A stretch of 64,000 bases of DNA. It comes from an uncultured virus (IMG/VR IMGVR_UViG_3300006120_000013) (taxonomy: Duplodnaviria; Heunggongvirae; Uroviricota; Caudoviricetes). The position numbers and the translations under genes were made by a program. Location: IMG/VR virus record IMGVR_UViG_3300006120_000013; one strand, written 5' to 3'. The notes under the pieces are model-generated. The model saw only the letters and a list, made by a program, of their open reading frames with translations. It was not told where the DNA came from and searched no databases. This document shows positions 1 to 64,000 of this stretch, piece after piece. How positions within the stretch are numbered: the first letter of the stretch is position 1; every line of letters begins with the position of its first letter.

Positions 1-1404
1 CTTGCTGCTGTTGTAAACGAATTTGTATCAGCAGCAAATATGTCATTTGGTCTATTTCCAGGTCTTACTCGTGGAGCAATCCAAGCACTATTAGAAGTTG
101 CTACAGAAGAACAAAAACAAAAATACATTCCTATGATGGCTTCTGGTAAATGGACCGGCACTATGAATCTTACCGAACCGCATTGCGGAACTGATCTCGG
201 TTTGTTAAAGACAAAATCTATTCCAAATGAAGATGGAACATATTCTATTACTGGACAAAAGATTTTTATTAGTGCTGGTGATCACGATTTAAGTGAAAAT
301 ATTATTCATCTTGTTCTTGCTCGTATCGAAGGAGCATCAGCAGGAACTAAAGGTATTAGTCTATTCATTGTTCCTAAATTCTTAGAAAATAATGAAAGAA
401 ATAAAGTTACATGTGGAGCTATTGAAAAAAAGATGGGCATACATGGAAGTCCAACTTGTCAGATGTTTTTTGACAATGCCACAGGATACTTGTTAGGAGA
501 GAAAGGAAAAGGTCTCATTCATATGTTTATTATGATGAATGAGGCAAGACTCGGAGTTGCTGTTCAAGGGTTAGGACAGAGTGATCTTGCTTATCAAAAT
601 GCTGTTAAATATGCTATAGACCGATTACAAGGAAGATCATTAACTGGTGTTAAAAATGAACAAGGACCTGCTGATCCTATTATCGTTCATCCTGATGTTC
701 GCCGTATGCTTATGGACATAAAATCTGTTAACATGCCAGGACGTTTGTTAATTTATAAGGCTGCTTTGCTTTGCGATAAGAAAGACGATCAATCACAAGA
801 TATTCTCGGACTAATGACTCCTATCCTTAAAGGTGTTATGTCTGATTATGGTTTTGAAAATGCTGTAAAGGCACAACAGGTTTTTGGAGGACACGGTTAT
901 ATCAAAGAATGGGGCATGGAACAGATTGTTCGCGATGCTCGTATTGCCCAAATCTACGAAGGTGCTAATGGCATTCAAGCATTAGATCTAGTTGGACGTA
1001 AACTTCCAAAGAATATGGGTAGAGCAGTTCGTACTCAATTCAAACTTTTTGAAGAACAACTTGAAAAAGATTTGAATAACGAAAATGTAAACAAATGGGC
1101 ATACTTTGTTGAGAGAGCATATCAAGATCTTAAGAAGGCTACAAATTGGCTTGTCCAAAATGGTATGAAAAATCCAGATAATGCTGGAAGTGCCTCATAC
1201 GATTATATGAAACTTTTTGGACTTGTTTATATGGGATTTGCTTGGCTCGATATTATTAAAATCGCACAAGAAAAGAATATGAAAGACAAACTAATTATGG
1301 CAGATTATTTTGTTGATCGTATTCTCCCAGAAACTTCGTTTCTTTGGAGCAAAATAGAAAGTGGATCTAAAAGCATGATGGATCTACCAGTTGACAAGTT
1401 CTAA
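1..1404 (+). CDS. Acyl-CoA dehydrogenase (DmdC/FadE-like family), 5'-partial
   Basis: Frame is open from base 1 (LAAVVNEFVSAANM...). ACAD motifs TMNLTEPHCGTDLG, GQKIFIS, KMGIHGSPTC, QQVFGGHGYI and catalytic IYEGANGIQALDL. Confidence 0.93.
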   Translation, partial: LAAVVNEFVSAANMSFGLFPGLTRGAIQALLEVATEEQKQKYIPMMASGKWTGTMNLTEPHCGTDLGLLKTKSIPNEDGTYSITGQKIFISAGDHDLSENIIHLVLARIEGASAGTKGISLFIVPKFLENNERNKVTCGAIEKKMGIHGSPTCQMFFDNATGYLLGEKGKGLIHMFIMMNEARLGVAVQGLGQSDLAYQNAVKYAIDRLQGRSLTGVKNEQGPADPIIVHPDVRRMLMDIKSVNMPGRLLIYKAALLCDKKDDQSQDILGLMTPILKGVMSDYGFENAVKAQQVFGGHGYIKEWGMEQIVRDARIAQIYEGANGIQALDLVGRKLPKNMGRAVRTQFKLFEEQLEKDLNNENVNKWAYFVERAYQDLKKATNWLVQNGMKNPDNAGSASYDYMKLFGLVYMGFAWLDIIKIAQEKNMKDKLIMADYFVDRILPETSFLWSKIESGSKSMMDLPVDKF

Positions 1405-1421
1405 TAATATGCTATTATACT
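1391..1421 (+). promoter_or_regulatory. Sigma70-like (early) promoter
   Basis: TTGACA (1391-1396), 16 nt, then extended -10 TGcTATTAT (1410-1418). SD GGAG at 1432-1435 precedes ATG 1443. Confidence 0.55.
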
Positions 1422-1442
1422 TGTATAACACGGAGATGTCTA

Positions 1443-2687
1443 ATGTCTACAGAAGTTGCTGAAAAACCAAAATCCAAAGTTGATCACCGTAAAATTGAAG
1501 AAAAACTAATTACTGCTCGAGTTGGTCTACTTCTACGTCATTCATTCTTTGGTAATATGGCAACTCGTTTACGTATGGTAAATTGTGAGAACGATTCGTT
1601 TATTAAAACTGCTGCTACAGACGGACGTCACTTTTATTATGCTCCAGAGTTTATTGATACCTTAAATCCAAAACAAACTGAGTTTGTCTTTGCTCACGAA
1701 GTACTACATAATGTGTTTGAGCATATGTTCCGCCGAGGAGACCGTGATCCTCAAATTTGGAACATTGCTACAGACTATGCTATCAATCAAATCCTTGTAG
1801 ACGAGAAGATTGGTGAAAAGGTTTCACAAATTAAAATCTTCCAAGATAACAAATATCGTGGTAAGAGTGCTGAAGAAATCTACGACGAGATCTTTGAGAA
1901 ATATGATATGGAACAATTACAGCAATTGGGTGAATTGTTAGACCAACATATGGATCCAGATAAGGATGGACAAGGAGAAGGCAAAGAAGGCGAAGGCAAA
2001 TCCAAACGTGTTCAGTATAGCAAAGAAGAATTAAAAAAGATCCGCGATGAAATCAAAGAGGCTATGATTAGTGCTGCACAGAGTGCCGGTGCTGGCAATA
2101 TTCCTGCCGGTGTGCGTCGTATGATTCAGGAGTTAACTGAACCAAAGATTAACTGGCGTGAATTATTAAAACAACAAATTCAAAGCACTATCCGTAACGA
2201 CTACACCTGGATGCGTCCTTCACGCAAAGGTTGGCACACTGGTGCTATTCTTCCAGGTATGAATTTTGATCAAACTATCGATATTTGCGTTTGTGTTGAT
2301 ATGTCGGGGTCAATTACTAACGAGATGGGTAGAGATTTTTTAAGTGAAATCAAAGGTATCATGGATCAATTTAAAGACTTCAAATTGAAACTGTGGACTT
2401 TTGATACAGAAGTTTACGATCCAATTGATATTACTGCCGATAATATTCAAGACTTTGATTCGTACGAACTTAAGGGAGGTGGTGGAACTGACTTTGATGT
2501 TAACTGGATTTTTATGAAAGATGAACAAATCGTTCCTAAGAAATTCATTATGTTTACCGACGGTTATCCGTGGGGTTCGTGGGGCGACGAAGATTATTGC
2601 GACACAATCTTTATTATCCACGGTCCAGAAACTATTAAGCCACCGTTTGGTACATATAGTCACTATGAATTTAGTAAACACTCATGA
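1443..2687 (+). CDS. DUF2201-type metallopeptidase with C-terminal vWA domain
   Basis: TAATDG, HEVLH (HExxH), WNIATDYAIN, vWA MIDAS DMSGS, GGGGTDF, FTDGY. Confidence 0.88.
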   Translation: MSTEVAEKPKSKVDHRKIEEKLITARVGLLLRHSFFGNMATRLRMVNCENDSFIKTAATDGRHFYYAPEFIDTLNPKQTEFVFAHEVLHNVFEHMFRRGDRDPQIWNIATDYAINQILVDEKIGEKVSQIKIFQDNKYRGKSAEEIYDEIFEKYDMEQLQQLGELLDQHMDPDKDGQGEGKEGEGKSKRVQYSKEELKKIRDEIKEAMISAAQSAGAGNIPAGVRRMIQELTEPKINWRELLKQQIQSTIRNDYTWMRPSRKGWHTGAILPGMNFDQTIDICVCVDMSGSITNEMGRDFLSEIKGIMDQFKDFKLKLWTFDTEVYDPIDITADNIQDFDSYELKGGGGTDFDVNWIFMKDEQIVPKKFIMFTDGYPWGSWGDEDYCDTIFIIHGPETIKPPFGTYSHYEFSKHS

Positions 2688-2968
2688 GAGAATTTAAAGT
2701 TAACCCTCTCAATGTAATAGGAAGCAGGCGTCAAGAGTGCCTGCTTCCTCATATGGAACCTATGACTGCGCCAGTTAATGGATTATATCGTCATGATATA
2801 ATCGCATGGATAGATTCTAATCTAAAAGGAAGATATTGGATAGGATCTCTTACAAAATTAGAAGATAATAGAATTGTTTCATACGATGCTATTGCGTTTG
2901 AAGATCCACACGAATCAACTTTATTTTTATTAAGTTGTCCTCATTTGGCCAAAAATAAGGTAGCATAA
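2684..2968 (+). CDS. Hypothetical phage protein
   Basis: ATGA overlap with the upstream stop; 94-aa ORF with typical composition. Confidence 0.7.
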   Translation: MREFKVNPLNVIGSRRQECLLPHMEPMTAPVNGLYRHDIIAWIDSNLKGRYWIGSLTKLEDNRIVSYDAIAFEDPHESTLFLLSCPHLAKNKVA

Positions 2969-3014
2969 TCCTCTTTCTGATTATATAATACAAAGACATA
3001 ACAAGGAGTTACAC

Positions 3015-3269
3015 ATGTCTGATGAAGTTAATACAAACGACGCTCAAAATAATCCTGCTGCAAATGCACCAGCTCAAGACTCTGCTGATCTTGGATTACA
3101 AGACTTAGTTGCTATCAAATCAATTATCGATGTTGCTAGCGGTCGAGGTGCTTTTAAACCAAATGAAATGGTTGCTGTTGGTACTATTTACAGCAAGTTA
3201 GAAAGATTTCTAGAGGCTGCACAGAAACAAAGTCAGTTAGCACAAAACCAGGTTGTTCCTAATGCTTAA
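3015..3269 (+). CDS. Hypothetical phage protein
   Basis: Strong SD (AAGGAG) upstream; 84-aa ORF. Confidence 0.75.
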   Translation: MSDEVNTNDAQNNPAANAPAQDSADLGLQDLVAIKSIIDVASGRGAFKPNEMVAVGTIYSKLERFLEAAQKQSQLAQNQVVPNA

Positions 3270-3906
3270 ACATATTGGCAAAATGAAGCACAACGATGCT
3301 AAGGTTTGTGTAGTATATAGAACCTTACCTGGAGATGCTCATAGTGCCTTAGTAATCGGAACATCAAGTCTTATTGACGGTTATCATAATACTCTTATGA
3401 GTGTTGTTGAAAGTCAAGAAGGACAACAGGCTAATGAACTAGGAGATGCTCTATCAACACGTTTTTTCTCTGATGGGACAAATATTTTAGAACAACTCCA
3501 TTTAACTGGAAAATTAGTTAAGGTATCAACTGACAAAGTTTGGATGCTTCCGACGCCTTCTACTCAAATTTCATTAGATGAACTCAATCTTATGATTGCT
3601 GAACAAAAAGGTGTTTCTTTAGATGATCTTTCAATCAAAGACGACATGCCTCATGTTAAAAAGAATGGAGAAAAAGAAGTTAGACTTCAAGAGATTGATC
3701 TTACAAAAGACAATACAGAAGTTGACACATCTAATGAATTGCTAGAAGAATCAGTAGAAACAGAGTTACCTTCTGCTAGTAGTTATCGATCACAAGCAGA
3801 TAAACTCTATAAGGAAGCAGCCAGACTAAGAAAATTAGCGGACGAATTAGACCCTCCCAAAAATAAGAAGAAGATCAGTGCCAAAAAAAACGAGCAAACC
3901 GCTTAA
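3262..3906 (+). CDS. Hypothetical phage protein
   Basis: Likely ATG at 3262 (MLKHIG...), overlapping the previous stop; acidic/coiled C-terminus. Confidence 0.75.
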   Translation: MLKHIGKMKHNDAKVCVVYRTLPGDAHSALVIGTSSLIDGYHNTLMSVVESQEGQQANELGDALSTRFFSDGTNILEQLHLTGKLVKVSTDKVWMLPTPSTQISLDELNLMIAEQKGVSLDDLSIKDDMPHVKKNGEKEVRLQEIDLTKDNTEVDTSNELLEESVETELPSASSYRSQADKLYKEAARLRKLADELDPPKNKKKISAKKNEQTA

Positions 3907-4198
3907 TCAAGACTTAATTGATCAATGGCCAGAAATCTTAGGAGATGTAAATTTAGACGCTATACCTATATTTTATCTTCATAGTGTAGTAATTACGTTC
4001 CAGGATGGAAACGTCTGGAACGTAGTTCTCAAAAAAGAACATAAAGAATCGGATGGAGAAAAATTTACAGAAACATTAAACGAACTTTTTCAAAATTATG
4101 AAAAACAAATACAACATGTTGACTTTAGATTAGATATTGAAAAACTTAAAAAAGATATTATTAAATCTACTAATCAATTTACAAAGAGAAAAAGATGA
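3878..4198 (+). CDS. Hypothetical phage protein
   Basis: GTG start; overlaps both neighbours, including an ATGA overlap with thyX. Confidence 0.65.
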   Translation: MPKKTSKPLNQDLIDQWPEILGDVNLDAIPIFYLHSVVITFQDGNVWNVVLKKEHKESDGEKFTETLNELFQNYEKQIQHVDFRLDIEKLKKDIIKSTNQFTKRKR

Positions 4199-5067
4199 CT
4201 TTACGTAACGAAATAGATTTTGCTAACGACCCTAACTACGTTCCAGTTCTTGATCACGGTTTTGTAGGATTAGTAGATTATATGGGCAGTGATGATGCTA
4301 TTGTACAAGCAGCCCGTGTTAGTTATGGTAAAGGTACTAAAAGTGTAAACACAGATCGAGGCTTAATACGCTACCTCATGCGTCACGAGCATACAACTCC
4401 TTTCGAAATGTGTGAAGTTAAATTTCATATTAAATTACCTATATTTGTAATGCGTCAATTAGTAAGACACAGAACAGCAAGTATGAATGAATATTCTGCT
4501 CGCTATTCTGTGATTACTGATGAATTTTATATTCCACAACACGATCAATTAAAAGAACAGAGTGCAAATAATAAACAAGGCCGAGATGACGATCTTGCTC
4601 CAGATGAAAAAGAATATGTTACTGAAAGCATGAGAAATCTTTGGGATTATAATTATAATACTTATGAATATTATATTAATAACTACAATCTAGCTAGAGA
4701 ATCTGCTAGAACAGTTTTACCAGTTGGTGGCTACACAGAGTGCTATTGGAAAGCCAATCTTAAAAACTTCTTACATATGGCTAGATTACGCATGGATTCA
4801 CATGCTCAATGGGAAATACGTGAATATGCTAATGCTATGTATAATCTAGCAAAACCTCTATTTCCTGCTGCTTGCGAAGCATTCGAAGATTATCAAGTAG
4901 ATTCAGTTAAAGTTAGCGGATTAGAAGTTCCTTTATTACGTCGTTTAATTAGTCGTAATACATGGCTAGATATGCTAGAAGATTATAGAAGTGAAGAATT
5001 ATTAGCAAAACAATTTGGTTTAAGTCAAAGAGAACTTGACGATTTTAAGAAAAAATGGATATCTTAA
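4195..5067 (+). CDS. thyX: FAD-dependent thymidylate synthase ThyX
   Basis: ThyX signature RHRTASMNEYSARY, plus QAARVSY, HTTPFE, HAQWEIR. Confidence 0.96.
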   Translation: MTLRNEIDFANDPNYVPVLDHGFVGLVDYMGSDDAIVQAARVSYGKGTKSVNTDRGLIRYLMRHEHTTPFEMCEVKFHIKLPIFVMRQLVRHRTASMNEYSARYSVITDEFYIPQHDQLKEQSANNKQGRDDDLAPDEKEYVTESMRNLWDYNYNTYEYYINNYNLARESARTVLPVGGYTECYWKANLKNFLHMARLRMDSHAQWEIREYANAMYNLAKPLFPAACEAFEDYQVDSVKVSGLEVPLLRRLISRNTWLDMLEDYRSEELLAKQFGLSQRELDDFKKKWIS

Positions 5068-5087
5068 TTTATTCCTCTATATTTAAA

Positions 5088-5120
5088 TCCTGATAAATAA
5101 AGTATCATCGATATCAGGAG
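5088..5120 (+). promoter_or_regulatory. Late promoter (ATAAATA) inside an RBS-sequestering hairpin
   Basis: TCCTGATA (5088-5095) pairs with TATCAGGA (5112-5119), covering SD AGGAG (5116-5120); ATAAATA at 5093-5099. Confidence 0.65.
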
Positions 5121-5126
5121 CCAAAT

Positions 5127-7187
5127 ATGCCCTTAAAACTAAGAAGAGGCACAAATGCCGAAAGAATAACTATAACACCCGCCGAAGGTGAACTTATTTA
5201 TTCGACAGATACTAAGAAAATTTATGTAGGTGACGGAATAACTCAAGGCGGTATTGACGTTACTGGGGCGGCCAGTTTATTTGGTCCTTTATCTGGAAAT
5301 TTAGACATAAATCATTATAACATTACAGGTATAGGAAATGTCGAAGTTAATGGTATTATCAGTAACGGACCATTATCTTTAAATTCAAACTATATTTCAA
5401 GTTCTTCAGGTTATGTATCACAAGGACTAGGAAATCATATTGGAATTTTAGAATTAAGTACACCTACTAATCTTTTACAAATAAACAGATATTGGTCAGA
5501 TCCTAACGAACCTATCGAAATACAGACAGGTATTACTAATAGTTTTACTTCGTTAATGTCTGATAGAAGAAGTTCTAGAGGATCTGTAGGTATTCCTACA
5601 GCAACTATTCCTGGTGATAATATTGCTTTAGAAAGATTTTGGGGTCATGACGGATTTAATTATCTACCAACTTCAGCAATATGGCATGGTGTTGATCCCA
5701 ACGGAACAGTATCTCCAGGATTTGTTCCTGGTGCTATAGCACTTATAACAGAAGGTATCGGCGGTCCACACGTTGTTAGTGTAGATTCAAAAGGAAATTT
5801 AGGAATAGGTGTATACCCTGAACTTGTACAGGAAAAACTACATGTAGAAGGTAATGCATTAATATCTGGAACTTTAATTGCAGGTGCAGTTAGAGGTTCA
5901 ATTTTTGCTGATAACTCGAGTGTATTGATTGACAGTATATATGGTAATATGTATGCTAATAATTTGTCAGTTACTGGAATTTTAAATTGTGGAGAGACAG
6001 TACAAAAATCTCCAAACGGATATCTTGATATTTCTTCTAGATATGGAATTACCTCAGGTCTTACTTCGTTGATGACTGGAAATTATGCATCAAGAGGATC
6101 ATTAGTTAGTCCTTCATCATTACACACTGGTGATTCAATTAGTTTTATAAGAAATTTTGGTCACGATGGAAGTAACTATGTATTTTCTTCTGGTATACAA
6201 TTTGGATTAGATCCATCTATAAGTTCAAGTATAGCACCAAGTACAGGAAAAATGCCTGGTGCAATTGGTTTCATTGTTGTTGATGAAAATAATATCCAAA
6301 ATTATGTTTCTATAGACTCAGCAGGACAAGTAGGTATTGGAACATTTCCTAATCCAACAACAGAGGCACTCGATGTTAATGGTAATGGTAAATTTAGTGG
6401 TAGTATTACAACAACTTCAATACAACAAAATTTATCTTCAGGAGTTGACGCTACAAAACTATATGGTATTTCAGATGGTGTTAATTGTCTTGTAACTTCT
6501 AATTATGCATCAAGAGGTAGTTTACCATCACCATCTTCTCTCTATTTAGGTGATTCTATTTCTGCTATAAGAAATTATGGATTCGATGGTACCAACTATA
6601 TACTTTCTTCTGCTATAGATTTTGTTTTAGATGGATCATATACTCCATCAACAGGTTATATGCCTGGAGCGATAGCATTTTTTGTTCAAGGATCTTCTGG
6701 ACAAAAAATAACAACTATTAATTCTAATGGTTATTTAGGAATTAATAAATTTCCAAGTGTAACTGAAGAAGCGCTCGATGTTAATGGTAATGGTAAGTTT
6801 AGTGGACACATTACTGTTAATAATTCTACAAATAATAGTTCAGTACAAATTACTGGTTATGCTAATAAAGGTGGTACTGGATATCATGACTTTATGAGTG
6901 TCACTAACACTTATAGTAGTGCTACTAATCCTAACAAATATTTCCGTTTAGATTCATCTGGATCATTCCAAATTGTTGATAGTACTTATAATAATACTTT
7001 ATTCAATTTAACCAATGCCGGTCATACTATTGTTAGAGGTTATGTACAATTTGGTTCTTTCTCCGCTACAGAAAGAGCAGCATTAACTCCTGCTAACGGA
7101 ATGGTTATCTATAATACTACTGCTAATAAATTCCAAGGTTATCAAAATGGTGGCTGGATCAATTTAGACACAGGTGCTGCTGCTTAA
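5127..7187 (+). CDS. Tail-fibre/virion appendage protein with Mtd-like N-terminus and three internal ~140-aa repeats
   Basis: N-terminus LRRGTNAER...PAEGELIYSTDTKKIYVGDG; repeated SRGS...GD.I...R..G.DG.NY...PGAI; C-terminus NGMVIYNTTANKFQGY. Confidence 0.75.
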   Translation: MPLKLRRGTNAERITITPAEGELIYSTDTKKIYVGDGITQGGIDVTGAASLFGPLSGNLDINHYNITGIGNVEVNGIISNGPLSLNSNYISSSSGYVSQGLGNHIGILELSTPTNLLQINRYWSDPNEPIEIQTGITNSFTSLMSDRRSSRGSVGIPTATIPGDNIALERFWGHDGFNYLPTSAIWHGVDPNGTVSPGFVPGAIALITEGIGGPHVVSVDSKGNLGIGVYPELVQEKLHVEGNALISGTLIAGAVRGSIFADNSSVLIDSIYGNMYANNLSVTGILNCGETVQKSPNGYLDISSRYGITSGLTSLMTGNYASRGSLVSPSSLHTGDSISFIRNFGHDGSNYVFSSGIQFGLDPSISSSIAPSTGKMPGAIGFIVVDENNIQNYVSIDSAGQVGIGTFPNPTTEALDVNGNGKFSGSITTTSIQQNLSSGVDATKLYGISDGVNCLVTSNYASRGSLPSPSSLYLGDSISAIRNYGFDGTNYILSSAIDFVLDGSYTPSTGYMPGAIAFFVQGSSGQKITTINSNGYLGINKFPSVTEEALDVNGNGKFSGHITVNNSTNNSSVQITGYANKGGTGYHDFMSVTNTYSSATNPNKYFRLDSSGSFQIVDSTYNNTLFNLTNAGHTIVRGYVQFGSFSATERAALTPANGMVIYNTTANKFQGYQNGGWINLDTGAAA

Positions 7188-7200
7188 TAATAAGTAGAGT

Positions 7201-7761
7201 GTGTTTATACTCATTCCTTGGAAACGATCTTTAAACCTTGACGAGTTTTATGCTGAAGCGGCTCGTCGAGGTTTCGATAACAACTCCTCTCAAAAAAAGA
7301 TGATCGATTGTCTAGCGAATGAGGATAAATGGGCTGCTTGGATCTTATATCAAAATAATAAACCTATAGGATCTGTAGCAGCCCATTCTTTTGACAACAT
7401 TATGGGTCCAAACAGTTATAGAATATGTGTAAGAACTTGTATATTACCACATGATCGAGAATACAAAGCAGTTATAACAGCAAAAAGAGCGATAGCAGAA
7501 CATCAAAATCTTACTTCACAATTCTTCATACCTAAATGCATAGATTGGACTGGAAAACATAATAATTTGTATATAACATCAAATGAGAATAGTAGCGGTT
7601 CTCAAAAATTAGTTCATACTATATTTTTTCCAACTCTTGCTAAAAAAGGAATTATGACTAAGATTAAAGATGTTCATTATAGAGGAACAGATCAAACTGT
7701 TTGGAAACTTAATGTAGATCTTTTTATAAAAGATTTAGTACATTATCCTAGATGGAATTAA
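7201..7761 (+). CDS. Hypothetical protein, possibly GNAT-fold
   Basis: 186-aa ORF with GTG start; pattern W..ILY.NNKPIGSVAAH...YRICVRTC is loosely acetyltransferase-like. Confidence 0.5.
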   Translation: MFILIPWKRSLNLDEFYAEAARRGFDNNSSQKKMIDCLANEDKWAAWILYQNNKPIGSVAAHSFDNIMGPNSYRICVRTCILPHDREYKAVITAKRAIAEHQNLTSQFFIPKCIDWTGKHNNLYITSNENSSGSQKLVHTIFFPTLAKKGIMTKIKDVHYRGTDQTVWKLNVDLFIKDLVHYPRWN

Positions 7762-8438
7762 CAACTTATAATAATATTAAAATCAGTAAATGGTAATAAT
7801 TCTTGAACTTTATCAATAAATTGTCGTTCTACGTCAAACTTTACTATATTAGTACCATTAAAATTAAAATTATCAATAAGACCTCTCTTATTTGCTCTAT
7901 TAAGCCAGGGACTTAATTTATGGTCAAATCTATAACGAGCATCACTGTCGATTTTAGATATATCAAGAGTAATAGTCATACTAACTCTATCTTTTAATTC
8001 ACTATGAGTAAGTAATTGTCTCACAACTAATTGTGTTCTAGGAATACTACCAAAATTAGCAGCAACATGTAAACGACCTGCATCCATATCATACCATATA
8101 CCATCTTCTTCTACACGATGCATAATCTTATTATCTAAGTCAATTAGATATGCTTGCTCACCACGAATATTAAGATGCCAACGATCATCAATGTCTGCAT
8201 GACTATAATAGTTAACACCCCTATCCAATGTAATAAGTCTTGCTTCTCCCTTTGGGTAAGGAAGGGAGTTATATATCTTTTCCCAGATTGTTCCTCTATA
8301 TTCATCTTTTAATTCCCATTCATCATAAAAATAACTTGTTATAGGACGATTTATAGTAGTTCTATCATTTTCAGGGATAGACTCTTTTGCTTTTTCAATA
8401 TCTTCTAAATCTACAGAATAAATGGTTTCTCTAATCAT
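7758..8438 (-). CDS. 2OG-Fe(II) oxygenase-like (Asp/Asn beta-hydroxylase-like) protein
   Basis: HxD (SHAD), RWHLNI, WYDMDAGRLHVAAN..R motif layout of the double-stranded beta-helix fold. Confidence 0.7.
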   Translation of the reverse strand: MIRETIYSVDLEDIEKAKESIPENDRTTINRPITSYFYDEWELKDEYRGTIWEKIYNSLPYPKGEARLITLDRGVNYYSHADIDDRWHLNIRGEQAYLIDLDNKIMHRVEEDGIWYDMDAGRLHVAANFGSIPRTQLVVRQLLTHSELKDRVSMTITLDISKIDSDARYRFDHKLSPWLNRANKRGLIDNFNFNGTNIVKFDVERQFIDKVQELLPFTDFNIIISC

Positions 8439-8466
8439 GAAAATATTTAGTGGAGTAATATGCTAC

Positions 8467-8474
8467 TATAAATA
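8467..8474 (+). promoter_or_regulatory. T4-type late promoter TATAAATA
   Basis: Exact T4 consensus, then SD GGAG (8480-8483) and ATG 8491. Back-to-back with a minus-strand TAAATA at 8449-8444. Confidence 0.65.
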
Positions 8475-8490
8475 TTCTTGGAGAAAGCCT

Positions 8491-9327
8491 ATGGAAAAAG
8501 CAAACCTCGAACTACTAAGAGAAGCCTACGAAAAAAGTGAATTCAATAATATTATTCATAATGTTTCTGGTGTTTATATACCCTTAGACTTTAGTTGGAA
8601 GAATATAGGTATAGCTATGTCTGGTGGAATTGATAGCACTATGCTTTGCTATATACTTGCTGATTTAATTACTAAAAATAATTTAGATATAACCATACAT
8701 GTTACATCTCATGTGAGAGTTTGGAAATTTAGACCGTGGCAAAAAGATGTAAGTGAAAACGTATATAATTGGATGGTTAACCATTTTCCAAATGTTAAAT
8801 TTAAAAGATATGCTGGATTTATTCCACCAGATTTAGAATGGAAAAATAATGCTCCAACACTTGTTTTAAATGAGTACGGAGAAGAAGAATACGGTGATGT
8901 ACTTGTTATGAGATCATTTGCTGAATTTGTTGGTTGGCATCAAAATTTTGACGCTTATTTTAATGCAACTACAATGAATCCAGATGATCCTAATATTACA
9001 TTGGCATTAGATGTTAGAAATCTTACCTCTCAAGATATAATCGATCATTTTGATTATACTATAAAATATTATCGACTAGGAGATAATGTAATTACTTGTC
9101 ATCCTTTTCGCTTTATTCAAAAAGATTGGATTGTTGGAAGATATAAAGAATTTGATATATGGAATCTTTTTGAAATGACACGAAGTTGTGAAGGTGATCG
9201 TAACGAATATCCAGAAACATTTGGAAATTTAGATTATAGAACATATAAGGTAGGAATGGAAGTTCCTACATGTGGTAAATGTTTTTGGTGTCAAGAAAGA
9301 GAATGGGGTATTAAGAATGCTTTTTAA
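8491..9327 (+). CDS. QueC-like PP-loop (adenine nucleotide alpha-hydrolase) protein
   Basis: SGGIDS PP-loop; C-terminal TRSC...CGKCFWC Zn motif. Start moved to ATG 8491, which has an SD and avoids overlap with the divergent gene. Confidence 0.78.
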   Translation: MEKANLELLREAYEKSEFNNIIHNVSGVYIPLDFSWKNIGIAMSGGIDSTMLCYILADLITKNNLDITIHVTSHVRVWKFRPWQKDVSENVYNWMVNHFPNVKFKRYAGFIPPDLEWKNNAPTLVLNEYGEEEYGDVLVMRSFAEFVGWHQNFDAYFNATTMNPDDPNITLALDVRNLTSQDIIDHFDYTIKYYRLGDNVITCHPFRFIQKDWIVGRYKEFDIWNLFEMTRSCEGDRNEYPETFGNLDYRTYKVGMEVPTCGKCFWCQEREWGIKNAF

Positions 9328-10406
9328 GCATTCTTAGTTCTTTCAATTGTTTCATCATCAAAATGATGTAATGATTTACTAAATCTACCGCAATTTCTCA
9401 CACAAGTTATTAACTTTTTATTATTTTCAAATATATATTCTTTAAAAAATTGATTCCATTCTTCAGAATTCATAATTTCTTTAATTGATGATTTTGTAGC
9501 GTCAAGTGTTTTAAATGTATTAAAAAAATCTTGATTTTCTTTACATGAAATTTTACGAAAGGGATCAAGCATATCATTATAAACAGGACTAGTAAAAGAA
9601 GTTTGACCAAGAAATCCACAAGGATAAACTTTTTTAACTGCATCGATATAAATGAATTGCCATTCAGTAGCTATACATTTAATTGTTGCTTCTTCAAGAT
9701 AATCATGATAATTTTCTATTATTTCTTTAGTTATGCAGTCAGCAGTAGTATCAGTTGGTGGTTCTAAATAATAAAGATTATTACCATTCTTATCAACAAC
9801 TTTATATGGTTCATTATCTACATATCTAGAAGTATCTTTAACAGAAAAACTTTCAAAACCTAATTGTTTTGATAATTCTCTGCATTCATCGACTTGATGT
9901 TGATTGTGTTTAAATCTTATAAACTCCCAACTAGTATTTCCTCCAACATCGATAAATGCTTTAGCATTACTGATAATTTTGTTCCAATCTGTTCCAATCC
10001 TGTATATTTTATGTGTATCTTCTAATCCGTCTATTCCAAAAAGAACTTGATGATTTGTTGGCATATAATTTATAAGATTTTTCCACCATTGTTCTTTAAA
10101 AATGCTACCATTAGTAAAAACTTGTACAGATATATTAGGATTTGATTCTTTAATATATTCAAGCATATATGGTAAATCTTTATTAATAACTGGATCACCA
10201 TAATGACCACAGAACATAATATGTTTAATCTGATTAATAACTTCAGTATTGAGAATTATTTTAAAATCTTCTAAAGACCAATCAGATAAAACAAAATTTG
10301 AATTTTTTAATCCTCCATATACATTTCGAACACACATAGGACACGATGCTTGACATCTACTAGTTATTTCAAGATGTAATGCCTTTAACTTATCAAAAGT
10401 AAACAT
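9324..10406 (-). CDS. Radical SAM protein with C-terminal SPASM/twitch-like Cys domain
   Basis: CxxxCxxC (CQASCPMC), GDP, TNGS, FGIDG, KC...VYPC, C-terminal CVRNC. Confidence 0.9.
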   Translation of the reverse strand: MFTFDKLKALHLEITSRCQASCPMCVRNVYGGLKNSNFVLSDWSLEDFKIILNTEVINQIKHIMFCGHYGDPVINKDLPYMLEYIKESNPNISVQVFTNGSIFKEQWWKNLINYMPTNHQVLFGIDGLEDTHKIYRIGTDWNKIISNAKAFIDVGGNTSWEFIRFKHNQHQVDECRELSKQLGFESFSVKDTSRYVDNEPYKVVDKNGNNLYYLEPPTDTTADCITKEIIENYHDYLEEATIKCIATEWQFIYIDAVKKVYPCGFLGQTSFTSPVYNDMLDPFRKISCKENQDFFNTFKTLDATKSSIKEIMNSEEWNQFFKEYIFENNKKLITCVRNCGRFSKSLHHFDDETIERTKNA

Positions 10407-10925
10407 TTAAATCTTCCAACGATCCCACCAGCCATGAATTCCTTTTCTTCCTTCAATTGATGTTATTAATTCTGATTTACCGCCATTAAGACTTAGAACA
10501 AAATTTACAACATCGTCTGGGCGTAATGGCTTATTATCAGGTATTGGCATTCCTGCTTTGTGAAATACATGAGCAACATAATGTGAACAAATTTCACTAT
10601 CATATATATGAGGGTTCATATTGAACCCAACACGTAATGCATCAACAAAATGATACATTCTTCCTAATTTACGAACAGCACATCCTTCAACTTCATCTGT
10701 CCATTTAATTCCTGTAGGAATAACTACCACAGGTAAGTCTTCTTGGAGTAATCTTACACGAACACCACTATTCCATATTGCTTCTAGAACATAATATCTT
10801 CTATGGAATTTCCATAAAATTCCAACATGACTAAATTCGCTTCTTGTAAATTTAGTTATTATATGTCCAACTAAACTAGTAGGTCGCCAGGCTAACAACG
10901 AACCGCTTGGATATTGTGAGATCAT
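10407..10925 (-). CDS. Permuted papain-like amidase (YiiX/YaeF, C92-like)
   Basis: FSHVGI (His) precedes ICSHYV (Cys), with LEA and C-terminal P.D: permuted NlpC/P60 order. Confidence 0.75.
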   Translation of the reverse strand: MISQYPSGSLLAWRPTSLVGHIITKFTRSEFSHVGILWKFHRRYYVLEAIWNSGVRVRLLQEDLPVVVIPTGIKWTDEVEGCAVRKLGRMYHFVDALRVGFNMNPHIYDSEICSHYVAHVFHKAGMPIPDNKPLRPDDVVNFVLSLNGGKSELITSIEGRKGIHGWWDRWKI

Positions 10926-11515
10926 TATTTTTTTCCTATTAACATATACCTTGTATATTTTGGTAATTCCTTTTCACCTGCCCAAAGAACGTTAATGTGA
11001 CTCTGATCTCTAAAATCCTCTAAGGAGTTTGCAATCCGTACGTGTTCCGGAATGACATAATTGTTACTCTGTAATACTAATATACTATCTTTAGGCATAT
11101 TATTCAACCACGTTTCGTAGTCTGCCTGTGTAATGTGTTCACAAGAGGTATTAATTATAACCTCTGCATTAGTATTTACGTCAATCATGTTAGAAGTTAC
11201 TGCTGTAAATCTACCCTCTATTTCTTCTAACTTATTCATAGTGTATGCTGTGACTTCACACTCTGGATCTAAATCAAGAGATGTTATTCTGCTAATAGGA
11301 ATTCCCGACTGGAATAATAAACTTGCTAATACACCAACCCAGCCGCCGTGAATATCTATTCTAACAGATTTTTTAATAAACGGTCTTAAATTTTCAATTA
11401 ACCAAAGTTTTGAGTTAATTTGACCTTTCCAAAATGCTTCTAATGTTCTATTTTGATCTTTACTATTACGTATAGCATCCATCCAAAAAAGAATATGATC
11501 AACGTTCAAATTCAT
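10925..11515 (-). CDS. Class I SAM-dependent methyltransferase-like protein
   Basis: IHGGWVGVL glycine-rich motif, SLDLD, INTSCEH, LQSNN. Confidence 0.75.
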   Translation of the reverse strand: MNLNVDHILFWMDAIRNSKDQNRTLEAFWKGQINSKLWLIENLRPFIKKSVRIDIHGGWVGVLASLLFQSGIPISRITSLDLDPECEVTAYTMNKLEEIEGRFTAVTSNMIDVNTNAEVIINTSCEHITQADYETWLNNMPKDSILVLQSNNYVIPEHVRIANSLEDFRDQSHINVLWAGEKELPKYTRYMLIGKK

Positions 11516-13112
11516 CTTTTAACCATTTCCAATCATTAATATTTTTTAACATCTGCTCATCGTTAGCATATTTAGATCCAAACTCTTTTCCTGCTATTGC
11601 TCCGTTAATAGCAAACTCGCCAAATGGCTTATCTATTCCAATATTACACCAAATTTCAAGTCTTCTTTGAGATTCTTCGTCAACTTGACCTTGTATAATT
11701 TTACTAGAAAGTTTTACACATTCTCTAAATGCTGACTTCCATGTATTAAATGGATCTGTATTAAATATTGTAACATTACTAACCTTATTAACTGATATGA
11801 ATTTTTTACTAATAGAAGTTGTCATATCGACTGTATTAATATTCATTTCTATTACTGCTTGTGTAGGTAATAATTTTACACCACCATATCCATATATAAG
11901 ATTGTTTACAGAATTTCTACTTTTAAAAACATATACTGCATCTCTATCCCAAATTGGAACTTCCATATAAAAATTAAAATCATCTTCTATAATGGCATCA
12001 CCGTCAACTGCCCAAAACATACTAGTTTGGCACATTTTTGCTGCCTCAACGTGAGCATTATGAATTCCTTTAATCCCCTGAACTCTCTTTGCTCTAGGAA
12101 ATTTTTCTTTTAATTTTTTATAATTTTCATCTGCATTTGGTTCGTTGTAACTTATAAAAACAATATCAAAACACAAATAACTACATTCTATGTCAATTTC
12201 TTTTTTATTAATAAAAAAACTGTATTCTGCTTCTTTTTGTGTAATATTATATTTTTTAGGTATTAGATATAATCCACCGTAATCTCCAGTTTTATTTTTA
12301 AAAACATGTACATATTCTTTATCATACTCAGGAACTATATAATCTAATTCAAAAGTAGGAATATAATCTTTGTCGATAGCATAAAACATTGTAGTTTTAC
12401 AATATTTTTGTGCTTCAAAATAATCATCTGGGGTTGTTATCACAAATCTATCATAATTCAATTTACTTGCTACGATATCAATTTCTTTTTTATTAACAAA
12501 GAAATTATATTGTGCTTCTTTTTGTGTAATATTATATCTTTTTGGAATCAGATACACACCCTTATATTCATTATGATCTTCCTTAAAGATATGAACATAC
12601 TTTTGATCCCAATCTGGAACTATATAATCATTCTCAAATGTAGATTCATAATCTTTGTCGATAGCATAAAACATTTTAGTCTTACATTTTTTTTGTGCTT
12701 CAAAATAATCATCTGGGGTTGTTATCACAAATCTATTGTATGGAAGATAATATCCTGCTACAATATCGATTTCTTTTTTATTGACAAAGAAATTATATTC
12801 TGCTTCCCTTTTTGTAATATTATATTTTTTAGGTATTAAATAAACACCTGTATATTCTTCTGTTCTATCTTTGAATATATGGACGTATTTTTCATCCCAT
12901 TCTGGAATTATATAATCAAACTTAAAATTATTTTCTATTTCAAATCCTTCACTTATTATCCAAAAAAACTTAGACATAGATTTTTTTTGTGCTACAAAAA
13001 ATGCTTCCCAAGATTTATCTTCATAATTAGCAAGTTTTAATAAAGGAAATTTTTCCTGTAATTTTAAAAATCCATAATCTTTTTCTTTAGATATATAAAA
13101 AATATCATACAT
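11499..13112 (-). CDS. Glycosyltransferase-like protein (GT-A) with three tandem N-terminal ~95-aa repeats
   Basis: C-terminal domain DIVFISYNEPNAD...AH..AA...WAVDGD (DxD)...YGYGGVKL...AFRECVKL; N-terminal repeats visible in protein and DNA. Confidence 0.75.
   Translation of the reverse strand: MYDIFYISKEKDYGFLKLQEKFPLLKLANYEDKSWEAFFVAQKKSMSKFFWIISEGFEIENNFKFDYIIPEWDEKYVHIFKDRTEEYTGVYLIPKKYNITKREAEYNFFVNKKEIDIVAGYYLPYNRFVITTPDDYFEAQKKCKTKMFYAIDKDYESTFENDYIVPDWDQKYVHIFKEDHNEYKGVYLIPKRYNITQKEAQYNFFVNKKEIDIVASKLNYDRFVITTPDDYFEAQKYCKTTMFYAIDKDYIPTFELDYIVPEYDKEYVHVFKNKTGDYGGLYLIPKKYNITQKEAEYSFFINKKEIDIECSYLCFDIVFISYNEPNADENYKKLKEKFPRAKRVQGIKGIHNAHVEAAKMCQTSMFWAVDGDAIIEDDFNFYMEVPIWDRDAVYVFKSRNSVNNLIYGYGGVKLLPTQAVIEMNINTVDMTTSISKKFISVNKVSNVTIFNTDPFNTWKSAFRECVKLSSKIIQGQVDEESQRRLEIWCNIGIDKPFGEFAINGAIAGKEFGSKYANDEQMLKNINDWKWLKDEFER
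12405..12736. repeat. Intragenic direct repeat, 285-nt period
   Basis: 47 identical bp at 12405-12451 and 12690-12736 (TTTTTGTGCTTCAAAATAATC...CACAAATCTAT). Confidence 0.9.
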
Positions 13113-13114
13113 TA

Positions 13115-14011
13115 CTAGCGTTTTCTTCCAATAATTCTAGGTGTATTTTGATACACTCTCTTAAAAAACTTTGAAGCATTAGAATCCATTTCTGCAATTT
13201 CGAGTTGTAACTCAATTCTTAGACTTTCTCCAATATTAAGAATTTGTTCGTCTATATTATCATTGTTGATTTTAGGTTCTATTTCTTCTTTCCAGTAATT
13301 TGTAAGATATTTAAAATCTCTTACATTGATATAATCCCATTTTGTACAATTAGTTTTATAACAACCTAAACGAGATCCATAGATTGCCCATTTACCATTT
13401 TTAACATCAGCACCAACACTCATCCATATTAATAATCTTTGATAATTTTGCCACCAAACACTTTGTATATCATTTGTTCTTTGAGCTCTATTAAGACTCA
13501 TTTTTACACCTTCTCTAAACCCTGCTCTCCAGGCTTGAAAAGGTGAACCGTTTATATAACTTGTTGAGTAATGTTGATTAAATTGATAATAACGCGGATC
13601 AAAACAAAATTCTAAAACACTTTCTTGATCATTAGGATCTGAATTTTCATGAGTTTTCATATTAAGAACAAAATCTTTTGTCCAGCATTTTAATCCACCG
13701 TTACCATATATAAGACCATTAACTGCATTTTTTCCTGCCCACGAAAACACATAATCTTTATTCTTATCATCTATCTCTATTTCTTGAGTATAAAATTCAG
13801 GATCTACAATATTATCACCATCAACAGTAATAAATCTATCTGTTTCGCTTAAATTGGCGGCGGCTTTGTGAGCAGCATCGCTTCCATCTACACCATGTAC
13901 TCTTTTAGCCCAAGGCAATATGTTAAGCAATTCTGAATAATGCTTATCTGCATTAGGTTCATCATAACTTATAAAAATTGTATCGATTTCATGAAGAACT
14001 AATTTTGTCAT
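13115..14011 (-). CDS. Glycosyltransferase-like protein (paralogue of the catalytic domain of 11499-13112)
   Basis: IFISYDEPNAD, AHKAAA, TVDGD (DxD), YGNGGLK, AGFREGVKM. Confidence 0.75.
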   Translation of the reverse strand: MTKLVLHEIDTIFISYDEPNADKHYSELLNILPWAKRVHGVDGSDAAHKAAANLSETDRFITVDGDNIVDPEFYTQEIEIDDKNKDYVFSWAGKNAVNGLIYGNGGLKCWTKDFVLNMKTHENSDPNDQESVLEFCFDPRYYQFNQHYSTSYINGSPFQAWRAGFREGVKMSLNRAQRTNDIQSVWWQNYQRLLIWMSVGADVKNGKWAIYGSRLGCYKTNCTKWDYINVRDFKYLTNYWKEEIEPKINNDNIDEQILNIGESLRIELQLEIAEMDSNASKFFKRVYQNTPRIIGRKR

Positions 14012-14672
14012 CTCTTATATCCACATGTAAATAATTTTGAAAATATCTTATTGAAAAAATTGTTACGTCTTCACCATTAAATCTATCTATAGTTTTGTCA
14101 TTATTAGCTCGATCTTTAAAATTTATAATATAATAGTCAGTATCGTTTGTTAAATCGTCTAAAGTAAGATTTAAAGTTTTATATAAAATATTAGGATCGT
14201 ATGGTGCTGTAACATATAAAGATATTTTATAGAATCCCATACTCTGATTCTTATATTTTAATTTGTTTTCATCTGACAATTTAATTCTAAATTCTCCTTT
14301 TATATTATCTTGTTCAATCAATAAATCAAAGGATTCTTCAATTTTTTTGTCTTCTTTACTTTTAATTTTGGGCAATTCGTAGATAAAATCATCGATTCTA
14401 GTTAAAGATAAATCCTCAGGAACACAAGATTCTATTTTAGATTTACCATCTTCAACTACAACTCGATAATTTGCTATATTAAATTTTTGTAAAGGCTCAG
14501 TTAAATCTTTTTCTTCAAGAATAACAAAAGGAAAAGGATCGGTAGAATCTAAATAATTCCTAAAATTAATTATTTTACCAGAAGAAACCTCGTAATGAAC
14601 ATAAAAGGATGGTCTTTTATTAAGTGCTTCTTCTTGCTTTCTTAAATATTCAAAAATTTCTTCTTCTGTCAT
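13989..14672 (-). CDS. Hypothetical protein
   Basis: Likely ATG at 14672 (ATGA overlap with the upstream stop); no recognisable motif. Confidence 0.65.
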   Translation of the reverse strand: MTEEEIFEYLRKQEEALNKRPSFYVHYEVSSGKIINFRNYLDSTDPFPFVILEEKDLTEPLQKFNIANYRVVVEDGKSKIESCVPEDLSLTRIDDFIYELPKIKSKEDKKIEESFDLLIEQDNIKGEFRIKLSDENKLKYKNQSMGFYKISLYVTAPYDPNILYKTLNLTLDDLTNDTDYYIINFKDRANNDKTIDRFNGEDVTIFSIRYFQNYLHVDIRDDKISSS

Positions 14673-15529
14673 TTTGAATCCCAAATATTTAATATTTTTT
14701 CATATTTTAAAATTCTATCATCATTTAAAAAATTCTTTTCTGTATAATGAAAGATACCTGTTTGCTGATAGTTTCCAATTTTTAATCGGCAATCATCATT
14801 AAAATAAGATCCAACATCATTTGTCCACTTTTCAGTACAAATACTCCATTTTTGATCATGACTTTTCATATGAGTAAATGTAGGATAATCTAAACTAGAA
14901 AATACTTCATTCTCTATGCCTAAAATCTTTACTGCTAATGCAAAAGCCACATCAATACTAAGACGAACAGGTTTTGCTTCTTTTAAAAATCTATTATAAC
15001 AGTTTTTCCAATCTTTAACAATTAATTCAACCAATTCCCAAAACTGTTTTGACAATTCTGTTTTTTTAAAATAAGTGAATGCGCTATAGCAATTAGGAAG
15101 ATCGTTTTTAAAAAATGTTTCTCTATAATAAGAATTTGTTATTAATTCATTTCTATATGTAAAAACTTTATCTGTAATGAGTAAATCAAAATTTTTACCC
15201 ATATAACTCCACCACTGACTAACATCCGACAAAAATAGCATATCAGAATCTAATATTACTGTTTCTTCGTATGGAGATATATGATATAATTTCCATCGAT
15301 TTTCTATTTTCCATTCAGAATTAAAAGCATCATCGTACCATTTGATAGGTAAAACTTGATCAAAAACATTATAATAATGTTTAGGAACAGCATCGGGGAT
15401 ATCAGTAACTAAAGTTATTTTATTAATTTTAGATTGTGTTAATTTAATAGACATAGCCAATGCATATGCCATTTTAACATAATCATCAACTCCGTTATTT
15501 TGTGCAAGAACTAAGTATCCTTTATCCAT
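14669..15529 (-). CDS. Glycosyltransferase-like protein (GT8/mannosyltransferase-like)
   Basis: SPYEETVILDSDMLF (DxD), YSAFTYFKK, D.AFA, FHY. Confidence 0.75.
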   Translation of the reverse strand: MDKGYLVLAQNNGVDDYVKMAYALAMSIKLTQSKINKITLVTDIPDAVPKHYYNVFDQVLPIKWYDDAFNSEWKIENRWKLYHISPYEETVILDSDMLFLSDVSQWWSYMGKNFDLLITDKVFTYRNELITNSYYRETFFKNDLPNCYSAFTYFKKTELSKQFWELVELIVKDWKNCYNRFLKEAKPVRLSIDVAFALAVKILGIENEVFSSLDYPTFTHMKSHDQKWSICTEKWTNDVGSYFNDDCRLKIGNYQQTGIFHYTEKNFLNDDRILKYEKILNIWDSK

Positions 15530-16409
15530 TAATTACCTCTAGCAATTTTTCTTCATGTCTACCAATACTAAATTTATTCATTATATGAACATTTTGATTA
15601 TTCGTTTTTGCTAATGTATATTCACCAAGATGCTGTTTCTTTTGAACTAAAAAAATAAAAGATTTATCGTTATCAACTCTTATTAATTCATCTCTATCTA
15701 ATGTATAATAAATTTCACATGGCAACGATGATGGATTTATCTTATTATTAAATCCTCCCATTATATGGATTGCTATACTAAACACATAATCATTACGGAG
15801 TAAAGGAGCAGTTATTCTATAAGCAAATCGATAATATTCATAATTTTCTACAATATGTTGACATAACCCAAAAAACGTTTTTGTCCACAAATTCTTTTTA
15901 AAGTAAAATGCCGTGGCCCAAAAGAAATCAATTCCTTGATCGCTGACTCTATCAAATTCAACAGCATTTCTATCATTTGCTAAATCATAAGATATTCTAT
16001 TAATCATAAAATCTTCATCTGAATCCCAAACATTATTAAGACGATCATTGACTATTAATAAATCTACATCTATAACTAAGGTTTGATCATAAGGAGTTAA
16101 TTCATATGCCCAAGCTCTGTGTGCATTTTTAAAATCTGCTTTTTTAAAGTCTAAAGATCCATCATAATATCTTCTATGTTGGTTAACATTAATATTCAAT
16201 TCACTTGTTAAAATTATTTTATCAAATATTTTTTCTAAATCTAACTTATCTTCTTCTTTCATCCACCCTAATGTTCCTTCATTGGTTACTAAACTAATTG
16301 GAACATTTAAATTCTTCTTAACAAAGTGAGCAGAAATATATGCCATTTTGCCATAATCTATTTGAGAATTATTATATGCAAAAAACAATACACCTTTACT
16401 CATTTTCAA
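15522..16409 (-). CDS. Glycosyltransferase-like protein (paralogue of 14669-15529)
   Basis: TPYDQTLVIDVDLLI (DxD), WATAFYFKK, RNDYVFSIA. Confidence 0.75.
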   Translation of the reverse strand: MKMSKGVLFFAYNNSQIDYGKMAYISAHFVKKNLNVPISLVTNEGTLGWMKEEDKLDLEKIFDKIILTSELNINVNQHRRYYDGSLDFKKADFKNAHRAWAYELTPYDQTLVIDVDLLIVNDRLNNVWDSDEDFMINRISYDLANDRNAVEFDRVSDQGIDFFWATAFYFKKNLWTKTFFGLCQHIVENYEYYRFAYRITAPLLRNDYVFSIAIHIMGGFNNKINPSSLPCEIYYTLDRDELIRVDNDKSFIFLVQKKQHLGEYTLAKTNNQNVHIMNKFSIGRHEEKLLEVING

Positions 16410-16755
16410 TATCCATAATTTTTGCTATCGATCTCTTAGATTTTATCTCTATGTATTGATGATAATAAGAGTTTGTAGCCTCAACATAGATAGAAAAAAT
16501 ATTGTCTAAAAATAATTTAACATCGCTTATCATAAAAGGATTTTCAAAATCATCTAATATAACAATATCTTCAGAATGTCCTAAAGTAACTAGAGTTGAT
16601 AAAAAATTAATTAATTCTCTATTAACTGTAAATCTGTGTCCAGATTCGTGATATAAACAATTTTCTTTAAATTCTTGTTTTAATAAATCTCTTTGAGTTC
16701 CAAAAGTTACCATTAAATTGGCTACATCGAGTGCTTTTTTTAGACGATCGTCCAT
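16396..16755 (-). CDS. Hypothetical phage protein
   Basis: SD GGAG upstream; extended -10 TGcTATAAT (16787-16779) overlapping an ATAAGTA late-like motif. Confidence 0.75.
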   Translation of the reverse strand: MDDRLKKALDVANLMVTFGTQRDLLKQEFKENCLYHESGHRFTVNRELINFLSTLVTLGHSEDIVILDDFENPFMISDVKLFLDNIFSIYVEATNSYYHQYIEIKSKRSIAKIMDIENE

Positions 16756-16812
16756 AGATATTCTCCAACGTACTACTTATTATAGCATCAGTTAATATAA
16801 AAAAATATCGAA

Positions 16813-17775
16813 TTATGATCCAGATGTTAAACTTGTCGTTGTAGTAGGAGTTGGCGCTGTAACATTAACATTTGTTCCAGATGGCCTATACATACGAACT
16901 GTATTTGTAACTGTTCCTGTTACATATTCATCTATACCAAATGGAGGATGCAAAGTAGTCTTTTTGTCTTGAAGATATAATTTAAGATAAAGATATCTTG
17001 CTCCACCATTAGTATTACTAGCCACATCACACGATACTGTAAATTTCATATCGTTAGTAGCATACATTGATGCTCCATTAATTTGTCCACCAGATCTAAT
17101 ATAAATTTGTTGTTCGGTATTTGTTAATTGATAAAAACCAATAGAACTTACTTGAGTTCCAGATAATGAAAAGTTCTTATAACTAAAAGAAAATGTTCCA
17201 ACATTTATAACAGCATTCCAGTCGTTATTAATTAAAGTTGACGATGATGGAGAAAAAGAAGGAGTAATGTTTATAACACCTCCTGCATTAAAAAAATATC
17301 TAGCATTATCTGCTGATCCAAAATCTAAAGTAAAGAAATGATCAATTTCTACGTTCCATTGAGTCGTTCTACTTGATGTTAATAACGATTCATCGGAATA
17401 TTGTCCTGCTGCTATTTTATATATATTTGATGAATTAGTTACTACCGTCAATGCATTTTGCAATGCAGTAACATCTGTAGCAGAAACTTTGGTTGTAGTA
17501 GTTATTGTAGGTAAAGTAGGTATAGAAGTTAGAGTTCCTGATGTCCAACTAGGATTTTGAAGTAACCCTTGATGACCTGCTAATTTTAATAAATCAGTTT
17601 TTATATTTGCCCAATGAACCTGTCTAATTTTGTTTATTGTAGCTACAGATGTTGGAGACATAGTTAATGTTTGTCCGTATCCAGAACTTCCTGATCCTGT
17701 ACCTAAAACAGTATTAAGGGGTGTGTAAAAAGCATTATAATCAGCCGCTTTTATTTTTGAACTTTTAGTTGCCAT
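16813..17775 (-). CDS. Putative virion structural protein
   Basis: Ser/Thr/Gly-rich; GYGQT, ARYFFNAGG and IGFYQLTN shared with the adjacent paralogue. Confidence 0.7.
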   Translation of the reverse strand: MATKSSKIKAADYNAFYTPLNTVLGTGSGSSGYGQTLTMSPTSVATINKIRQVHWANIKTDLLKLAGHQGLLQNPSWTSGTLTSIPTLPTITTTTKVSATDVTALQNALTVVTNSSNIYKIAAGQYSDESLLTSSRTTQWNVEIDHFFTLDFGSADNARYFFNAGGVINITPSFSPSSSTLINNDWNAVINVGTFSFSYKNFSLSGTQVSSIGFYQLTNTEQQIYIRSGGQINGASMYATNDMKFTVSCDVASNTNGGARYLYLKLYLQDKKTTLHPPFGIDEYVTGTVTNTVRMYRPSGTNVNVTAPTPTTTTSLTSGS

Positions 17776-17830
17776 GATGATACCTATCTTTCTAATAATT
17801 TATCTCTAAGAAAGCAGGTGAGTAATTTTT

Positions 17831-18841
17831 TTAGATATTTGTTAATATTCTAGTATTAAATCCAGTAGGAGCAACAACATTAACATTTGATCCAGATGCT
17901 CTACGAATAGAAACATTGCTTGTTAATGTTCCATCAACCCAATCTTTGTGGTAGTAGTGAGTTACTTTAGAACTATGAGCATCATCAAAATATATAGTCA
18001 CATAAATTTTACTTGCTCCGCCATTGGAATTATTTTCAATATCACAAGACATTGTTACATAGTAATGATTTACTGAGTAATGAGAACTATATGTAGAATC
18101 TCCTGCCATAGTAAAAACTGTTTGTGCATTATTAGTTAATTGATAAAAACCAATAGAACTTCCAGATCCTACACTATTGCTACTTGTACAAGAACTATGA
18201 TCAAAAATTATAGTTCCCATGTTATTTAATGTTCTTGTCCAAGACAAATTCTGCTGAGAAACTCTGCCACCTGTTCTAGATGCAGAAAGTCTTAAACTAC
18301 TGCCACTGTTGAAAAAATATCTAGCTGCTTGTGGATTTCTAAAATCTATTGTAAAAGCATGTCTAACAGTTTCTCCACCATACAATTGTGCTGATTTATA
18401 AGAACTATTATTTCCCCAAGGAAGAACTCTATTATTTGACAAATCTGGTGACAATAATTCATCTGAATATTGACCTGAACCTAGTAAAAATCTATTTGTA
18501 GATAGAAAATTTAAACAACTTTGATAGGCTTGAAGATGACTTGCTAAAATAATATCGTGCTGATTAATTGTTGGAAGATTAGTAATATGAGAATCATTTT
18601 GAAGACCACAGTGTGTTGCTACTTTAATAATATCAGATTTTAATTTAGCAATTTGAACTGCTTTTACTTCATCTACAACACTTGTAACTTGACCACTCAA
18701 AAGAGTTTGCCCATAACCATAAGTTGCAGCAATTGGATCATTCGGATAATTAGTAACTTGATCTCCTAATATCCTAGAAAGAAATGATTGTAAGTCATCG
18801 AAATCAGTTGATCTAATTAGTGCGCCTGTAGTTGTGGTCAT
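17831..18841 (-). CDS. Putative virion structural protein (paralogue of 16813-17775)
   Basis: YGYGQT, ARYFFNSG, IGFYQLTN, SCD...N.NGGA, SG.NVNV.APT. Confidence 0.7.
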   Translation of the reverse strand: MTTTTGALIRSTDFDDLQSFLSRILGDQVTNYPNDPIAATYGYGQTLLSGQVTSVVDEVKAVQIAKLKSDIIKVATHCGLQNDSHITNLPTINQHDIILASHLQAYQSCLNFLSTNRFLLGSGQYSDELLSPDLSNNRVLPWGNNSSYKSAQLYGGETVRHAFTIDFRNPQAARYFFNSGSSLRLSASRTGGRVSQQNLSWTRTLNNMGTIIFDHSSCTSSNSVGSGSSIGFYQLTNNAQTVFTMAGDSTYSSHYSVNHYYVTMSCDIENNSNGGASKIYVTIYFDDAHSSKVTHYYHKDWVDGTLTSNVSIRRASGSNVNVVAPTGFNTRILTNI

Positions 18842-18858
18842 ATTTTACATCCCCAATA

Positions 18859-20448
18859 TTAAAGTATGACTGCCATTACTACGCCTGGATCGCTGTCAAC
18901 CTTGTCTTCGATAGATTTAGCAAACACAGATGTATGTGGATATCCAACTCCGTCTCCAATAGATACAGCGTATCCCGGATTTGATGAGGTTACCAATACA
19001 TCTCCCTTATGAACAGGACCAACAACTTTTACAGGAACTTTTCCTCTAAGTGCTACTGGTAAGTAATCTGCTGTTTCTCCGCTGTCGTTCATTAAGTATG
19101 CAGGATTAGTTGATATAACACCTGCTACTCTACTATCTGCTAATTTCATAGTAAGTGTGATTTCTTTATTTCCACCAAATACTACTACTGTTCCTGGTTC
19201 ATAAACATTATCTGCTTCATATTTCTCTGCCAAGTCAGCATATTGTGCTCTTGTAGCAATAGCATCAATTGTTCCTGCTGCAAAATTACCATTGTTATCT
19301 CTAGCAACAATAGTATTATTTGTATTAGTAGCTGTTGAAACAACATACTTTGTAAGATCAGCAGGATTTGGCGGAGTTCCGTTTGCATAATCAAAATACA
19401 AAGTTTTTGCTCTATCAGATGTACCTACTACATTTCCTATGAAGTTACCTCCATGAAAATTATCAGCATATATGTCTTTAGCATATATGTTTCTCCATCT
19501 AAGCAATGGTTCACCTAAATCGTATGTATCTGTAAGTCCCGGATCAACTGCACTACCTAGAATTTGCATAGTTTCTTTAACTATAGTACCGTCTTTTATT
19601 TTAAAAATAATATTATTTGATTGTGTATTTTGAATAGTTGGAATAGAACTAACAATACCTACACTGAGTGTTTGATTAATACCACCTACTGTAAATCCGT
19701 TAGTATCAAACTGAGATGTTCCGTAAAAAACAGAATCTTGAGCAAGTACATATTCATGCGCTGCATGGAATGTGCTAGTTGTTGCATCTAACATTCCATC
19801 TGCAGAACTAGCAGTTCCCCAATAGCGATCACCATTAGTTGATACTCCCGAAGAATTATTTGCATCAACTATAGTCATACCAGCATGTATAGTTCCAAAA
19901 CCTACAATAGGATTAACTGTCTCATTTAAATTGAAAGTATCTTTAGAAATAATAAATTCTATTTTATCATTAATAAATGCTTCCATAATTGCATGTTTAT
20001 TATTCTGATCGTCTAGAACACTAACACTTTCCCATTGAGTTATTCCCAATCCAGCAACTGCTTGAGGACCAATAAGAACAAATTTAGATATTCCATCAAA
20101 AGCATATAACTGGTTAGAATCAGTATTCCACCAAAAATCGCCAGTAGTTAATCCTGGGGGTTCAGTTGGGCCAATCTCTGCACCACCTGTAGTTCTCCAA
20201 TGTAGAGCATCCCAAAATTTTAATTTTCTGTTTGCAGAATCGTACCATATCTGTCCACTAAGAGCATTTGGAGGAGCAGCAGTATTGGAAAAATTTTCCA
20301 TCAAATACACAAAATTTTCATTTTGTATATCACCGTATCCTGCGTAATTTTTACCTATTAACTGGATAGTAGTACTACTATTATTTAGAGTACCCTCATC
20401 AACGGTTACTAGTGGTGATCCGTTATATCTATTAATTTGATATGGCAT
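18859..20448 (-). CDS. Tail-fibre-like protein with C-terminal chaperone/autocleavage-like domain
   Basis: Shared N-terminal fibre module (GKNYAGYG..ENF..GQIWYD); C-terminal YADLAEKY...GVIST.PAY...LRGKVPVKV..GDVLVTS. Confidence 0.75.
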   Translation of the reverse strand: MPYQINRYNGSPLVTVDEGTLNNSSTTIQLIGKNYAGYGDIQNENFVYLMENFSNTAAPPNALSGQIWYDSANRKLKFWDALHWRTTGGAEIGPTEPPGLTTGDFWWNTDSNQLYAFDGISKFVLIGPQAVAGLGITQWESVSVLDDQNNKHAIMEAFINDKIEFIISKDTFNLNETVNPIVGFGTIHAGMTIVDANNSSGVSTNGDRYWGTASSADGMLDATTSTFHAAHEYVLAQDSVFYGTSQFDTNGFTVGGINQTLSVGIVSSIPTIQNTQSNNIIFKIKDGTIVKETMQILGSAVDPGLTDTYDLGEPLLRWRNIYAKDIYADNFHGGNFIGNVVGTSDRAKTLYFDYANGTPPNPADLTKYVVSTATNTNNTIVARDNNGNFAAGTIDAIATRAQYADLAEKYEADNVYEPGTVVVFGGNKEITLTMKLADSRVAGVISTNPAYLMNDSGETADYLPVALRGKVPVKVVGPVHKGDVLVTSSNPGYAVSIGDGVGYPHTSVFAKSIEDKVDSDPGVVMAVIL

Positions 20449-20490
20449 TCTAGAAGCTCCTGAACTTTCGTGGTCCGTTTTAAGTATTTA

Positions 20491-22464
20491 TCATATACTG
20501 CTAGTTAAATCAGTATCGAAAACCCATGCATTATTCCTTATAATAAATCTTTTTAAATATCTTGTAACAGTTGGGGGGGATCCTGTACCCAAGTGTTGGA
20601 CATGTACATATGCGTATTTTCCGTCTATATACAAGGATGCTTGTGCTATATCATTTAACATTAGAATAATATTAGTATTAATATTCCCAGATAATCCGTT
20701 ATCTATAAAAGTTAGTGCTATAGGGGATTGTTGTATTGCTCCCGTTACATAATATTTAGGAACTGCATCATTTAAATTTACAGGAAATCCAACATTTGCA
20801 ATTCTTGGGTAAACTGTAGTTCCACTAATTGTTCTAGTTACTAGGACAATGTTTCCTGTTCCATTTGGATTTAATTCAAGATCTTGATTAGTTACTGTAG
20901 CAGATATCATATTATTAGAAATATTTAAAGTTCCTGCTGTTAAACTAATTTGATGCCCGATTGATGTTAATCCTGGAGCACTAGTAACTGAAGATAATAG
21001 TGTAGTTGAATTTAAGATTTCGACTCCGCCAATAGAAAAATATTTTCCTGATCTTAAGTTAAAATTCTCAGAGCAATCAAAAGATTGCGTAGAAAGATTA
21101 AACAGCATCGATTTATCTGTTGTTCCTTTAATAACAACGCCGCCACCATCTGCTGCAAGATCAGACGCCGAAAATGCTGATACTTTATTAATTGTTCCTA
21201 TTACAGGAACACTACTGCCAACTGATGTAACTGTAAGTGTAGTTGAATTAACTATACTTAATATGGATACTGAATTTCCTGCTCCTAAATTTCCACTTCC
21301 TGACGCAGATTCAATTCTTTCTCCAATTATTAGTCCTACTGTAGATGATAATCCAGTAATTGTTAATGTCCACGGTCCAGATCCAGGAGTTAAAGGTGGA
21401 GAATTATCAACAACTGATGTGATAGTTGCAGTATCACCTATAATAATCGAAGAAACAACTGCTAATTCTAGATTTTTATCATCCACTGTTAGAATAGTTG
21501 AATTAATTCTAGTGTTAGTTCCTTCTACTATTAGATCTCCTCTAACTCTCAAATTTCCAGCAACGTCGAGTGCTTGTTGAGGAGTAACTGTCCATAAACC
21601 AATTTGGTTTGTACTTGCATCTATATAAATTGGAGTATATGTACCAGTACTGTTCTTTGTTTGAAATAAAATTGATCCTTGATTCAAAACATTTTCTAAA
21701 ACAAGAGTAGTATTGTTTATTCTAAAATTAGCCGATTGACGTTGTCCAATTGTTAAACCGTTATCATTTTGAATTAATATTTTTTGAGCATTTATTGCTG
21801 CTTCATCACTTCTCATAAACTGAGAATCTGTTAAACCATTAAACAAAATCGAATTAGATGATGTTCCACCTGTAATTGAACTAACATTACTATTTGGTGT
21901 ATATCCTTTGTTTAATCCATTAGAAAATCCTGGAATAGGTGGACTTGGAGTAAAAGTATCTGATGCATAAATTCCAAGTAATGTATCTGAAATATAAAGA
22001 TAAAGTATAGATCTTGGATTTTTTGTTGAATCGTAAATTGTATCAGCAACAAATCCTGTTATTCCTTGCGATTTTTTCCATGTAGGGCCAGCTAATACTA
22101 AATCTGTTCCTGTATGAAACCATAGCTGATTTTCTAAATTATCAATCCAAAAATCACCTGTATTAAAAACAAGAGGTTCTATATCTGCAACAATAGGACC
22201 ACCTGCTGTTCTCCAACCTGTAGGAGTATAAACTTTTAATCCATCTGATGTGGCATCAAACCATAATTGACCAATAAGAGGATTTGTAGGCTGCGCAACA
22301 CCTGCAAAATTTTCTAAAAGATAGATAAAATTTTCATTAAGTTGTTGTCCATAATTTGTAAAGTTTTTACCTATGAGAGTAAGATCGGTAGTAGAAGTAT
22401 TAATTGTACTATCGGCTAATTGGATCAATAAATTTCCATTTGTTAAATTAATAGTATAAGACAT
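20491..22464 (-). CDS. Tail-fibre-like protein
   Basis: Same N-terminal module (GKNFTNYG..ENF..GQLWFD); IGLWT.TP..ALDVAGN; beta-rich body. Confidence 0.72.
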   Translation of the reverse strand: MSYTINLTNGNLLIQLADSTINTSTTDLTLIGKNFTNYGQQLNENFIYLLENFAGVAQPTNPLIGQLWFDATSDGLKVYTPTGWRTAGGPIVADIEPLVFNTGDFWIDNLENQLWFHTGTDLVLAGPTWKKSQGITGFVADTIYDSTKNPRSILYLYISDTLLGIYASDTFTPSPPIPGFSNGLNKGYTPNSNVSSITGGTSSNSILFNGLTDSQFMRSDEAAINAQKILIQNDNGLTIGQRQSANFRINNTTLVLENVLNQGSILFQTKNSTGTYTPIYIDASTNQIGLWTVTPQQALDVAGNLRVRGDLIVEGTNTRINSTILTVDDKNLELAVVSSIIIGDTATITSVVDNSPPLTPGSGPWTLTITGLSSTVGLIIGERIESASGSGNLGAGNSVSILSIVNSTTLTVTSVGSSVPVIGTINKVSAFSASDLAADGGGVVIKGTTDKSMLFNLSTQSFDCSENFNLRSGKYFSIGGVEILNSTTLLSSVTSAPGLTSIGHQISLTAGTLNISNNMISATVTNQDLELNPNGTGNIVLVTRTISGTTVYPRIANVGFPVNLNDAVPKYYVTGAIQQSPIALTFIDNGLSGNINTNIILMLNDIAQASLYIDGKYAYVHVQHLGTGSPPTVTRYLKRFIIRNNAWVFDTDLTSSI

Positions 22465-24596
22465 TATACAAACTTTCCTGTAAATATGATATAATTGATA
22501 GTTACATATGGATTCATAATTTCTATCGGATTAGGATTAGGGTTACCGTGAACATCTTTAATTCCTCCAACCATGTCTCCTGTTTGTGAATTATATGCAG
22601 CTTGCCCTGGAATATTCGGGCCATTTCCTAAAATCGAATGTGTATCTGTAGGAGGAATAGTTGTAGGACTAGGATTAATTGTATAATATTCTCCACCTTG
22701 ATCACCTAAGAAAGTATGTTTATGGTTTGGTATATTAGAAATACCCAATGTTACATTTTCTACGCCGTTAATATTTCCTAGTGTAGAAGCAGAAGTTTGT
22801 ATAGTGCCACTAGGTGCTTGAGTATTACTGTCAATAGGTCCTAATCTAGATTCAACAGTATCTGAATTATTCATCGTATTGCGACCTAATGCAAATTTTC
22901 CTCTTAAATCAGGTAATCTAAATGTAGCAATTCCTGATAAAGATAAAGGATCACCATATGTGTAAAGTAATACCTGAAAAAGATCTGGATAATCGACTCT
23001 AGATTTTTCACTTCCGTCACAAAATAGATAACCAGCAGGTGGCGTTGTTCCAGCAAAAGGTAATATAGTTCCTATCGGAATTAATGCAGTATTAGTGAAA
23101 AAATTCGATCTTAACATTTTTCCTAATTGACCAGTTCCTGGACGATATATTAAAAGTTCATCAGACCCTTGTGGCGGATTAGGTAATTCTACTTTAGAAT
23201 CAATAAAATCAACACTAATAGTGGTATTAAAAGTTTTTACTGCAAGACCTGTTGATGGGTCTATTGACCCATCATAAGAAAAACCAGCACTAGTAACATC
23301 TCCTGACATATTAAATGTTGTGGAGGATTTAAGATTTGTAGCAGATCCTGTTACACTTCCTGTAACATTTCCTGTTACACTTCCTGTAACATTTCCTACA
23401 AAATTTGCAGAATGTATAGAAGCAAATCTTTTACTAGAATTACCTATATTAAAAAGATTATCAATACTAGGTAAAAATATATCAGTTATTCCTGAAGAAT
23501 TCCCAACATTTATAACACTATTAAATGTTGTTCCACCTTGTACATAAAGATCTTTCTGGATAGTTGCTCCACCAGATATTTGTAATGCCGATCCATTAAT
23601 ATCTCCGTATGTTGCTGTACTAGTAATAGAAACAATATCACTAAAAGTAGAATTACCTTTAACATCAAGTGTAGCACCTGGAGTAAAATTATTAGGTCCT
23701 ATTCCTACATTTCCTGTAGAATCTGCACGAATAAGTGTAACTGTACTACCAGTACTATCTTTAATTCTAATGTCAAAAGCAGAATTAGATGTTGCATGAT
23801 AGATATTTCCTATCTTTCCACTATCTACTGATATTTGTAATTGTCCAGATTCTCCTGTTGCTATACCTTGATCTGTCTTTATAGATATTGGATAATTAGT
23901 AATATTTGATACATCTTTTCTTAAAAAATTAGATGCAGCAACTACTGATGTTCCTATAATTAAATTTTCAGCCTTTTCTGCTACTCCCCAATATTTTGTA
24001 TTACTAATATTTGTACTAATATTAATTCCAGCATTAATTGCTTTAAATCCGTCAATGGCAACTTTAGGAACAAAAGAACTTGCGCTATAAATTGTAACTA
24101 CTTGGTCGTCTACATAAGTTTTAAGGATTGTATGCGAACCTGGAGTAGTTCCCGAATCTAATATTGATTCTGCTACAACACCCGATTTAAGACCACTACT
24201 AAATGTAGGTCCTACTAAAACCCAAGAAGCACCGTTGTAAAGAAATAACTGCTGATTTACAGTGTCAACCCATAAATCACCTTCTGTTTTTGCTATAGGT
24301 GCTGTTTCTCCTTTATTAACAGATCCTGCTGGTTTCCAACTAGTTCCGTCATATACTTTGAGATTATCTATTCCTATTGTTGAATCATACCAAAGTTGTC
24401 CTTGGACTGGATTAGAAGGAGATGATGAGTTGGAAAAATTTTCAAGTAAGTGAAGGAAATCTTCTGCTATGGTAACAGCATATCCTCTTTGATTTCTTCC
24501 CGGTATAGATAAACTTGTGTCAGTATTAACTGTACTATCATTTACAGTAATAGGCTGTTTATTCTGAGAATCAGTAAAATTAATTGTATAACTCAT
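22464..24596 (-). CDS. Tail-fibre protein with phage tail-collar domain (short-tail-fibre-like)
   Basis: PIGTILPFAG..PPAGYLFCDG...FRLPDLRG collar motif, H.H motif, NPYVTINYII C-terminus; (GNVT/GSVT)n repeat encoded by a 24-bp tandem at 23347-23394. Confidence 0.85.
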   Translation of the reverse strand: MSYTINFTDSQNKQPITVNDSTVNTDTSLSIPGRNQRGYAVTIAEDFLHLLENFSNSSSPSNPVQGQLWYDSTIGIDNLKVYDGTSWKPAGSVNKGETAPIAKTEGDLWVDTVNQQLFLYNGASWVLVGPTFSSGLKSGVVAESILDSGTTPGSHTILKTYVDDQVVTIYSASSFVPKVAIDGFKAINAGINISTNISNTKYWGVAEKAENLIIGTSVVAASNFLRKDVSNITNYPISIKTDQGIATGESGQLQISVDSGKIGNIYHATSNSAFDIRIKDSTGSTVTLIRADSTGNVGIGPNNFTPGATLDVKGNSTFSDIVSITSTATYGDINGSALQISGGATIQKDLYVQGGTTFNSVINVGNSSGITDIFLPSIDNLFNIGNSSKRFASIHSANFVGNVTGSVTGNVTGSVTGSATNLKSSTTFNMSGDVTSAGFSYDGSIDPSTGLAVKTFNTTISVDFIDSKVELPNPPQGSDELLIYRPGTGQLGKMLRSNFFTNTALIPIGTILPFAGTTPPAGYLFCDGSEKSRVDYPDLFQVLLYTYGDPLSLSGIATFRLPDLRGKFALGRNTMNNSDTVESRLGPIDSNTQAPSGTIQTSASTLGNINGVENVTLGISNIPNHKHTFLGDQGGEYYTINPSPTTIPPTDTHSILGNGPNIPGQAAYNSQTGDMVGGIKDVHGNPNPNPIEIMNPYVTINYIIFTGKFV

Positions 24597-25267
24597 CCGT
24601 TAAACCCCGATAAACTTTGTATTCTCACTGTATAATCTATCTGTATTAATCTGTTCAAACTTTTTTGAACAGGATGAAAGATAACATGAGTTAATAATTT
24701 TCCTTCGTAATTAGTAGCATTAGGATCATATCCTCTTAATCCTAACTCATCAAAAACATATTCGCTTGTAGCACTTGCTACGTTATCAAATGCTTCTTGT
24801 CCTGCAGGCTCACCATAATCTAATAAACAAGAAACAAGAATATCTGTATAACTAGTACCAGTTATATGACGAGTTTGGAGGTAATTTCTTGTAGGATCAG
24901 TGTTAGCAGAACTATTAGAATCAACTACTTTTTTATAAGTTTCATTATATAATGAACTGTTTATACCTACTGTATTAGGAGTTAAATAGGTGATAATTCC
25001 TGTAGGATCAACTTCAGTTCCTCCATTACCAAACGCCATTTGATAAATGGTTCCAACTCCAGAATTAGCCAAGCTTTCTGCTAATGCTATACTCATATTT
25101 TCATAATGAATAGCGTTTCTTTTATTAACAAAAATCTCTCCAGATTGTGGATCAAAAATTTTAATATGTCCTTCTATATGAAAGGGCCCTTTTTCGTCTG
25201 GCTGTTTAGTAGTCATTTCTTTGTCCTGTATTATAGTTTCTTTGGTTTTTTTAATATCTTTTTCCAT
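24593..25267 (-). CDS. Conserved virion/baseplate-associated protein
   Basis: Position in the tail module; GHIKIFD, FDELGL, HPVQKSLNR motifs. Confidence 0.65.
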   Translation of the reverse strand: MEKDIKKTKETIIQDKEMTTKQPDEKGPFHIEGHIKIFDPQSGEIFVNKRNAIHYENMSIALAESLANSGVGTIYQMAFGNGGTEVDPTGIITYLTPNTVGINSSLYNETYKKVVDSNSSANTDPTRNYLQTRHITGTSYTDILVSCLLDYGEPAGQEAFDNVASATSEYVFDELGLRGYDPNATNYEGKLLTHVIFHPVQKSLNRLIQIDYTVRIQSLSGFNG

Positions 25268-25283
25268 AATAAACTCACTTTAT

Positions 25284-28200
25284 TTATTTAGGTAAAATCG
25301 CTGGTCTTGCTGTTAAGAACTGAGCAATATCTGTTTGACTATATACTAGAGGCACCGATTCCCCTCGTTTTTTCCAAATTCTACCAGTTTTATAGATTAT
25401 AATTACCAATTCTCCAGCAGCAGGTGGAGTAGAGAGTTTAATAGTATTATCAATTCCGCTTACTGCAAATTCTGCTTGTAAAGTTATATCTCCAGTACCT
25501 TGATAACTATCAATAGATTTTGTATAGTTATGTACTATGTATGGATTTTTAATTAATCTTCTTCCTCCAACATAAACTTCAATTTGATCACATTGACCGT
25601 AACTTACAGGAATTCCGCTACTAATAACTAATCCTGGATGACTACCTGAATTAGTTGGCGTCGTTGCTGTGGCAATGAACGTTAATCCAGGTACAGGAGT
25701 AGTTCCAGTTGGAACACCAACTTGTGACCAATTAGTAAGACCAATATCTGTAATAGTATATTGCTGACCTACAACAAGATTTGCAGGAGAAACTACATTT
25801 ATTGTGTCTCTATACCAATCAGTATCTAATATAGGTAAATTATAAGGTACCCAATAATTTGTATCAGTAATATCTATAGAAGTTTGAACATCTTTTATTG
25901 CTTGATAATAAATTCCATTATTCCAAACTATTGTACCCTTTGAATATGTTTGAGCAGTATACCATCTTTTTGTATGATTTATGTACCAATTAATATCAAT
26001 GACTTGTGCATATTCTTGCCAGAAACTAGATTGATTAGATAATGCATTAGATGGAATAGTGTTTAAAATTACATTTTGTGTAATTGCTGTTAAAACCAAT
26101 TGTTTACCATCTTGCTGATCTGTAATTGTAAATTCAGTGTCTGATAAAATAGAATATACATAATAAATTTGTCCAGCATTTACATTTCCAAATTTTGATC
26201 CAAATATAATACTTGTACCTACAGACAATGTTGCTGTACTCGAACATATAACAATATTTGTTTTTGTTGTAGAACCTGTAACAACAATAGTTGGATAAAT
26301 TGCTGTGTAATAAATTCCATTATATACTACAATATCACCATTACTATAGGAGAGTGTATAATCATAATTTCCTATATATTTGAATCCTTTTTTACTAAAC
26401 CATTTAACTAACGAAGAATTCTTTGGAGTAAAATCAAGATTAAAAATAGTTGTATGATTGTCACCAAAATAAGTTATTTTATCTTCTTGATCTGAATAAG
26501 GAACTGTTTGATCTTGTCCAACATCAGAAACTTCAGTGCCAATTGAATAATAATTTTTTGCGCCAGTTCCTAATGTTGCTCTTCTTAATTGACTTAATGT
26601 ATTATTTTTCATTGAAAAATATTCAATACGCTCGCCTTCAATTTCAATAACTCCCGGAAGATTTTTATTAGGTGTTGGTAATTGAAGTTTAGTTGTATCA
26701 TTAACTACAATTTGAGTATCTAAATACATAAAATCTTGTTTAAGATATGTAGAAGAACTGCTATCAATTCTTTTATAGATAGTTCTATTAAGCATATCTT
26801 TAAAAATTTTAAAACCAAAACTAGGTCTAACAGTTCGATCATTAACTGTTAAAATTTCAATATATCCACTACTATTTAAAATATCAGGTAACAATACTTT
26901 AACCTGACTTAAATTATCTAGAATTACATAATCAACGTTAGGTATTAGTAAACGTCTATTTAAAGAAACTAAACAACTTGATTTTGAAGAAACAAGTCTA
27001 GGTAAATCAAATATACCACTAGTATTAACTGAAGAACTTAAAATATCATATTGCGTGAATTCGTATTGCAATACATCATATCCTGTAGTAAATTTAAATC
27101 CATAACTACTTCTTCTAAATTTAACTATATCATGATTAGTAAATGTATTAACAACTATAAGAATCTGATTTTGTATTTGAAAATTTGTTTTATTGAAAAT
27201 CAATTGATCTCCAATAACTTTATAATCAGATAATTTTGTTATTTCTACAATAATTTCGTCTCCAGTTTTAGCAACACCTGGTGTTAAATTAACTAAAACC
27301 TGATTACTATCTAAATAATAATCTCTCACTGGCACTAATTGTACACCGTTAAGATATAAACTTATATCATCAGCTACTAATGAGTTTGGTGGGAATCGAA
27401 CTTCTTGTATATCAAGTATATCGATTCCTTCATAGGTAAAATACTTGTAAGCAGGTGCTTGCACGAACTCATTAACAACTGTTTGTGATCCATCTGGACT
27501 AATTTTAATACTATCAACTAAAACAAAAATTGAAGCACTTAGAGGTTCTGCGTTAGCAGGAACTCTATTTAAGGTATATTGATATTGTCCGGGAACAATA
27601 GGAATAGTATCAGCAAAGACTCTACTAAATTTTTGCACTAATCCATTGAATATCATAATAACAATTTTGTCACCGTTTCCTGGTGCTTTTTCAAACTCAA
27701 TAACCACATCACCCGGAACTCCGTATTCTGCTATTGTACTATTTTTAACAGTTATACTGTTTCTATAGGATGATGCTTGTACTTGTATAATATATTTTGT
27801 TGTTGAATCAAGTGTTGGTGATATTGTTTGTGCATACGTATCCCATCCTGCTCCTTTTACTAACATTACACCTGAACTTTGAGATAATAAAATTGGTGGT
27901 CCATTTAAAGTTAAAGATATTGAAAATGTTGTGCTTGTAAAATTATCAGATGTTACATAGTAAACTGTATTATTGTTTACTCCAGCAAAACTTGGACCAA
28001 GAGCCGACTTACTAATTATTATAGGCATTCCTATTGAAAGTGTTGCTGTACTATCAACTATAAATTTGATATTATCACACTGTACTACAGGAAACCAAAT
28101 AAAGGATTCTTTAACTACTAAAGCTATTTTACTTTTTGGATCATAATATTCTATAAGACCAAACTGTTCTATACCTGTTCCATCAACAATCGATATAAAT

Positions 28201-31200
28201 GCTCCAGGTGCATCAGTTGGACTATAACTACTTGAATAATCTGTACTAGATGAAATATCAGAATCTGATAATATTATGCTTACTGTATCACCACCTTGTG
28301 CATAATTTGTATTAAGTATTTCATAACCCAAATATTCTCCATTTAGTATTACTAAAGGTGTTACATTTCCATTATTATAACGTGCAGAAGTTAAAAATTC
28401 TTTTGTACTTCCGTCACCTATAAATGAAACTTGATCTGCAATATCATATCCAGCAGTATCAACGCTAGTTATAGCAATTTGTGCTCCTAAATCGGGAATA
28501 TATGGATGATATTGTCCCGTTGTAAAATCGTAACTAAGAATTGTAATTTTATTTTCTTTATAATCAACTGCAAGATCGATTGCTCTATTACCTACAGTAA
28601 CAAGAGCACCTTCTCGTGTTTTTGGCATTAAGGAAGATGGTAAAGTAAACGAACTGTTTACACCGTCACCTAAGAAATTATGTACAATAACATTAGGACC
28701 ACCAGATGAAGGAGTATGATAAACATTAATTTCTAATGTATCAACTACTTGGCCTTGAACTAATTCTTCAGGACCGTAACTAGTATCAGAAGTAACAAAT
28801 CCGTCACCGTCGATAATAATTTCTTCAGCAGATACACCGGATGCTGTAGTATATGCTAAGTCGCCGCCATCAACTAAAGAATCAATTAAAGTTAAATCTG
28901 CGGGCAATATTGCTCCATCACTTGTACTTTTACGGAAAGTAATTGTATCATTAGAAGTAAATGCATGTGGTAAAGTAATTTGATTTTTGATTCCATCTCC
29001 AACAAATGTATCCATGATAGTATTTTTTGGAGAACTTGTTAGACCATTCGGTTGTACTGTGCTACCATCATAGTGAGAATAATAAAGATCATCAACTCGT
29101 ATTCCATTGACATAGATATTAATTATTTCTCCATTTTTTGGAACATAAGGCAACGTAAATATTACTGTTGAATGATCTGGTATAACAACAAAATCATCAG
29201 TAGAATTAATAACGTTATCCCATGATGTTGAATCCCAAGGTATTACATCCCAACCACCTCCAACATTAAAGTCGATGCTAGTTAGTTGAACTCCACTATA
29301 ATCAACTCCGGTCATTAATAAACCTAATTCATTACCGAGCATTCCTTCTGTTGGAGAATATCCATAATTAATTCTATCTGCTGAATCAAAAAGTTGAATA
29401 TTCTTTTTATAAGAAATTGTAATATTGTTAACACCGTATGAAGGTGCTGTTTTAAATACAACATAACCTTCTAATGCAGAATATGTATCATGTAAATTCT
29501 GTACAATTGATATGCTATATAAAGATCCATATATTTCAATATTATTAACTAAAATATTAAAATTAACTTTCTTTGGATCAGGTGCAAAAGTTAATTTAAA
29601 TGATTTAAGACTTCCTGTTCCAGAAAATGTATCTGTATAATAAAAATCTTGTATTGTATAATTAGGTGAGATTCTATCATATTTGATACCTATTTTAGTT
29701 GTTCTAACCTGATTATTACCTATTATTGCAACTGCTTTTGCTATTGGATCACCTTTAGCATTTCCGCCACTAATGAATATTGTCGGTGCGTATGTATATC
29801 CAGTTCCTGGATTATCTATTTCAATACTAACTAATTTTCCTTTAGCAATATAAGCAGTTGCTTTAGCACCGGTACCGTCTCCTGTAATAATAACATCAGG
29901 AATACTTTTATATCCGTCACCTTGATCATACACTTTAATTTCTATTACACCATACTTGTAATTGTCATACCAACTCTTCCAAGGGTAAGTATTGATAAAT
30001 GATGATGTTAATGATCCTCTTATTATTTTTCCAACATTTGAATCATAATAAGAAAATAAATCAAAGTCTGTAGTTAACTCATATGCTGGATCTGTATAAT
30101 TATAAGAGTCTAACATTTCTCTAATCTTACTCTTATATGGTTTAACTTCTTCAATATATTTTTGATAACTTGGAAGCACGTCACTTTGATAAGTTATTCT
30201 TTGTTTTAATGTTCCTGCATTATGATTAATTTTTAAGAAACTAGTTTTAAAGACCCAATCAACATATAGTTGTTCATGTAATGAATAATTTACACTATTA
30301 AAAAATGTACTAATATATTCAACTCTTAATTCATTAATTAAAATATTATCTCTTATTGATTCTAGAATAATTCTTAATTCAATGCTAGGTCCTTGATCGT
30401 AGAGACTGTTATCATAACTATAAATTGTATCAAACCCTAAATCACTATTAAGATTATAGAGTTTATCTGAGAATTGTATAGTTCCGTTTTGTTTTCCAAC
30501 AACTTCGTATACTTGTGTATAATCTGGATTTTCTGTAGAAGATACCCTCTGAAGAAGCAACCAGTTATTACTTACATTAGTTACTTTAACTAAATCTCCC
30601 ACCGATGATTGTAATCCTTCAAGATTAACAGTTCTATCTACTTGAAACTTTATATTTGATTCTGAACTGTATCCTTTAGCATACCAATCAGCATAATTCC
30701 AATAACGCTGAACGTTCCATCCTTGTGTTTTAATTCTTCTCCAATAATAAGTTCCTATATTTCCTGTATTACTAAACCAATCATGTAATGTCCATCCGCC
30801 TAATGCATCTGAATCAGACCTTATTAAAACTGTATAATTTCTTACATAAATTTTAGTAGAATATGTGTCATAATCATGACCTCTTTTTATAACAGTAGCC
30901 GCAGAAACAGATCCATTACTATCTAATATTAATTTTATTTTTGCTCCTGTACCTACACCTAAAATTTGTACGGCAGGAGCAACCTTATATCCATAACCAG
31001 AATCAACAATTGTAACTCTAATAATTTGTCCGTCTTTAATAACAGGAGATAAAACTGCTGCTCTAAGTTTTGCTGTTCCAATAAATCTTAGATCATCAAG
31101 TATATCAACAATTTGATCAATTTTTCCAGAATTTAGATCAGGTTCTAGATCAGATTTAAGTAAATTCACAAAATTAATTTTGTCTGCAATTTGATTTTGA

Positions 31201-34200
31201 AGTAAAATAGAATTTACATATTCAAAATATTGTTTTAATGCTTCATAGCGATTAACAAACCATGTTTGTCTAGGTTCATTACTTGCACCATATCTTTGAA
31301 ATTTAGATAATCTAGTATCAGGAACTGATCCTCCATTAACATTAGTTCCACAAAGACTATCAATCCATTTTGTTTCAATTACTGTAGGAATAATTGCAAA
31401 AGGATCTCCTTCTGCAATCAAAGCATATTCTCTATGAACTATTAAATCTGTATTATCTATTTCATAAAATTGTAAATTAAGATTTACATCTCTATGATAT
31501 ATGTCTGGTTTAACATTTACTAATGAAAAACTATTTGATCCTGTTATTGCAATAAATTTATACCCTTCAGCACTTGGATCAAGTATTAATCTAGCAACAT
31601 CATATACAGACATACTTCTAAAATGTACATTAGGAATTGTAACTTTATTTTTAACCCAATAATAATAATATGTTGTTAAAACTCCTGATATAGGATCATA
31701 TTTTTGTTTAGTACTATAAGTTAAATCACCTGTATATGCAGGAACTCCACTAAATCCATTTGCTAAAGAATTAGTGCCACTTGTAGCAGCGACCCATTGG
31801 CTAGGTAAAAGGGTAGTTTCTGTCCATTCGTAAACATCAATAGTAGATCCAGGAAATACTGTATTCCAATAAGTGTTTCTAAAACTACTATCTCCTTGCT
31901 CATACCAAATCCATTTTACTGTAGAAAGATCCCACCAAACTTCACCAATATGATCATCTCTCCACGGCGATGATTTATCTACTAATGTTTGAGAATAATT
32001 TGTATAATCATATGATGCGGGATCTCTCATAGTTTGATATGTGATTTCTTGATTTGCAGGTCCTGCTATGTAACCTTTAAGAGGATCAATAAAATCTAAT
32101 TCTTCAATTAAAACATTTTTATTTGTATTATAGATAAATGCTTTTTTAAATTTACTAACATCTACAACATTAGATCCAGATGCTATAACTTTCCAACTTG
32201 GAGTATTATAATCAAATATATATGTTGATCCAGAATGCACCCCATTAACACTATGATTAGGTGCACCTATTACTAAACAATCATTAGATATTGCTAATGC
32301 TAATCCAAAATTATCAGCAGTTACTAAAGTATCTAGAGGTGTTATATAATCAGCATAAACAAATTTATTGTCAAAACTATTATATGCATATACTGATCCA
32401 GTATAAGGTGTGCTATCATAAAACCCAGTTGCTCCTTGATCAAATGATGTTGATACTAATGCTAAAGAACTATTGGGATCGAGGGTATAATTTCTTGTTG
32501 AATCATAATTAAAAACTAATCTATCAATGTGTACGTCAAACGTGGTATTAAGAGTAACATTACCGCCTGCTGACGATACGACTAAGATGCTTTGATCTGA
32601 ATTTGTGTCTATCTTTATTCCAAATCTTTCATTTTGAATTTTTAACGGAGGATAGATTAATTGTGTTACTGTAAACGGAGGAATTACTCCCTCTGTATAC
32701 TCAAATTTATAGATAATTCCAGAATTTATATATTCTACGTCATTATTAGGTGAAGAAACAAAAAGGTCAGATCCTTTCATTGATATAGAATAACCAAAAT
32801 TATCGCTATCATTAATCAATGCACTTGTTCCTACACTATTAATTCCAGGTATATTTTCAATAGTATATTTGTCAATAACTTGAATTAACGAGAATATTGT
32901 CGATGTTTTTTCAAATATGTAAATTGCACCACCGTTAATGAAAGGTGCAGAAACTATAACAAAATTGTTATAAACTTGTAAATCATATCCATAAAGATCT
33001 CCAACCCCCGGAACATACGGAGAAGGAAATACACCATCATTTATGTAGTTGAAATTAAGGAACTGCTGATCTAAATTATAATTCCAAGCACCTGTACTAT
33101 CTCTTCTAAATACTTGTACTGAACCTGATTGCAAATATTGTTCACTACTTACATACAACCAATATTCGGATCCTACCTTTGATATCTTAACTTTAGTACC
33201 AAATCTTTCATTTGCTATAGGATTATAAGAGCAAATAATTTGTTCTCTTGCAATATAAGCGCCATTTGTGACTGTCATTGATCCGCTTCCAGAAGTTAAT
33301 GGAAGAACAGAACCACCAGATGTTAAAGAAATATTAAATTGAGTTTCATTTGAGATCGAACTTACATAATAAATTGTACTTGTGTCAATACCACCAAATG
33401 TTGTTCCTATAAATTTAATAAGTTGTCCAACTGTTAAATTTGATGTACTATCACAAGTTAAGTAATAATTAGGAGATGTACCTATTATAGAGGTTACAGT
33501 AGATAATGTCTTTTCGTAAACATAACTATCTCTATTAAATTGTCTTTGATCTATATTATAATTATAAACAAAAACTGCACCTTGTTTGTTTAAACCACTT
33601 ATATATGATTCTTCAGATACTTCAAAAACTTGTGATAATAGTTGCCATCCTGAAAAAACAGAATTTTGAAACACACTATTACCACCATCAATTGTTGCTT
33701 GAGGATAAGATTCTGAAGATCCGCCATCAATTTCAAAATTGTGAGAAGAATCTGTAATTTTTGAAAATGTACCGTCAACATCGGGATTAATTTTTATCCA
33801 TAACTGATTATTGTATCTAACAACATCTCCGGTATTATAGATTCCGTTTACACTAAAATCTCCAGTAAAATGACTTTTAATATTACTAAGATCTGGAGCA
33901 CTAATAACTAGTACCATACCGTCCGAAGAAATATCTATACTTGTTCCAAATTTTTCTGTTCCTGAAAGAACATTAAAATCTGTAGGCATTGAAATAGATT
34001 GTAGGAACACCCAATCTGTAGTATTATTCGGTCTTGTATAAACTATTACAGTACCATTTTGGTAACCTATGTAACTAACAAACAAAAATTTATTGTCTTG
34101 ACTTATTTTAATTTCATGACCACTTAATACATTATCTTTTCTTAGAAAAATAGGAATTGTCAAAGTGCTAGATTTAAAGACTTTAGAATTTTCTAAAACT

Positions 34201-37200
34201 TTCCATTCATTTAGACTATCTTGATCAATCCAAATTTTTTCTCCGCTAATCTGTAAATTGTTAAAAAGACTATTATCTATCGATTCTGGGTTTTTATAAC
34301 GTACAGATTCAAATTTAAATAGAACTCCATGCGTACTATCGCTTACAAGATTGTTGACTAATAAATTATTACTTGTAAACACTTGTATAAAATGAGCGTA
34401 TATAGATATAACTTTATATACACCATTAATTAAATCTATATTTTTTACAACTATAATATCACCAACCGATAACATCGGAACAAAACTAAGATATAAGTTT
34501 AATAAGTTACCCTGTCTTTCCCAACTAGTGATAAAAGACTTAGTATCATAATAACCCATAACGTTCCAATCACCGTTAGGGGTATTTCCGATCCAAATTT
34601 TATCTTTGTTTTTTAATAAAGTATGATTATAATTTAATAAACTAGGTTCATCATAAAGAATTAAATCTACATCGTTTGGATTAACATATCCTGCAACTCT
34701 ATATTTGAATACTCCATAATTTTTTTGATTGAAATCTAAAGAGGTAGTTACAAAAGGATTTGCGTCATAGGTGTTATATTTTTTAACAACATCACTTATT
34801 GTAAGATTGTAGATAGACAAATCACTAAGATTTTTAGATCCTAAAGATAACACAATATCTTGAGGATTATGTAGGAATTTAGTTTCATCAAGAATGAATT
34901 CTAGTTCAGTATATGCATCCGATGCTCCAAAATCAGCAACTTTAAATGCCCATTCTTCTTTAAGATCTAATGTACTATATCCGCTAGAACGTAGTGCATC
35001 AAATAATTTTGTAACACTGTTAAGTGTTCCTTTTTCTTTAATATAACCTTGGTAGAACTTGTATTGAGATACATCATCAACAATAATATCTTCGAGATAT
35101 TGTCTCTTTTGATAACCTACTAAATGTCTTGCTAAATTAACCTGACTTTCATCAAAATTACTAGATTCTAAACTATAAAAATCTCTAAATTGCTCTATTC
35201 TATAATCTAGATTTGGTTCTAATTTTGGTGTTGGTTTACTAGATAATTTACTCCATTTTGTATAATCAAATGTTGTTGTTCCGTAAATTCTTTCAAGTGC
35301 TGTATAATAAGAATTTTTATAATTTATAACATCACCAATATTATAATCTATATTAGGTTGCCAATTTTGAACATCGGCATTGTCATACATAAATCCGGGT
35401 GAATAATAACTTCCATCCCAATTATTAGTTTTAAAACCAACAAGTTTTAATCTGCCTTGTCTATATCCTGGTATAACATCGTATACAATATCTCCAAAAA
35501 CAGATATATTATCAAAAATTATAACATGCTCTTGATAAACTAAAGATGTTCTTATATTGTATATGCCATCTGCTGTTTTAATTGTAGGTTGAATAGTAAA
35601 TCCATTATCTTCTCTATAGATATCTGTAAGATCAGATAATAAAGGAGACCCATCGGCTTTAAATATAGAATAACCATAAAACTCACTATTTAATGTATCA
35701 ACTGATGCTGTTATGTTTGGTGAATATTTTAAATTATTGGCAGCAGGACTTAATGTAATTACAGAGCCTGCAATCCAATTCTGCAAAGTCCAAAACATAA
35801 ATTCTTTAGCACTTGTAAGCCAATTAAGTGGTAATTGTAAATCACTACTATAATCATCAAATTGGAAACCTAAGTCTCTTAATCTTTCTTGATAACCTAA
35901 AAGAAAGTCAACTACAGATTGAATATCTGTGAATACTGTTCCATATGGAACTTTAATTGGAACATTTATAAATTTCTGTCTAACATATGCATCTCTTCCG
36001 CCCGTTATAGGTAAAGATGGTAATAATTGAAATTTCTTTGCTGCAATATCTATATCAGCAGAGGAGCTTGATGTATGACTTATTAATGTTCTATAATAAA
36101 GACTATCAATTTTTACAAGTTGACCCGCAGTATAATATTGATTGCTAGACCACTCAATATAACTTTCAGATATTCCTCCTACATTTATTACTGGATCTTT
36201 AGATGACGTACGAGGAGGAAATATTTCAAAAACATATTTTTCGATGTCATACCCTTTAACTGAATATCCATCTGTTCTTTTTTCTATAATTACACCACTG
36301 TAATTTACAGTCTCAACTGGAGCACTTTTATTATAGAAAATTTTATAATTTTCATTAGGTAAAAATATAGTACCCGACGAATTAGGTGTTCTACTATCAA
36401 GTAATATTTTAATTTTTTCTTTACTCGAAAATCCACCTAAACGATATCGTAACTTAGCATCTAATCCTCTTATTAAAGATTTATAATAATTGTAATCTAT
36501 ATTTGTGTTAACAAAAATATACTCATCGATGAAATTTGTCAACCCGTTGGTTATTGTTCTTGTTCCATCTGACTGTAATTCATTAGCAAAAACTAATTCT
36601 GCCGTGTTTAATTTTTTATTTGTTATAGTTGAATAAATTTGTCCGGCTATATTTCTTTTAATAGTAAATCTATCCCACATTTTGCCAATAAATTCTGATC
36701 CTCTTAGAACACACATAGCAATCATTACTGCAAAAGGATATTCGTTAGAACGTCTCCATGCTGTTTCAACAGGCGCTTGATCTCCAAATGTATACCTTCC
36801 TTGTGAATTAGATTTTGAAAAATTCTGAGATAGTCCACTCTCAAAAGGACTTATTAAGTTTCCGGCGTCGTCAACAGGAAGATAGTTTCCTAACCCCGGA
36901 CGAGCAAATTTTAAATTTATTGATCGACCTTTGGGATCATTTATGATTCCTTTTTCTATAGAATCCCACATAATTTTATTTTCACTTGTATATGGCGCTT
37001 GACCATATATAGTTTCCCACCAAGTTGGTTTTATTGAAAATCCTTGCATTTCCCAAGGATGCGAATGTGGTCTATCTGTATCAAAGAAATATTTGTAAAC
37101 ACCTCTCCAATACCCGTATAAAAATTCTATACCATTTGGTGCCATAGATTTATTATAATTGTAAGTAAATGGATCACCATCAATCCATTGATATCTAGGT

Positions 37201-40200
37201 GTTAAGTCGCCAGGAACAGTATAAGAAGGAGAATTAAAATCAAATTCAGGAACAGAATTCCATCTTAAAAACTCAGTAATTAATATATCATTAATTTCTG
37301 ATTTTGTAAAATCAGTTCGACGATAATAACCAGTTAATACATCATTTATGTCAAAAATATCTGGATCATAATTCACTCTAACATTATTAAAAATTCTTTT
37401 TTCAATTTCTAAAATAACATCGTCTCTATAATCTCCATATGCTGTAAAAATACTACCATCGTGTCCTTGGATTACTGTTATCGATGCTGCTGCTGGAGAT
37501 TCGGTTCCATCAAAGTTTTGAACAATAGTTCTATGTGTATCATCTATATAAATCATAGGTTCATATAAGGGATATAAACCTAATTTAGAAGGAGTTAAAG
37601 GAACATAACAACCGTCTGTACTTGCATAATCCTTAATTAAAACTTGATCTCCAACGGATAATGTTGAAGTTATAGTTACAAAAGCATCAGTCGTATCAAA
37701 TGTATAATCTTTATCATATATTAATTGCTCTTCATTTACATAGATTAAAATCGACCTTTTTGTTTGTGTTTTTGGATTGAATATACTATCAATGATAAAA
37801 ACTGGAAAACGTGGATCATCAACTGTATATTGTCTTACTGACGCTGCTCCAAAAGGAACCATATCAGAATAATAAAAAGGTGATTTTTCTAAATATTTAG
37901 ATTGTGAATAAGAAAGTAAAACCTGATCTGCTATTTCTCTAGGTGTTCCATCAAATCCTTTTGTCTCTAATCTAAATATTGTATCTTTTTTAAATTGAGT
38001 ATATTCTTTACTTGCCCATTGTAAAGTTTTAACAATATTAACATTCTTATCAATCATTAAAAAGGCAGATAAACTCAAAGGCCCAGAATGTTGCATAAAT
38101 TTGCGACCAAGATTAGAAACATTTCCTAATTCTGATAAATTACCGAGGCCAGGATAGTTTCCTGAAAAACCAGAAGAATTCTCAACTATACTTCTAACAT
38201 GATCAATAGATTCTCCGAAGGTAAAATTGTCAACTGTTTTATTGAAAGGATTGTTTTGCCAATTGAGGGGGATTTCATAATACCCCTTAAGATTTTTATT
38301 TGAGATTGATCTTATTTTATAAACAACTTTATCTCCTGCTGCTAAAGGAGTTCCAAAATTAATATATGCAATTCCTTCAGTTACACCAAGATTTAAATCA
38401 GATCTTTTAATATCATTAACATAAACACGAATTCTATAATCAACTTTTGTTCTTACATCAGGAACAACTATAGTTCCTTCACGATATAAAGTTTGATTAT
38501 TATAATATTTTGGAAATACAGAACCGGAAGATAATTGTGTCCAATACATTAAGTCTGTTGGACTCGCTGTATTATTATCAACATTAGAAACATAAAGATA
38601 CAAACCGTAACTTACAATATCTTTATTATTGTAAACTACAGTCATTTTCATATTATTAAAATTACTAACATTATTAGTGTTTATAAGTTTCCAATTATTA
38701 GTATCAGTTACACCAATTGATATATTATTTCTTAAAGCAATATAATAAGAACTTCCTAATTTAATAATATCATTTATGACATATTGTTGATTGCTACTAT
38801 ATTGTCCTTTAAAAAATCCATTAACTGTATTATATTCTCCTCTAAATTGTGACTGTCCCTTTATTAAAATTTTCCAATAAATTATATCTGTTGGATAATA
38901 ATGATCTATATTATCTTGTATTGCAATATATACAGATCCCTTATAACTAATAATGTCGTCTACAAAATAACTATCTATTAAATTAAATTCACCTTTGTAT
39001 ATATACCCCGTAAATAATAATTTCCAATAATTTGTATTTTGGGGAGTCACTTGAGCAGAATTACCCATAATATCTTCAAGAGCTATGTAAAAGAAATTAT
39101 TATATAAAACAATATCTCTTTGATGATAATTTGATCCAATTCCTTTCCAAATTCCTTGATAAGATGTGTTATAATTGAAAGGTAACCAATAATCAGTATT
39201 AGTTAAATCTCTTCCTAAATTATCTTGAATAGAAATATAAAATTGATTCGTTGATAATATTTGATTAGCTTGTTCTAAAGCATAAAGTAATTGTGCATCA
39301 TCATATACATCTATCGGAACACTACTAGTTGCAGACTCAACTTTTAAAACCCTAACAACATTTTGTTCAGTTTTTCTATCTGTTTCTATCCAACCATTTT
39401 TATATTCAAACGCATTGTTAAGATTCCACTTTCGAAGAAATGCTTGATATGCATTTAATGTAACTACACTTTTATTTAATGTGTATTTCCATGTATCTTT
39501 TTCTAAACTAAATTCAAATTCAATATCACCCACATTATCTATAGAACGATAAACTAAAGGAAATCCAAGTTCAGAATCATTTATTCCTGTACCTGTTTGA
39601 TAGTTGAAGATTTTAGTTCCTTTAAAATTATTATAAGGATATACAGTTGTATCAGAATAACTAACAAAATTTTCATCAAAAAGATCAAACAATGGTGCTT
39701 GATTTATTGCTGTTTTCTTTTGTGCTTGTGCCCAAGTTCCATTCAAATAATAAAAGGAAGATCCCATATATGAATTTCCTTTGGTGATGTAAACTATTTC
39801 ACCTTCGACAGGATCAGTATCTGGTACTTCTTGTAATGTTAATTGTTGTTTTCTTCTAGTAACTCCTGACCCAACAACAGAAACCTTCATTGTAAGATTA
39901 GTAGAATCAATTAAAGTAACTGCTGAGCCATTTGCTGTTAATCCTACAGAAAATGATGTTGAAGTAAAATTAGTTTTAAGAATATAATATACTGTTGAAG
40001 GAGATAATCCTCCAATTAAATTTCCAGAAAATTTTACAGTCATACCTGGTTTTAAAGTATTAGTGTCGGGAACAGTAATTATATCTTTAGTAGATTGATC
40101 AGAGTTAACTATATGGGCTGTAGAAATAACAACAATGTCCTGATTAGAAGACTCATAAACATTTTGTATTTGTTGAACTTCAAATATTTTTCCTTTAACT

Positions 40201-41678
40201 AAAATATCATTATCTGCTAAAAATAATACTCGATAACCCGGAAGGAGTTCTATACCATCTATAAAATAACCTGTACTACCTTCGATTAATGAAAATACGT
40301 CTGTTGTTACTGTATCAACTAAATCAATATCTGCTTTTGAAAAATAGCCATGATTATATAATTTTAAATCAGGTTCAAATTCAATGATAGGACGAAGAGC
40401 TCGAGTTGTTTGATCTAATAAAGGTATTGTACCATTTGCTGTTGCAGAAATTTCAATTACTGATCGATGAAACCATCTATTAGTTCTAGACCAATTATTT
40501 CTATCTCTAGATGCCCTGTTAATAACCAAATAATCTTTTTCAAGAGGATAATTGTCTGCGTTTTCCCAAGGTAATGTGTCAAATCCTTGATCGTCAAATG
40601 GAATATCAATATTTGAAATAAAGGTTGCAGGAGACTCTAGATCTTTTTTGTTTATTAAAACAATTCTACTTCCAACTCCTTCAACATACCATTGTCCAGA
40701 TGCATATTTTGTAGGAGTTACTTGTCCTGAAAATTGCACAACAAGCCCATTAATAAATTGAATACCATCACTAGTTGTAAAATTTATTTTTCCTACTATT
40801 TCTTTTTCAACATCAAGAAAAGCAGCATCTTTAATATCTTTAATATTAATAATTCCCACTGTCTCATCAAGAACACCGTTATTTTCTCTCACAGTATTAT
40901 CAACGTAATAAAGCATATCAGGTGCTTCATATGGTACTGTAAAAGTTAATATTCCTTTTTCAACATTTCTTGCACTAACACCAATGTCATAGAAATAACT
41001 ATCGCCTGATTCATTTTGTGTCTTAATTGAAAACAAAGTATTAGGTGCATTAATATTAAATGTATATGTTACTCCTCTATAAAGAGTTAATGCAGGATTT
41101 GCTGTTAAACCATCTGGAGTAAAAATATAAACAATATTATTATCCTCAAATTGTGATGTAACAGAATACTCAGAAACTATATTTTCTAAATGTCCATATA
41201 CTGTAATTGGATCCGGTCCTGACGGTAACCAAAAATATTCTCGATAATTTACAAACTTATCCCAATCAATATGTGGATCCCAAGTATATGCTTCTTGTTT
41301 ATTAAGTTTACTATGATTAGATACGTTAGCTCCAAAATACTTAAGGCTGTTAATATAATCAATGTAATCACCAAACCAATTAATATTACCTGTTACAGAA
41401 TCCTGATTAATAAATGCAGGTTCTAATTGATAATATTGTCTTGGTGTTGATGTTTCTTCTATATAATTGTCATCAAAAGAATAATTAGGAATGTCTCTAC
41501 GACCAATATAAGAACTAATTCGAGTTAATGTTCCTGGTTGTGTTACAACATCAACTGTTCCTCCAAGAAATTTTTTATTAGAATTACTTCTAAAAAAGTT
41601 TGGAAGAAGATTACTATTTTGTCTTTTATTGTTAGAACCTATCGGCAACGGTGATTCATTGTAGTCTTGTTGTGCCAT
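25284..41678 (-). CDS. Giant 5464-aa virion protein, baseplate wedge initiator (gp7 position) with carbohydrate-binding-like and beta-propeller repeats
   Basis: Uninterrupted 16.4-kb ORF directly after gp6; YIEEVKPYKSKIRE wedge-like motif; many Y..GD.V.Y...Y.A...YW repeats; FG-GAP-like repeats. Confidence 0.8.
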   Translation of the reverse strand: MAQQDYNESPLPIGSNNKRQNSNLLPNFFRSNSNKKFLGGTVDVVTQPGTLTRISSYIGRRDIPNYSFDDNYIEETSTPRQYYQLEPAFINQDSVTGNINWFGDYIDYINSLKYFGANVSNHSKLNKQEAYTWDPHIDWDKFVNYREYFWLPSGPDPITVYGHLENIVSEYSVTSQFEDNNIVYIFTPDGLTANPALTLYRGVTYTFNINAPNTLFSIKTQNESGDSYFYDIGVSARNVEKGILTFTVPYEAPDMLYYVDNTVRENNGVLDETVGIINIKDIKDAAFLDVEKEIVGKINFTTSDGIQFINGLVVQFSGQVTPTKYASGQWYVEGVGSRIVLINKKDLESPATFISNIDIPFDDQGFDTLPWENADNYPLEKDYLVINRASRDRNNWSRTNRWFHRSVIEISATANGTIPLLDQTTRALRPIIEFEPDLKLYNHGYFSKADIDLVDTVTTDVFSLIEGSTGYFIDGIELLPGYRVLFLADNDILVKGKIFEVQQIQNVYESSNQDIVVISTAHIVNSDQSTKDIITVPDTNTLKPGMTVKFSGNLIGGLSPSTVYYILKTNFTSTSFSVGLTANGSAVTLIDSTNLTMKVSVVGSGVTRRKQQLTLQEVPDTDPVEGEIVYITKGNSYMGSSFYYLNGTWAQAQKKTAINQAPLFDLFDENFVSYSDTTVYPYNNFKGTKIFNYQTGTGINDSELGFPLVYRSIDNVGDIEFEFSLEKDTWKYTLNKSVVTLNAYQAFLRKWNLNNAFEYKNGWIETDRKTEQNVVRVLKVESATSSVPIDVYDDAQLLYALEQANQILSTNQFYISIQDNLGRDLTNTDYWLPFNYNTSYQGIWKGIGSNYHQRDIVLYNNFFYIALEDIMGNSAQVTPQNTNYWKLLFTGYIYKGEFNLIDSYFVDDIISYKGSVYIAIQDNIDHYYPTDIIYWKILIKGQSQFRGEYNTVNGFFKGQYSSNQQYVINDIIKLGSSYYIALRNNISIGVTDTNNWKLINTNNVSNFNNMKMTVVYNNKDIVSYGLYLYVSNVDNNTASPTDLMYWTQLSSGSVFPKYYNNQTLYREGTIVVPDVRTKVDYRIRVYVNDIKRSDLNLGVTEGIAYINFGTPLAAGDKVVYKIRSISNKNLKGYYEIPLNWQNNPFNKTVDNFTFGESIDHVRSIVENSSGFSGNYPGLGNLSELGNVSNLGRKFMQHSGPLSLSAFLMIDKNVNIVKTLQWASKEYTQFKKDTIFRLETKGFDGTPREIADQVLLSYSQSKYLEKSPFYYSDMVPFGAASVRQYTVDDPRFPVFIIDSIFNPKTQTKRSILIYVNEEQLIYDKDYTFDTTDAFVTITSTLSVGDQVLIKDYASTDGCYVPLTPSKLGLYPLYEPMIYIDDTHRTIVQNFDGTESPAAASITVIQGHDGSIFTAYGDYRDDVILEIEKRIFNNVRVNYDPDIFDINDVLTGYYRRTDFTKSEINDILITEFLRWNSVPEFDFNSPSYTVPGDLTPRYQWIDGDPFTYNYNKSMAPNGIEFLYGYWRGVYKYFFDTDRPHSHPWEMQGFSIKPTWWETIYGQAPYTSENKIMWDSIEKGIINDPKGRSINLKFARPGLGNYLPVDDAGNLISPFESGLSQNFSKSNSQGRYTFGDQAPVETAWRRSNEYPFAVMIAMCVLRGSEFIGKMWDRFTIKRNIAGQIYSTITNKKLNTAELVFANELQSDGTRTITNGLTNFIDEYIFVNTNIDYNYYKSLIRGLDAKLRYRLGGFSSKEKIKILLDSRTPNSSGTIFLPNENYKIFYNKSAPVETVNYSGVIIEKRTDGYSVKGYDIEKYVFEIFPPRTSSKDPVINVGGISESYIEWSSNQYYTAGQLVKIDSLYYRTLISHTSSSSADIDIAAKKFQLLPSLPITGGRDAYVRQKFINVPIKVPYGTVFTDIQSVVDFLLGYQERLRDLGFQFDDYSSDLQLPLNWLTSAKEFMFWTLQNWIAGSVITLSPAANNLKYSPNITASVDTLNSEFYGYSIFKADGSPLLSDLTDIYREDNGFTIQPTIKTADGIYNIRTSLVYQEHVIIFDNISVFGDIVYDVIPGYRQGRLKLVGFKTNNWDGSYYSPGFMYDNADVQNWQPNIDYNIGDVINYKNSYYTALERIYGTTTFDYTKWSKLSSKPTPKLEPNLDYRIEQFRDFYSLESSNFDESQVNLARHLVGYQKRQYLEDIIVDDVSQYKFYQGYIKEKGTLNSVTKLFDALRSSGYSTLDLKEEWAFKVADFGASDAYTELEFILDETKFLHNPQDIVLSLGSKNLSDLSIYNLTISDVVKKYNTYDANPFVTTSLDFNQKNYGVFKYRVAGYVNPNDVDLILYDEPSLLNYNHTLLKNKDKIWIGNTPNGDWNVMGYYDTKSFITSWERQGNLLNLYLSFVPMLSVGDIIVVKNIDLINGVYKVISIYAHFIQVFTSNNLLVNNLVSDSTHGVLFKFESVRYKNPESIDNSLFNNLQISGEKIWIDQDSLNEWKVLENSKVFKSSTLTIPIFLRKDNVLSGHEIKISQDNKFLFVSYIGYQNGTVIVYTRPNNTTDWVFLQSISMPTDFNVLSGTEKFGTSIDISSDGMVLVISAPDLSNIKSHFTGDFSVNGIYNTGDVVRYNNQLWIKINPDVDGTFSKITDSSHNFEIDGGSSESYPQATIDGGNSVFQNSVFSGWQLLSQVFEVSEESYISGLNKQGAVFVYNYNIDQRQFNRDSYVYEKTLSTVTSIIGTSPNYYLTCDSTSNLTVGQLIKFIGTTFGGIDTSTIYYVSSISNETQFNISLTSGGSVLPLTSGSGSMTVTNGAYIAREQIICSYNPIANERFGTKVKISKVGSEYWLYVSSEQYLQSGSVQVFRRDSTGAWNYNLDQQFLNFNYINDGVFPSPYVPGVGDLYGYDLQVYNNFVIVSAPFINGGAIYIFEKTSTIFSLIQVIDKYTIENIPGINSVGTSALINDSDNFGYSISMKGSDLFVSSPNNDVEYINSGIIYKFEYTEGVIPPFTVTQLIYPPLKIQNERFGIKIDTNSDQSILVVSSAGGNVTLNTTFDVHIDRLVFNYDSTRNYTLDPNSSLALVSTSFDQGATGFYDSTPYTGSVYAYNSFDNKFVYADYITPLDTLVTADNFGLALAISNDCLVIGAPNHSVNGVHSGSTYIFDYNTPSWKVIASGSNVVDVSKFKKAFIYNTNKNVLIEELDFIDPLKGYIAGPANQEITYQTMRDPASYDYTNYSQTLVDKSSPWRDDHIGEVWWDLSTVKWIWYEQGDSSFRNTYWNTVFPGSTIDVYEWTETTLLPSQWVAATSGTNSLANGFSGVPAYTGDLTYSTKQKYDPISGVLTTYYYYWVKNKVTIPNVHFRSMSVYDVARLILDPSAEGYKFIAITGSNSFSLVNVKPDIYHRDVNLNLQFYEIDNTDLIVHREYALIAEGDPFAIIPTVIETKWIDSLCGTNVNGGSVPDTRLSKFQRYGASNEPRQTWFVNRYEALKQYFEYVNSILLQNQIADKINFVNLLKSDLEPDLNSGKIDQIVDILDDLRFIGTAKLRAAVLSPVIKDGQIIRVTIVDSGYGYKVAPAVQILGVGTGAKIKLILDSNGSVSAATVIKRGHDYDTYSTKIYVRNYTVLIRSDSDALGGWTLHDWFSNTGNIGTYYWRRIKTQGWNVQRYWNYADWYAKGYSSESNIKFQVDRTVNLEGLQSSVGDLVKVTNVSNNWLLLQRVSSTENPDYTQVYEVVGKQNGTIQFSDKLYNLNSDLGFDTIYSYDNSLYDQGPSIELRIILESIRDNILINELRVEYISTFFNSVNYSLHEQLYVDWVFKTSFLKINHNAGTLKQRITYQSDVLPSYQKYIEEVKPYKSKIREMLDSYNYTDPAYELTTDFDLFSYYDSNVGKIIRGSLTSSFINTYPWKSWYDNYKYGVIEIKVYDQGDGYKSIPDVIITGDGTGAKATAYIAKGKLVSIEIDNPGTGYTYAPTIFISGGNAKGDPIAKAVAIIGNNQVRTTKIGIKYDRISPNYTIQDFYYTDTFSGTGSLKSFKLTFAPDPKKVNFNILVNNIEIYGSLYSISIVQNLHDTYSALEGYVVFKTAPSYGVNNITISYKKNIQLFDSADRINYGYSPTEGMLGNELGLLMTGVDYSGVQLTSIDFNVGGGWDVIPWDSTSWDNVINSTDDFVVIPDHSTVIFTLPYVPKNGEIINIYVNGIRVDDLYYSHYDGSTVQPNGLTSSPKNTIMDTFVGDGIKNQITLPHAFTSNDTITFRKSTSDGAILPADLTLIDSLVDGGDLAYTTASGVSAEEIIIDGDGFVTSDTSYGPEELVQGQVVDTLEINVYHTPSSGGPNVIVHNFLGDGVNSSFTLPSSLMPKTREGALVTVGNRAIDLAVDYKENKITILSYDFTTGQYHPYIPDLGAQIAITSVDTAGYDIADQVSFIGDGSTKEFLTSARYNNGNVTPLVILNGEYLGYEILNTNYAQGGDTVSIILSDSDISSSTDYSSSYSPTDAPGAFISIVDGTGIEQFGLIEYYDPKSKIALVVKESFIWFPVVQCDNIKFIVDSTATLSIGMPIIISKSALGPSFAGVNNNTVYYVTSDNFTSTTFSISLTLNGPPILLSQSSGVMLVKGAGWDTYAQTISPTLDSTTKYIIQVQASSYRNSITVKNSTIAEYGVPGDVVIEFEKAPGNGDKIVIMIFNGLVQKFSRVFADTIPIVPGQYQYTLNRVPANAEPLSASIFVLVDSIKISPDGSQTVVNEFVQAPAYKYFTYEGIDILDIQEVRFPPNSLVADDISLYLNGVQLVPVRDYYLDSNQVLVNLTPGVAKTGDEIIVEITKLSDYKVIGDQLIFNKTNFQIQNQILIVVNTFTNHDIVKFRRSSYGFKFTTGYDVLQYEFTQYDILSSSVNTSGIFDLPRLVSSKSSCLVSLNRRLLIPNVDYVILDNLSQVKVLLPDILNSSGYIEILTVNDRTVRPSFGFKIFKDMLNRTIYKRIDSSSSTYLKQDFMYLDTQIVVNDTTKLQLPTPNKNLPGVIEIEGERIEYFSMKNNTLSQLRRATLGTGAKNYYSIGTEVSDVGQDQTVPYSDQEDKITYFGDNHTTIFNLDFTPKNSSLVKWFSKKGFKYIGNYDYTLSYSNGDIVVYNGIYYTAIYPTIVVTGSTTKTNIVICSSTATLSVGTSIIFGSKFGNVNAGQIYYVYSILSDTEFTITDQQDGKQLVLTAITQNVILNTIPSNALSNQSSFWQEYAQVIDINWYINHTKRWYTAQTYSKGTIVWNNGIYYQAIKDVQTSIDITDTNYWVPYNLPILDTDWYRDTINVVSPANLVVGQQYTITDIGLTNWSQVGVPTGTTPVPGLTFIATATTPTNSGSHPGLVISSGIPVSYGQCDQIEVYVGGRRLIKNPYIVHNYTKSIDSYQGTGDITLQAEFAVSGIDNTIKLSTPPAAGELVIIIYKTGRIWKKRGESVPLVYSQTDIAQFLTARPAILPK

Positions 41679-41696
41679 TTAACTCTAAATCTCCAA

Positions 41697-44600
41697 TTAT
41701 AATGAACTTGATATGCTTTGTAAGTTCGTTGTATTAATGTTATAAGTATCAGAAGTTACAATATATCCCTGTGCTTTAATTCTAGATGCAGTAATTGCAT
41801 CAACAATTTGTATATCATTAACTGTTGCTCCGCTAATAAAAATTTCATTTGGCTGAGATGTTATTTGTTGTAAACTTCCATAAACTTGATCACTGTTAGT
41901 AGGAACAATTAAAAAAGTTGTAATATAAGGAACAAGTTGATTTACTATATAAGTTGCCATTTCTGTAAAATAAAAAGTATCACCAAAATCCCAATTATCA
42001 AGGCTAAAATATTGATTGATTGCTACTATAATTCTAGATTTAACATCGTTATCCGTAATAACTTGTTCTCCGTTTTTAACAACTATAAAACTTGCCTGTA
42101 AATTAGTAGAGGCCGCAGATCCAAATAATACTCTATATTTTACAGGATGATAAATTATTTCATCACTAATACTTTTGATTTGATCTAATTTTCCGCCATA
42201 TGTAATCTTAAGATCCGTTGAACTAAGTGGAAGAGGTTCTGTATCTAAATTTCCTGCTATCCAATTTCTATAATCTAAATCATATGCCTTTGTTAATATA
42301 TATGTATCCATAATATTGCTTGCACTAGGATCAATTCTATAACTTTGATCTGCATTGTGCAAATAATAGAAATTAATATTTGCTCTTCCTATTGCTGCAT
42401 AATAATCAGTTGTAATAACTAATTCTTGAAGACTTGAATTATATATTTTAACTATGTCAGACATATAAAAATAAAATAATTGTCCATTTGTATAAGAACT
42501 CAATGAGGAAATTGAATTTTCTGAGTCAAAAATAAGAAACATATTATTAGTGTTTTCAATGTAACGATAATCTTCTACATATGCTTCTGTAATATATTTT
42601 TCAAAAAATACATATCGATTTGGATTAGAAATTGACGGATCTACAATAATATCAAATTGATCCGGATTATCTGCAACACCATCTGAATTTATATCTGATA
42701 AAGTTATTTTTATTGTTCTACTACTTGCATATCCATCAACTTCAGTTGTAACTCCAATTATATTAAAAATATAATCTTGTCCTAAAGATGTTGATGTATT
42801 AGGAAGGGTATTAAATTTCAATACATTGACAACATCTTTTTTTACTTTTCCTGTATTTGAATCATAAATTTTTCTAGTTCCATCAAAATAAAATCTATTT
42901 TCAAGTATAGAAGAAAAGAAATATTCGAGACCTCTATATGTAACAGTATATGTTGTTCCATCTGTTTCAAAAGCAACTAACCAACTAGCATCTAATTTAG
43001 ATCCCGTATTATCTCCAGACTTACCAAGACTCCACGGATTTAATAGATCTAAATTTCTATCATAAACTATTTGCCATGCTCTAGTAGAAATATCATATCT
43101 TAATCCAAAATTTTTATTATTAAATACAAGTTCTACGGCAACTGATAATGTGTCTGTTGGAAAAACACTATTAAACTTAGGAATAACTTGATTAATAATT
43201 GCTGTAGAAGGAATGATTTTATCAAACACAATAGGACCATATCCAGATGATAATACTCCTAATCCAGTAGCAGTACCATCTCCTACTACTGCTACAACTT
43301 TTGTCCAAATTCTATCAATTGTAGTTGACGATGCAGTTGTTGTTAATGTACCAGATTGAGTAAAATAAAATCCTGACGGTGGAATAAATTTAATTAATGC
43401 ACCAGGTTCTAAATATTTTAAACTATTTTCAGTATAAGATCCTACCTTAAATGGTGTTGTAGTATCTGATGTACTAGTAACATATCCAGTACTTTCACTT
43501 ACTGCTGTTGTTACTTGAGTAAATGCAATAGTAATATCTGGCAAAATTATCTTAGTATAATTTTCATAATAAAAGTCTCTCATTGATTCCGCTTCTAATA
43601 ACGGTTGTACTTGATTCATTAAAATTGAATCTATTTGAGTTCGACTATTAAATGTAAAGGTAAAATTATTTTCTGTTTGTTCTCTATAAATGATTCCATC
43701 TGTACAAAAAATATTAATAGAACTATATTTTCCACTAGCATCAATTAAATCAAAATTTCTACTGATTCCACTAGCAGTTCTATTAATTGTTTTAACTTTT
43801 GCAATTGTTTGACTTACACTAAGAGGAGCTAAATTATAATCCTCTCCTGTGATCATTCTATTCTGTGTATAATATGTTAAAGGTGCATTAGTTTTAATTT
43901 CAGTAAGACTCTCTGCGGCAGAGGCTGTAGTTACTGTATTTTTAAGAGATAATGTAATTGTTAAAGATTCACCCGATCCTGTTTTAGAAGTATAAGGAAT
44001 TGTTATTACAACACCAGCCATATCCTTAGGATTAATATAATAAGTTTGTCCATTTGAAACTCTATAATATGTTCTAAAACTACCTTTAGGTAGATTACCA
44101 AAGATACCATCAGCAAATAATAAAGAAACAGCATCGCTTGCTTTGGTTTGTACTTGATATATATTTCTAATTGTTTTATCAAGACTATTATAAATGATAT
44201 TATTTCCTGTAATAGAAGGAACCTTTGTCCATAATGTTTGTTCATTATTAGAAGAATCTAAACTGTATAACCAGAGATCATTATCATTAATATTGATATC
44301 AGTAATATCTACAATTTCATTAGTTGTAGGACTATTCATTTTAAATTCTTTATACAAAAGTGTACCTTGTCTAAAATGTAGGAACCAACCAGTATTAACA
44401 CTCCCATAACCTTTATAATCATTTCTATAAATGAAAGAAAATTTATTTCCTCTTAATGGAGCATCTTCAACAATATATCCATTTGAAATAATTGTACTTG
44501 GAATTTCAAAAGGTAATGTTACTCCATTTACAGCTTTACTAAAATTAAATAATGGAATTCCTGAATTATTAGAATTAAATTTATATTGCTCAGTTTGTAT

Positions 44601-45143
44601 ATTTCCTATTACACTCTGAGATATTGGCGTGCCAAAATTATTTTCAGCAACCATAGCAGAATCCATAATTCTTGTAATCTGATCTAACCAATTATTATTA
44701 GTTGGATCATTCCAAACTACTACTAGACCTGATAAATTTCTACCATTAGCATCTATAATTTCTTCTGTTGTAGTAATACTGTCTATTTTTAATAATCCAT
44801 TTGCACAAACGTTTCTAGAAGGATTATAACTAATTAATTGTGCTAATCTTAAAACACTTTCTTGACGTTCTGCAAGTTCTAAAAAGTTTTCTCTAGCATT
44901 TAAATCAATACGAAAAGATAGACTTTGACCTAAAAAACAAAGAAGATCAATCAAGGCAAGGTATTCACTAGATTCAATATAATCATTAAAGTCTTCAGGA
45001 TATTTTTCCCTAAGATATTGAATCATTACACGGCGTAAATTTTCAAAATCATAACTTGTGAAATCAGCATTGCTGAATTTTTGATATATTTTTTTCCAAT
45101 CTTCGGCTAGAAAAAGATTCTGTTGACGTCCGGTTGTTGACAT
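41697..45143 (-). CDS. gp6: Baseplate wedge subunit, gp6-like
   Basis: DFENLR, ENFLELAERQESVLRLA...Y.P, FADGIFGNLP, AESLTEIK.NAP...QNRMITGEDY. Confidence 0.85.
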   Translation of the reverse strand: MSTTGRQQNLFLAEDWKKIYQKFSNADFTSYDFENLRRVMIQYLREKYPEDFNDYIESSEYLALIDLLCFLGQSLSFRIDLNARENFLELAERQESVLRLAQLISYNPSRNVCANGLLKIDSITTTEEIIDANGRNLSGLVVVWNDPTNNNWLDQITRIMDSAMVAENNFGTPISQSVIGNIQTEQYKFNSNNSGIPLFNFSKAVNGVTLPFEIPSTIISNGYIVEDAPLRGNKFSFIYRNDYKGYGSVNTGWFLHFRQGTLLYKEFKMNSPTTNEIVDITDININDNDLWLYSLDSSNNEQTLWTKVPSITGNNIIYNSLDKTIRNIYQVQTKASDAVSLLFADGIFGNLPKGSFRTYYRVSNGQTYYINPKDMAGVVITIPYTSKTGSGESLTITLSLKNTVTTASAAESLTEIKTNAPLTYYTQNRMITGEDYNLAPLSVSQTIAKVKTINRTASGISRNFDLIDASGKYSSINIFCTDGIIYREQTENNFTFTFNSRTQIDSILMNQVQPLLEAESMRDFYYENYTKIILPDITIAFTQVTTAVSESTGYVTSTSDTTTPFKVGSYTENSLKYLEPGALIKFIPPSGFYFTQSGTLTTTASSTTIDRIWTKVVAVVGDGTATGLGVLSSGYGPIVFDKIIPSTAIINQVIPKFNSVFPTDTLSVAVELVFNNKNFGLRYDISTRAWQIVYDRNLDLLNPWSLGKSGDNTGSKLDASWLVAFETDGTTYTVTYRGLEYFFSSILENRFYFDGTRKIYDSNTGKVKKDVVNVLKFNTLPNTSTSLGQDYIFNIIGVTTEVDGYASSRTIKITLSDINSDGVADNPDQFDIIVDPSISNPNRYVFFEKYITEAYVEDYRYIENTNNMFLIFDSENSISSLSSYTNGQLFYFYMSDIVKIYNSSLQELVITTDYYAAIGRANINFYYLHNADQSYRIDPSASNIMDTYILTKAYDLDYRNWIAGNLDTEPLPLSSTDLKITYGGKLDQIKSISDEIIYHPVKYRVLFGSAASTNLQASFIVVKNGEQVITDNDVKSRIIVAINQYFSLDNWDFGDTFYFTEMATYIVNQLVPYITTFLIVPTNSDQVYGSLQQITSQPNEIFISGATVNDIQIVDAITASRIKAQGYIVTSDTYNINTTNLQSISSSL

Positions 45144-45193
45144 TGAATTAACTACCTTGTTTTCTTTATTTATTATTGAAAATATGTGGGTGT

Positions 45194-45640
45194 TTAATTA
45201 GAACTTATACCGTTTGCTTGATCAAATTTAAATTGCAAGGTTTCTTGTATATTGTATGGCAAATATATAAGTGTTACTTCTATCTGTATAGCATTGTCTA
45301 CTTGTGTTACAGTACTTTTTACAACTTGAGTACGAGGATCTGCATTAACAATTGCCGATACATCAGTAACTATAGCCTGTTTTAGACCATCTGTTAATGG
45401 CTCATAGAGTGCATCCCATATAATAGTTCCAAATTCAGGATTCTCAAGTTTTTCTCCCTTACGAATATGAAAATTATTAATAAGATCTTGTTTAATTAAT
45501 TCTAAATCATATAAAACAGTGTTTTCAATCGTAGTACTTACTGTACTAAAACCTCTATAAGTTCTAGACGTTAACGGTAATTGTTGACCTTCAGTAGTAG
45601 TTGGTCCTAATCTTATATTCTCAAAACCTACAGTAGACAT
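45194..45640 (-). CDS. gp25: Baseplate wedge subunit gp25-like
   Basis: IKQDLINNFHIRKGEKLENPEFGTII...DPR, the gp25/GPW pattern. Confidence 0.88.
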   Translation of the reverse strand: MSTVGFENIRLGPTTTEGQQLPLTSRTYRGFSTVSTTIENTVLYDLELIKQDLINNFHIRKGEKLENPEFGTIIWDALYEPLTDGLKQAIVTDVSAIVNADPRTQVVKSTVTQVDNAIQIEVTLIYLPYNIQETLQFKFDQANGISSN

Positions 45641-45655
45641 ATTATTAATTATCCT

Positions 45656-48442
45656 TTATTTTGGATTAGTTCCACTGCCTACTTGCTGACTAGGAACTAA
45701 TGGTGGTGTAGTAGGACCAACTGATACTGATCCAGATCCTGACGGACTGGAACCAGAAGAGCTAGGAGAAGTTGGATACGATGGTCCACCGCCTGAATTA
45801 ATTCCAGCACTTTGTAACATTCTTTCTACTCTTCCTTTTTTTGATCCGATAAACTGTCTAAGACCTCTTTTAGTTATTGGACCATTAGGATATTCTCTCC
45901 ATCCAGGATTTGCAGCCCATGCTTTACCACCTGTGGGGTAGATTTCTTGTCCTTCTGGAATTTTCATTTTTGCAGGAGCAGCAATAGACAGATATATTTG
46001 TTCTACTCCTTGTGGATTACCATTCTTTTGAAAATATTTTTCTACATAATCTAATTGTTGTGCTCTAGTCATAGATCTTAATGCACCAGTAGTGGTTCCA
46101 ACCGATGCTGCCGCAGAATTTCCAAACTGAATCAATCCAGTATATCCATATCTATTTTGAATACTTGGATTCATAGTAAATCCGGCCTCGGCAGCAAATA
46201 CTGATAATAATTCTGCTAATGTACATCCATGTCTTTGTGCAATTTGTTGTGCTTTAGATAAGAATTCTCTATCTTTTGTCCAATTTGGTGGATAGTCATC
46301 GGTATAATTGCTATCTAATGGTTTTGAATTGTAGGAATTTGCTAAATTTGGAGCATCATGTCTTGAATATTTTGATGTATCTGGTCTTCCTCCAGAATAT
46401 CCGCCATAACTATTTGAAATTCCATCAAGGTCTTGAACTGTTCTTATAGTAAATTGTTTTCCATCTGGATATACTACAGTTCTTTTGTCATCCATATTTA
46501 ATAATCTTACATGAACATTTGCTGGATTTAAATTCTCGTGTTGGAAAGGTTCCCAAGTTGGAACTCTTTTATTAATACAAGACCCCCACCCTTCTGCTGG
46601 AAAACAATTAGGACTAATAAGAGTAGAATAACCTCCACCTGCTGTTTGCATACCTGGCGCACCAGTTGCTTGATCTGCTTCGATTGGTTCTCTAGCAGGA
46701 TACGGAGTAGATGGTGCATCGTTGACAGAATATTTGTTACCATCTTGAAAATGAACTTCTGATCCAGAATTTATTACAGTATTACCAGATGATGTTGAAA
46801 CTAATGTTCCGGCAGATTGTAACATATATCCGCCGCCGCCGGCCTTTAATGCTATAGCACCAGTTCCTTGAATTACTATCAAAGGTGTTTTTTGTGTAAT
46901 TTGTGTACCTGATGCCATAGTTATTTTAGAATCAGCATTTACATTAATATCATTATAACCATTTATTACTACATCATGTCCTGCTAATAGATGTAAATCT
47001 CTACCAGCAATTCTAGTATCACTACCTGATAAAATATGTGTTTGCATATCTGAAGTTATCAAAGCATTTTGCGATCTTACTTCAAAATTTCCTTGAACGT
47101 TTAATAATAAATTACCTGCAATAGTCCATTCATAACTTGTACCTGTAAAATTAATAGAATCACCTCTTAAATGGTTTCCTGATTGTCCTTCAGAATACAA
47201 ATGATTTCCTGCCATAGTACTATGATCATTTTCAGTATGATGAAAAGAACTTCCTGTAACTTTTACACTGTGATCACCACTAGTTGCATTTACAGTATTA
47301 CCTGAAACATTAGTAACATGATTACCATAAACTTGTTGTGCTATATGTCTACCAGCAGTCATTTGTATGTCTGCACCTGAACTCATATGAACACCTTCAG
47401 CAGCATAAAATTCTATTTTACCGTTAGATGTAAATTCCATCCAAGCAGTACCCCTAGAATTTGTAATATAAACAAAGTCTTCCGAACTATGTAAAAGAAT
47501 TTGTGCTCCTCTTCTTGTTCTAATTCTAAATGCTTCATCTTTAGGAAAATCAACTAATCCAGACTCTCCTTTTTCTAAATCAGCGTATTCTGGAGGACCT
47601 TCCCAAGGTCTCGATTTCCTTAAAAATCTTTCATCACCGTCATCCATAACAATACAATGACCGCCCATTCTACTAACAAATTTGTTAATTTTTTGACTGT
47701 CTCTACCTACCATACCTTTTTTAGCACCATTTCTTTTATCGATAGGTCCAGGGGTACTCCATCCATAAACATTGCTAGGACTTTCTCTTCTAGCAGAACT
47801 AGTATGAACTCCTCTATAAGGATCATTAATTGTTCCTTGTTCTAATAATCTTTCAGCAATAGGATGAACTGGTTTTTTATTAGCCTCTACATCTGGATTT
47901 GGTGATTTTGATCCCATTTTAAAAATTTGTCTATTAACTTCACCCACCGGTAAAAAAGTTGTTCCAAAATGAGATTCTGTTCCTGTAACATCTAACCAAT
48001 CTGTATCAGAACTAACTCTTAATTGATCTTGTGGATAAGTGCTACCGGCAATACCAGGAATCATATAATTCATATATGCATCCTGAACACAACCCATCCA
48101 AAATCCTTGTCCCGGATCGCTATCAACAAAAATAACCATAACAGTAACACCAACGTCAGGTGGAACTGCCCAAAAACCATAACTTTTTTGTGTGTCATTA
48201 AATTCTGATGGTGACGCTCCCATAAAATCTACACTAGTGCAACCATAAAAAGGACTTAAATATCTTACAACAAATAATTGTTGAGTTGCTTCTTTTTGAT
48301 TTCCAATAGGTCTTAATAATTCAACTTCTAAAGAACCCTGTTTCATAGGATCTGTATTGCTAACAATTCTTGCAAGATAAGGACCGGGATTTGGAAGAAG
48401 TGTTGTATTAATTAAATTGGGGGCTCTTTTGTCTACTGACAT
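45656..48442 (-). CDS. gp5/VgrG-like baseplate hub/spike with C-terminal lysozyme-like (SLT-type) domain
   Basis: N-terminal OB-fold (DPMKQGSLEV, YGFWAVPPDVG), GHCIVMDDG, beta-helix repeats, C-terminal AAEAG...GLIQFG. Confidence 0.8.
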   Translation of the reverse strand: MSVDKRAPNLINTTLLPNPGPYLARIVSNTDPMKQGSLEVELLRPIGNQKEATQQLFVVRYLSPFYGCTSVDFMGASPSEFNDTQKSYGFWAVPPDVGVTVMVIFVDSDPGQGFWMGCVQDAYMNYMIPGIAGSTYPQDQLRVSSDTDWLDVTGTESHFGTTFLPVGEVNRQIFKMGSKSPNPDVEANKKPVHPIAERLLEQGTINDPYRGVHTSSARRESPSNVYGWSTPGPIDKRNGAKKGMVGRDSQKINKFVSRMGGHCIVMDDGDERFLRKSRPWEGPPEYADLEKGESGLVDFPKDEAFRIRTRRGAQILLHSSEDFVYITNSRGTAWMEFTSNGKIEFYAAEGVHMSSGADIQMTAGRHIAQQVYGNHVTNVSGNTVNATSGDHSVKVTGSSFHHTENDHSTMAGNHLYSEGQSGNHLRGDSINFTGTSYEWTIAGNLLLNVQGNFEVRSQNALITSDMQTHILSGSDTRIAGRDLHLLAGHDVVINGYNDINVNADSKITMASGTQITQKTPLIVIQGTGAIALKAGGGGYMLQSAGTLVSTSSGNTVINSGSEVHFQDGNKYSVNDAPSTPYPAREPIEADQATGAPGMQTAGGGYSTLISPNCFPAEGWGSCINKRVPTWEPFQHENLNPANVHVRLLNMDDKRTVVYPDGKQFTIRTVQDLDGISNSYGGYSGGRPDTSKYSRHDAPNLANSYNSKPLDSNYTDDYPPNWTKDREFLSKAQQIAQRHGCTLAELLSVFAAEAGFTMNPSIQNRYGYTGLIQFGNSAAASVGTTTGALRSMTRAQQLDYVEKYFQKNGNPQGVEQIYLSIAAPAKMKIPEGQEIYPTGGKAWAANPGWREYPNGPITKRGLRQFIGSKKGRVERMLQSAGINSGGGPSYPTSPSSSGSSPSGSGSVSVGPTTPPLVPSQQVGSGTNPK

Positions 48443-48476
48443 TGTTAATCCTTGTTATATAATTATTATTCTTTTA

Positions 48477-50570
48477 TTATCCTGTAGGTGTTGTTGGAGT
48501 TGACGAAGAAGGGGTTGTTGGTGTAGATCCGCTTGCAGGAGTTGTTGGACCTGAACTTGTAGAAGGTGTACCACTATTATTGCTATTTTCATATACAAAG
48601 ATTGTTTGTGCATTAGTACCTAATTGTGCCCTTAGACGAATTCCTTCAATAACTTGAGTAAACATATTTTTATTAAATTTAGATTCAACTTGTATTACTT
48701 GATAAAGCCCACTCCACATCTCAATATCTGTATCAAAGTTGTAAAGACCTGTGTTAGGATCAAAGTCTGTTGGAGTTCTAAAATTTACAATTATCATAAC
48801 TTCACTATCTTGGTAATTCATTGATCCATCAGATAATGAATTTCCTTGTCCTCTATCAATCCACTGACTTCCCATTCCACTAGTAGGAATATAATAAGGG
48901 TCTCCCATAATTTCCATGTTTAAATTGATCATATCTCCAGGATTAGTTAAAAGTTTAAACATAGTTCTACCCTGTGATGTAGGAGCATCATCTGTTCCTG
49001 ATCCACCTGGCCCTTTATAAAAATATTGTCTTTGTGCTGCTTCGACTGCAACCGGATTCCATTCTTTTGATATTTCAGTAAAAGAAGGTGTAACAGTTGT
49101 ACCAATTTTACTAGAAGGAGTTGTTAATGCAGGCGTAGTTGGGGGAGTCGGATTTGTTCCTCCAGTTACATCAGCATTACCAAAGACAAAGTTTGGTTCT
49201 TGTCCACCTGCTGTGATGCCTTTCCCTCCTGGATTTGATTGTCCAACTCTGTTAGTAATATCAGCAGATATTGGCGTAAAAAATGCCATATCAAAATGTA
49301 AATCTAATTTTAAAATCTCAGTGTTCTGTCCAGTATAGATATAATTATAAACTCTAGTAACTGTATTTCTTAAATTATCAAAACCTACTTCAGGTTTTTC
49401 TCCTGGAGGAAGAAATCTATGTATGTGAACTTTGTAAGGAATAACTCTATAAATGATTGTTCTTTTTTGCCTTCCTAATTGTTTAACTTCTTGATCATCA
49501 TGTACTCTAGCATCAATCCTATACCAATTTACCATTCCATTATCATCTGTTTTAAATTTACTTCCAACTACCTGATTAGTTATGTACTTGCTTCTTATAA
49601 CAACTTCATTAATAATGTCAGGAATAGATATTTCTTGTGTAAAGTGCCAATTTCTATCTTTTTCTAATTTAAACTGAGAAGTTCTATAAATTTGCTTTCC
49701 TTCAAACCACAATTTTGATGCAATTGGATCAGGAAAAGGCTGTGTTCCACCATTATTATAATCTACATATACTTCCGAATCACCGATAATATTTTTTGAT
49801 CCATCATCATCTGTATAGTCGTTAGGAAATTGAATTTCAATCTCATCTAAATCTTCAATATGTTTTGTTGCTTTTTCTCGACTATATCGGCCTTGTAATT
49901 GATTTAATAAACTTCCTGGGCCATATGATAAAATATCTTTAACTGTAGCACCAGATAATTGAACGTCTGAAACATTTCTAACTGATTGCTCTCTAAATCC
50001 AAACTCATTATAAGGTATAGCTTCTACTTCATATGTTGATCCTGTAGTTCCTACAGAAAATTTAACATCAATAATTTTAATAGGAATAATTCTTGTTAAA
50101 TTATCTGTAGCAACACCTGGTGCATTATCAATATATCCTATCCATTCTATCATAAAAATGTAAGGTGACTCTTTAAAATTTGAGTATCCAGAACTTTCTC
50201 CTGCTGTTCTTAAAGATAACATAAAAAGTCCCATACTATATGGTTCAAAAACTTTAAATGAAATTTTTGTTGCAAATGAATTGCCTGTTTTATCGCTATT
50301 TCTAGGTATAGTAACTATTGTTACATCATCTATAAAATAATCAAATCTTCCAAAATCTGTTTGAACTCCGCCATCGGGTCCAATACTTTGTGATCTACAA
50401 ATTATGTTTTGTATATCAGTTTTTTGAATTCTATTACCGTTAATTTGTGGCTTAGTACATCCTGCAAGAGTAAAAAGATTGTTAAATGACTGAAAGTCAT
50501 CTAAAGGATTAGGTGCTTGAGCTTGAGTCTGATAAAGAGCAGTACTACTAGATGTTAGTGACGAAGCCAT
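48477..50570 (-). CDS. Putative baseplate hub protein (gp27-like position)
   Basis: Lies between gp53-like and gp5-like genes; EPYSMGLF, YNYIYTGQN, I.GDPYYI, SGLYQVIQVES.F motifs. Confidence 0.6.
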   Translation of the reverse strand: MASSLTSSSTALYQTQAQAPNPLDDFQSFNNLFTLAGCTKPQINGNRIQKTDIQNIICRSQSIGPDGGVQTDFGRFDYFIDDVTIVTIPRNSDKTGNSFATKISFKVFEPYSMGLFMLSLRTAGESSGYSNFKESPYIFMIEWIGYIDNAPGVATDNLTRIIPIKIIDVKFSVGTTGSTYEVEAIPYNEFGFREQSVRNVSDVQLSGATVKDILSYGPGSLLNQLQGRYSREKATKHIEDLDEIEIQFPNDYTDDDGSKNIIGDSEVYVDYNNGGTQPFPDPIASKLWFEGKQIYRTSQFKLEKDRNWHFTQEISIPDIINEVVIRSKYITNQVVGSKFKTDDNGMVNWYRIDARVHDDQEVKQLGRQKRTIIYRVIPYKVHIHRFLPPGEKPEVGFDNLRNTVTRVYNYIYTGQNTEILKLDLHFDMAFFTPISADITNRVGQSNPGGKGITAGGQEPNFVFGNADVTGGTNPTPPTTPALTTPSSKIGTTVTPSFTEISKEWNPVAVEAAQRQYFYKGPGGSGTDDAPTSQGRTMFKLLTNPGDMINLNMEIMGDPYYIPTSGMGSQWIDRGQGNSLSDGSMNYQDSEVMIIVNFRTPTDFDPNTGLYNFDTDIEMWSGLYQVIQVESKFNKNMFTQVIEGIRLRAQLGTNAQTIFVYENSNNSGTPSTSSGPTTPASGSTPTTPSSSTPTTPTG

Positions 50571-50571
50571 A

Positions 50572-50874
50572 TTATAATCCTAATGATTTTAACAAAGGTG
50601 TCTTTTTTGGTAATTGAATAATTACTCCTGCACGAAAATCATTTATAGGATCAAATATAACATCAATATTTCTTTGCATAAAAACCCACCAAAGCCTAGA
50701 AGTTCCATATAAATCATAGGCTAATAAATCTGGTCTATGTGTATATTGAGGTTGTATTTTATAAGCATAGTCATCAGGATCTGCAGGTATTATCCTAGGT
50801 ACCCATATATCTAAGTAATTTTTATTTTTAGGAGTTTGATAGTACAGACTATAATTTGCATATTTTGCTGGCAT
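50572..50874 (-). CDS. gp53: Baseplate wedge gp53-like (LysM-like)
   Basis: HRPDLLAYDLYGTSRLWWVF..RN; ATG 50874 overlaps the upstream TAA. Confidence 0.82.
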   Translation of the reverse strand: MPAKYANYSLYYQTPKNKNYLDIWVPRIIPADPDDYAYKIQPQYTHRPDLLAYDLYGTSRLWWVFMQRNIDVIFDPINDFRAGVIIQLPKKTPLLKSLGL

Positions 50875-51707
50875 TATACCCATCCTAATCCATTTTGATC
50901 TAACAACACACCATTTGCAAAGTCGTTTAAATTAAAAGATTTAACTTGTGTTCTACTATAAACTGGCTGTACTGTTACTGAAATTTCCGATGATGTAGGA
51001 ACATATGTTACACTAGATCCAGGTCCGCCTGCTGTAGATGCAATATAATCAACATTGTTAGGCATATTAACTGTAAAATTCTTAACTATAACAGGAACAT
51101 TATTATAAACAAAATCTCCATAACCATTTAAAATACAAATAGGTGGAGGATTTCCTAAATTTTGTCCTGTTCCAAAAAACATTTTTGTAACAGTTCTTAA
51201 AAAATGTACACTGGCTATCCAATACGCTGCTTCATCTGAATTTTGAACTGTAAATTTCCCAGTTATTTGAATTTCATCAACTTGGCTATTTCTATAAGCA
51301 TAAAATGGATAGTTTACATGAGAAATATCCATTTGTTGATAATTTGCTGTATGACTCATAACTATCTGAGGTAGATATGGAAAAACCATGCTAAAATCAG
51401 TGTTTATAAACGGAGTAAAAACATTACTATTTTCTACTATTAAATCACAAGAAATTCTAACTCTCCACTCTTTTGATGCTGCTGTACTCGAATATTGTGC
51501 TGAAACAAATGCAGTACTTAAAGAAGGCTCTGCTCCTGCAGGAATTCCATTAGAACGAAAAGTAGTTGCTAATGCGTTAGGATCAGTATTAACTGAAGTT
51601 GAAGAATAACCACCAGTTACAGAACTGCCTATCGAACTGAGGACTTGTCCTGTAGAATCAATAGTTGATGAAACTCCAGCAAGTGCATCTGTAAGTATAT
51701 TAGCCAT
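50874..51707 (-). CDS. Tail-tube initiator/baseplate protein (gp48/gp54-like)
   Basis: FPYLPQI, HFLRTVTKMFFG, PPPIC.LNGYG...VPV.V..F, P....ISV; first gene of the baseplate operon. Confidence 0.6.
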   Translation of the reverse strand: MANILTDALAGVSSTIDSTGQVLSSIGSSVTGGYSSTSVNTDPNALATTFRSNGIPAGAEPSLSTAFVSAQYSSTAASKEWRVRISCDLIVENSNVFTPFINTDFSMVFPYLPQIVMSHTANYQQMDISHVNYPFYAYRNSQVDEIQITGKFTVQNSDEAAYWIASVHFLRTVTKMFFGTGQNLGNPPPICILNGYGDFVYNNVPVIVKNFTVNMPNNVDYIASTAGGPGSSVTYVPTSSEISVTVQPVYSRTQVKSFNLNDFANGVLLDQNGLGWV

Positions 51708-51723
51708 AATAAATCTCCTTAAA

Positions 51724-51758
51724 TATTTATTGCAATAATTAAGTACTCATATTATAAT
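51724..51758. promoter_or_regulatory. Divergent promoter pair: minus-strand late ATAAATA and plus-strand sigma70-like
   Basis: TATTTAT at 51724-51730 (ATAAATA on minus); TTGCAA (51730-51735)-17 nt-TATAAT (51753-51758) upstream of gp55. Confidence 0.65.
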
Positions 51759-51775
51759 ACTTTTGGAGATCTCAT

Positions 51776-52600
51776 ATGGCCAAAGTAAATTATTTGAATA
51801 ATAAAGATTTATTAGAAGAAATACATAAAAGTAAAATATCATATTGCAGTTACATAGATTCTAATTATAGCGATTACGATTTAATACTACCAAGTTTAGA
51901 AAAAATAAACATACGTACAATAGCAGAAGCAAAGAAAAATAAAGCAAAAAAACTAACTTCTAAAGAATTTGAACGAAGAAAATTAGCAGGAGATAAAAAG
52001 GTAAAACTTAGCGAATGTGAAATAGACTATAGAAAAATAGAAAAGGGAGATATTATATTTCGCATTATGACTTTTGATCATATTCCTTTAGCACCTGGTC
52101 GTAAAAAGAAAACTAAAACTAGAGCAGATGCACACGAAAAAGTAAATTTCCCTCCATTCCAACACTGGAAATTTGATGATAATGGTGTATTAATTTGTGT
52201 AGGGAAAAGTCACTGGATTGGTGGTATGGAAAATGGTCACTTCTCCAAAGAACATGGAAAATTCACTAACAAACTAGCAAAAATGTTTATGAAATTATGC
52301 GAAAGATATGCTACACGTAGTAATGTAAGAGGCTACACATACAACGATGAAATGCGTGGACAAGCAATTTTACAACTAACACAGATAGGACTACAATTCG
52401 ATGAGTCGAAATCAAACAATCCTTTTGCTTATTATACTGCCGCCGTTACTAATAGCTTTGTTCGAGTTATTAATATAGAAAAGAAGAATCAAAACATTCG
52501 TGATGACATTCTTGAGATGAATAATTTTAATCCTAGTTATACACGACAAAGTAATCACGAATGGAATCAAGCGGTTGAACGGCACAAAAGTAAAGATTGA
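51776..52600 (+). CDS. gp55: Late-transcription sigma factor gp55
   Basis: NYLNNKDLL N-terminus, N.RGYTYNDEM, FDESKSNNPFAYYT; adjacent to gp47/gp46 as in T4-like phages. Confidence 0.9.
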   Translation: MAKVNYLNNKDLLEEIHKSKISYCSYIDSNYSDYDLILPSLEKINIRTIAEAKKNKAKKLTSKEFERRKLAGDKKVKLSECEIDYRKIEKGDIIFRIMTFDHIPLAPGRKKKTKTRADAHEKVNFPPFQHWKFDDNGVLICVGKSHWIGGMENGHFSKEHGKFTNKLAKMFMKLCERYATRSNVRGYTYNDEMRGQAILQLTQIGLQFDESKSNNPFAYYTAAVTNSFVRVINIEKKNQNIRDDILEMNNFNPSYTRQSNHEWNQAVERHKSKD

Positions 52601-52610
52601 TTATTTTTAA

Positions 52611-52645
52611 TCCGAAGTGTATAATCATAAATATATACTTCGGAG
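52611..52645 (+). promoter_or_regulatory. 13-bp hairpin sequestering the endonuclease RBS, with a late promoter in its loop
   Basis: TCCGAAGTGTATA (52611-52623) pairs with TATATACTTCGGA (52632-52644), one G-U; ATAAATA at 52627-52633; SD GGAG at 52642-52645. Confidence 0.8.
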
Positions 52646-52651
52646 TTAAAT

Positions 52652-53413
52652 ATGTTTATCTATAAAATTACAGCGGGCGGAAAAGTATATATAGGGTTTG
52701 ATACTAAACCTACATATAAGAAATCTAGATGGAAAGATCATTGTCGAGAATCGTTAAAAGATAATCCTAAAAGAAAAATCCATATTATCATGAAAGAAGT
52801 AGGAATTGAAAATTGTCAGTATGAAGTAATTGATGATTCTTTTTCTTCTTTAGGATCATTAGCACTATCTGAAATCGAATACATTGAAAAATATAATTCT
52901 TTTAAGAATGGTCTTAATTCTAGTCTAGGAGGAGATGGGTTAGGACACACGGGATTTTCAAAACTTACAGAAGATGAAATACAGAAAATTAGAGAAAAAT
53001 TAGGTTCTAAATTAAAAGATTATAACACTAATATAAAGTGGGCTAATACTACTAAAGAAGATAGAAAAAAGTTAACAGCACATCTTCATACTCAAGAGAT
53101 TTATGAAAAAAGATCTAATACCTTAAAAGAATTTTATAAAGAAAATCCAGAAGAAAAATCTAAAAAAAGTAAAGGTATTACTAATTGGCAAAAACATAAT
53201 CGAGATACTTTACTCAACAACAATAAAAAGAATTCTATAAAAGGAGCAGAAAAAGTTTCTAAAAAAATAAAAGTTGAATTAGAAGATGGTACTCTGCTAT
53301 ACTATAAAAGTAAAAGTGACTTTCAAAGGCAAACTGGCCAGTGGGCTAATACTATTATTCAAAAAACTAAATTAGGTAATTTTTTTAACGGCTACAAAGC
53401 ATGGGAAATATAA
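52652..53413 (+). CDS. Free-standing GIY-YIG homing endonuclease (Seg-like)
   Basis: FIYKIT...VYIG...RW..H...E..YI..YNS...GLN; basic DNA-binding C-terminus; inserted between gp55 and gp47. Confidence 0.85.
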   Translation: MFIYKITAGGKVYIGFDTKPTYKKSRWKDHCRESLKDNPKRKIHIIMKEVGIENCQYEVIDDSFSSLGSLALSEIEYIEKYNSFKNGLNSSLGGDGLGHTGFSKLTEDEIQKIREKLGSKLKDYNTNIKWANTTKEDRKKLTAHLHTQEIYEKRSNTLKEFYKENPEEKSKKSKGITNWQKHNRDTLLNNNKKNSIKGAEKVSKKIKVELEDGTLLYYKSKSDFQRQTGQWANTIIQKTKLGNFFNGYKAWEI

Positions 53414-54427
53414 ATGGCTAATCTTTTCAAGAAAATTGCTGCGATGACTGACATCCATTTTGGCCTTAAAAGTAATTCTAAGATTCATAATGATGACTGT
53501 GAAGAATTTGTAGATTGGTTTATAGAAACTGCCAAGAAAGAAAATTGTGATACCGCAATATTCTGCGGCGATTGGAACCACAATCGAAACACAATCAATA
53601 TTACTACCATGAATGCTGGTTTGTCTTCGTTAGAGAAACTAGGAAAGGCATTTGACAACTTCATTTTCTTTCCTGGTAATCACGACCTCTATTACAAAGA
53701 CCGAAGAGATGTTACTTCTGTAGCATTTGGTAGACATATTCCTGGCGTTAATATGATTACTGAACCTACTGTTATAGATGATGTTGCATTAGTTCCATGG
53801 CTTATAGGCGACGAGTGGAAAAACTTAGCCAAGGTAAAAAGTCGATACATGTTTGGACATTTTGAACTACCGTTATTTTATATGAACGCGATGGTTCAAA
53901 TGCCCGACCATGGAGAATTACAAGTAGATAGTTTAAGAAATAATGAAATTGTTTTTTCAGGACATTTCCATCATAGGCAGGCAAGAGATAATGTTCATTA
54001 CATCGGTAATGCCTTTCCTCACAATTATGCCGATGCCGGAGACGATGACCGTGGTATGATGATTTTAGAATGGGGCGGGACACCAAAATATATTAACTGG
54101 CCAAAAATGCCGACTTATAGAACTGTGAAGTTAAGTCAATTAATTGACAACATGGATACCATGTTAAAATCTAAAATGCATCTACGTGTAGCACTAGACA
54201 TTGATATTAGTTTTGAAGAAGCAAACTTTATCAAAGAAACTGTTATGGGAAATTATGATATTAGAGAATGTACTCTTGTTCCTGAGAAAAAAGAATTAGA
54301 AGGAAATTCAACATTAGAAATTACTAATTTTGAATCAGTTGATCAAATTGTTACCAATCAGATTGTAAACATTGAGAGTGAAAACTATAATAGTAAAATA
54401 TTGCTGGAGATTTATAACAACTTATGA
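53414..54427 (+). CDS. gp47: Recombination nuclease gp47 (Mre11/SbcD-like)
   Basis: TDIHFG, GDWNH, GNHD, GHFE, SGHFH metallophosphoesterase motifs. Confidence 0.93.
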   Translation: MANLFKKIAAMTDIHFGLKSNSKIHNDDCEEFVDWFIETAKKENCDTAIFCGDWNHNRNTINITTMNAGLSSLEKLGKAFDNFIFFPGNHDLYYKDRRDVTSVAFGRHIPGVNMITEPTVIDDVALVPWLIGDEWKNLAKVKSRYMFGHFELPLFYMNAMVQMPDHGELQVDSLRNNEIVFSGHFHHRQARDNVHYIGNAFPHNYADAGDDDRGMMILEWGGTPKYINWPKMPTYRTVKLSQLIDNMDTMLKSKMHLRVALDIDISFEEANFIKETVMGNYDIRECTLVPEKKELEGNSTLEITNFESVDQIVTNQIVNIESENYNSKILLEIYNNL

Positions 54428-56202
54428 TTCGTATTAAGAATTTAACCGTTAAAAATTTCATGAGTGTGGGTAATCAAACTCAAGGAGTTGATTTTGAAAA
54501 AGAGCAACTAACCCTTGTTCTTGGAGAAAACTTAGATCAAGGAGGAGATGATAATGGGTCTAGAAACGGTACTGGTAAAACTACTATCGTTAATGCTCTC
54601 AGTTATAGCATTTTTGGTCAAGCTCTTACCAATATAAAAAAAGACAACTTAATTAATAAGATTAACCAAAAAAATATGTTGGTTACAATTAATTTTGAAA
54701 AAGATGGAACAACTTATCGAATTGAGCGAGGACGTAAACCTACCCTCTTAAAATTCTATGTCAATGATCACGAACAAGAAATCGATGATGTTGACGAATC
54801 CCAAGGCGATAGTCGTAAAACTCAAGAAGCAATTAATGATCTCATAGGTATGACACATACAATGTTCAAACACATTGTAGCACTTAATACCTATACAGAA
54901 CCATTCTTGAGTCTAAGAGCAAATGATCAAAGAGAAGTTATTGAACAACTTCTCGGTATTACTGTTCTATCTGAAAAAGCAGACTTACTTAAAGAACAAG
55001 TAAAGATTACAAAAGATAATATTGTTCAAGAAAATGCTAAAATTGAAGCAATAAAAGCAAGTAATGATCGAATTAAAACTACTATTGAGAGTTTGAAACT
55101 AAAGCAGTCAATTTGGTATAATAAACAAAACGACGAATGTAATAAAATGTATCAAGCAATAACTCAATTAGAAGAAATTGATATTAAAAACGAACTCGAA
55201 AATCACGAAGCATTAAAATTGTGGTTAGAAAATAACGACGCAATTAAGGCTCTTAATAAAGAAAAAAGTAGTCTTGAAAGTGCTATGATCCAAGCACAAA
55301 AAGTAGTAGATAAAAGCGAAAAAGATCTTAAAAAGACCGAAGACCATAATTGTCATGCCTGTGGTCAAACACTTCACGATGAAAAACGTGAACAAATGGT
55401 TAAAAAACTTACTAAAGAACTTAAAGATAATGAAAAGTATCTTAAAGAAGTAAGTGATAAACTTGTTGATATCGGTACGGCATTAGAAGAAATAGGAGAG
55501 ATAAATGCTCGTCCTAATACTTTCTACGACCGTGTAGAAGATGCATATGATCATAAAAATAATTTAGAAAATCTTAAAAATAAAATTGAAGAAGTTAAGA
55601 ACTCTGTAGATCCTTACCAAGAACAAATAAATGAACTTGAGAATACTGCTGTTCAAGAACTCGATTGGACTAAGGTAAATGATCTTACAAGTCTAAAAGA
55701 CCATCAAGAGTTCTTACTTAAACTTTTAACAAATAAAGATTCATTTATTCGTAAGAAAATTATAGATCAAAATTTAAGTTACTTAAATCAACGTCTAACT
55801 TATTATCTTGATAAGACAGGATTGCCACACCAAGTAACATTTCAAAATGATCTGAGTACAGAAATTACTCAACTTGGACAAGATTTAGATTTTGATAATC
55901 TATCAAGAGGAGAACGAAACAGACTTATTCTAAGTTTGAGTTGGGCGTTTCGTGATATGTGGGAAAATCTATATCAACCTATTAATTTATTGTTTATTGA
56001 TGAGTTGATCGATAACGGGTTAGATGCTGCTGGTGTAGAAAATTCACTTGCAATCCTAAAAAAGATGGCTCGTGAACGAAATAAGAATATATATCTCATC
56101 TCCCACAAGGATGAACTTGTAGGAAGAGTGAATAATGTTCTAAAAGTCATTAAAGAAAATGGTTTTACTTCTTATTCAAATTGTATAGATATAGTTGATT
56201 AA
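54424..56202 (+). CDS. gp46: Recombination ATPase gp46 (Rad50/SbcC-like)
   Basis: KNFMSVGN, Walker A NGTGKTT, coiled coil with zinc hook CHAC, signature LSRGE, Walker B LFIDE, ISH. Confidence 0.94.
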   Translation: MIRIKNLTVKNFMSVGNQTQGVDFEKEQLTLVLGENLDQGGDDNGSRNGTGKTTIVNALSYSIFGQALTNIKKDNLINKINQKNMLVTINFEKDGTTYRIERGRKPTLLKFYVNDHEQEIDDVDESQGDSRKTQEAINDLIGMTHTMFKHIVALNTYTEPFLSLRANDQREVIEQLLGITVLSEKADLLKEQVKITKDNIVQENAKIEAIKASNDRIKTTIESLKLKQSIWYNKQNDECNKMYQAITQLEEIDIKNELENHEALKLWLENNDAIKALNKEKSSLESAMIQAQKVVDKSEKDLKKTEDHNCHACGQTLHDEKREQMVKKLTKELKDNEKYLKEVSDKLVDIGTALEEIGEINARPNTFYDRVEDAYDHKNNLENLKNKIEEVKNSVDPYQEQINELENTAVQELDWTKVNDLTSLKDHQEFLLKLLTNKDSFIRKKIIDQNLSYLNQRLTYYLDKTGLPHQVTFQNDLSTEITQLGQDLDFDNLSRGERNRLILSLSWAFRDMWENLYQPINLLFIDELIDNGLDAAGVENSLAILKKMARERNKNIYLISHKDELVGRVNNVLKVIKENGFTSYSNCIDIVD

Positions 56203-56203
56203 A

Positions 56204-56461
56204 ATGCGTATATATCGTGTTGATGATAGAGAAGTTAAAGTAGAAAAAGATTTACACGATCAGATAATGATTGAAATTGTCAAATACTTTGAAGCAAACG
56301 AATTATGGGAAACCAAAGGATGGGACTATAAAGGTCTTGAGGCAAGAAATGCATTAGGAAGATTAAGAGTTGTTGCCCGAAGAAGACGAATGGAAATACA
56401 AGAAAAAAGAAAAAAAAGAGTAAAAAAATCAGATAAACAGAAAGGTAAAAGTAATGAGTGA
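56204..56461 (+). CDS. Small basic protein, Hc1/histone H1-like paralogue
   Basis: G..ARNALGRLRVVARRRRMEIQE aligns with the next ORF (G.RARKALGEM.K..KARRNEI); Lys/Arg-rich tail. Confidence 0.6.
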   Translation: MRIYRVDDREVKVEKDLHDQIMIEIVKYFEANELWETKGWDYKGLEARNALGRLRVVARRRRMEIQEKRKKRVKKSDKQKGKSNE

Positions 56462-56648
56462 AACAATTAAAACAATCGCAGATCATTTTGCTGCTTGGCA
56501 AGCCGAAGATGCAAAGTTTGTAGGTGGTAATTCTGCTGCTGGTACTAGAGCACGTAAGGCCCTTGGAGAAATGAGCAAGGCAATTAAGGCTCGTCGTAAC
56601 GAAATCACAGCAGAAAAGAACGCCCGCAAGGAAGCAAAAGCGAAGTAA
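56454..56648 (+). CDS. Hc1/histone H1-like small basic protein
   Basis: KF..GNSAAGTRARKALGEMSKAIKARRNEI, the pattern of the Hc1 family N-terminal domain. Confidence 0.72.
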   Translation: MSETIKTIADHFAAWQAEDAKFVGGNSAAGTRARKALGEMSKAIKARRNEITAEKNARKEAKAK

Positions 56649-57062
56649 TTGACTTGGCACTATCAAGGTGCCGTCATTGAGGAACTACCAGAAGATTGTG
56701 TTGGATTTGTTTATTGCATAACCAATACAACCACTGGTAGAAAGTATATAGGTAAAAAATTAGCAAAGTTTTCCAGAACAAAATACAAGACGGTTACGCA
56801 GAAGAACGGGAAAAAAATTAAAAAAAAGATCAGATCAAAAGTAGATTCTGATTGGCAAGAATATTGGTCAAGTTCTACGGAACTAAAAGATGATGTTATA
56901 TCTTTAGGGGCAGACAAGTTTACTCGAGAGATACTAAAGTATTGTAAGTCAAAAAACGAACTATCGTACTACGAAGCAAAATACCAGTTCGATTTTGATG
57001 TATTGTTAGATGGGAAGTTGTGGTATAATAAATGGATTTCTGTGAAGGTAAGAACGCTTTGA
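56649..57062 (+). CDS. Minimal GIY-YIG nuclease (SegE-like family of T4-like phages)
   Basis: GFVYCIT...RKYIGKK, SDW..YWSSS, FTREIL, YYE, WYN; TTG start directly after the upstream stop; no separate DNA-binding domain. Confidence 0.82.
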   Translation: MTWHYQGAVIEELPEDCVGFVYCITNTTTGRKYIGKKLAKFSRTKYKTVTQKNGKKIKKKIRSKVDSDWQEYWSSSTELKDDVISLGADKFTREILKYCKSKNELSYYEAKYQFDFDVLLDGKLWYNKWISVKVRTL

Positions 57063-57709
57063 CTTATGTATATTGGTTACATCTGCCTGAGCATACTGAC
57101 GCAAATATAGAAGGTTATGTTGGAGTTTCTAGAAACCCATCTTACCGTCTCTGGGAACACCGCAACGACGTGAAAAAAGATAATCACTGCAACCCTTACC
57201 TATCTAGAGTTATTAAAAAATATTCTAACAATCTAACTCAAACAATTTTATTCGAAGGAAGCGAAGAAGAGTGTTACGATTATGAAGAGAAACTCCGCCC
57301 AATTAAAAATATAGGCTGGAATCTCAACAAAGGTGGGTTTCACCCCCCGTCTGCATCTGGTAGAGTATTATCTGCTGATCATAAAGTTAAAATTGGTAAA
57401 AGCAATACAGGAAAAAAACATCCACACAACGAAGAGGCCAAACAAAAAATCTCTCAAGCTCGTAAAGGCATATCCTTATCTAACGTAACTAAAGAAAAAA
57501 TTAGTGATAAAAGAAAATCTCAAGTATTTTCAGAGAATACTAAACAAAAAATGAGTGATTCTCACAAAGGCAATGTTCCAGGGAATGCCAAAACAATAAA
57601 AACACCTTTAGGCACGTTTACTTCAATTAAAAAAGCAGCCAAGGCATATAATTTATCAAGATTTAAGTTTGAAAATTATATCAAACACAATCCAGATTTC
57701 AGTTTCTAA
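57059..57709 (+). CDS. GIY-YIG homing endonuclease with NUMOD3-like repeats
   Basis: YVYW...GYVGVS...RL.EH...E...GWN.NKGG, then four repeats of H/S.E.K.KIS..KG type. Probable TTG start 57059 overlapping the upstream TGA, with GAAGG SD at 57044-57048. Confidence 0.85.
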   Translation: MTYVYWLHLPEHTDANIEGYVGVSRNPSYRLWEHRNDVKKDNHCNPYLSRVIKKYSNNLTQTILFEGSEEECYDYEEKLRPIKNIGWNLNKGGFHPPSASGRVLSADHKVKIGKSNTGKKHPHNEEAKQKISQARKGISLSNVTKEKISDKRKSQVFSENTKQKMSDSHKGNVPGNAKTIKTPLGTFTSIKKAAKAYNLSRFKFENYIKHNPDFSF

Positions 57710-57720
57710 TTTATAGGCTA

Positions 57721-58066
57721 TAGGTCCTGTTTGGTCGAAGTAGTTCGACCCTCATCGAGTCCACAATTGTGGTCAGACTTTGAGTACCGTTAAACAATGC
57801 TCCTAAAAACCTTGGAAACTAGGAACGAGTCCAAGGCATCGCAAGATGTGTCGTGGTAGGTTGGGAAAGCACAGAGCCCGTGGAGCGTAAAAATACCTAC
57901 TTCCGTATCTCGGCTGGTGTAACTCACATGAAGTTATCGAGATTGGTGGAACCGTAGTAGGTTCCATCTGACTGATATAATCTACATGAAATTATCTCTT
58001 AAATCAAAAAGAAAATGTGATGCTTGAGTTTACGAAAGCAATCACTGATGAGCGTTAGCTCATCAC
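57721..58066 (+). ncRNA. Putative large structured non-coding RNA (family not recognised)
   Basis: Only long ORF-free gap in the window; 119/250 GC (about 48%) over 57721-57970; at least 8 helices, a GCAA tetraloop, a pseudoknot candidate, and G-U pairs that only work on the + strand. Confidence 0.65.
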
Positions 58067-58072
58067 TTAATA

Positions 58073-58079
58073 ATAAATA
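58073..58079 (+). promoter_or_regulatory. Late promoter ATAAATA
   Basis: Same motif as in front of other structural genes; upstream of ATG 58103. Confidence 0.55.
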
Positions 58080-58102
58080 ATATACACTACAAGAGAGCAA
58101 CA

Positions 58103-58963
58103 ATGAATCTAAATGATCTTAATGAAGCACCAATGGGAATGTTGAATAAATTTGGACAAAAAATATTGTCTAAGATTCCTGGAAGTATAGGACATCAAGC
58201 AAAAGGTAAACTTGATACTGGTCGTGTTGCTAATCTTTGGAAAGATCAATATATGAAATACCTTGGTCAAATTGGTCAAAAACATCCTAGTTCAGAAAAT
58301 TTATCAGATTTTTTAAAATCAAAAGGATTTACACCTGACGATATAACAAATGTAATTAAAGAATCCTCTTTAGCATATGAAAGAATCTTAACTGGTAAAG
58401 AAGTAGATAGTTTAATCTTAAAAGCTGTTCAACAATCTGCTAGTAGATCTCCGAGTGGTCGAGTTGAACCACAAAGTGATTTAATTTCTCCAAATCAAGC
58501 ACCTAATAATGTTCCTACAAAAGCACCACCGGTACAATCTCCAAATCAAGCACCTAATAATGTTCCTACAAAAGCACCTTTAGCAAAAACAGCATCACCT
58601 GTACAAAAAAGTAATAATTCTATAAGTTCTTATCTTAATTCTTGGACAAAAGATATTAAATCAGCAACAAGTGATAAAGAAAAATTCGATCTTGCTAGAG
58701 AAATGATTAAATTTTTGTCTGATCGTAAAGGATCACCTGAAGCAAAATCAGGTGCTGCTGCGGCAATGAGTGTTCTTAAGAGAATGAATAATCCATTATT
58801 AGCAAAAGCTGCACAAGGATTAAGTCATTTAAGAATGGAACGTGCAAATTATATTATAGCAAGCAATCTTTTAAAAGAAAATAACATTTATTGGAAAGAT
58901 CTTGGATATAAAATTGTAATTTCTGAATCAACTTTAACACATGTAGTAATTGCTTGCCGCTAA
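58103..58963 (+). CDS. Hypothetical late protein with a Pro-rich tandem-repeat linker
   Basis: MNLNDLNEAP N-terminus; SPNQAPNNVPTKAP occurs twice. Confidence 0.7.
   Translation: MNLNDLNEAPMGMLNKFGQKILSKIPGSIGHQAKGKLDTGRVANLWKDQYMKYLGQIGQKHPSSENLSDFLKSKGFTPDDITNVIKESSLAYERILTGKEVDSLILKAVQQSASRSPSGRVEPQSDLISPNQAPNNVPTKAPPVQSPNQAPNNVPTKAPLAKTASPVQKSNNSISSYLNSWTKDIKSATSDKEKFDLAREMIKFLSDRKGSPEAKSGAAAAMSVLKRMNNPLLAKAAQGLSHLRMERANYIIASNLLKENNIYWKDLGYKIVISESTLTHVVIACR
58487..58578. repeat. Intragenic direct repeat, 41 identical bp, 51-nt period
   Basis: TCTCCAAATCAAGCACCTAATAATGTTCCTACAAAAGCACC at 58487-58527 and 58538-58578. Confidence 0.92.
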
Positions 58964-59172
58964 AAGAACGGCAAGCCTGATTTCTTGGTAGTTTCTAAGT
59001 TTTCTTTAATTATTCCTGAAATAATTTGTCTATCTTCAATACACATATAATGTGCATCTTCGTAAGATACACCGCCTCTCATGTACCAACACATTTTCAT
59101 CAAATCTTGTTTTATATCTTTTGACTCCTTATCAAGTTTTTCTACTTCCTTGAGGATCTCAGGGAGATCCAT
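58960..59172 (-). CDS. Baseplate hub assembly protein, gp51-like
   Basis: Small ORF directly after the gp26-like gene; WYMRGGVSY..A..M..EDR pattern. Confidence 0.6.
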   Translation of the reverse strand: MDLPEILKEVEKLDKESKDIKQDLMKMCWYMRGGVSYEDAHYMCIEDRQIISGIIKENLETTKKSGLPFF

Positions 59173-59183
59173 ACTAAGGAGTC

Positions 59184-60071
59184 TTATCCGAAAAAATTTG
59201 ATTGGTCAAACGTTATTGGTATTTCATATTCTTCAGGTGCACCAGCAGCAATATCTTCTAGGGTTGCAACAACCTTCATAGGTTTTAACGAACTATTCTC
59301 TTTCATTTTTTCTAGATGCTTTAATATTAAGCTAAACATTTCTCTATCAGCATTACTAAAAAATTCAGATATTAATGCCTTATCAGTAACTTTACCTTCT
59401 GGGGTATCTATAGAAACTATGCTCTTAGTGACTATATTAATGGTTAAATCTGTTAATTTCTTAAAACTATTAGCAAATGCTTGTAGCTTTTGTTCGTCTG
59501 GAATTGTCTCATCATTAACTAACCTAAAAATTTTCTGTTCTTCGAAAGTTCTAAGACTGTTTTCTGTAAATTCTTTATAAGTTATTGGTCTAATTTCAAC
59601 AATAATTTCATCATTAATTCTAATATGTGGTTCAAATTGAAATGATGTAAGTTGATCTAATAGTATTCTTAAATCTATTTCGAAATCTTTTGACTCACCT
59701 GTTCCGGGAACTTTAGTTGTTAGTTCTAATTTTTCTCCATAGGTAGCAAGTCTAATAGCAATCAATACAGCATCACTATCAATACTAGGCATTGCCCAAG
59801 GATTTATAATATTTGGAATACAACTTTTAATAACATCAACAGTTGCTTCTCCATTTAAAAGAGCATCTGGGGTCTTAAAAGTTAGTTCATCCTTTGCAGT
59901 CATAGCATAAACTGGAATTTCTCCACTTTCAGTCATCTTAATTGCTCCAGGTGGATAAAAGTTTCCACCACTTGGTAACTTTAGATAAATTTTAGGTTGT
60001 CTAAAATACTTCTTTAAAGGATTAGCTGGGGCTTGATTAGAAGCCGAACTAGGAGGAAGTGGAAAATTCAT
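59184..60071 (-). CDS. gp26: Baseplate hub subunit, gp26-like
   Basis: YFRQPKIYLKLPSGG, MTAKDEL, D.D..LIAIR.ATYGE, C-terminal ITFDQSNFFG. Confidence 0.75.
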   Translation of the reverse strand: MNFPLPPSSASNQAPANPLKKYFRQPKIYLKLPSGGNFYPPGAIKMTESGEIPVYAMTAKDELTFKTPDALLNGEATVDVIKSCIPNIINPWAMPSIDSDAVLIAIRLATYGEKLELTTKVPGTGESKDFEIDLRILLDQLTSFQFEPHIRINDEIIVEIRPITYKEFTENSLRTFEEQKIFRLVNDETIPDEQKLQAFANSFKKLTDLTINIVTKSIVSIDTPEGKVTDKALISEFFSNADREMFSLILKHLEKMKENSSLKPMKVVATLEDIAAGAPEEYEIPITFDQSNFFG

Positions 60072-60082
60072 TTTTTACTCCA

Positions 60083-60113
60083 ATAAATAATGTGCGTATT
60101 CCTTATATTTATA
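60083..60113. promoter_or_regulatory. Face-to-face late promoters
   Basis: ATAAATA on + at 60083-60089 (toward the tape-measure gene) and TATAAATA on minus at 60113-60106 (toward gp26). Confidence 0.55.
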
Positions 60114-60137
60114 TGCGTAGATAACTGGTGAAAATTA

Positions 60138-63100
60138 ATGGCCAATAAAGATAAAGTTGTAGTTAAAGGAAGTGATTTTGATGGAGCAATTTTTGAAAAT
60201 GCTGCAACAGAAGAAACACTTAAATCTCTAGTTAAAGCACTTAACTCAAAAGAAAAAGGTGCAGGAGATAAAGCACAAAAACTTTTTAATAAGGCTCTTG
60301 AAAAAAATATTAGATATATCGAAGATTCGTCAGAAAAACATAAACAATACATAAAAGATTTAGAAAGTTTAAGTGAAAAAACAAAATCTTTTGGAAATAC
60401 TTTATATGATATTAGTGGAATGGCAATAAGTGGAACATTTTCATTAATCAGTTCTACTGGAAAATCGTTAGTTGATTTTTTTAATAAAGGATTTAATGCA
60501 TTTGAAAAAACAAATTCAGTTGGTGCAAGTTTTAATTATAATATTTTAGAATTAATGAAAACTGCTGCTGAAGCAAGAATGCCAATTGAAGAATTTACTC
60601 AATTTATCTCAGAAAATTCTAAAGCTCTTGCTGCATTTGGTGGAACTGTTACTGAAGGTGCAAAAGCATTCAGTGGAATACGAGATCAATTTACTGATCC
60701 TACTCTTAACAAAGAATTATACAATTTAGGATACAATTCAGAAAATCTTAATAAAATTTTAGCAAGACAATTGCAAACAGAAATGATTTCTGGTAGATCA
60801 AGAGAATTAGATAAAACAAAATTTACAAAAGAATTAAAAGAATATACAAAAGATTTAAATGTTCTTTCAAAAGTTACTGGAGTTTCTACAGATCAATTAC
60901 AAGAAGGTGTATTACAACAACTTTCTGATGGTAGAATGATGGCTTTACAAACAAAACTTACAGGTAAAGCCTTAATAAACTTTAGAGATGGATTAGCACT
61001 AATGAATGCTGAGTTAGATCCTAAAGTTTTTGATAGTTTAAAGAATATGATGAGTGGAGTTATCGATCCGGGAGATAAATTTGCAAAAATGTTAACTGTA
61101 GCTGCTCCAGGAATCTTAGAATTTCAAGAAGCATTAGGTGAAGGTCGATTAGACATTGAACAACAATTACGAGGATATGAAAGACAAGTTGGTCAAATTG
61201 AAAATTTTCTAGGAAGATTTTCTAAACAACAAATTGCTAGAATACCAGAACTTAAAGCAATGCAAGAATATCTTGCATCTATTAAGAAATTTACAGGATC
61301 AAATGGCAAAGCCGAACTTGAAGGAAGGCAAGCCATGGATGGAATAATCGGTTTATTCTCAAGTTTTGGAGAAATAATTAACAGAGTTAAAAATCTTTTT
61401 CTTAAAGCATTTGTTAGCAGTGGCACAATGAAAAAAATTCAAGATGCTTTTAATAAACTTGCAGAAATTATACAAAATAAAGCCCCTGCCATTATATCTA
61501 AATTAGAACCAGTTATGAATAAGGCTGCTGATTGGGTTGATCAACTTGTTGATAGTATTTCAAATTTCATTGATAGTTTCTTAAGAGGAGATTTAAAACC
61601 TGAAAATTTATGGAATTGGGTTAGACAAACATTTTCAGGTGCTATAAATGTTATAACAGAAGGTATAAGTGCTGTTATTAGTGGATTATTAGGACAAACT
61701 CCAGAACAACAATTACAAAAAGAAGCATATAAAAAAGCAACTCCAGAAGAACAAGAAAAAATGCGTAAAGAAAATCCTGCATTAGCACTTCCTGATGTTG
61801 GTGGTATGTTTGATAAAATGACTAGCGGATTAAAATCTTTAATAAGCATGGTTCCTTCATTAGCAGATTTAGGTAAGTTTTTTGGTGTAACAGCAGTAGG
61901 ATCTGTTGTAGCAGGAGCAGGACTTGCAGCAGGTATGGGATTTTTAGCAAATGGATTACAAAAATTAGTTGCTCCTGCTTGGGAATTAACAGTTCCGGTT
62001 GGAGTTTTAGGTGGAGCATTCTGGGCAGTTTCTGAAGCCATAAAATCTGTTGGTGATAGTTTTGGTAAAGTCATAGATTTCTTTAAATCTATGAAAGAAA
62101 TAAATGCTGATGAAATTATTAAAGGAACAGGTGCTATTACTTTACTTGGAGGAGCCATTGCTTCTTTAGGAGCAGGTGGAATTGTAAACTTCTTAGGTAG
62201 TGGTGGAATAGATAAATTAGTTGATTCTCTTAAGAAAATAAATGATATTAATATAGAAAAACTAACACAAGCTGGTCCAGCCTTAAAAGCATTTCATGAA
62301 GGAGTAGCATCTTTTACAGGTGGTGGAGTATTAGAAGCATTAGGCGACGGAATTAAGGAATTTGCCGGAGGAAAAGGTATAGAATCAATTGTATTTTCTT
62401 TATCAAATCTAGGAAAAATTGATTTATCTAAACTTGACTCTATTGGAAATGTTACAACATTATTAACATCTTTAAAACCATTTTTAGATACTAATGTTTC
62501 TCAAAAATTGCCAAACTCTATGAATACTGTAAAAGATTCTCTAATAAGTTTTGTCAAAGATACGTCCGAATCAATTTCTAAATTAACACCTTCTTCTGTA
62601 CAAGTTTTTGTCGGGTTCGTAGATGGACTTTCAAAGTTTTCTAGTGTCGATGTTACTAAAATATCAAACTTGTCTAATAGTTTAACAGAATCATTTGTTA
62701 ATCTCAATCAAATTAATTTTGATAATGCTAATAAAAATATATCTTCTTTTGCAGCAACTATATCTAAATTATCTAATTCTGACATGGTTGCTGTAAGCAA
62801 TTCTATTGCAGAAATTAGCAAAGTTAATACTACTATAAATGATAATCTCACAAATCAATCAAAAGGAGTTGATGATTATATAAAATCAATTGATAAATTG
62901 TCTGACAGTTTAACTAAATTAGAAAAACAATTAAAAGATATGCCTAGTATTGCTAAAGCCTCAGTTGATAATACTGCTTCACCGTCAACTAGAGTTATTG
63001 CTTCATCGAATCCTACTTCAGAAATGACCACAGATGACCTACAAAAACAACTAAATAATAAAATAGACGAATTGATAATACATATAGTAGAGATGAAGCA

Positions 63101-63152
63101 GAATACTAAAGATACTGCTGACTCTGTTAAAGGTCGTAGAAGCGCAGTTTAA
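60138..63152 (+). CDS. Tape-measure-like protein
   Basis: 1004 aa, helical, Ala/Gly/Ser-rich, with a central hydrophobic Gly/Ala segment; adjacent to hub genes. Confidence 0.65.
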   Translation: MANKDKVVVKGSDFDGAIFENAATEETLKSLVKALNSKEKGAGDKAQKLFNKALEKNIRYIEDSSEKHKQYIKDLESLSEKTKSFGNTLYDISGMAISGTFSLISSTGKSLVDFFNKGFNAFEKTNSVGASFNYNILELMKTAAEARMPIEEFTQFISENSKALAAFGGTVTEGAKAFSGIRDQFTDPTLNKELYNLGYNSENLNKILARQLQTEMISGRSRELDKTKFTKELKEYTKDLNVLSKVTGVSTDQLQEGVLQQLSDGRMMALQTKLTGKALINFRDGLALMNAELDPKVFDSLKNMMSGVIDPGDKFAKMLTVAAPGILEFQEALGEGRLDIEQQLRGYERQVGQIENFLGRFSKQQIARIPELKAMQEYLASIKKFTGSNGKAELEGRQAMDGIIGLFSSFGEIINRVKNLFLKAFVSSGTMKKIQDAFNKLAEIIQNKAPAIISKLEPVMNKAADWVDQLVDSISNFIDSFLRGDLKPENLWNWVRQTFSGAINVITEGISAVISGLLGQTPEQQLQKEAYKKATPEEQEKMRKENPALALPDVGGMFDKMTSGLKSLISMVPSLADLGKFFGVTAVGSVVAGAGLAAGMGFLANGLQKLVAPAWELTVPVGVLGGAFWAVSEAIKSVGDSFGKVIDFFKSMKEINADEIIKGTGAITLLGGAIASLGAGGIVNFLGSGGIDKLVDSLKKINDINIEKLTQAGPALKAFHEGVASFTGGGVLEALGDGIKEFAGGKGIESIVFSLSNLGKIDLSKLDSIGNVTTLLTSLKPFLDTNVSQKLPNSMNTVKDSLISFVKDTSESISKLTPSSVQVFVGFVDGLSKFSSVDVTKISNLSNSLTESFVNLNQINFDNANKNISSFAATISKLSNSDMVAVSNSIAEISKVNTTINDNLTNQSKGVDDYIKSIDKLSDSLTKLEKQLKDMPSIAKASVDNTASPSTRVIASSNPTSEMTTDDLQKQLNNKIDELIIHIVEMKQNTKDTADSVKGRRSAV

Positions 63153-63165
63153 TTGAAAGATCTAA

Positions 63166-64000
63166 ATGTCCTGGAAGAAATATTTTACTCCCGTTAATTC
63201 AAGTGGTAATTTAAGTCCATTTTCTAATTCGGGTGGAAGTTCTGCAAGTAAAACTAATTATTCATCATATCTTCCAGATGTTTATACTGGTAGTCCTAAT
63301 AGAATTGAACGTTATCTTCAGTATGATACTATGGATATGGACTCAGAAGTTAATGCTGCTCTTGATATTATTAGTGAATTTTCAACTCAAGAAAATGCAG
63401 AGAATGGAACTCCTTTCTTTATTAATTTTAGAGACAAAGCATCTAGTGTTGAGATTAAGTTAATACGTGATTATTTGCAAAAATGGAGCCGATTACAGAA
63501 GTTTGAAACACGTATGTTTCGAATATTTCGTAATGTGATGAAGTATGGAGACAGTTTTTTTATTAGAGATCCAGAAACATTAAAATGGTTTTACATTGAT
63601 CCAGGTAAATTAGTTAAAATTATTGTTAATGAAAGCGATGGTAAAAAACCAGAGCAATACATAATTCGTGATATTAATCCTAATTTTATTAATCTAACAG
63701 TTACACAAATTAATCCAAGCAACCAAAATACGCAACCTGGTGGTACTGCTTATGTTACAGGTGGAGCCGGAGCACGTGGTATGACTGGTGCTTATCCGCA
63801 GCAATCAGGAACAAGATTCAGTGTAGCACAGAATGAATTTGCTATTGAAGCAAAACATATGGTTCATCTTAGTCTAAGCGAAGGTTTAGATAACAATTAT
63901 CCATTTGGAAATTCATTGCTTGAATCAGTTTTTAAGGTTTATAAGCAAAAAGAGCTTTTAGAAGATGCAATTATCATTTATCGTGTTCAAAGAGCACCAG
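63166..64000 (+). CDS. gp20: Portal protein gp20, 3'-partial (absent from the ORF track)
   Basis: ATG 63166 opens MSWKKYFTPV...YDTMDMDSEVNAALDII...KYGD...LLEDAIIIYRVQRAP, running off the window; EDA..IYR..RAP is the T4 gp20 hallmark. Confidence 0.92.
   Translation, partial: MSWKKYFTPVNSSGNLSPFSNSGGSSASKTNYSSYLPDVYTGSPNRIERYLQYDTMDMDSEVNAALDIISEFSTQENAENGTPFFINFRDKASSVEIKLIRDYLQKWSRLQKFETRMFRIFRNVMKYGDSFFIRDPETLKWFYIDPGKLVKIIVNESDGKKPEQYIIRDINPNFINLTVTQINPSNQNTQPGGTAYVTGGAGARGMTGAYPQQSGTRFSVAQNEFAIEAKHMVHLSLSEGLDNNYPFGNSLLESVFKVYKQKELLEDAIIIYRVQRAP

What the first reader, a model, noticed from the sequence alone, without database searches (positions are those of the whole stretch)
56204..58070. 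Candidate RNA-protein system: Hc1-like pair, catalytic-only GIY-YIG nuclease and downstream structured RNA
Seen: gp46, two small basic proteins, the 137-aa GIY-YIG ORF and the NUMOD3 endonuclease are abutting or overlapping on one strand and run directly into the structured region. The 137-aa protein has the GIY-YIG catalytic core plus a very basic insert (KFSRTKYKTVTQKNGKKIKKKIRSK) but no C-terminal DNA-binding domain. Established: GIY-YIG homing endonucleases such as I-TevI get specificity from appended DNA-binding modules, and compact nucleases encoded next to structured RNAs (HEARO/omegaRNA with IscB/IsrB) proved to be RNA-guided. Inference: the minimal nuclease may use or process the RNA, and the NUMOD3 gene may be a later selfish insertion between two originally adjacent partners.
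Basis: inference. Interest (0 to 1): 0.75.

Follow-up and report, generated by a model that had tools for sequence, protein, structure and literature searches.

The report
Phage RNA beside swappable junction nuclease
A large folded RNA gene in giant aquatic phages sits behind either of two unrelated DNA-cutting enzymes, so it is not a guide for one of them; it ends in a short sequence repeated twice whose copies almost always match, which suggests the RNA pairs with its own DNA, perhaps to start replication.

Summary
The gene order is confirmed, and the NUMOD3 gene is a later insertion: a close relative has the nuclease directly before a near-identical RNA. The RNA-guided nuclease idea is not supported. 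The same RNA family follows an unrelated Holliday-junction-resolvase-like gene in 44 of 68 loci. The two nucleases exclude each other in 8 complete genomes. Identical SegE-like proteins precede different RNA classes. Earlier notes of this scan reached 'neighbours, not partners' on other DNA.

What this adds: the RNA is a pseudoknotted, apparently single-copy family of about 280-400 nt that extends Rfam Polynucleobacter-1. It ends in two 7-nt direct repeats around a hairpin. Their sequence varies but the copies match (150 of 150 distinct cores), with no complementary partner nearby on the same strand. DNA-type hairpins resembling the ColE1 primosome-site region follow.

Best reading (0.45): a transcription-activated replication origin with a ColE1-like pre-primer RNA, next to a GIY-YIG protein that fills the resolvase role. 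No expression or activity data were obtained, and GC skew shows no switch here.

The parts
54424..56202 (+). gp46-like recombination ATPase (context; end of the gp55-gp47-gp46 block)
   Evidence: ORF; late sigma factor upstream at 51776 is phrog_12791; the gp46/gp47 names rest on recalled motifs and on the same gene order annotated in phage Paride; homologues precede the slot in most loci
56204..56461 (+). 85-aa basic protein, probable remote paralogue of the Hc1-like protein; optional
   Evidence: No family hit; profile-profile probability 99.7% to the Hc1-like protein
56454..56648 (+). 64-aa Hc1-like basic protein; optional (either paralogue found in 61 of 143 loci within about 0.9 kb upstream of the nuclease)
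   Evidence: PF07432 49 bits; count (ATG starts only)
56649..57062 (+). Compact SegE-like GIY-YIG nuclease with basic beta-hairpin; occupies the slot that holds a Holliday-junction-resolvase-like gene in sister phages
   Evidence: PF19835 and phrog_447; fold I-TevI Z 8.3, rmsd 2.6, 82 aligned; slot swap
56866..57711 (+). Homing-endonuclease cassette: replaced 3' half of the SegE-like gene plus the NUMOD3 endonuclease gene
   Evidence: Against L003 the DNA matches at 23-30 of 30 nt per block up to about 56858, diverges densely from 56866, and matches again from 57712
57059..57709 (+). Free-standing GIY-YIG/NUMOD3 homing endonuclease
   Evidence: PF07460 41 bits, phrog_314 homing endonuclease E 4e-20
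57712..57993 (+). Structured RNA, class C of a phage family whose class A carries Rfam Polynucleobacter-1 at its 5' end; ends not mapped experimentally
   Evidence: Covariation on 33 class C and 59 class A sequences; a class C model finds two elements of other classes weakly, E 0.027 and 0.029; no Rfam hit for the window itself
57810..57914 (+). Pseudoknotted core: hairpin 57810-57836 whose loop can pair with 57901-57904; stem 57856-57861 with 57895-57900; 3-bp pseudoknot 57853-57855 with 57870-57872, compensated in the window itself
   Evidence: the 3-bp pseudoknot is 100% paired, 2 of 3 pairs change on both sides; the loop pairing and the central stem are nearly invariant, so covariation does not test them
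57926..57932 (+). Direct repeat 1 (ACATGAA, after ACTC)
57945..57968 (+). 9-bp hairpin between the repeats
   Evidence: (helix 8, 98.3% paired)
57984..57990 (+). Direct repeat 2 (ACATGAA, after ATCT), 58 nt after repeat 1
58017..58065 (.). Two hairpins of single-stranded-DNA type (one with tandem GA pairs, one with a C-GTTA-G loop); candidate primosome or helicase loading region
   Evidence: DNA fold z = -4.5; only 2 such C-G-closed hairpins in the 64-kb window; loop statistics in relatives

Best explanation
The locus is the conserved end of the recombination operon of a clade of roughly 350-kb T4-like phages. It has three layers. (1) A nuclease slot, filled by either this compact GIY-YIG protein or an unrelated PD-(D/E)XK protein labelled Holliday junction resolvase. 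The GIY-YIG protein most likely cuts branched DNA in the resolvase's place (swap shown; activity inferred, about 0.7). (2) A selfish homing endonuclease that entered with a new 3' half of the GIY-YIG gene (shown by comparison, about 0.95; its target site is inferred). (3) A pseudoknotted RNA plus downstream DNA hairpins that most likely form a transcription-activated replication origin working like ColE1. In this model repeat 1 in the nascent RNA pairs with the template strand at repeat 2 and seeds a persistent RNA-DNA hybrid, the RNA supplies the primer, and the displaced strand folds into hairpins that load priming proteins (all inferred). The nuclease is a neighbour that may or may not cut the resulting branched structure; it is not guided by the RNA.
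For: Repeats: the four variable positions are identical between the copies in 150 of 150 distinct cores, against 51-59% expected per position; the search pattern did not require identity (120 of 120). In loci chosen by upstream motifs, 97 of 99 class C and 94 of 94 class A/B cores have identical 7-mers, and several off-consensus cores keep matching copies. No co-varying complement was found on the same strand from -330 to +150 even with wobble, so the obvious partner is the other DNA strand or an antisense RNA. Strand partition over 255 elements: 5' of the repeats, GNRA loops 52 top vs 2 bottom; 3' of them, C-GNA-G triloops 150 top and 97 bottom; a GAGCG-n-AGCGA-type motif on the top strand in 174 of 255 (bottom 20, 5' control 16). 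ColE1 shows the same order on one strand: G6 at 927, G6 near 1175, GAGCGTAGCGA near 1333. AT content rises from 0.46-0.62 to 0.67-0.72 just after repeat 2. One exact copy of the core motif in each of 5 records. RNase H lies next to the region in L341 and in phage Phosso. Resolvase slot: PF24608 / phrog_244 in 6 of 6 tested; 3 complete genomes have SegE-like but neither PF24608 nor EndoVII (T4 control rings); 5 complete genomes with the resolvase lack SegE-like; nuclease type changes 9 times on a gp46 tree of 127 rows.
Against: No transcript, R-loop or origin activity was observed. Fourfold-site GC skew shows no switch at the element in two genomes sampled at 17 x 10 kb each. The window lacks the strict ColE1-like motif and has only a variant hairpin. 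The motif is not unique in all genomes: a related pattern has 0-10 hits per genome against 2-5 for its control. A 7-bp hybrid is short, and near-absence of wobble is stricter than a seeding contact needs. Class D elements repeat only 4-5 nearly fixed bases. RNase H adjacency was seen in only 2 cases. The four PA5oct ncRNAs reported in PMC7318152 lie elsewhere than its equivalent region at 75-78 kb. Cyanophage S-SRM01 has both a SegE-like gene and EndoVII-like matches. Slx1 and HIGLE are only weak fold matches (Z 2.8, 3.6). The ColE1 G-tract pairing mechanism is recalled; two paper searches aimed at it found nothing and a third listed one review that I did not open.
Confidence: 0.45

Rival explanations
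1. The RNA is a trans-acting non-coding RNA (scaffold, packaging or regulatory) that only happens to end the operon. The repeats are kept alike by slippage across the hairpin, and the downstream hairpins serve transcription or some other job.
For: Complex pseudoknotted fold with variable 5' domains; no skew switch; 4 of 148 element-first loci have neither nuclease within the flank.
Against: Identity has sharp edges: position -1 is never identical and position +8 is identical in 22%, the chance level. Loop types switch to DNA type on both strands after repeat 2.
Confidence: 0.2
2. The element is a recombination or concatemer-resolution site: transcription drives a cruciform or slipped-strand junction between the repeats, and the adjacent resolvase cuts it.
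For: 143 of 148 element-first loci have one of the two nucleases upstream. Adjacency survives rearrangement in L078 and L086. Free sequence with required identity is typical of strand-exchange overlaps (general knowledge).
Against: The repeats are only 47-74 bp apart, too close for ordinary excision. Two hundred or more nucleotides of RNA-type structure with G-U pairs would be unexplained.
Confidence: 0.15
3. The RNA core is catalytic, or forms a complex with whichever branch nuclease is present, and uses repeat 1 as an internal 6-7-nt guide to nick or prime its own DNA at repeat 2.
For: Invariant bases inside a multi-pseudoknot core; near-perfect repeat identity; whole-module swaps between close relatives.
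Against: No Rfam ribozyme or group II model hits at E <= 5 in 20 loci; no activity data; a complex with two unrelated nuclease folds is unlikely.
Confidence: 0.13
4. One reading: the compact GIY-YIG is an RNA-guided nuclease, like IscB or IsrB with omega-RNA.
For: Adjacency in 123 of 134 SegE-first loci; basic beta-hairpin.
Against: The RNA pairs with an unrelated nuclease; identical proteins go with different RNA classes; homologues have no adjacent RNA; no free guide segment seen.
Confidence: 0.05

Closest known systems
Rfam RF01718 Polynucleobacter-1 RNA (Weinberg et al. 2010, PMC2864571; seen: text passages with the table row, and supplement search hits)
   Same: It forms the 5' domain of class A elements in the same slot (10 of 17 loci; 8 of 20).
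   Different: The Rfam model covers 141 nt only. The window's class C lacks this domain. The shared 3' core, repeats and DNA hairpins lie outside the model.
ColE1 origin with RNA II pre-primer and pas/ssiA (PMC3167613 and PMC5778457, passages read; record NC_001371)
   Same: Long RNA, then a repeated short tract, then a GAGCG-n-AGCGA motif on the RNA-sense strand. The papers state that the RNA primer is processed by RNase H and that pas is a single-stranded hairpin signal.
   Different: No sequence homology was sought or seen in the RNA part. The repeat is a variable heptamer 58 nt apart, not a G run about 245 nt apart. No antisense RNA I or Rop equivalent identified. It lies in a phage genome. 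That the ColE1 motif at 1333 is pas, and the G-tract pairing mechanism, are recalled.
PF24608 / phrog_244 phage 'RusA-like Holliday junction resolvase'
   Same: Same slot after gp46, directly before the same RNA, mutually exclusive with the SegE-like gene in the 8 complete genomes tested.
   Different: Unrelated fold (PD-(D/E)XK). Its resolvase name is an annotation, not a test seen here.
T4 SegE (PF19835; PMC2988022 passages list it as an active free-standing GIY-YIG endonuclease targeting uvsW)
   Same: Same catalytic subfamily; both lack an arginine after the YIG motif in the alignment.
   Different: T4 SegE is 205 aa with a C-terminal extension and no basic hairpin, and scores 29.5 bits on the family against 107-125 for the compact forms. 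The compact protein behaves as a conserved single-copy gene.
HEARO / omega-RNA with IscB or IsrB (recalled)
   Same: Small nuclease gene next to a pseudoknotted RNA.
   Different: There, one nuclease family co-evolves with its RNA and a free guide lies at the RNA end. Here the nuclease is interchangeable and the only free segment matches the locus itself.

Membership tests
RNA-guided nuclease system (OMEGA-like) | Nuclease and RNA are obligate, co-evolving partners | tested here: not met
RNA-guided nuclease system (OMEGA-like) | Variable guide segment that targets DNA outside its own locus | tested here: inconclusive
   Only the self-matching heptamer was seen in alignments; the variable 5' leaders were not searched for targets
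RNA-guided nuclease system (OMEGA-like) | RNA-dependent DNA cleavage | not testable with these tools
   Needs biochemistry
Rfam Polynucleobacter-1 (RF01718) | Match at or above the gathering score | tested here: not met
   Window: no hit. Class A relatives score 85-121 bits
PF19835 SegE_GIY-YIG | Score above the cut-off and GIY-YIG fold | tested here: met
   107.3 bits vs 25; I-TevI Z 8.3, rmsd 2.6, 82 aligned; invariant Y22, Y33, G35, E109, N127
Holliday junction resolvase (functional class), for the 137-aa protein | Replaces the annotated resolvase and no other resolvase family is found in the genome | tested here: met
   only PF24608 and PF02945 were searched; S-SRM01 outside the clade has both SegE-like and EndoVII-like matches
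Holliday junction resolvase (functional class), for the 137-aa protein | Cuts four-way junctions symmetrically | not testable with these tools
   Needs biochemistry
Free-standing GIY-YIG homing endonuclease, for 57059-57709 | GIY-YIG plus NUMOD3 modules, optional among close relatives, with co-converted flank | tested here: met
ColE1-type RNA-primed origin | Structured RNA on one strand, repeated tract, pas-like hairpins on the displaced strand | tested here: inconclusive
   The order is matched in relatives; the window has only a variant hairpin
ColE1-type RNA-primed origin | Transcript forms a persistent hybrid and primes DNA synthesis | not testable with these tools
   No RNA data obtained; no skew switch
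Reverse-transcriptase template with terminal repeats (DRT2-like, recalled) | Reverse transcriptase encoded with the RNA | tested here: not met
   PF00078 in 0 of 5 records, 3 of them complete; control rang in 3 of 14

The most novel reading that the evidence does not exclude
The RNA is a self-targeting initiator. Its pseudoknotted core presents a freely changeable 7-nt internal guide that recognises the complementary DNA strand 58 nt downstream. The RNA alone, or with whichever branch nuclease fills the slot, nicks or primes there. That would give each phage a private, swappable origin key.
Probability: 0.15. Interest if true: 0.9.

Novelty: new variant of a known kind. Interest (0 to 1): 0.6.

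Why it matters
I know of no mapped replication origin for this group of jumbo phages (own knowledge, not searched for specifically), and Polynucleobacter-1 had no assigned function in the passages I saw. The matched-repeat rule gives a direct genetic test: break one repeat, then restore identity. The slot swap also suggests a function, junction resolution, for a very large phage family (7,994 hits among 8,000 candidates scored) that PHROG labels 'NAD synthetase' and records label so or as homing endonuclease. It removes this locus from the list of likely RNA-guided nucleases.

Tried and rejected
Rfam on the window: no hit at gathering, two chance-level hits at E 4-8. No tRNA. Blastn of the window's element and of one class A and one class D element against 50,697 phage records: nothing meaningful. 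nhmmer and a class C covariance model found no element in Paride, Phosso, SCTP-2, Melnitz, phiN3 or S-SRM01 loci, and the covariance model none in the T4 locus; Phosso does have a GC-rich 1-kb gap with one such DNA motif on the other strand. A third, complementary segment in cis: rejected. SegE as reader of the heptamer: rejected, since identical proteins go with different heptamers. Reverse-transcriptase template jumping: rejected. Group II intron, RNase P and C/D-box resemblances were noticed by eye and recalled, and got no Rfam support. GC skew: no switch. Sigma-70 promoter and terminator scans: at chance level. Sequence search of the PDB: nothing significant; Foldseek had no match at E <= 0.001. 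The careful SegE tree did not finish; the 16 class changes printed come from the quick tree with no shuffle control, and the 9 changes on the gp46 tree also lack one. In the pair counts, helix 1 of A5 and helix 9 of A3 are out of register in the alignment (58% and 53% paired) and are not evidence. Paper searches listed no description of this RNA beyond PMC2864571; the library lacks most subscription papers, and I saw only search hits from that paper's supplements. No expression data and no oligomer prediction were obtained.
Full report
Observation. The window is part of a T4-like jumbo phage; the 137-aa protein is on record on a contig of 352,510 bp. The families are Hc1 (PF07432), SegE_GIY-YIG (PF19835, phrog_447) and NUMOD3 (PF07460). 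The basic insert is a long beta-hairpin in a confident model. The best fold matches are I-TevI (Z 8.3), a 5hmC restriction enzyme (6.6), the UvrC N-terminal domain (5.6) and T4 EndoII (5.3). The non-coding stretch has no Rfam match.

The NUMOD3 gene is an insertion. Locus L003 has the nuclease directly followed by a near-identical element. Its DNA matches the window closely up to about 56858, diverges from 56866 and matches again from 57712. So the cassette brought a new 3' half of the nuclease gene. Among distinct loci, this C-terminal allele has an endonuclease-like ORF before the RNA in 5 of 9 cases; the common allele has any ORF there in 9 of 114, two of them endonuclease-like by eye (Pfam supports L001 and L455, not L459, L464 or L472). 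Co-conversion of flanking DNA is described for T4 free-standing endonucleases (PMC2988022, passages).

The RNA is real by covariation and belongs to a wider family. Of 149 distinct SegE-first loci, 15 had too little downstream DNA; the element was detected in 123 of the other 134. Of the 11 misses, 7 come from another phage group with coding DNA right after the gene, 3 form a group whose one inspected member (L505) carries a divergent element, and 1 has the element inverted upstream. I sorted the elements into four sequence classes, A to D. Class A starts with Rfam Polynucleobacter-1, which one paper in the library names (PMC2864571; passages and supplement hits). On 59 class A sequences my structure is 90.1% paired with 31 of 43 pairs changing on both sides; on 33 class C sequences it is 91.2% paired with 10 of 39. 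No shuffle of 500 reached those values, and slid controls were far lower. Relatedness inflates such tests, the structures were derived from these alignments, and one helix in each is out of register. A long-range pairing and a 3-bp pseudoknot co-vary in class A; the window itself carries a compensated version of the 3-bp pseudoknot. Folding energy of the RNA part alone is unremarkable (z -0.75). No transcript was seen.

The nuclease is interchangeable. Element-first searches gave 148 distinct loci with at least 1.8 kb upstream (27 shorter ones and 3 without a profile hit were dropped): 134 have SegE-like upstream, 9 have another nuclease, 4 have neither, and 1 has SegE-like downstream. The patterns came from SegE loci, so the ratio is biased. 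The other nuclease is PF24608 / phrog_244, annotated as a RusA-like Holliday junction resolvase. Searching from that protein gave 68 distinct loci: 44 have a class A or B element downstream, none has SegE-like, and 62 have gp46 upstream; the 13 remaining loci that I inspected carry class D. Three complete genomes have SegE-like and lack both PF24608 and EndoVII (T4 control). Five complete genomes with the resolvase lack SegE-like (G011, G012, Paride, SCTP-2, Phosso). Nuclease type changes 9 times on a FastTree of 127 gp46 C-terminal segments, and relatives 94% identical there differ in type (no shuffle control). Among 96 loci, 19 pairs of SegE proteins at 93% identity or more differ in RNA class or heptamer, and one such pair is identical. 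In Melnitz, phiN3 and S-SRM01 the homologue is followed within 150 nt by a gene. S-SRM01 has EndoVII-like matches as well, so exclusivity is not universal.

The 3' core obeys a strict rule. Two 7-nt direct repeats flank a hairpin, 47-63 nt apart in 150 distinct cores. All four variable positions are identical between the copies in 150 of 150, against 51-59% expected. In loci picked by upstream motifs, 97 of 99 class C and 94 of 94 class A/B cores have identical 7-mers. Of 15 loci where no consensus core was called, 3 look like unrelated matches, 1 lacks repeat 1, and 11 show matching 6-11-nt repeats of other sequence by eye. Two rows among the resolvase loci differ at position 1. Class D repeats only 4-5 nearly fixed bases. 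No complement co-varies on the same strand, with or without wobble, and no reverse transcriptase was found in 5 records. Free sequence with enforced identity points to base pairing with the opposite strand.

Downstream of repeat 2 the signature changes from RNA to DNA. In 255 elements, the 5' part has GNRA loops on the top strand (52 vs 2). The 3' part has C-GNA-G triloop hairpins on both strands (150 and 97), and a GAGCG-n-AGCGA-type motif on the top strand in 174. That such triloops are stable in DNA is recalled. ColE1 has a G run, a second G run and this motif in the same order on its RNA II strand. PMC3167613 and PMC5778457 (passages) describe the RNA primer and the single-stranded pas hairpin; the G-run pairing model and the placing of pas at that motif are recalled. 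The window has a variant of these hairpins. The core motif occurs once exactly in each of 5 records.

Mechanism. I commit, at 0.45, to a transcription-activated origin. Repeat 1 in the RNA captures the template strand at repeat 2, a hybrid persists, the RNA primes synthesis, and the displaced strand loads priming proteins. Shown: structure by covariation, the repeat rule, the hairpins, single copy in the records tested, the nuclease swap. Inferred: everything about function. Against it: no skew switch in 34 sampled regions of two genomes, no expression data, and the published PA5oct ncRNAs lie elsewhere (PMC7318152 passages). Rivals are an unrelated trans-acting RNA (0.2), a resolution site (0.15), a self-guided catalytic RNA (0.13) and the RNA-guided GIY-YIG (0.05).

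Novelty. Earlier notes of this scan reported the nuclease-RNA neighbourhood on other genomes and judged them non-obligate; my tests agree. The short summaries shown to me do not mention the matched repeats, the resolvase identity of the replacement gene or the DNA hairpins. Paper searches found no such description in the held library. I rate it a new variant of a known kind, interest 0.6.

Noticed in passing
window 52652-53413 +: A second free-standing GIY-YIG homing endonuclease (phrog_314, phrog_5123) between the late sigma factor and gp47; a homologue appears in only 1 of the other loci listed.
   Followed up: partly
window 58103-58963 +: 286-aa protein without a convincing family hit, with an internal duplicated stretch near 58486-58580 and a near-match to the T4 late promoter (recalled consensus) at 58072-58079; optional among relatives.
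   Followed up: partly
L001, L455, L459, L464, L472, L483, just after the SegE-like stop: The inserted endonuclease genes share a leader of roughly 70-90 nt; the window's endonuclease lacks it. Earlier scan notes describe such a cassette as antisense-folding.
   Followed up: no
L341:752-1168 (-) and L619:3600-3986: An RNase H gene lies between resolvase and element in L341, and beyond a 1-kb GC-rich gap next to the resolvase in phage Phosso.
   Followed up: partly
L326, after the core motif: This element seems to lack repeat 1 and the hairpin while keeping repeat 2; a natural deletion or an assembly error.
   Followed up: no
L078:3546-3707 (-) and L086: Rearranged cases: element inverted upstream of the nuclease (L078), or directly upstream of it on the same strand away from gp46 (L086).
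   Followed up: partly
L441-L446, L449-L453 (genome contigs): The element occurs in contigs binned into bacterial MAGs of unrelated taxa, 9 of them with the SegE-like gene; probably misbinned phage DNA.
   Followed up: partly
window 40-1404 + and 7758-16403: The first ORF looks like an acyl-CoA dehydrogenase and the block at 7.7-16 kb like sugar-modifying and radical-SAM genes; by eye from N-terminal sequence only.
   Followed up: no
window 56649-57062: The family lacks the arginine that PMC2988022 lists as catalytic in I-TevI motif B at the position I expect from recall, and has invariant K37 and D68; T4 SegE also lacks it.
   Followed up: partly

Follow-up and report, generated by a model that had tools for sequence, protein, structure and literature searches.

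A large folded RNA gene of uncultured marine T4-like phages and its kinship with freshwater phage RNAs

Positions 57710-58066 on the + strand of the window, which is the whole 64,000-nt stretch of uncultured virus DNA analyzed here, are a real folded non-coding RNA gene. By its profile matches and helix order, it belongs, as the marine variant, to a family of phage RNAs in which a variable 5' domain is followed by a conserved double-pseudoknot core and then by a conserved 3' module. The 3' module of the family comprises hairpin P7, two repeats (R1 and R2), a GA-flanked hairpin, and a terminal hairpin. The features of the window are collected in Table 1.

Table 1. Positions of the RNA, its helices and repeats, and the adjacent genes in the window
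Feature	Position	Strand	Remarks
SegE-like gene, GIY-YIG domain only, 137 aa	56649..57062	+	PF19835, E = 8e-31
GIY-YIG + NUMOD3 homing-endonuclease gene, 225 aa	57032..57709	+	phrog_314, PF07460
Whole structured non-coding RNA, marine variant	57710..58066	+	~357 nt; full-length homology, profile matches
Variable 5' domain	57710..57798	+	A8, 13 sequences
Helix GGT/ACC	57723-25 / 57786-88	+	5' domain
Possible helix TGTTT/AAACA	57728-32 / 57792-96	+	By eye, register shifts
Hairpin GGTCGAA/TTCGACC	57733-57750	+	Tested in A8
Helix CTCA/TGAG	57751-54 / 57781-84	+	Encloses CCAC-AATT-GTGG, 57761-57772
Long-range helix P1, GCTCC/GGAGC	57799-57803 / 57882-57886	+	Crosses P4, making a pseudoknot
Hairpin P2, CCTTGGA/TCCAAGG	57810..57836	+	Invariant loop AGGAACGA
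Hairpin P3, CATC-GCAA-GATG	57837..57848	+	GNRA loop; A6
Pseudoknotted core	57853..57900	+	A6
3-bp helix GTG/CAC	57853-55 / 57870-72	+	Crosses GTAGGT/ACCTAC and TGGG/CCCG
Helix GTAGGT/ACCTAC	57856-61 / 57895-57900	+	A6
Helix TGGG/CCCG	57862-65 / 57877-80	+	A6
Helix P6, ATCTCG/CGAGAT	57907..57943	+	Encloses large loop holding repeat R1
Repeat R1, ACATGAA	57926-57932	+	Preceded by CTC; in P6 loop
Hairpin P7, GGTGGAACC/GGTTCCATC	57945..57968	+	A6
Repeat R2, TCT + ACATGAA (57984-57990)	57981..57990	+	58 nt downstream of R1
Helix GTGAT/ATCAC + GCTT/AAGC	58018..58046	+	Encloses short GA-flanked hairpin GAGTTTACGAA; MFE fold
Terminal hairpin TGATGAGC-GTTA-GCTCATCA	58047..58066	+	Covariation
Late-promoter-like ATAAATA	58073..58079	+	Ahead of ORF 58103-58963

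The first-pass annotation, made from this one sequence, had described an ORF-free, GC-rich gap at this place, and both properties were confirmed. The stretch 57710-58102 (393 nt) was the largest in the 64-kb window without an ORF of at least 60 aa on either strand, the runner-up being 68 nt. The GC content was 47.6% (119/250) over 57721-57970 and 42.9% over 57710-58066, against 31.4% for the whole window. On the - strand, ORFs of 45 and 54 aa overlap a region with insertions of 0 to ~90 nt and one-strand G-U pairing.

Homologues were collected by searching viral contigs of uncultured phages with a 17-nt pattern. Confirmation with an nhmmer profile showed true homologues in at least 118 viral contigs, of 120 pattern matches listed. 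The window RNA had full-length homology to the RNA of locus L009 (79% across 429 columns). CM R1, which describes the marine central domain, covered 57799-58004 with 171 bits, the window being within its own training set. Another match of this kind at 5613-5752 on the - strand (17 bits, E = 0.044) was taken as noise.

Folding of the window sequence alone gave a value mildly better than that of shuffled sequences, with the strands inseparable (z = -2.47 on + and -2.49 on -). Because a z of about -2.5 on either strand is indecisive, the evidence for the fold was taken from homologues. Alignment A6 contains 81 marine-type sequences of the central domain, and alignment A8 contains 13 sequences of the 5' helices. 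The proportion of paired cells in A6 was 87.7%, in comparison with 33-49% in slid controls. The covariation score of A6 was 0.205 in comparison with 0.107 in shuffles, and none of 500 shuffles reached 0.205. In three alignments (marine central, 5' helices, and freshwater), covariation exceeded that of every one of 500 shuffles and of every slid control, and nearly every helix drawn in the first-pass annotation was supported by compensatory changes. A comparison of homologous intergenic regions had been named in the first-pass annotation as a check, and the compensatory changes that it revealed bear out the large, pseudoknotted, + strand RNA predicted there. The supported helices of A6 contained 174 G-U cells and only 20 A-C cells, so the pairing is maintained on one strand, which fits an RNA made from the + strand and agrees with the + strand-specific G-U pairs noticed in the window itself.

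The long-range helix P1, which was tested at five pairs within the ATGCTCC/GGAGCGT pseudoknot proposed earlier, was 89% paired in A6 and had changes on both sides at 5/5 pairs (one of them being AU in 35 sequences and UA in 33), so the pseudoknot was upheld. The predicted hairpin P2 was likewise supported, with covariation at 4/5 pairs in A6. A further candidate pairing, GGAA 57822-25 with TTCC 57901-04, was 100% complementary, but three of its four pairs never vary and the other shows one G-U in 81 sequences; being near-invariant, it is uninformative for or against pairing. At the position of P3, the hairpins of the relatives differ in length, with insertions of 0 to ~90 nt, and many of them end in a GNRA loop. 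The GNRA hairpin read in the window has these counterparts, but it was left out of the pair counts because the alignment is unreliable there.

In the centre of the core, the 3-bp helix GTG/CAC was 100% paired in A6, with covariation at two of three pairs. GTAGGT/ACCTAC was 99% paired with covariation at two pairs, in line with the first reading of this helix, and TGGG/CCCG, which it had been said to enclose, was invariant. A contiguous P6 helix of at least 5 bp was present at register in 80/101 sequences, in comparison with 56% when partners were shuffled, and C-G and U-A were exchanged in it, TCTCGG/TTGAGA alternating with TCTTGG/TCAAGA. The outer part of this predicted stem thus stood, but the inner helix TAACT/AGTTA that had been placed within it was poorly supported (59.7% paired in a MAFFT alignment). 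The core also contains long invariant stretches, for example GTAGGTTGGGAAAG..CAGAGCCC.

The helices of the 5' domain were 89.8% paired in A8, with changes on both sides at 12/20 pairs and a covariation score of 0.487 in comparison with 0.169. These data from 13 sequences support the GGTCGAA/TTCGACC, CTCA/TGAG, and CCAC/GTGG helices as they had been drawn by eye. The complementarity of TGTTT and AAACA was also present in the relatives, but it was kept through register shifts alone, so the support for this helix is weaker. Other marine subgroups have a different 5' domain.

We also analyzed the 3' module. P7, another stem of the first-pass annotation, was found to be 99.2% paired in A6; one pair had changed on both sides (CG in 73 sequences and UA in 8), and there were many G-U exchanges. 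The two repeats R1 and R2 were identical in 144/145 sequences (99/100 marine and 45/45 freshwater; 12 + 8 variants). Each variable column of R1 had its top mutual information with the matching column of R2, and for three columns this was equal to the whole column entropy; no third partner column stood out in the mutual-information scan. The R1-R2 spacing ranged from 51 to 68 nt among the sequences, with no multiple-of-three pattern, and each repeat was preceded by TGAC-N6-8-AYYY. A search for a segment complementary to R1/R2 within ~260 nt on either side gave only inconsistent, low-complexity matches, and no further or antisense copies of the repeat unit were found in the 64-kb window. Pairing of R1 with R2, proposed by RNAalifold for the freshwater type, was rejected since it does not hold for marine sequences. 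As read from the table of R1/R2 variants, about 4/5 of these have the 4-nt palindrome CATG (in some cases with a wobble pair), but variants such as ACAGAAA, ACAGGAA, and ACATAAT lack it. The idea that the repeat imitates a translation start was also rejected: 0/6 ACATGAA sites in the window start an ORF of more than 15 aa. Further downstream, an outer stem and a 2-bp inner stem equivalent to those of the GA-flanked hairpin covary in freshwater relatives and partly in marine relatives. The terminal hairpin has eight pairs, with both-sided changes at seven of them, in up to 20/40 sequences.

The window was then compared with known RNAs. An Rfam cmscan, another check named at the outset, showed no match at the gathering threshold over the whole window. 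When E values of up to 10 were allowed for 56000-58300, it gave only a chance miRNA match on the other strand, outside the RNA region. No Rfam match to catalogued large RNAs or ribozymes (GOLLD, ROOL, HEARO, IMES, group I/II introns, RNase P, and self-cleaving ribozymes) was present in the window, and the loci of 11 marine relatives had no match at E up to 1. ARAGORN detected 0 tRNA or tmRNA genes in the window, which agrees with the earlier statement that the RNA is neither of these. Neither RNA type had a blastn match among 50,697 records of named phages, so that, within the limited sensitivity of blastn, the RNA is not known from any cultured phage.

The freshwater relatives gave a different result. 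RF01718 matched at 93-119 bits (gathering score 37 bits) in 8/12 relatives' loci scanned, all of them freshwater, and the match started 0 to ~30 nt past the stop codon of the preceding gene, which was usually SegE-like. RF01718 is Polynucleobacter-1, an orphan motif described in 2010 (Weinberg et al., PMC2864571). In the freshwater loci scanned, it made up the first ~140 nt of the 445-540 nt extracted, and the remainder had no Rfam match. The data suggest that, in the freshwater loci examined, Polynucleobacter-1 is no more than the first ~140 nt of an RNA of far greater length. The window-type profile matched the 3' module of ~38 freshwater loci (E 1e-18 to 1e-5), and the strand order of the pseudoknots was the same in the marine and freshwater types. 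CM R1, applied to 51 freshwater loci, gave one weak match (L072, 29 bits). Since the marine and freshwater cores cannot be aligned by sequence, the kinship rests on the 3' module and the topology. The freshwater Polynucleobacter-1 RNAs are like the window RNA in the homologous 3' module, the pseudoknot topology, and the co-varying 7-mer pair, and both types directly follow the stop codon of the preceding gene. In contrast, the window RNA has different 5' helices and no RF01718 match. The proposal of a new class of non-coding RNA is therefore right in that the window matches no Rfam family, but its 3' module and the order of its core helices are common to freshwater phage RNAs.

The SegE-like gene lay upstream on the same strand in 62/63 marine loci of the T4-like clade with at least 800 nt of upstream sequence, and the 3' core was carried by 73/80 SegE-anchored loci. 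In L009 and L004, the RNA begins at the SegE-like stop codon. The gene of the 225-aa nuclease is absent from these two loci; in the window, it is an insertion that separates the RNA from the SegE-like gene. Extra genes were present at this position in the window, L005, L008, and L080, and the RNA was retained in all four. The 225-aa GIY-YIG enzyme would be a homing endonuclease that landed beside a very conserved RNA gene. The possibility that the RNA is a group I intron was rejected, as there are no exons joining into one frame: the upstream ORF terminates at a stop codon of its own (57709), the downstream ORF is preceded by a promoter-like motif and starts from a separate ATG at 58103, and in relatives the RNA sits between two complete genes.

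The RNA was also found upstream of terminase genes in a second, non-T4-like lineage, in L131/L209 (one contig, fetched twice), L210, and L213. L131/L209 and L210 were detected by nhmmer, and L213 was detected by CM R1 (65 bits, E = 4.7e-11) from outside its training set. No SegE-like or gp46 homologue was present near the RNA in these loci (3.0-4.0 kb per locus, within 1.3-1.4 kb of the RNA); the contigs are short (5-19 kb), and a SegE-like gene could lie elsewhere in the genomes. Phage Melnitz has a SegE-like homologue with 52% identity and no such RNA behind it. Homologues of the SegE-like protein occur in 254 phage records, and blastn with both RNA types matched none of them. The tie between the RNA and GIY-YIG genes proposed in the first-pass annotation thus holds as synteny in the T4-like clade; outside it, the RNA occurs with no such gene nearby, and in Melnitz the gene occurs with no such RNA behind it. 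Because the RNA occurs in a second lineage with no nuclease nearby, we judged the link to be synteny in one clade, and on this gene-order evidence the GIY-YIG genes look like neighbours of the RNA, not partners. The adjacency in 62/63 loci, together with the RNA start exactly at the SegE-like stop codon, is also compatible with a functional pair.

In 28 listed loci, the RNA began at the stop codon of the gene before it, and its 3' end in the window was placed by the terminal hairpin and the late-promoter-like ATAAATA at 58073. ATAAATA, which we take to be the T4 late promoter core, was depleted in the window (11 found vs 61 expected), and several copies were just upstream of gene starts (51724, 52627, 58073, 60083, and 60106). 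No + strand sigma-70-like promoter or intrinsic terminator was found in 56900-58300. The start at a stop codon, the lack of a sigma-70-like promoter, and the end before a late promoter make an early or middle transcript the most likely origin. The RNA would be the 3' end of such a transcript, running through gp46, the SegE-like gene, and the nuclease genes, and would then be processed.

For the function, we lean slightly towards the prediction, drawn from the sequence comparisons, that the locus is a gene for a stable autonomous RNA; the role that we favour for it, with less confidence, is that of a scaffold displaying two identical recognition sites. Such an RNA would act on its own, in trans, and not as a nuclease partner. 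The pseudoknotted core would be a rigid scaffold presenting two single-stranded copies of one 7-mer, with R1 displayed within the loop of P6 and R2 beyond P7, and the RNA would bind two copies of one partner or a single partner at two sites. We regard this two-site binding mechanism as the likeliest one but as tentative, its odds being below even. Since the repeats change together in about 20 ways, the partner would more likely be a nucleic acid than a protein.

An alternative that we consider rather unlikely is a cis-acting mRNA element, either a 3' UTR that stabilizes or ends the early transcript or a leader with riboswitch-like control of the late gene. It would explain why, in both lineages, late or packaging genes always follow directly downstream of the RNA in the same orientation, and a start at the upstream stop codon leaves no space for a promoter of its own; Polynucleobacter-1 was also listed as tentatively cis-regulatory ('cis-reg? 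y') in a table of 2010 (PMC2864571). However, in the window ATAAATA separates the RNA from the next gene, so a late mRNA would exclude the RNA, and 56900-58300 contains no terminator-like site. A length of up to ~560 nt, with two pseudoknots and long invariant stretches, also far exceeds what stabilization of a 3' end needs. It is improbable, in our view, that the co-evolving 7-mers are guide-like and that the RNA is a programmable recognition subunit of a phage ribonucleoprotein, with the SegE-like nuclease as candidate partner, or that they are take-off and landing sites for a polymerase copying the ~58 nt between them, in the manner of the ACA motifs of DRT2. In the guide version, two copies of a short guide, each with a TGAC anchor, would engage two nucleic-acid target sites. 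The specific case of a guide or scaffold subunit of the minimal SegE-like GIY-YIG nuclease draws on the 62/63 and 73/80 associations, on the RNA start at the SegE-like stop codon, and on the protein itself, which is a catalytic domain alone (137 aa, PF19835) with no DNA-binding domain. We nevertheless think it quite unlikely: no SegE-like gene lies within 1.3-1.4 kb of the RNA in L131/L209, L210, and L213, the Melnitz homologue has no such RNA, the RNA matches none of the 254 phage records within the limited sensitivity of blastn, and 7 nt are too short for specificity.

Catalysis by the RNA is very unlikely. A ribozyme might excise itself from the long early transcript, with R1 and R2 as equivalent cleavage or ligation sites, and the compact double-pseudoknot core, the long invariant stretches, the GNRA-capped peripheral hairpins, and the need for release from a polycistronic transcript would suit it. 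However, no ribozyme or intron family of Rfam was matched even at E up to 10, and an internal guide complementary to R1/R2 was not found in the mutual-information scan or within ~260 nt on either side. Direct repeats around a hairpin resemble iterons, and homing endonucleases insert at the edge of the RNA, which would suit an element acting as DNA (a site for packaging, for replication origin, or for endonuclease attack) in which hairpins form in DNA and the repeats bind protein. We give this reading hardly any credence, as the excess of G-U over A-C cells shows that pairing is kept on one strand, covarying long-range and pseudoknotted helices are unexpected in duplex DNA, and no other copies of the repeat motif were found in the window.

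Few orphan 'ornate' phage RNAs are listed so far, and the window RNA adds to them a large, intricately folded member from the abundant uncultured marine T4-like phages. The RNAs of its family have a double-pseudoknot topology in common and are homologous in the 3' module, and their 5' domains are of at least three interchangeable kinds. A 7-mer pair kept identical through ~20 changes is unusual and points to a sequence-specific partner that can be searched for directly. The conserved RNA gene would also account for the pile-up of homing endonuclease genes here.

Several known systems are similar to this locus in part. T4 SegB is a free-standing Seg homing endonuclease in a tRNA cluster. As in that case, a GIY-YIG gene is directly beside a highly conserved RNA gene, in some relatives only, but the neighbouring RNA in the window is not a tRNA. 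The omega-RNAs of TnpB and IscB (HEARO) abut their ORFs, and the window RNA is similar to them in being large and structured, in starting where a nuclease ORF ends, and in having the orientation of that ORF. In contrast to omega-RNAs, the nuclease is GIY-YIG and not RuvC/HNH, transposon ends are absent, there is no Rfam match, and the window-type RNA is also found with no nuclease gene nearby. GOLLD and ROOL (see also bioRxiv 10.1101/2024.12.08.627333) are large ornate RNAs of phages and prophages that were found through comparative genomics. The window RNA is like them in being a large, intricate, phage-borne non-coding RNA, but it matches no Rfam model, is smaller (357 nt, relatives up to ~560 nt), and has recombination genes instead of tRNA genes as neighbours, in phages that are lytic and T4-like. 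In the pseudoknotted DRT2 ncRNA (bioRxiv 10.1101/2024.05.08.593200), matching ACA-1 and ACA-2 motifs allow the growing cDNA to return to the point where the template begins. In comparison with DRT2, the match in the window RNA is 7 nt and not 3, and the R1-R2 spacing of 51 to 68 nt has no 3n constraint. A family scan showed no reverse transcriptase near the RNA among the window ORFs from 52652 to 63152 or the L131 ORFs. The likeness to DRT2 is an analogy of logic only: in both RNAs, two short identical sequences are required to match.

The structured RNA encoded at about 57710-58066 on the + strand is a real and widespread gene, and its marine form is uncatalogued. The stretch 57710-58102 (393 nt) was the longest without an ORF of at least 60 aa, the runner-up being 68 nt, and its GC content was 119/250 over 57721-57970 compared with 31.4% window-wide, as the first-pass annotation had described. 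Single-sequence folding gave a modest gain over shuffles (z about -2.5), equal on both strands, and therefore the case for the RNA rests on relatives. The syntenic locus L004 was reached through the 286-aa protein, and the long gap after its SegE-like gene folded well (z = -4.45). With the SegE-like protein as anchor, 80 loci were obtained from at least 591 relatives. Collecting the SegE-downstream stretches, as the first-pass annotation had proposed, and searching them by iterated nhmmer showed that 73 of the 80 contain a conserved element some 230-260 nt long; among the 7 misses, 4 had at most 209 nt of downstream sequence. The window and L009, a locus 79% identical across the whole gap, belonged to a divergent marine subtype. 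A 17-nt pattern from this subtype matched at least 120 viral contigs, and the subtype profile bore out 118 of the 120 listed, 110 of them with scores of at least 100 bits. The arrangement gp46, SegE-like gene and RNA was also shared by three MAG contigs, L206, L207 and L208 (73, 335 and 153 kb), binned as Crocinitomicaceae and Neomarinimicrobiota, which are probably mis-binned phage DNA, or else a host hint. The protein matches of L207 and L208 were identical.

The structure was analyzed using an alignment of 81 marine central domains. Under the proposed structure 87.7% of cells were paired (33-49% in slid controls), and the covariation score was 0.205 vs 0.107 in shuffles, with 0/500 shuffles reaching 0.205. 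The pseudoknot pairing ATGCTCC/GGAGCGT (P1), put forward from the sequence by the first-pass annotation, covaried in 5/5 pairs and crosses GTAGGT/ACCTAC; hairpin P2 covaried in 4/5 pairs. An added 3-bp helix, GTG 57853-55/CAC 57870-72, was 100% paired with covariation in 2/3 pairs, and crosses both GTAGGT/ACCTAC and TGGG/CCCG. Because this helix and P1 cross other helices, the core is a double pseudoknot. Pairing was 99% both in GTAGGT/ACCTAC, where 2 pairs covaried, and in hairpin P7, while TGGG/CCCG and a possible GGAA/TTCC contact showed little or no variation and were neither supported nor refuted. P6 was poorly aligned by MAFFT, so it was tested directly; a helix of at least 5 bp was present in the same register in 80/101 sequences, with a C-G to U-A exchange. 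The terminal hairpin at the 3' end covaried strongly (7/8 pairs). The window-type 5' domain was common to only 12 other sequences, among which, with the window, 89.8% of cells were paired and 12/20 pairs covaried; it differed in other marine subgroups. The central alignment held 174 G-U and 20 A-C cells, which assigns the RNA to the + strand, the one for which a G-U bias had been claimed. The counts left the strand undecided in the freshwater set (63 vs 50) and the small 5' set (12 vs 13).

Two 7-mers, R1 and R2 (ACATGAA in the window), were identical to each other in 99/100 marine (12 variants) and 45/45 freshwater (8 variants) sequences, at a spacing of 51-68 nt, and a similar stretch, TGAC-N6-8-AYYY, preceded each. 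For each variable R1 column, mutual information peaked at the matching R2 column, and for 3 columns it amounted to the whole column entropy; no other column stood out as a partner. The repeats are identical and not generally complementary, which suggests that a single sequence-specific partner reads them as two equivalent sites. No partner in cis was found within about 260 nt on either side, nor any further copy of the R unit in the window. At 46506-46515, AATCTTACATGAA is similar to the R2 unit AATCTACATGAA but carries an additional T; this likeness is probably due to chance.

Rfam gave no family match for the window or 11 marine loci, consistent with the earlier reading that it does not fit the tRNA, tmRNA, RNase P or intron consensus. 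The proposal of a new ncRNA class needs qualifying: the marine form is uncatalogued, but its freshwater relatives contain Polynucleobacter-1 and share a 3' module with the marine RNA. In 8 of 12 relatives' loci scanned, the opening ~140 nt behind the preceding stop codon, usually that of a SegE-like gene, were Polynucleobacter-1 (RF01718, 93-119 bits). The conserved freshwater RNA is 445-540 nt (lengths as extracted), of which RF01718 spans only ~140 nt at the 5' end; in the rest, helices covaried and no Rfam model matched in the loci scanned. The window-type profile matched about 38 freshwater loci through the common 3' module (profile positions ~262-408). In 45 freshwater sequences, three helices (96%, 98% and 88% paired; score 0.395 vs 0.156) followed the crossing order of the marine core, H1, H2, H3, H1', H3', H2', but the marine-core covariance model matched just 1/51 freshwater loci. 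The resemblance between the two cores is one of architecture and not of sequence.

The link to GIY-YIG genes drawn by the first-pass annotation held as synteny: a SegE-like gene lay upstream on the same strand in 62/63 marine loci with enough upstream sequence, and the RNA starts at its stop codon. The 225-aa endonuclease gene is an insertion exactly at this junction, absent from L009 and L004, and has rewritten the SegE-like C-terminus. It shares 31 nt with the 3' end of the SegE-like ORF (compared with L009:3340-3450) and ends 0-3 nt ahead of the conserved RNA start TTATAGGCTATAGG. Similar extra ORFs at the junction in L005, L008 and L080 suggest a homing hot spot. The exception to this synteny was L131, from a phage of a different kind, where the RNA lay amid ORFs of no known family, with the terminase genes (small and large) downstream. 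Its lineage also gave L210 and L213, both with the RNA (L213 scored 65 bits with the marine covariance model and was outside the training set); it was not found in the further relatives L212 and L214. The L131, L210 and L213 loci, on short contigs, had no SegE-like or gp46 homologue, and phage Melnitz has a 52%-identical SegE-like homologue with no such RNA behind it. We read the nucleases as neighbours, homing endonucleases that settle beside a very conserved RNA gene. A partnership of RNA and nuclease may still exist, as the contigs showing the RNA without a SegE-like gene are short.

Gene content and family scans showed that the window comes from a T4-like phage; no cultured phage was a close relative, gp46 being at most 50% identical to that of any named phage. 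The 253-aa GIY-YIG gene, with ATAAATA just upstream, sits between a 274-aa ORF, presumably a gp55-like late sigma factor, and the gene that we take, from its translation and position before gp46, for Mre11-like gp47. The Hc1-like product, 75% identical to its L004 counterpart, is a conserved small basic protein adjoining recombination genes. The 286-aa product had no family match; its conservation is limited to the N-terminal ~60-110 residues, and the peptide repeat SPNQAPNNVPTKAP occurs twice in direct orientation.

Coordinates of the RNA, its elements and neighbouring genes (window unless a locus is named)
Feature	Position	Remarks
GIY-YIG homing-endonuclease-like gene (third), 253 aa	52652-53413	phrog_314 + phrog_5123
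Rad50-like gp46	54424-56202	
Hc1 histone-like ORF, 64 aa	56454-56648	PF07432, E = 5.6e-13
SegE-like protein	56649-57062	PF19835; GIY-YIG domain only
Homing endonuclease, 225 aa	57032-57709	GIY-YIG + NUMOD3
P1	57799-57803/57882-57886	GCTCC/GGAGC
P2	57810-57836	hairpin
P6	57907-57943	ATCTCG/CGAGAT
R1	57926-32	7-mer
P7	57945-57968	hairpin
R2	57984-90	7-mer
ORF, 286 aa	58103-58963	3' of gap; no known family
Baseplate hub gene		minus strand; beyond 286-aa ORF
Freshwater RNA	L004:2487-2946	example
Freshwater RNA	L045:3430-3894	example

ATAAATA was strongly depleted across the window (11 copies vs about 61 expected), as was TATAAATA (2 vs 18), and several ATAAATA copies lay shortly before gene starts, one of them at 58073-58079, as expected if it is a T4-type late promoter core avoided elsewhere. 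Because this last copy precedes the next gene's start, that gene's late mRNA would not contain the RNA. The surroundings of the element (56900-58300) yielded neither a + strand sigma-70-like promoter nor an intrinsic terminator; the RNA may be co-transcribed with the upstream early genes and then processed.

For short mutually matching sequences in a pseudoknotted RNA, a precedent is ACA-1/ACA-2 of DRT2 (bioRxiv 10.1101/2024.05.08.593200); unlike in DRT2, a reverse transcriptase gene was not seen among the neighbours of the RNA in the window or the loci inspected. Polynucleobacter-1 was described in 2010 on the basis of 16 sequences, with no function assigned (PMC2864571). In most marine relatives (L086 and L144, for example) the 5' domain begins TAAGGTTGGCGGGCCAGTTT...CCGCTGTGGAAAAAG, and the Rfam model of Polynucleobacter-1 does not detect it. 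The first hairpin and GGAAA stretch of Polynucleobacter-1 are loosely like this domain, which may be its distant homologue.
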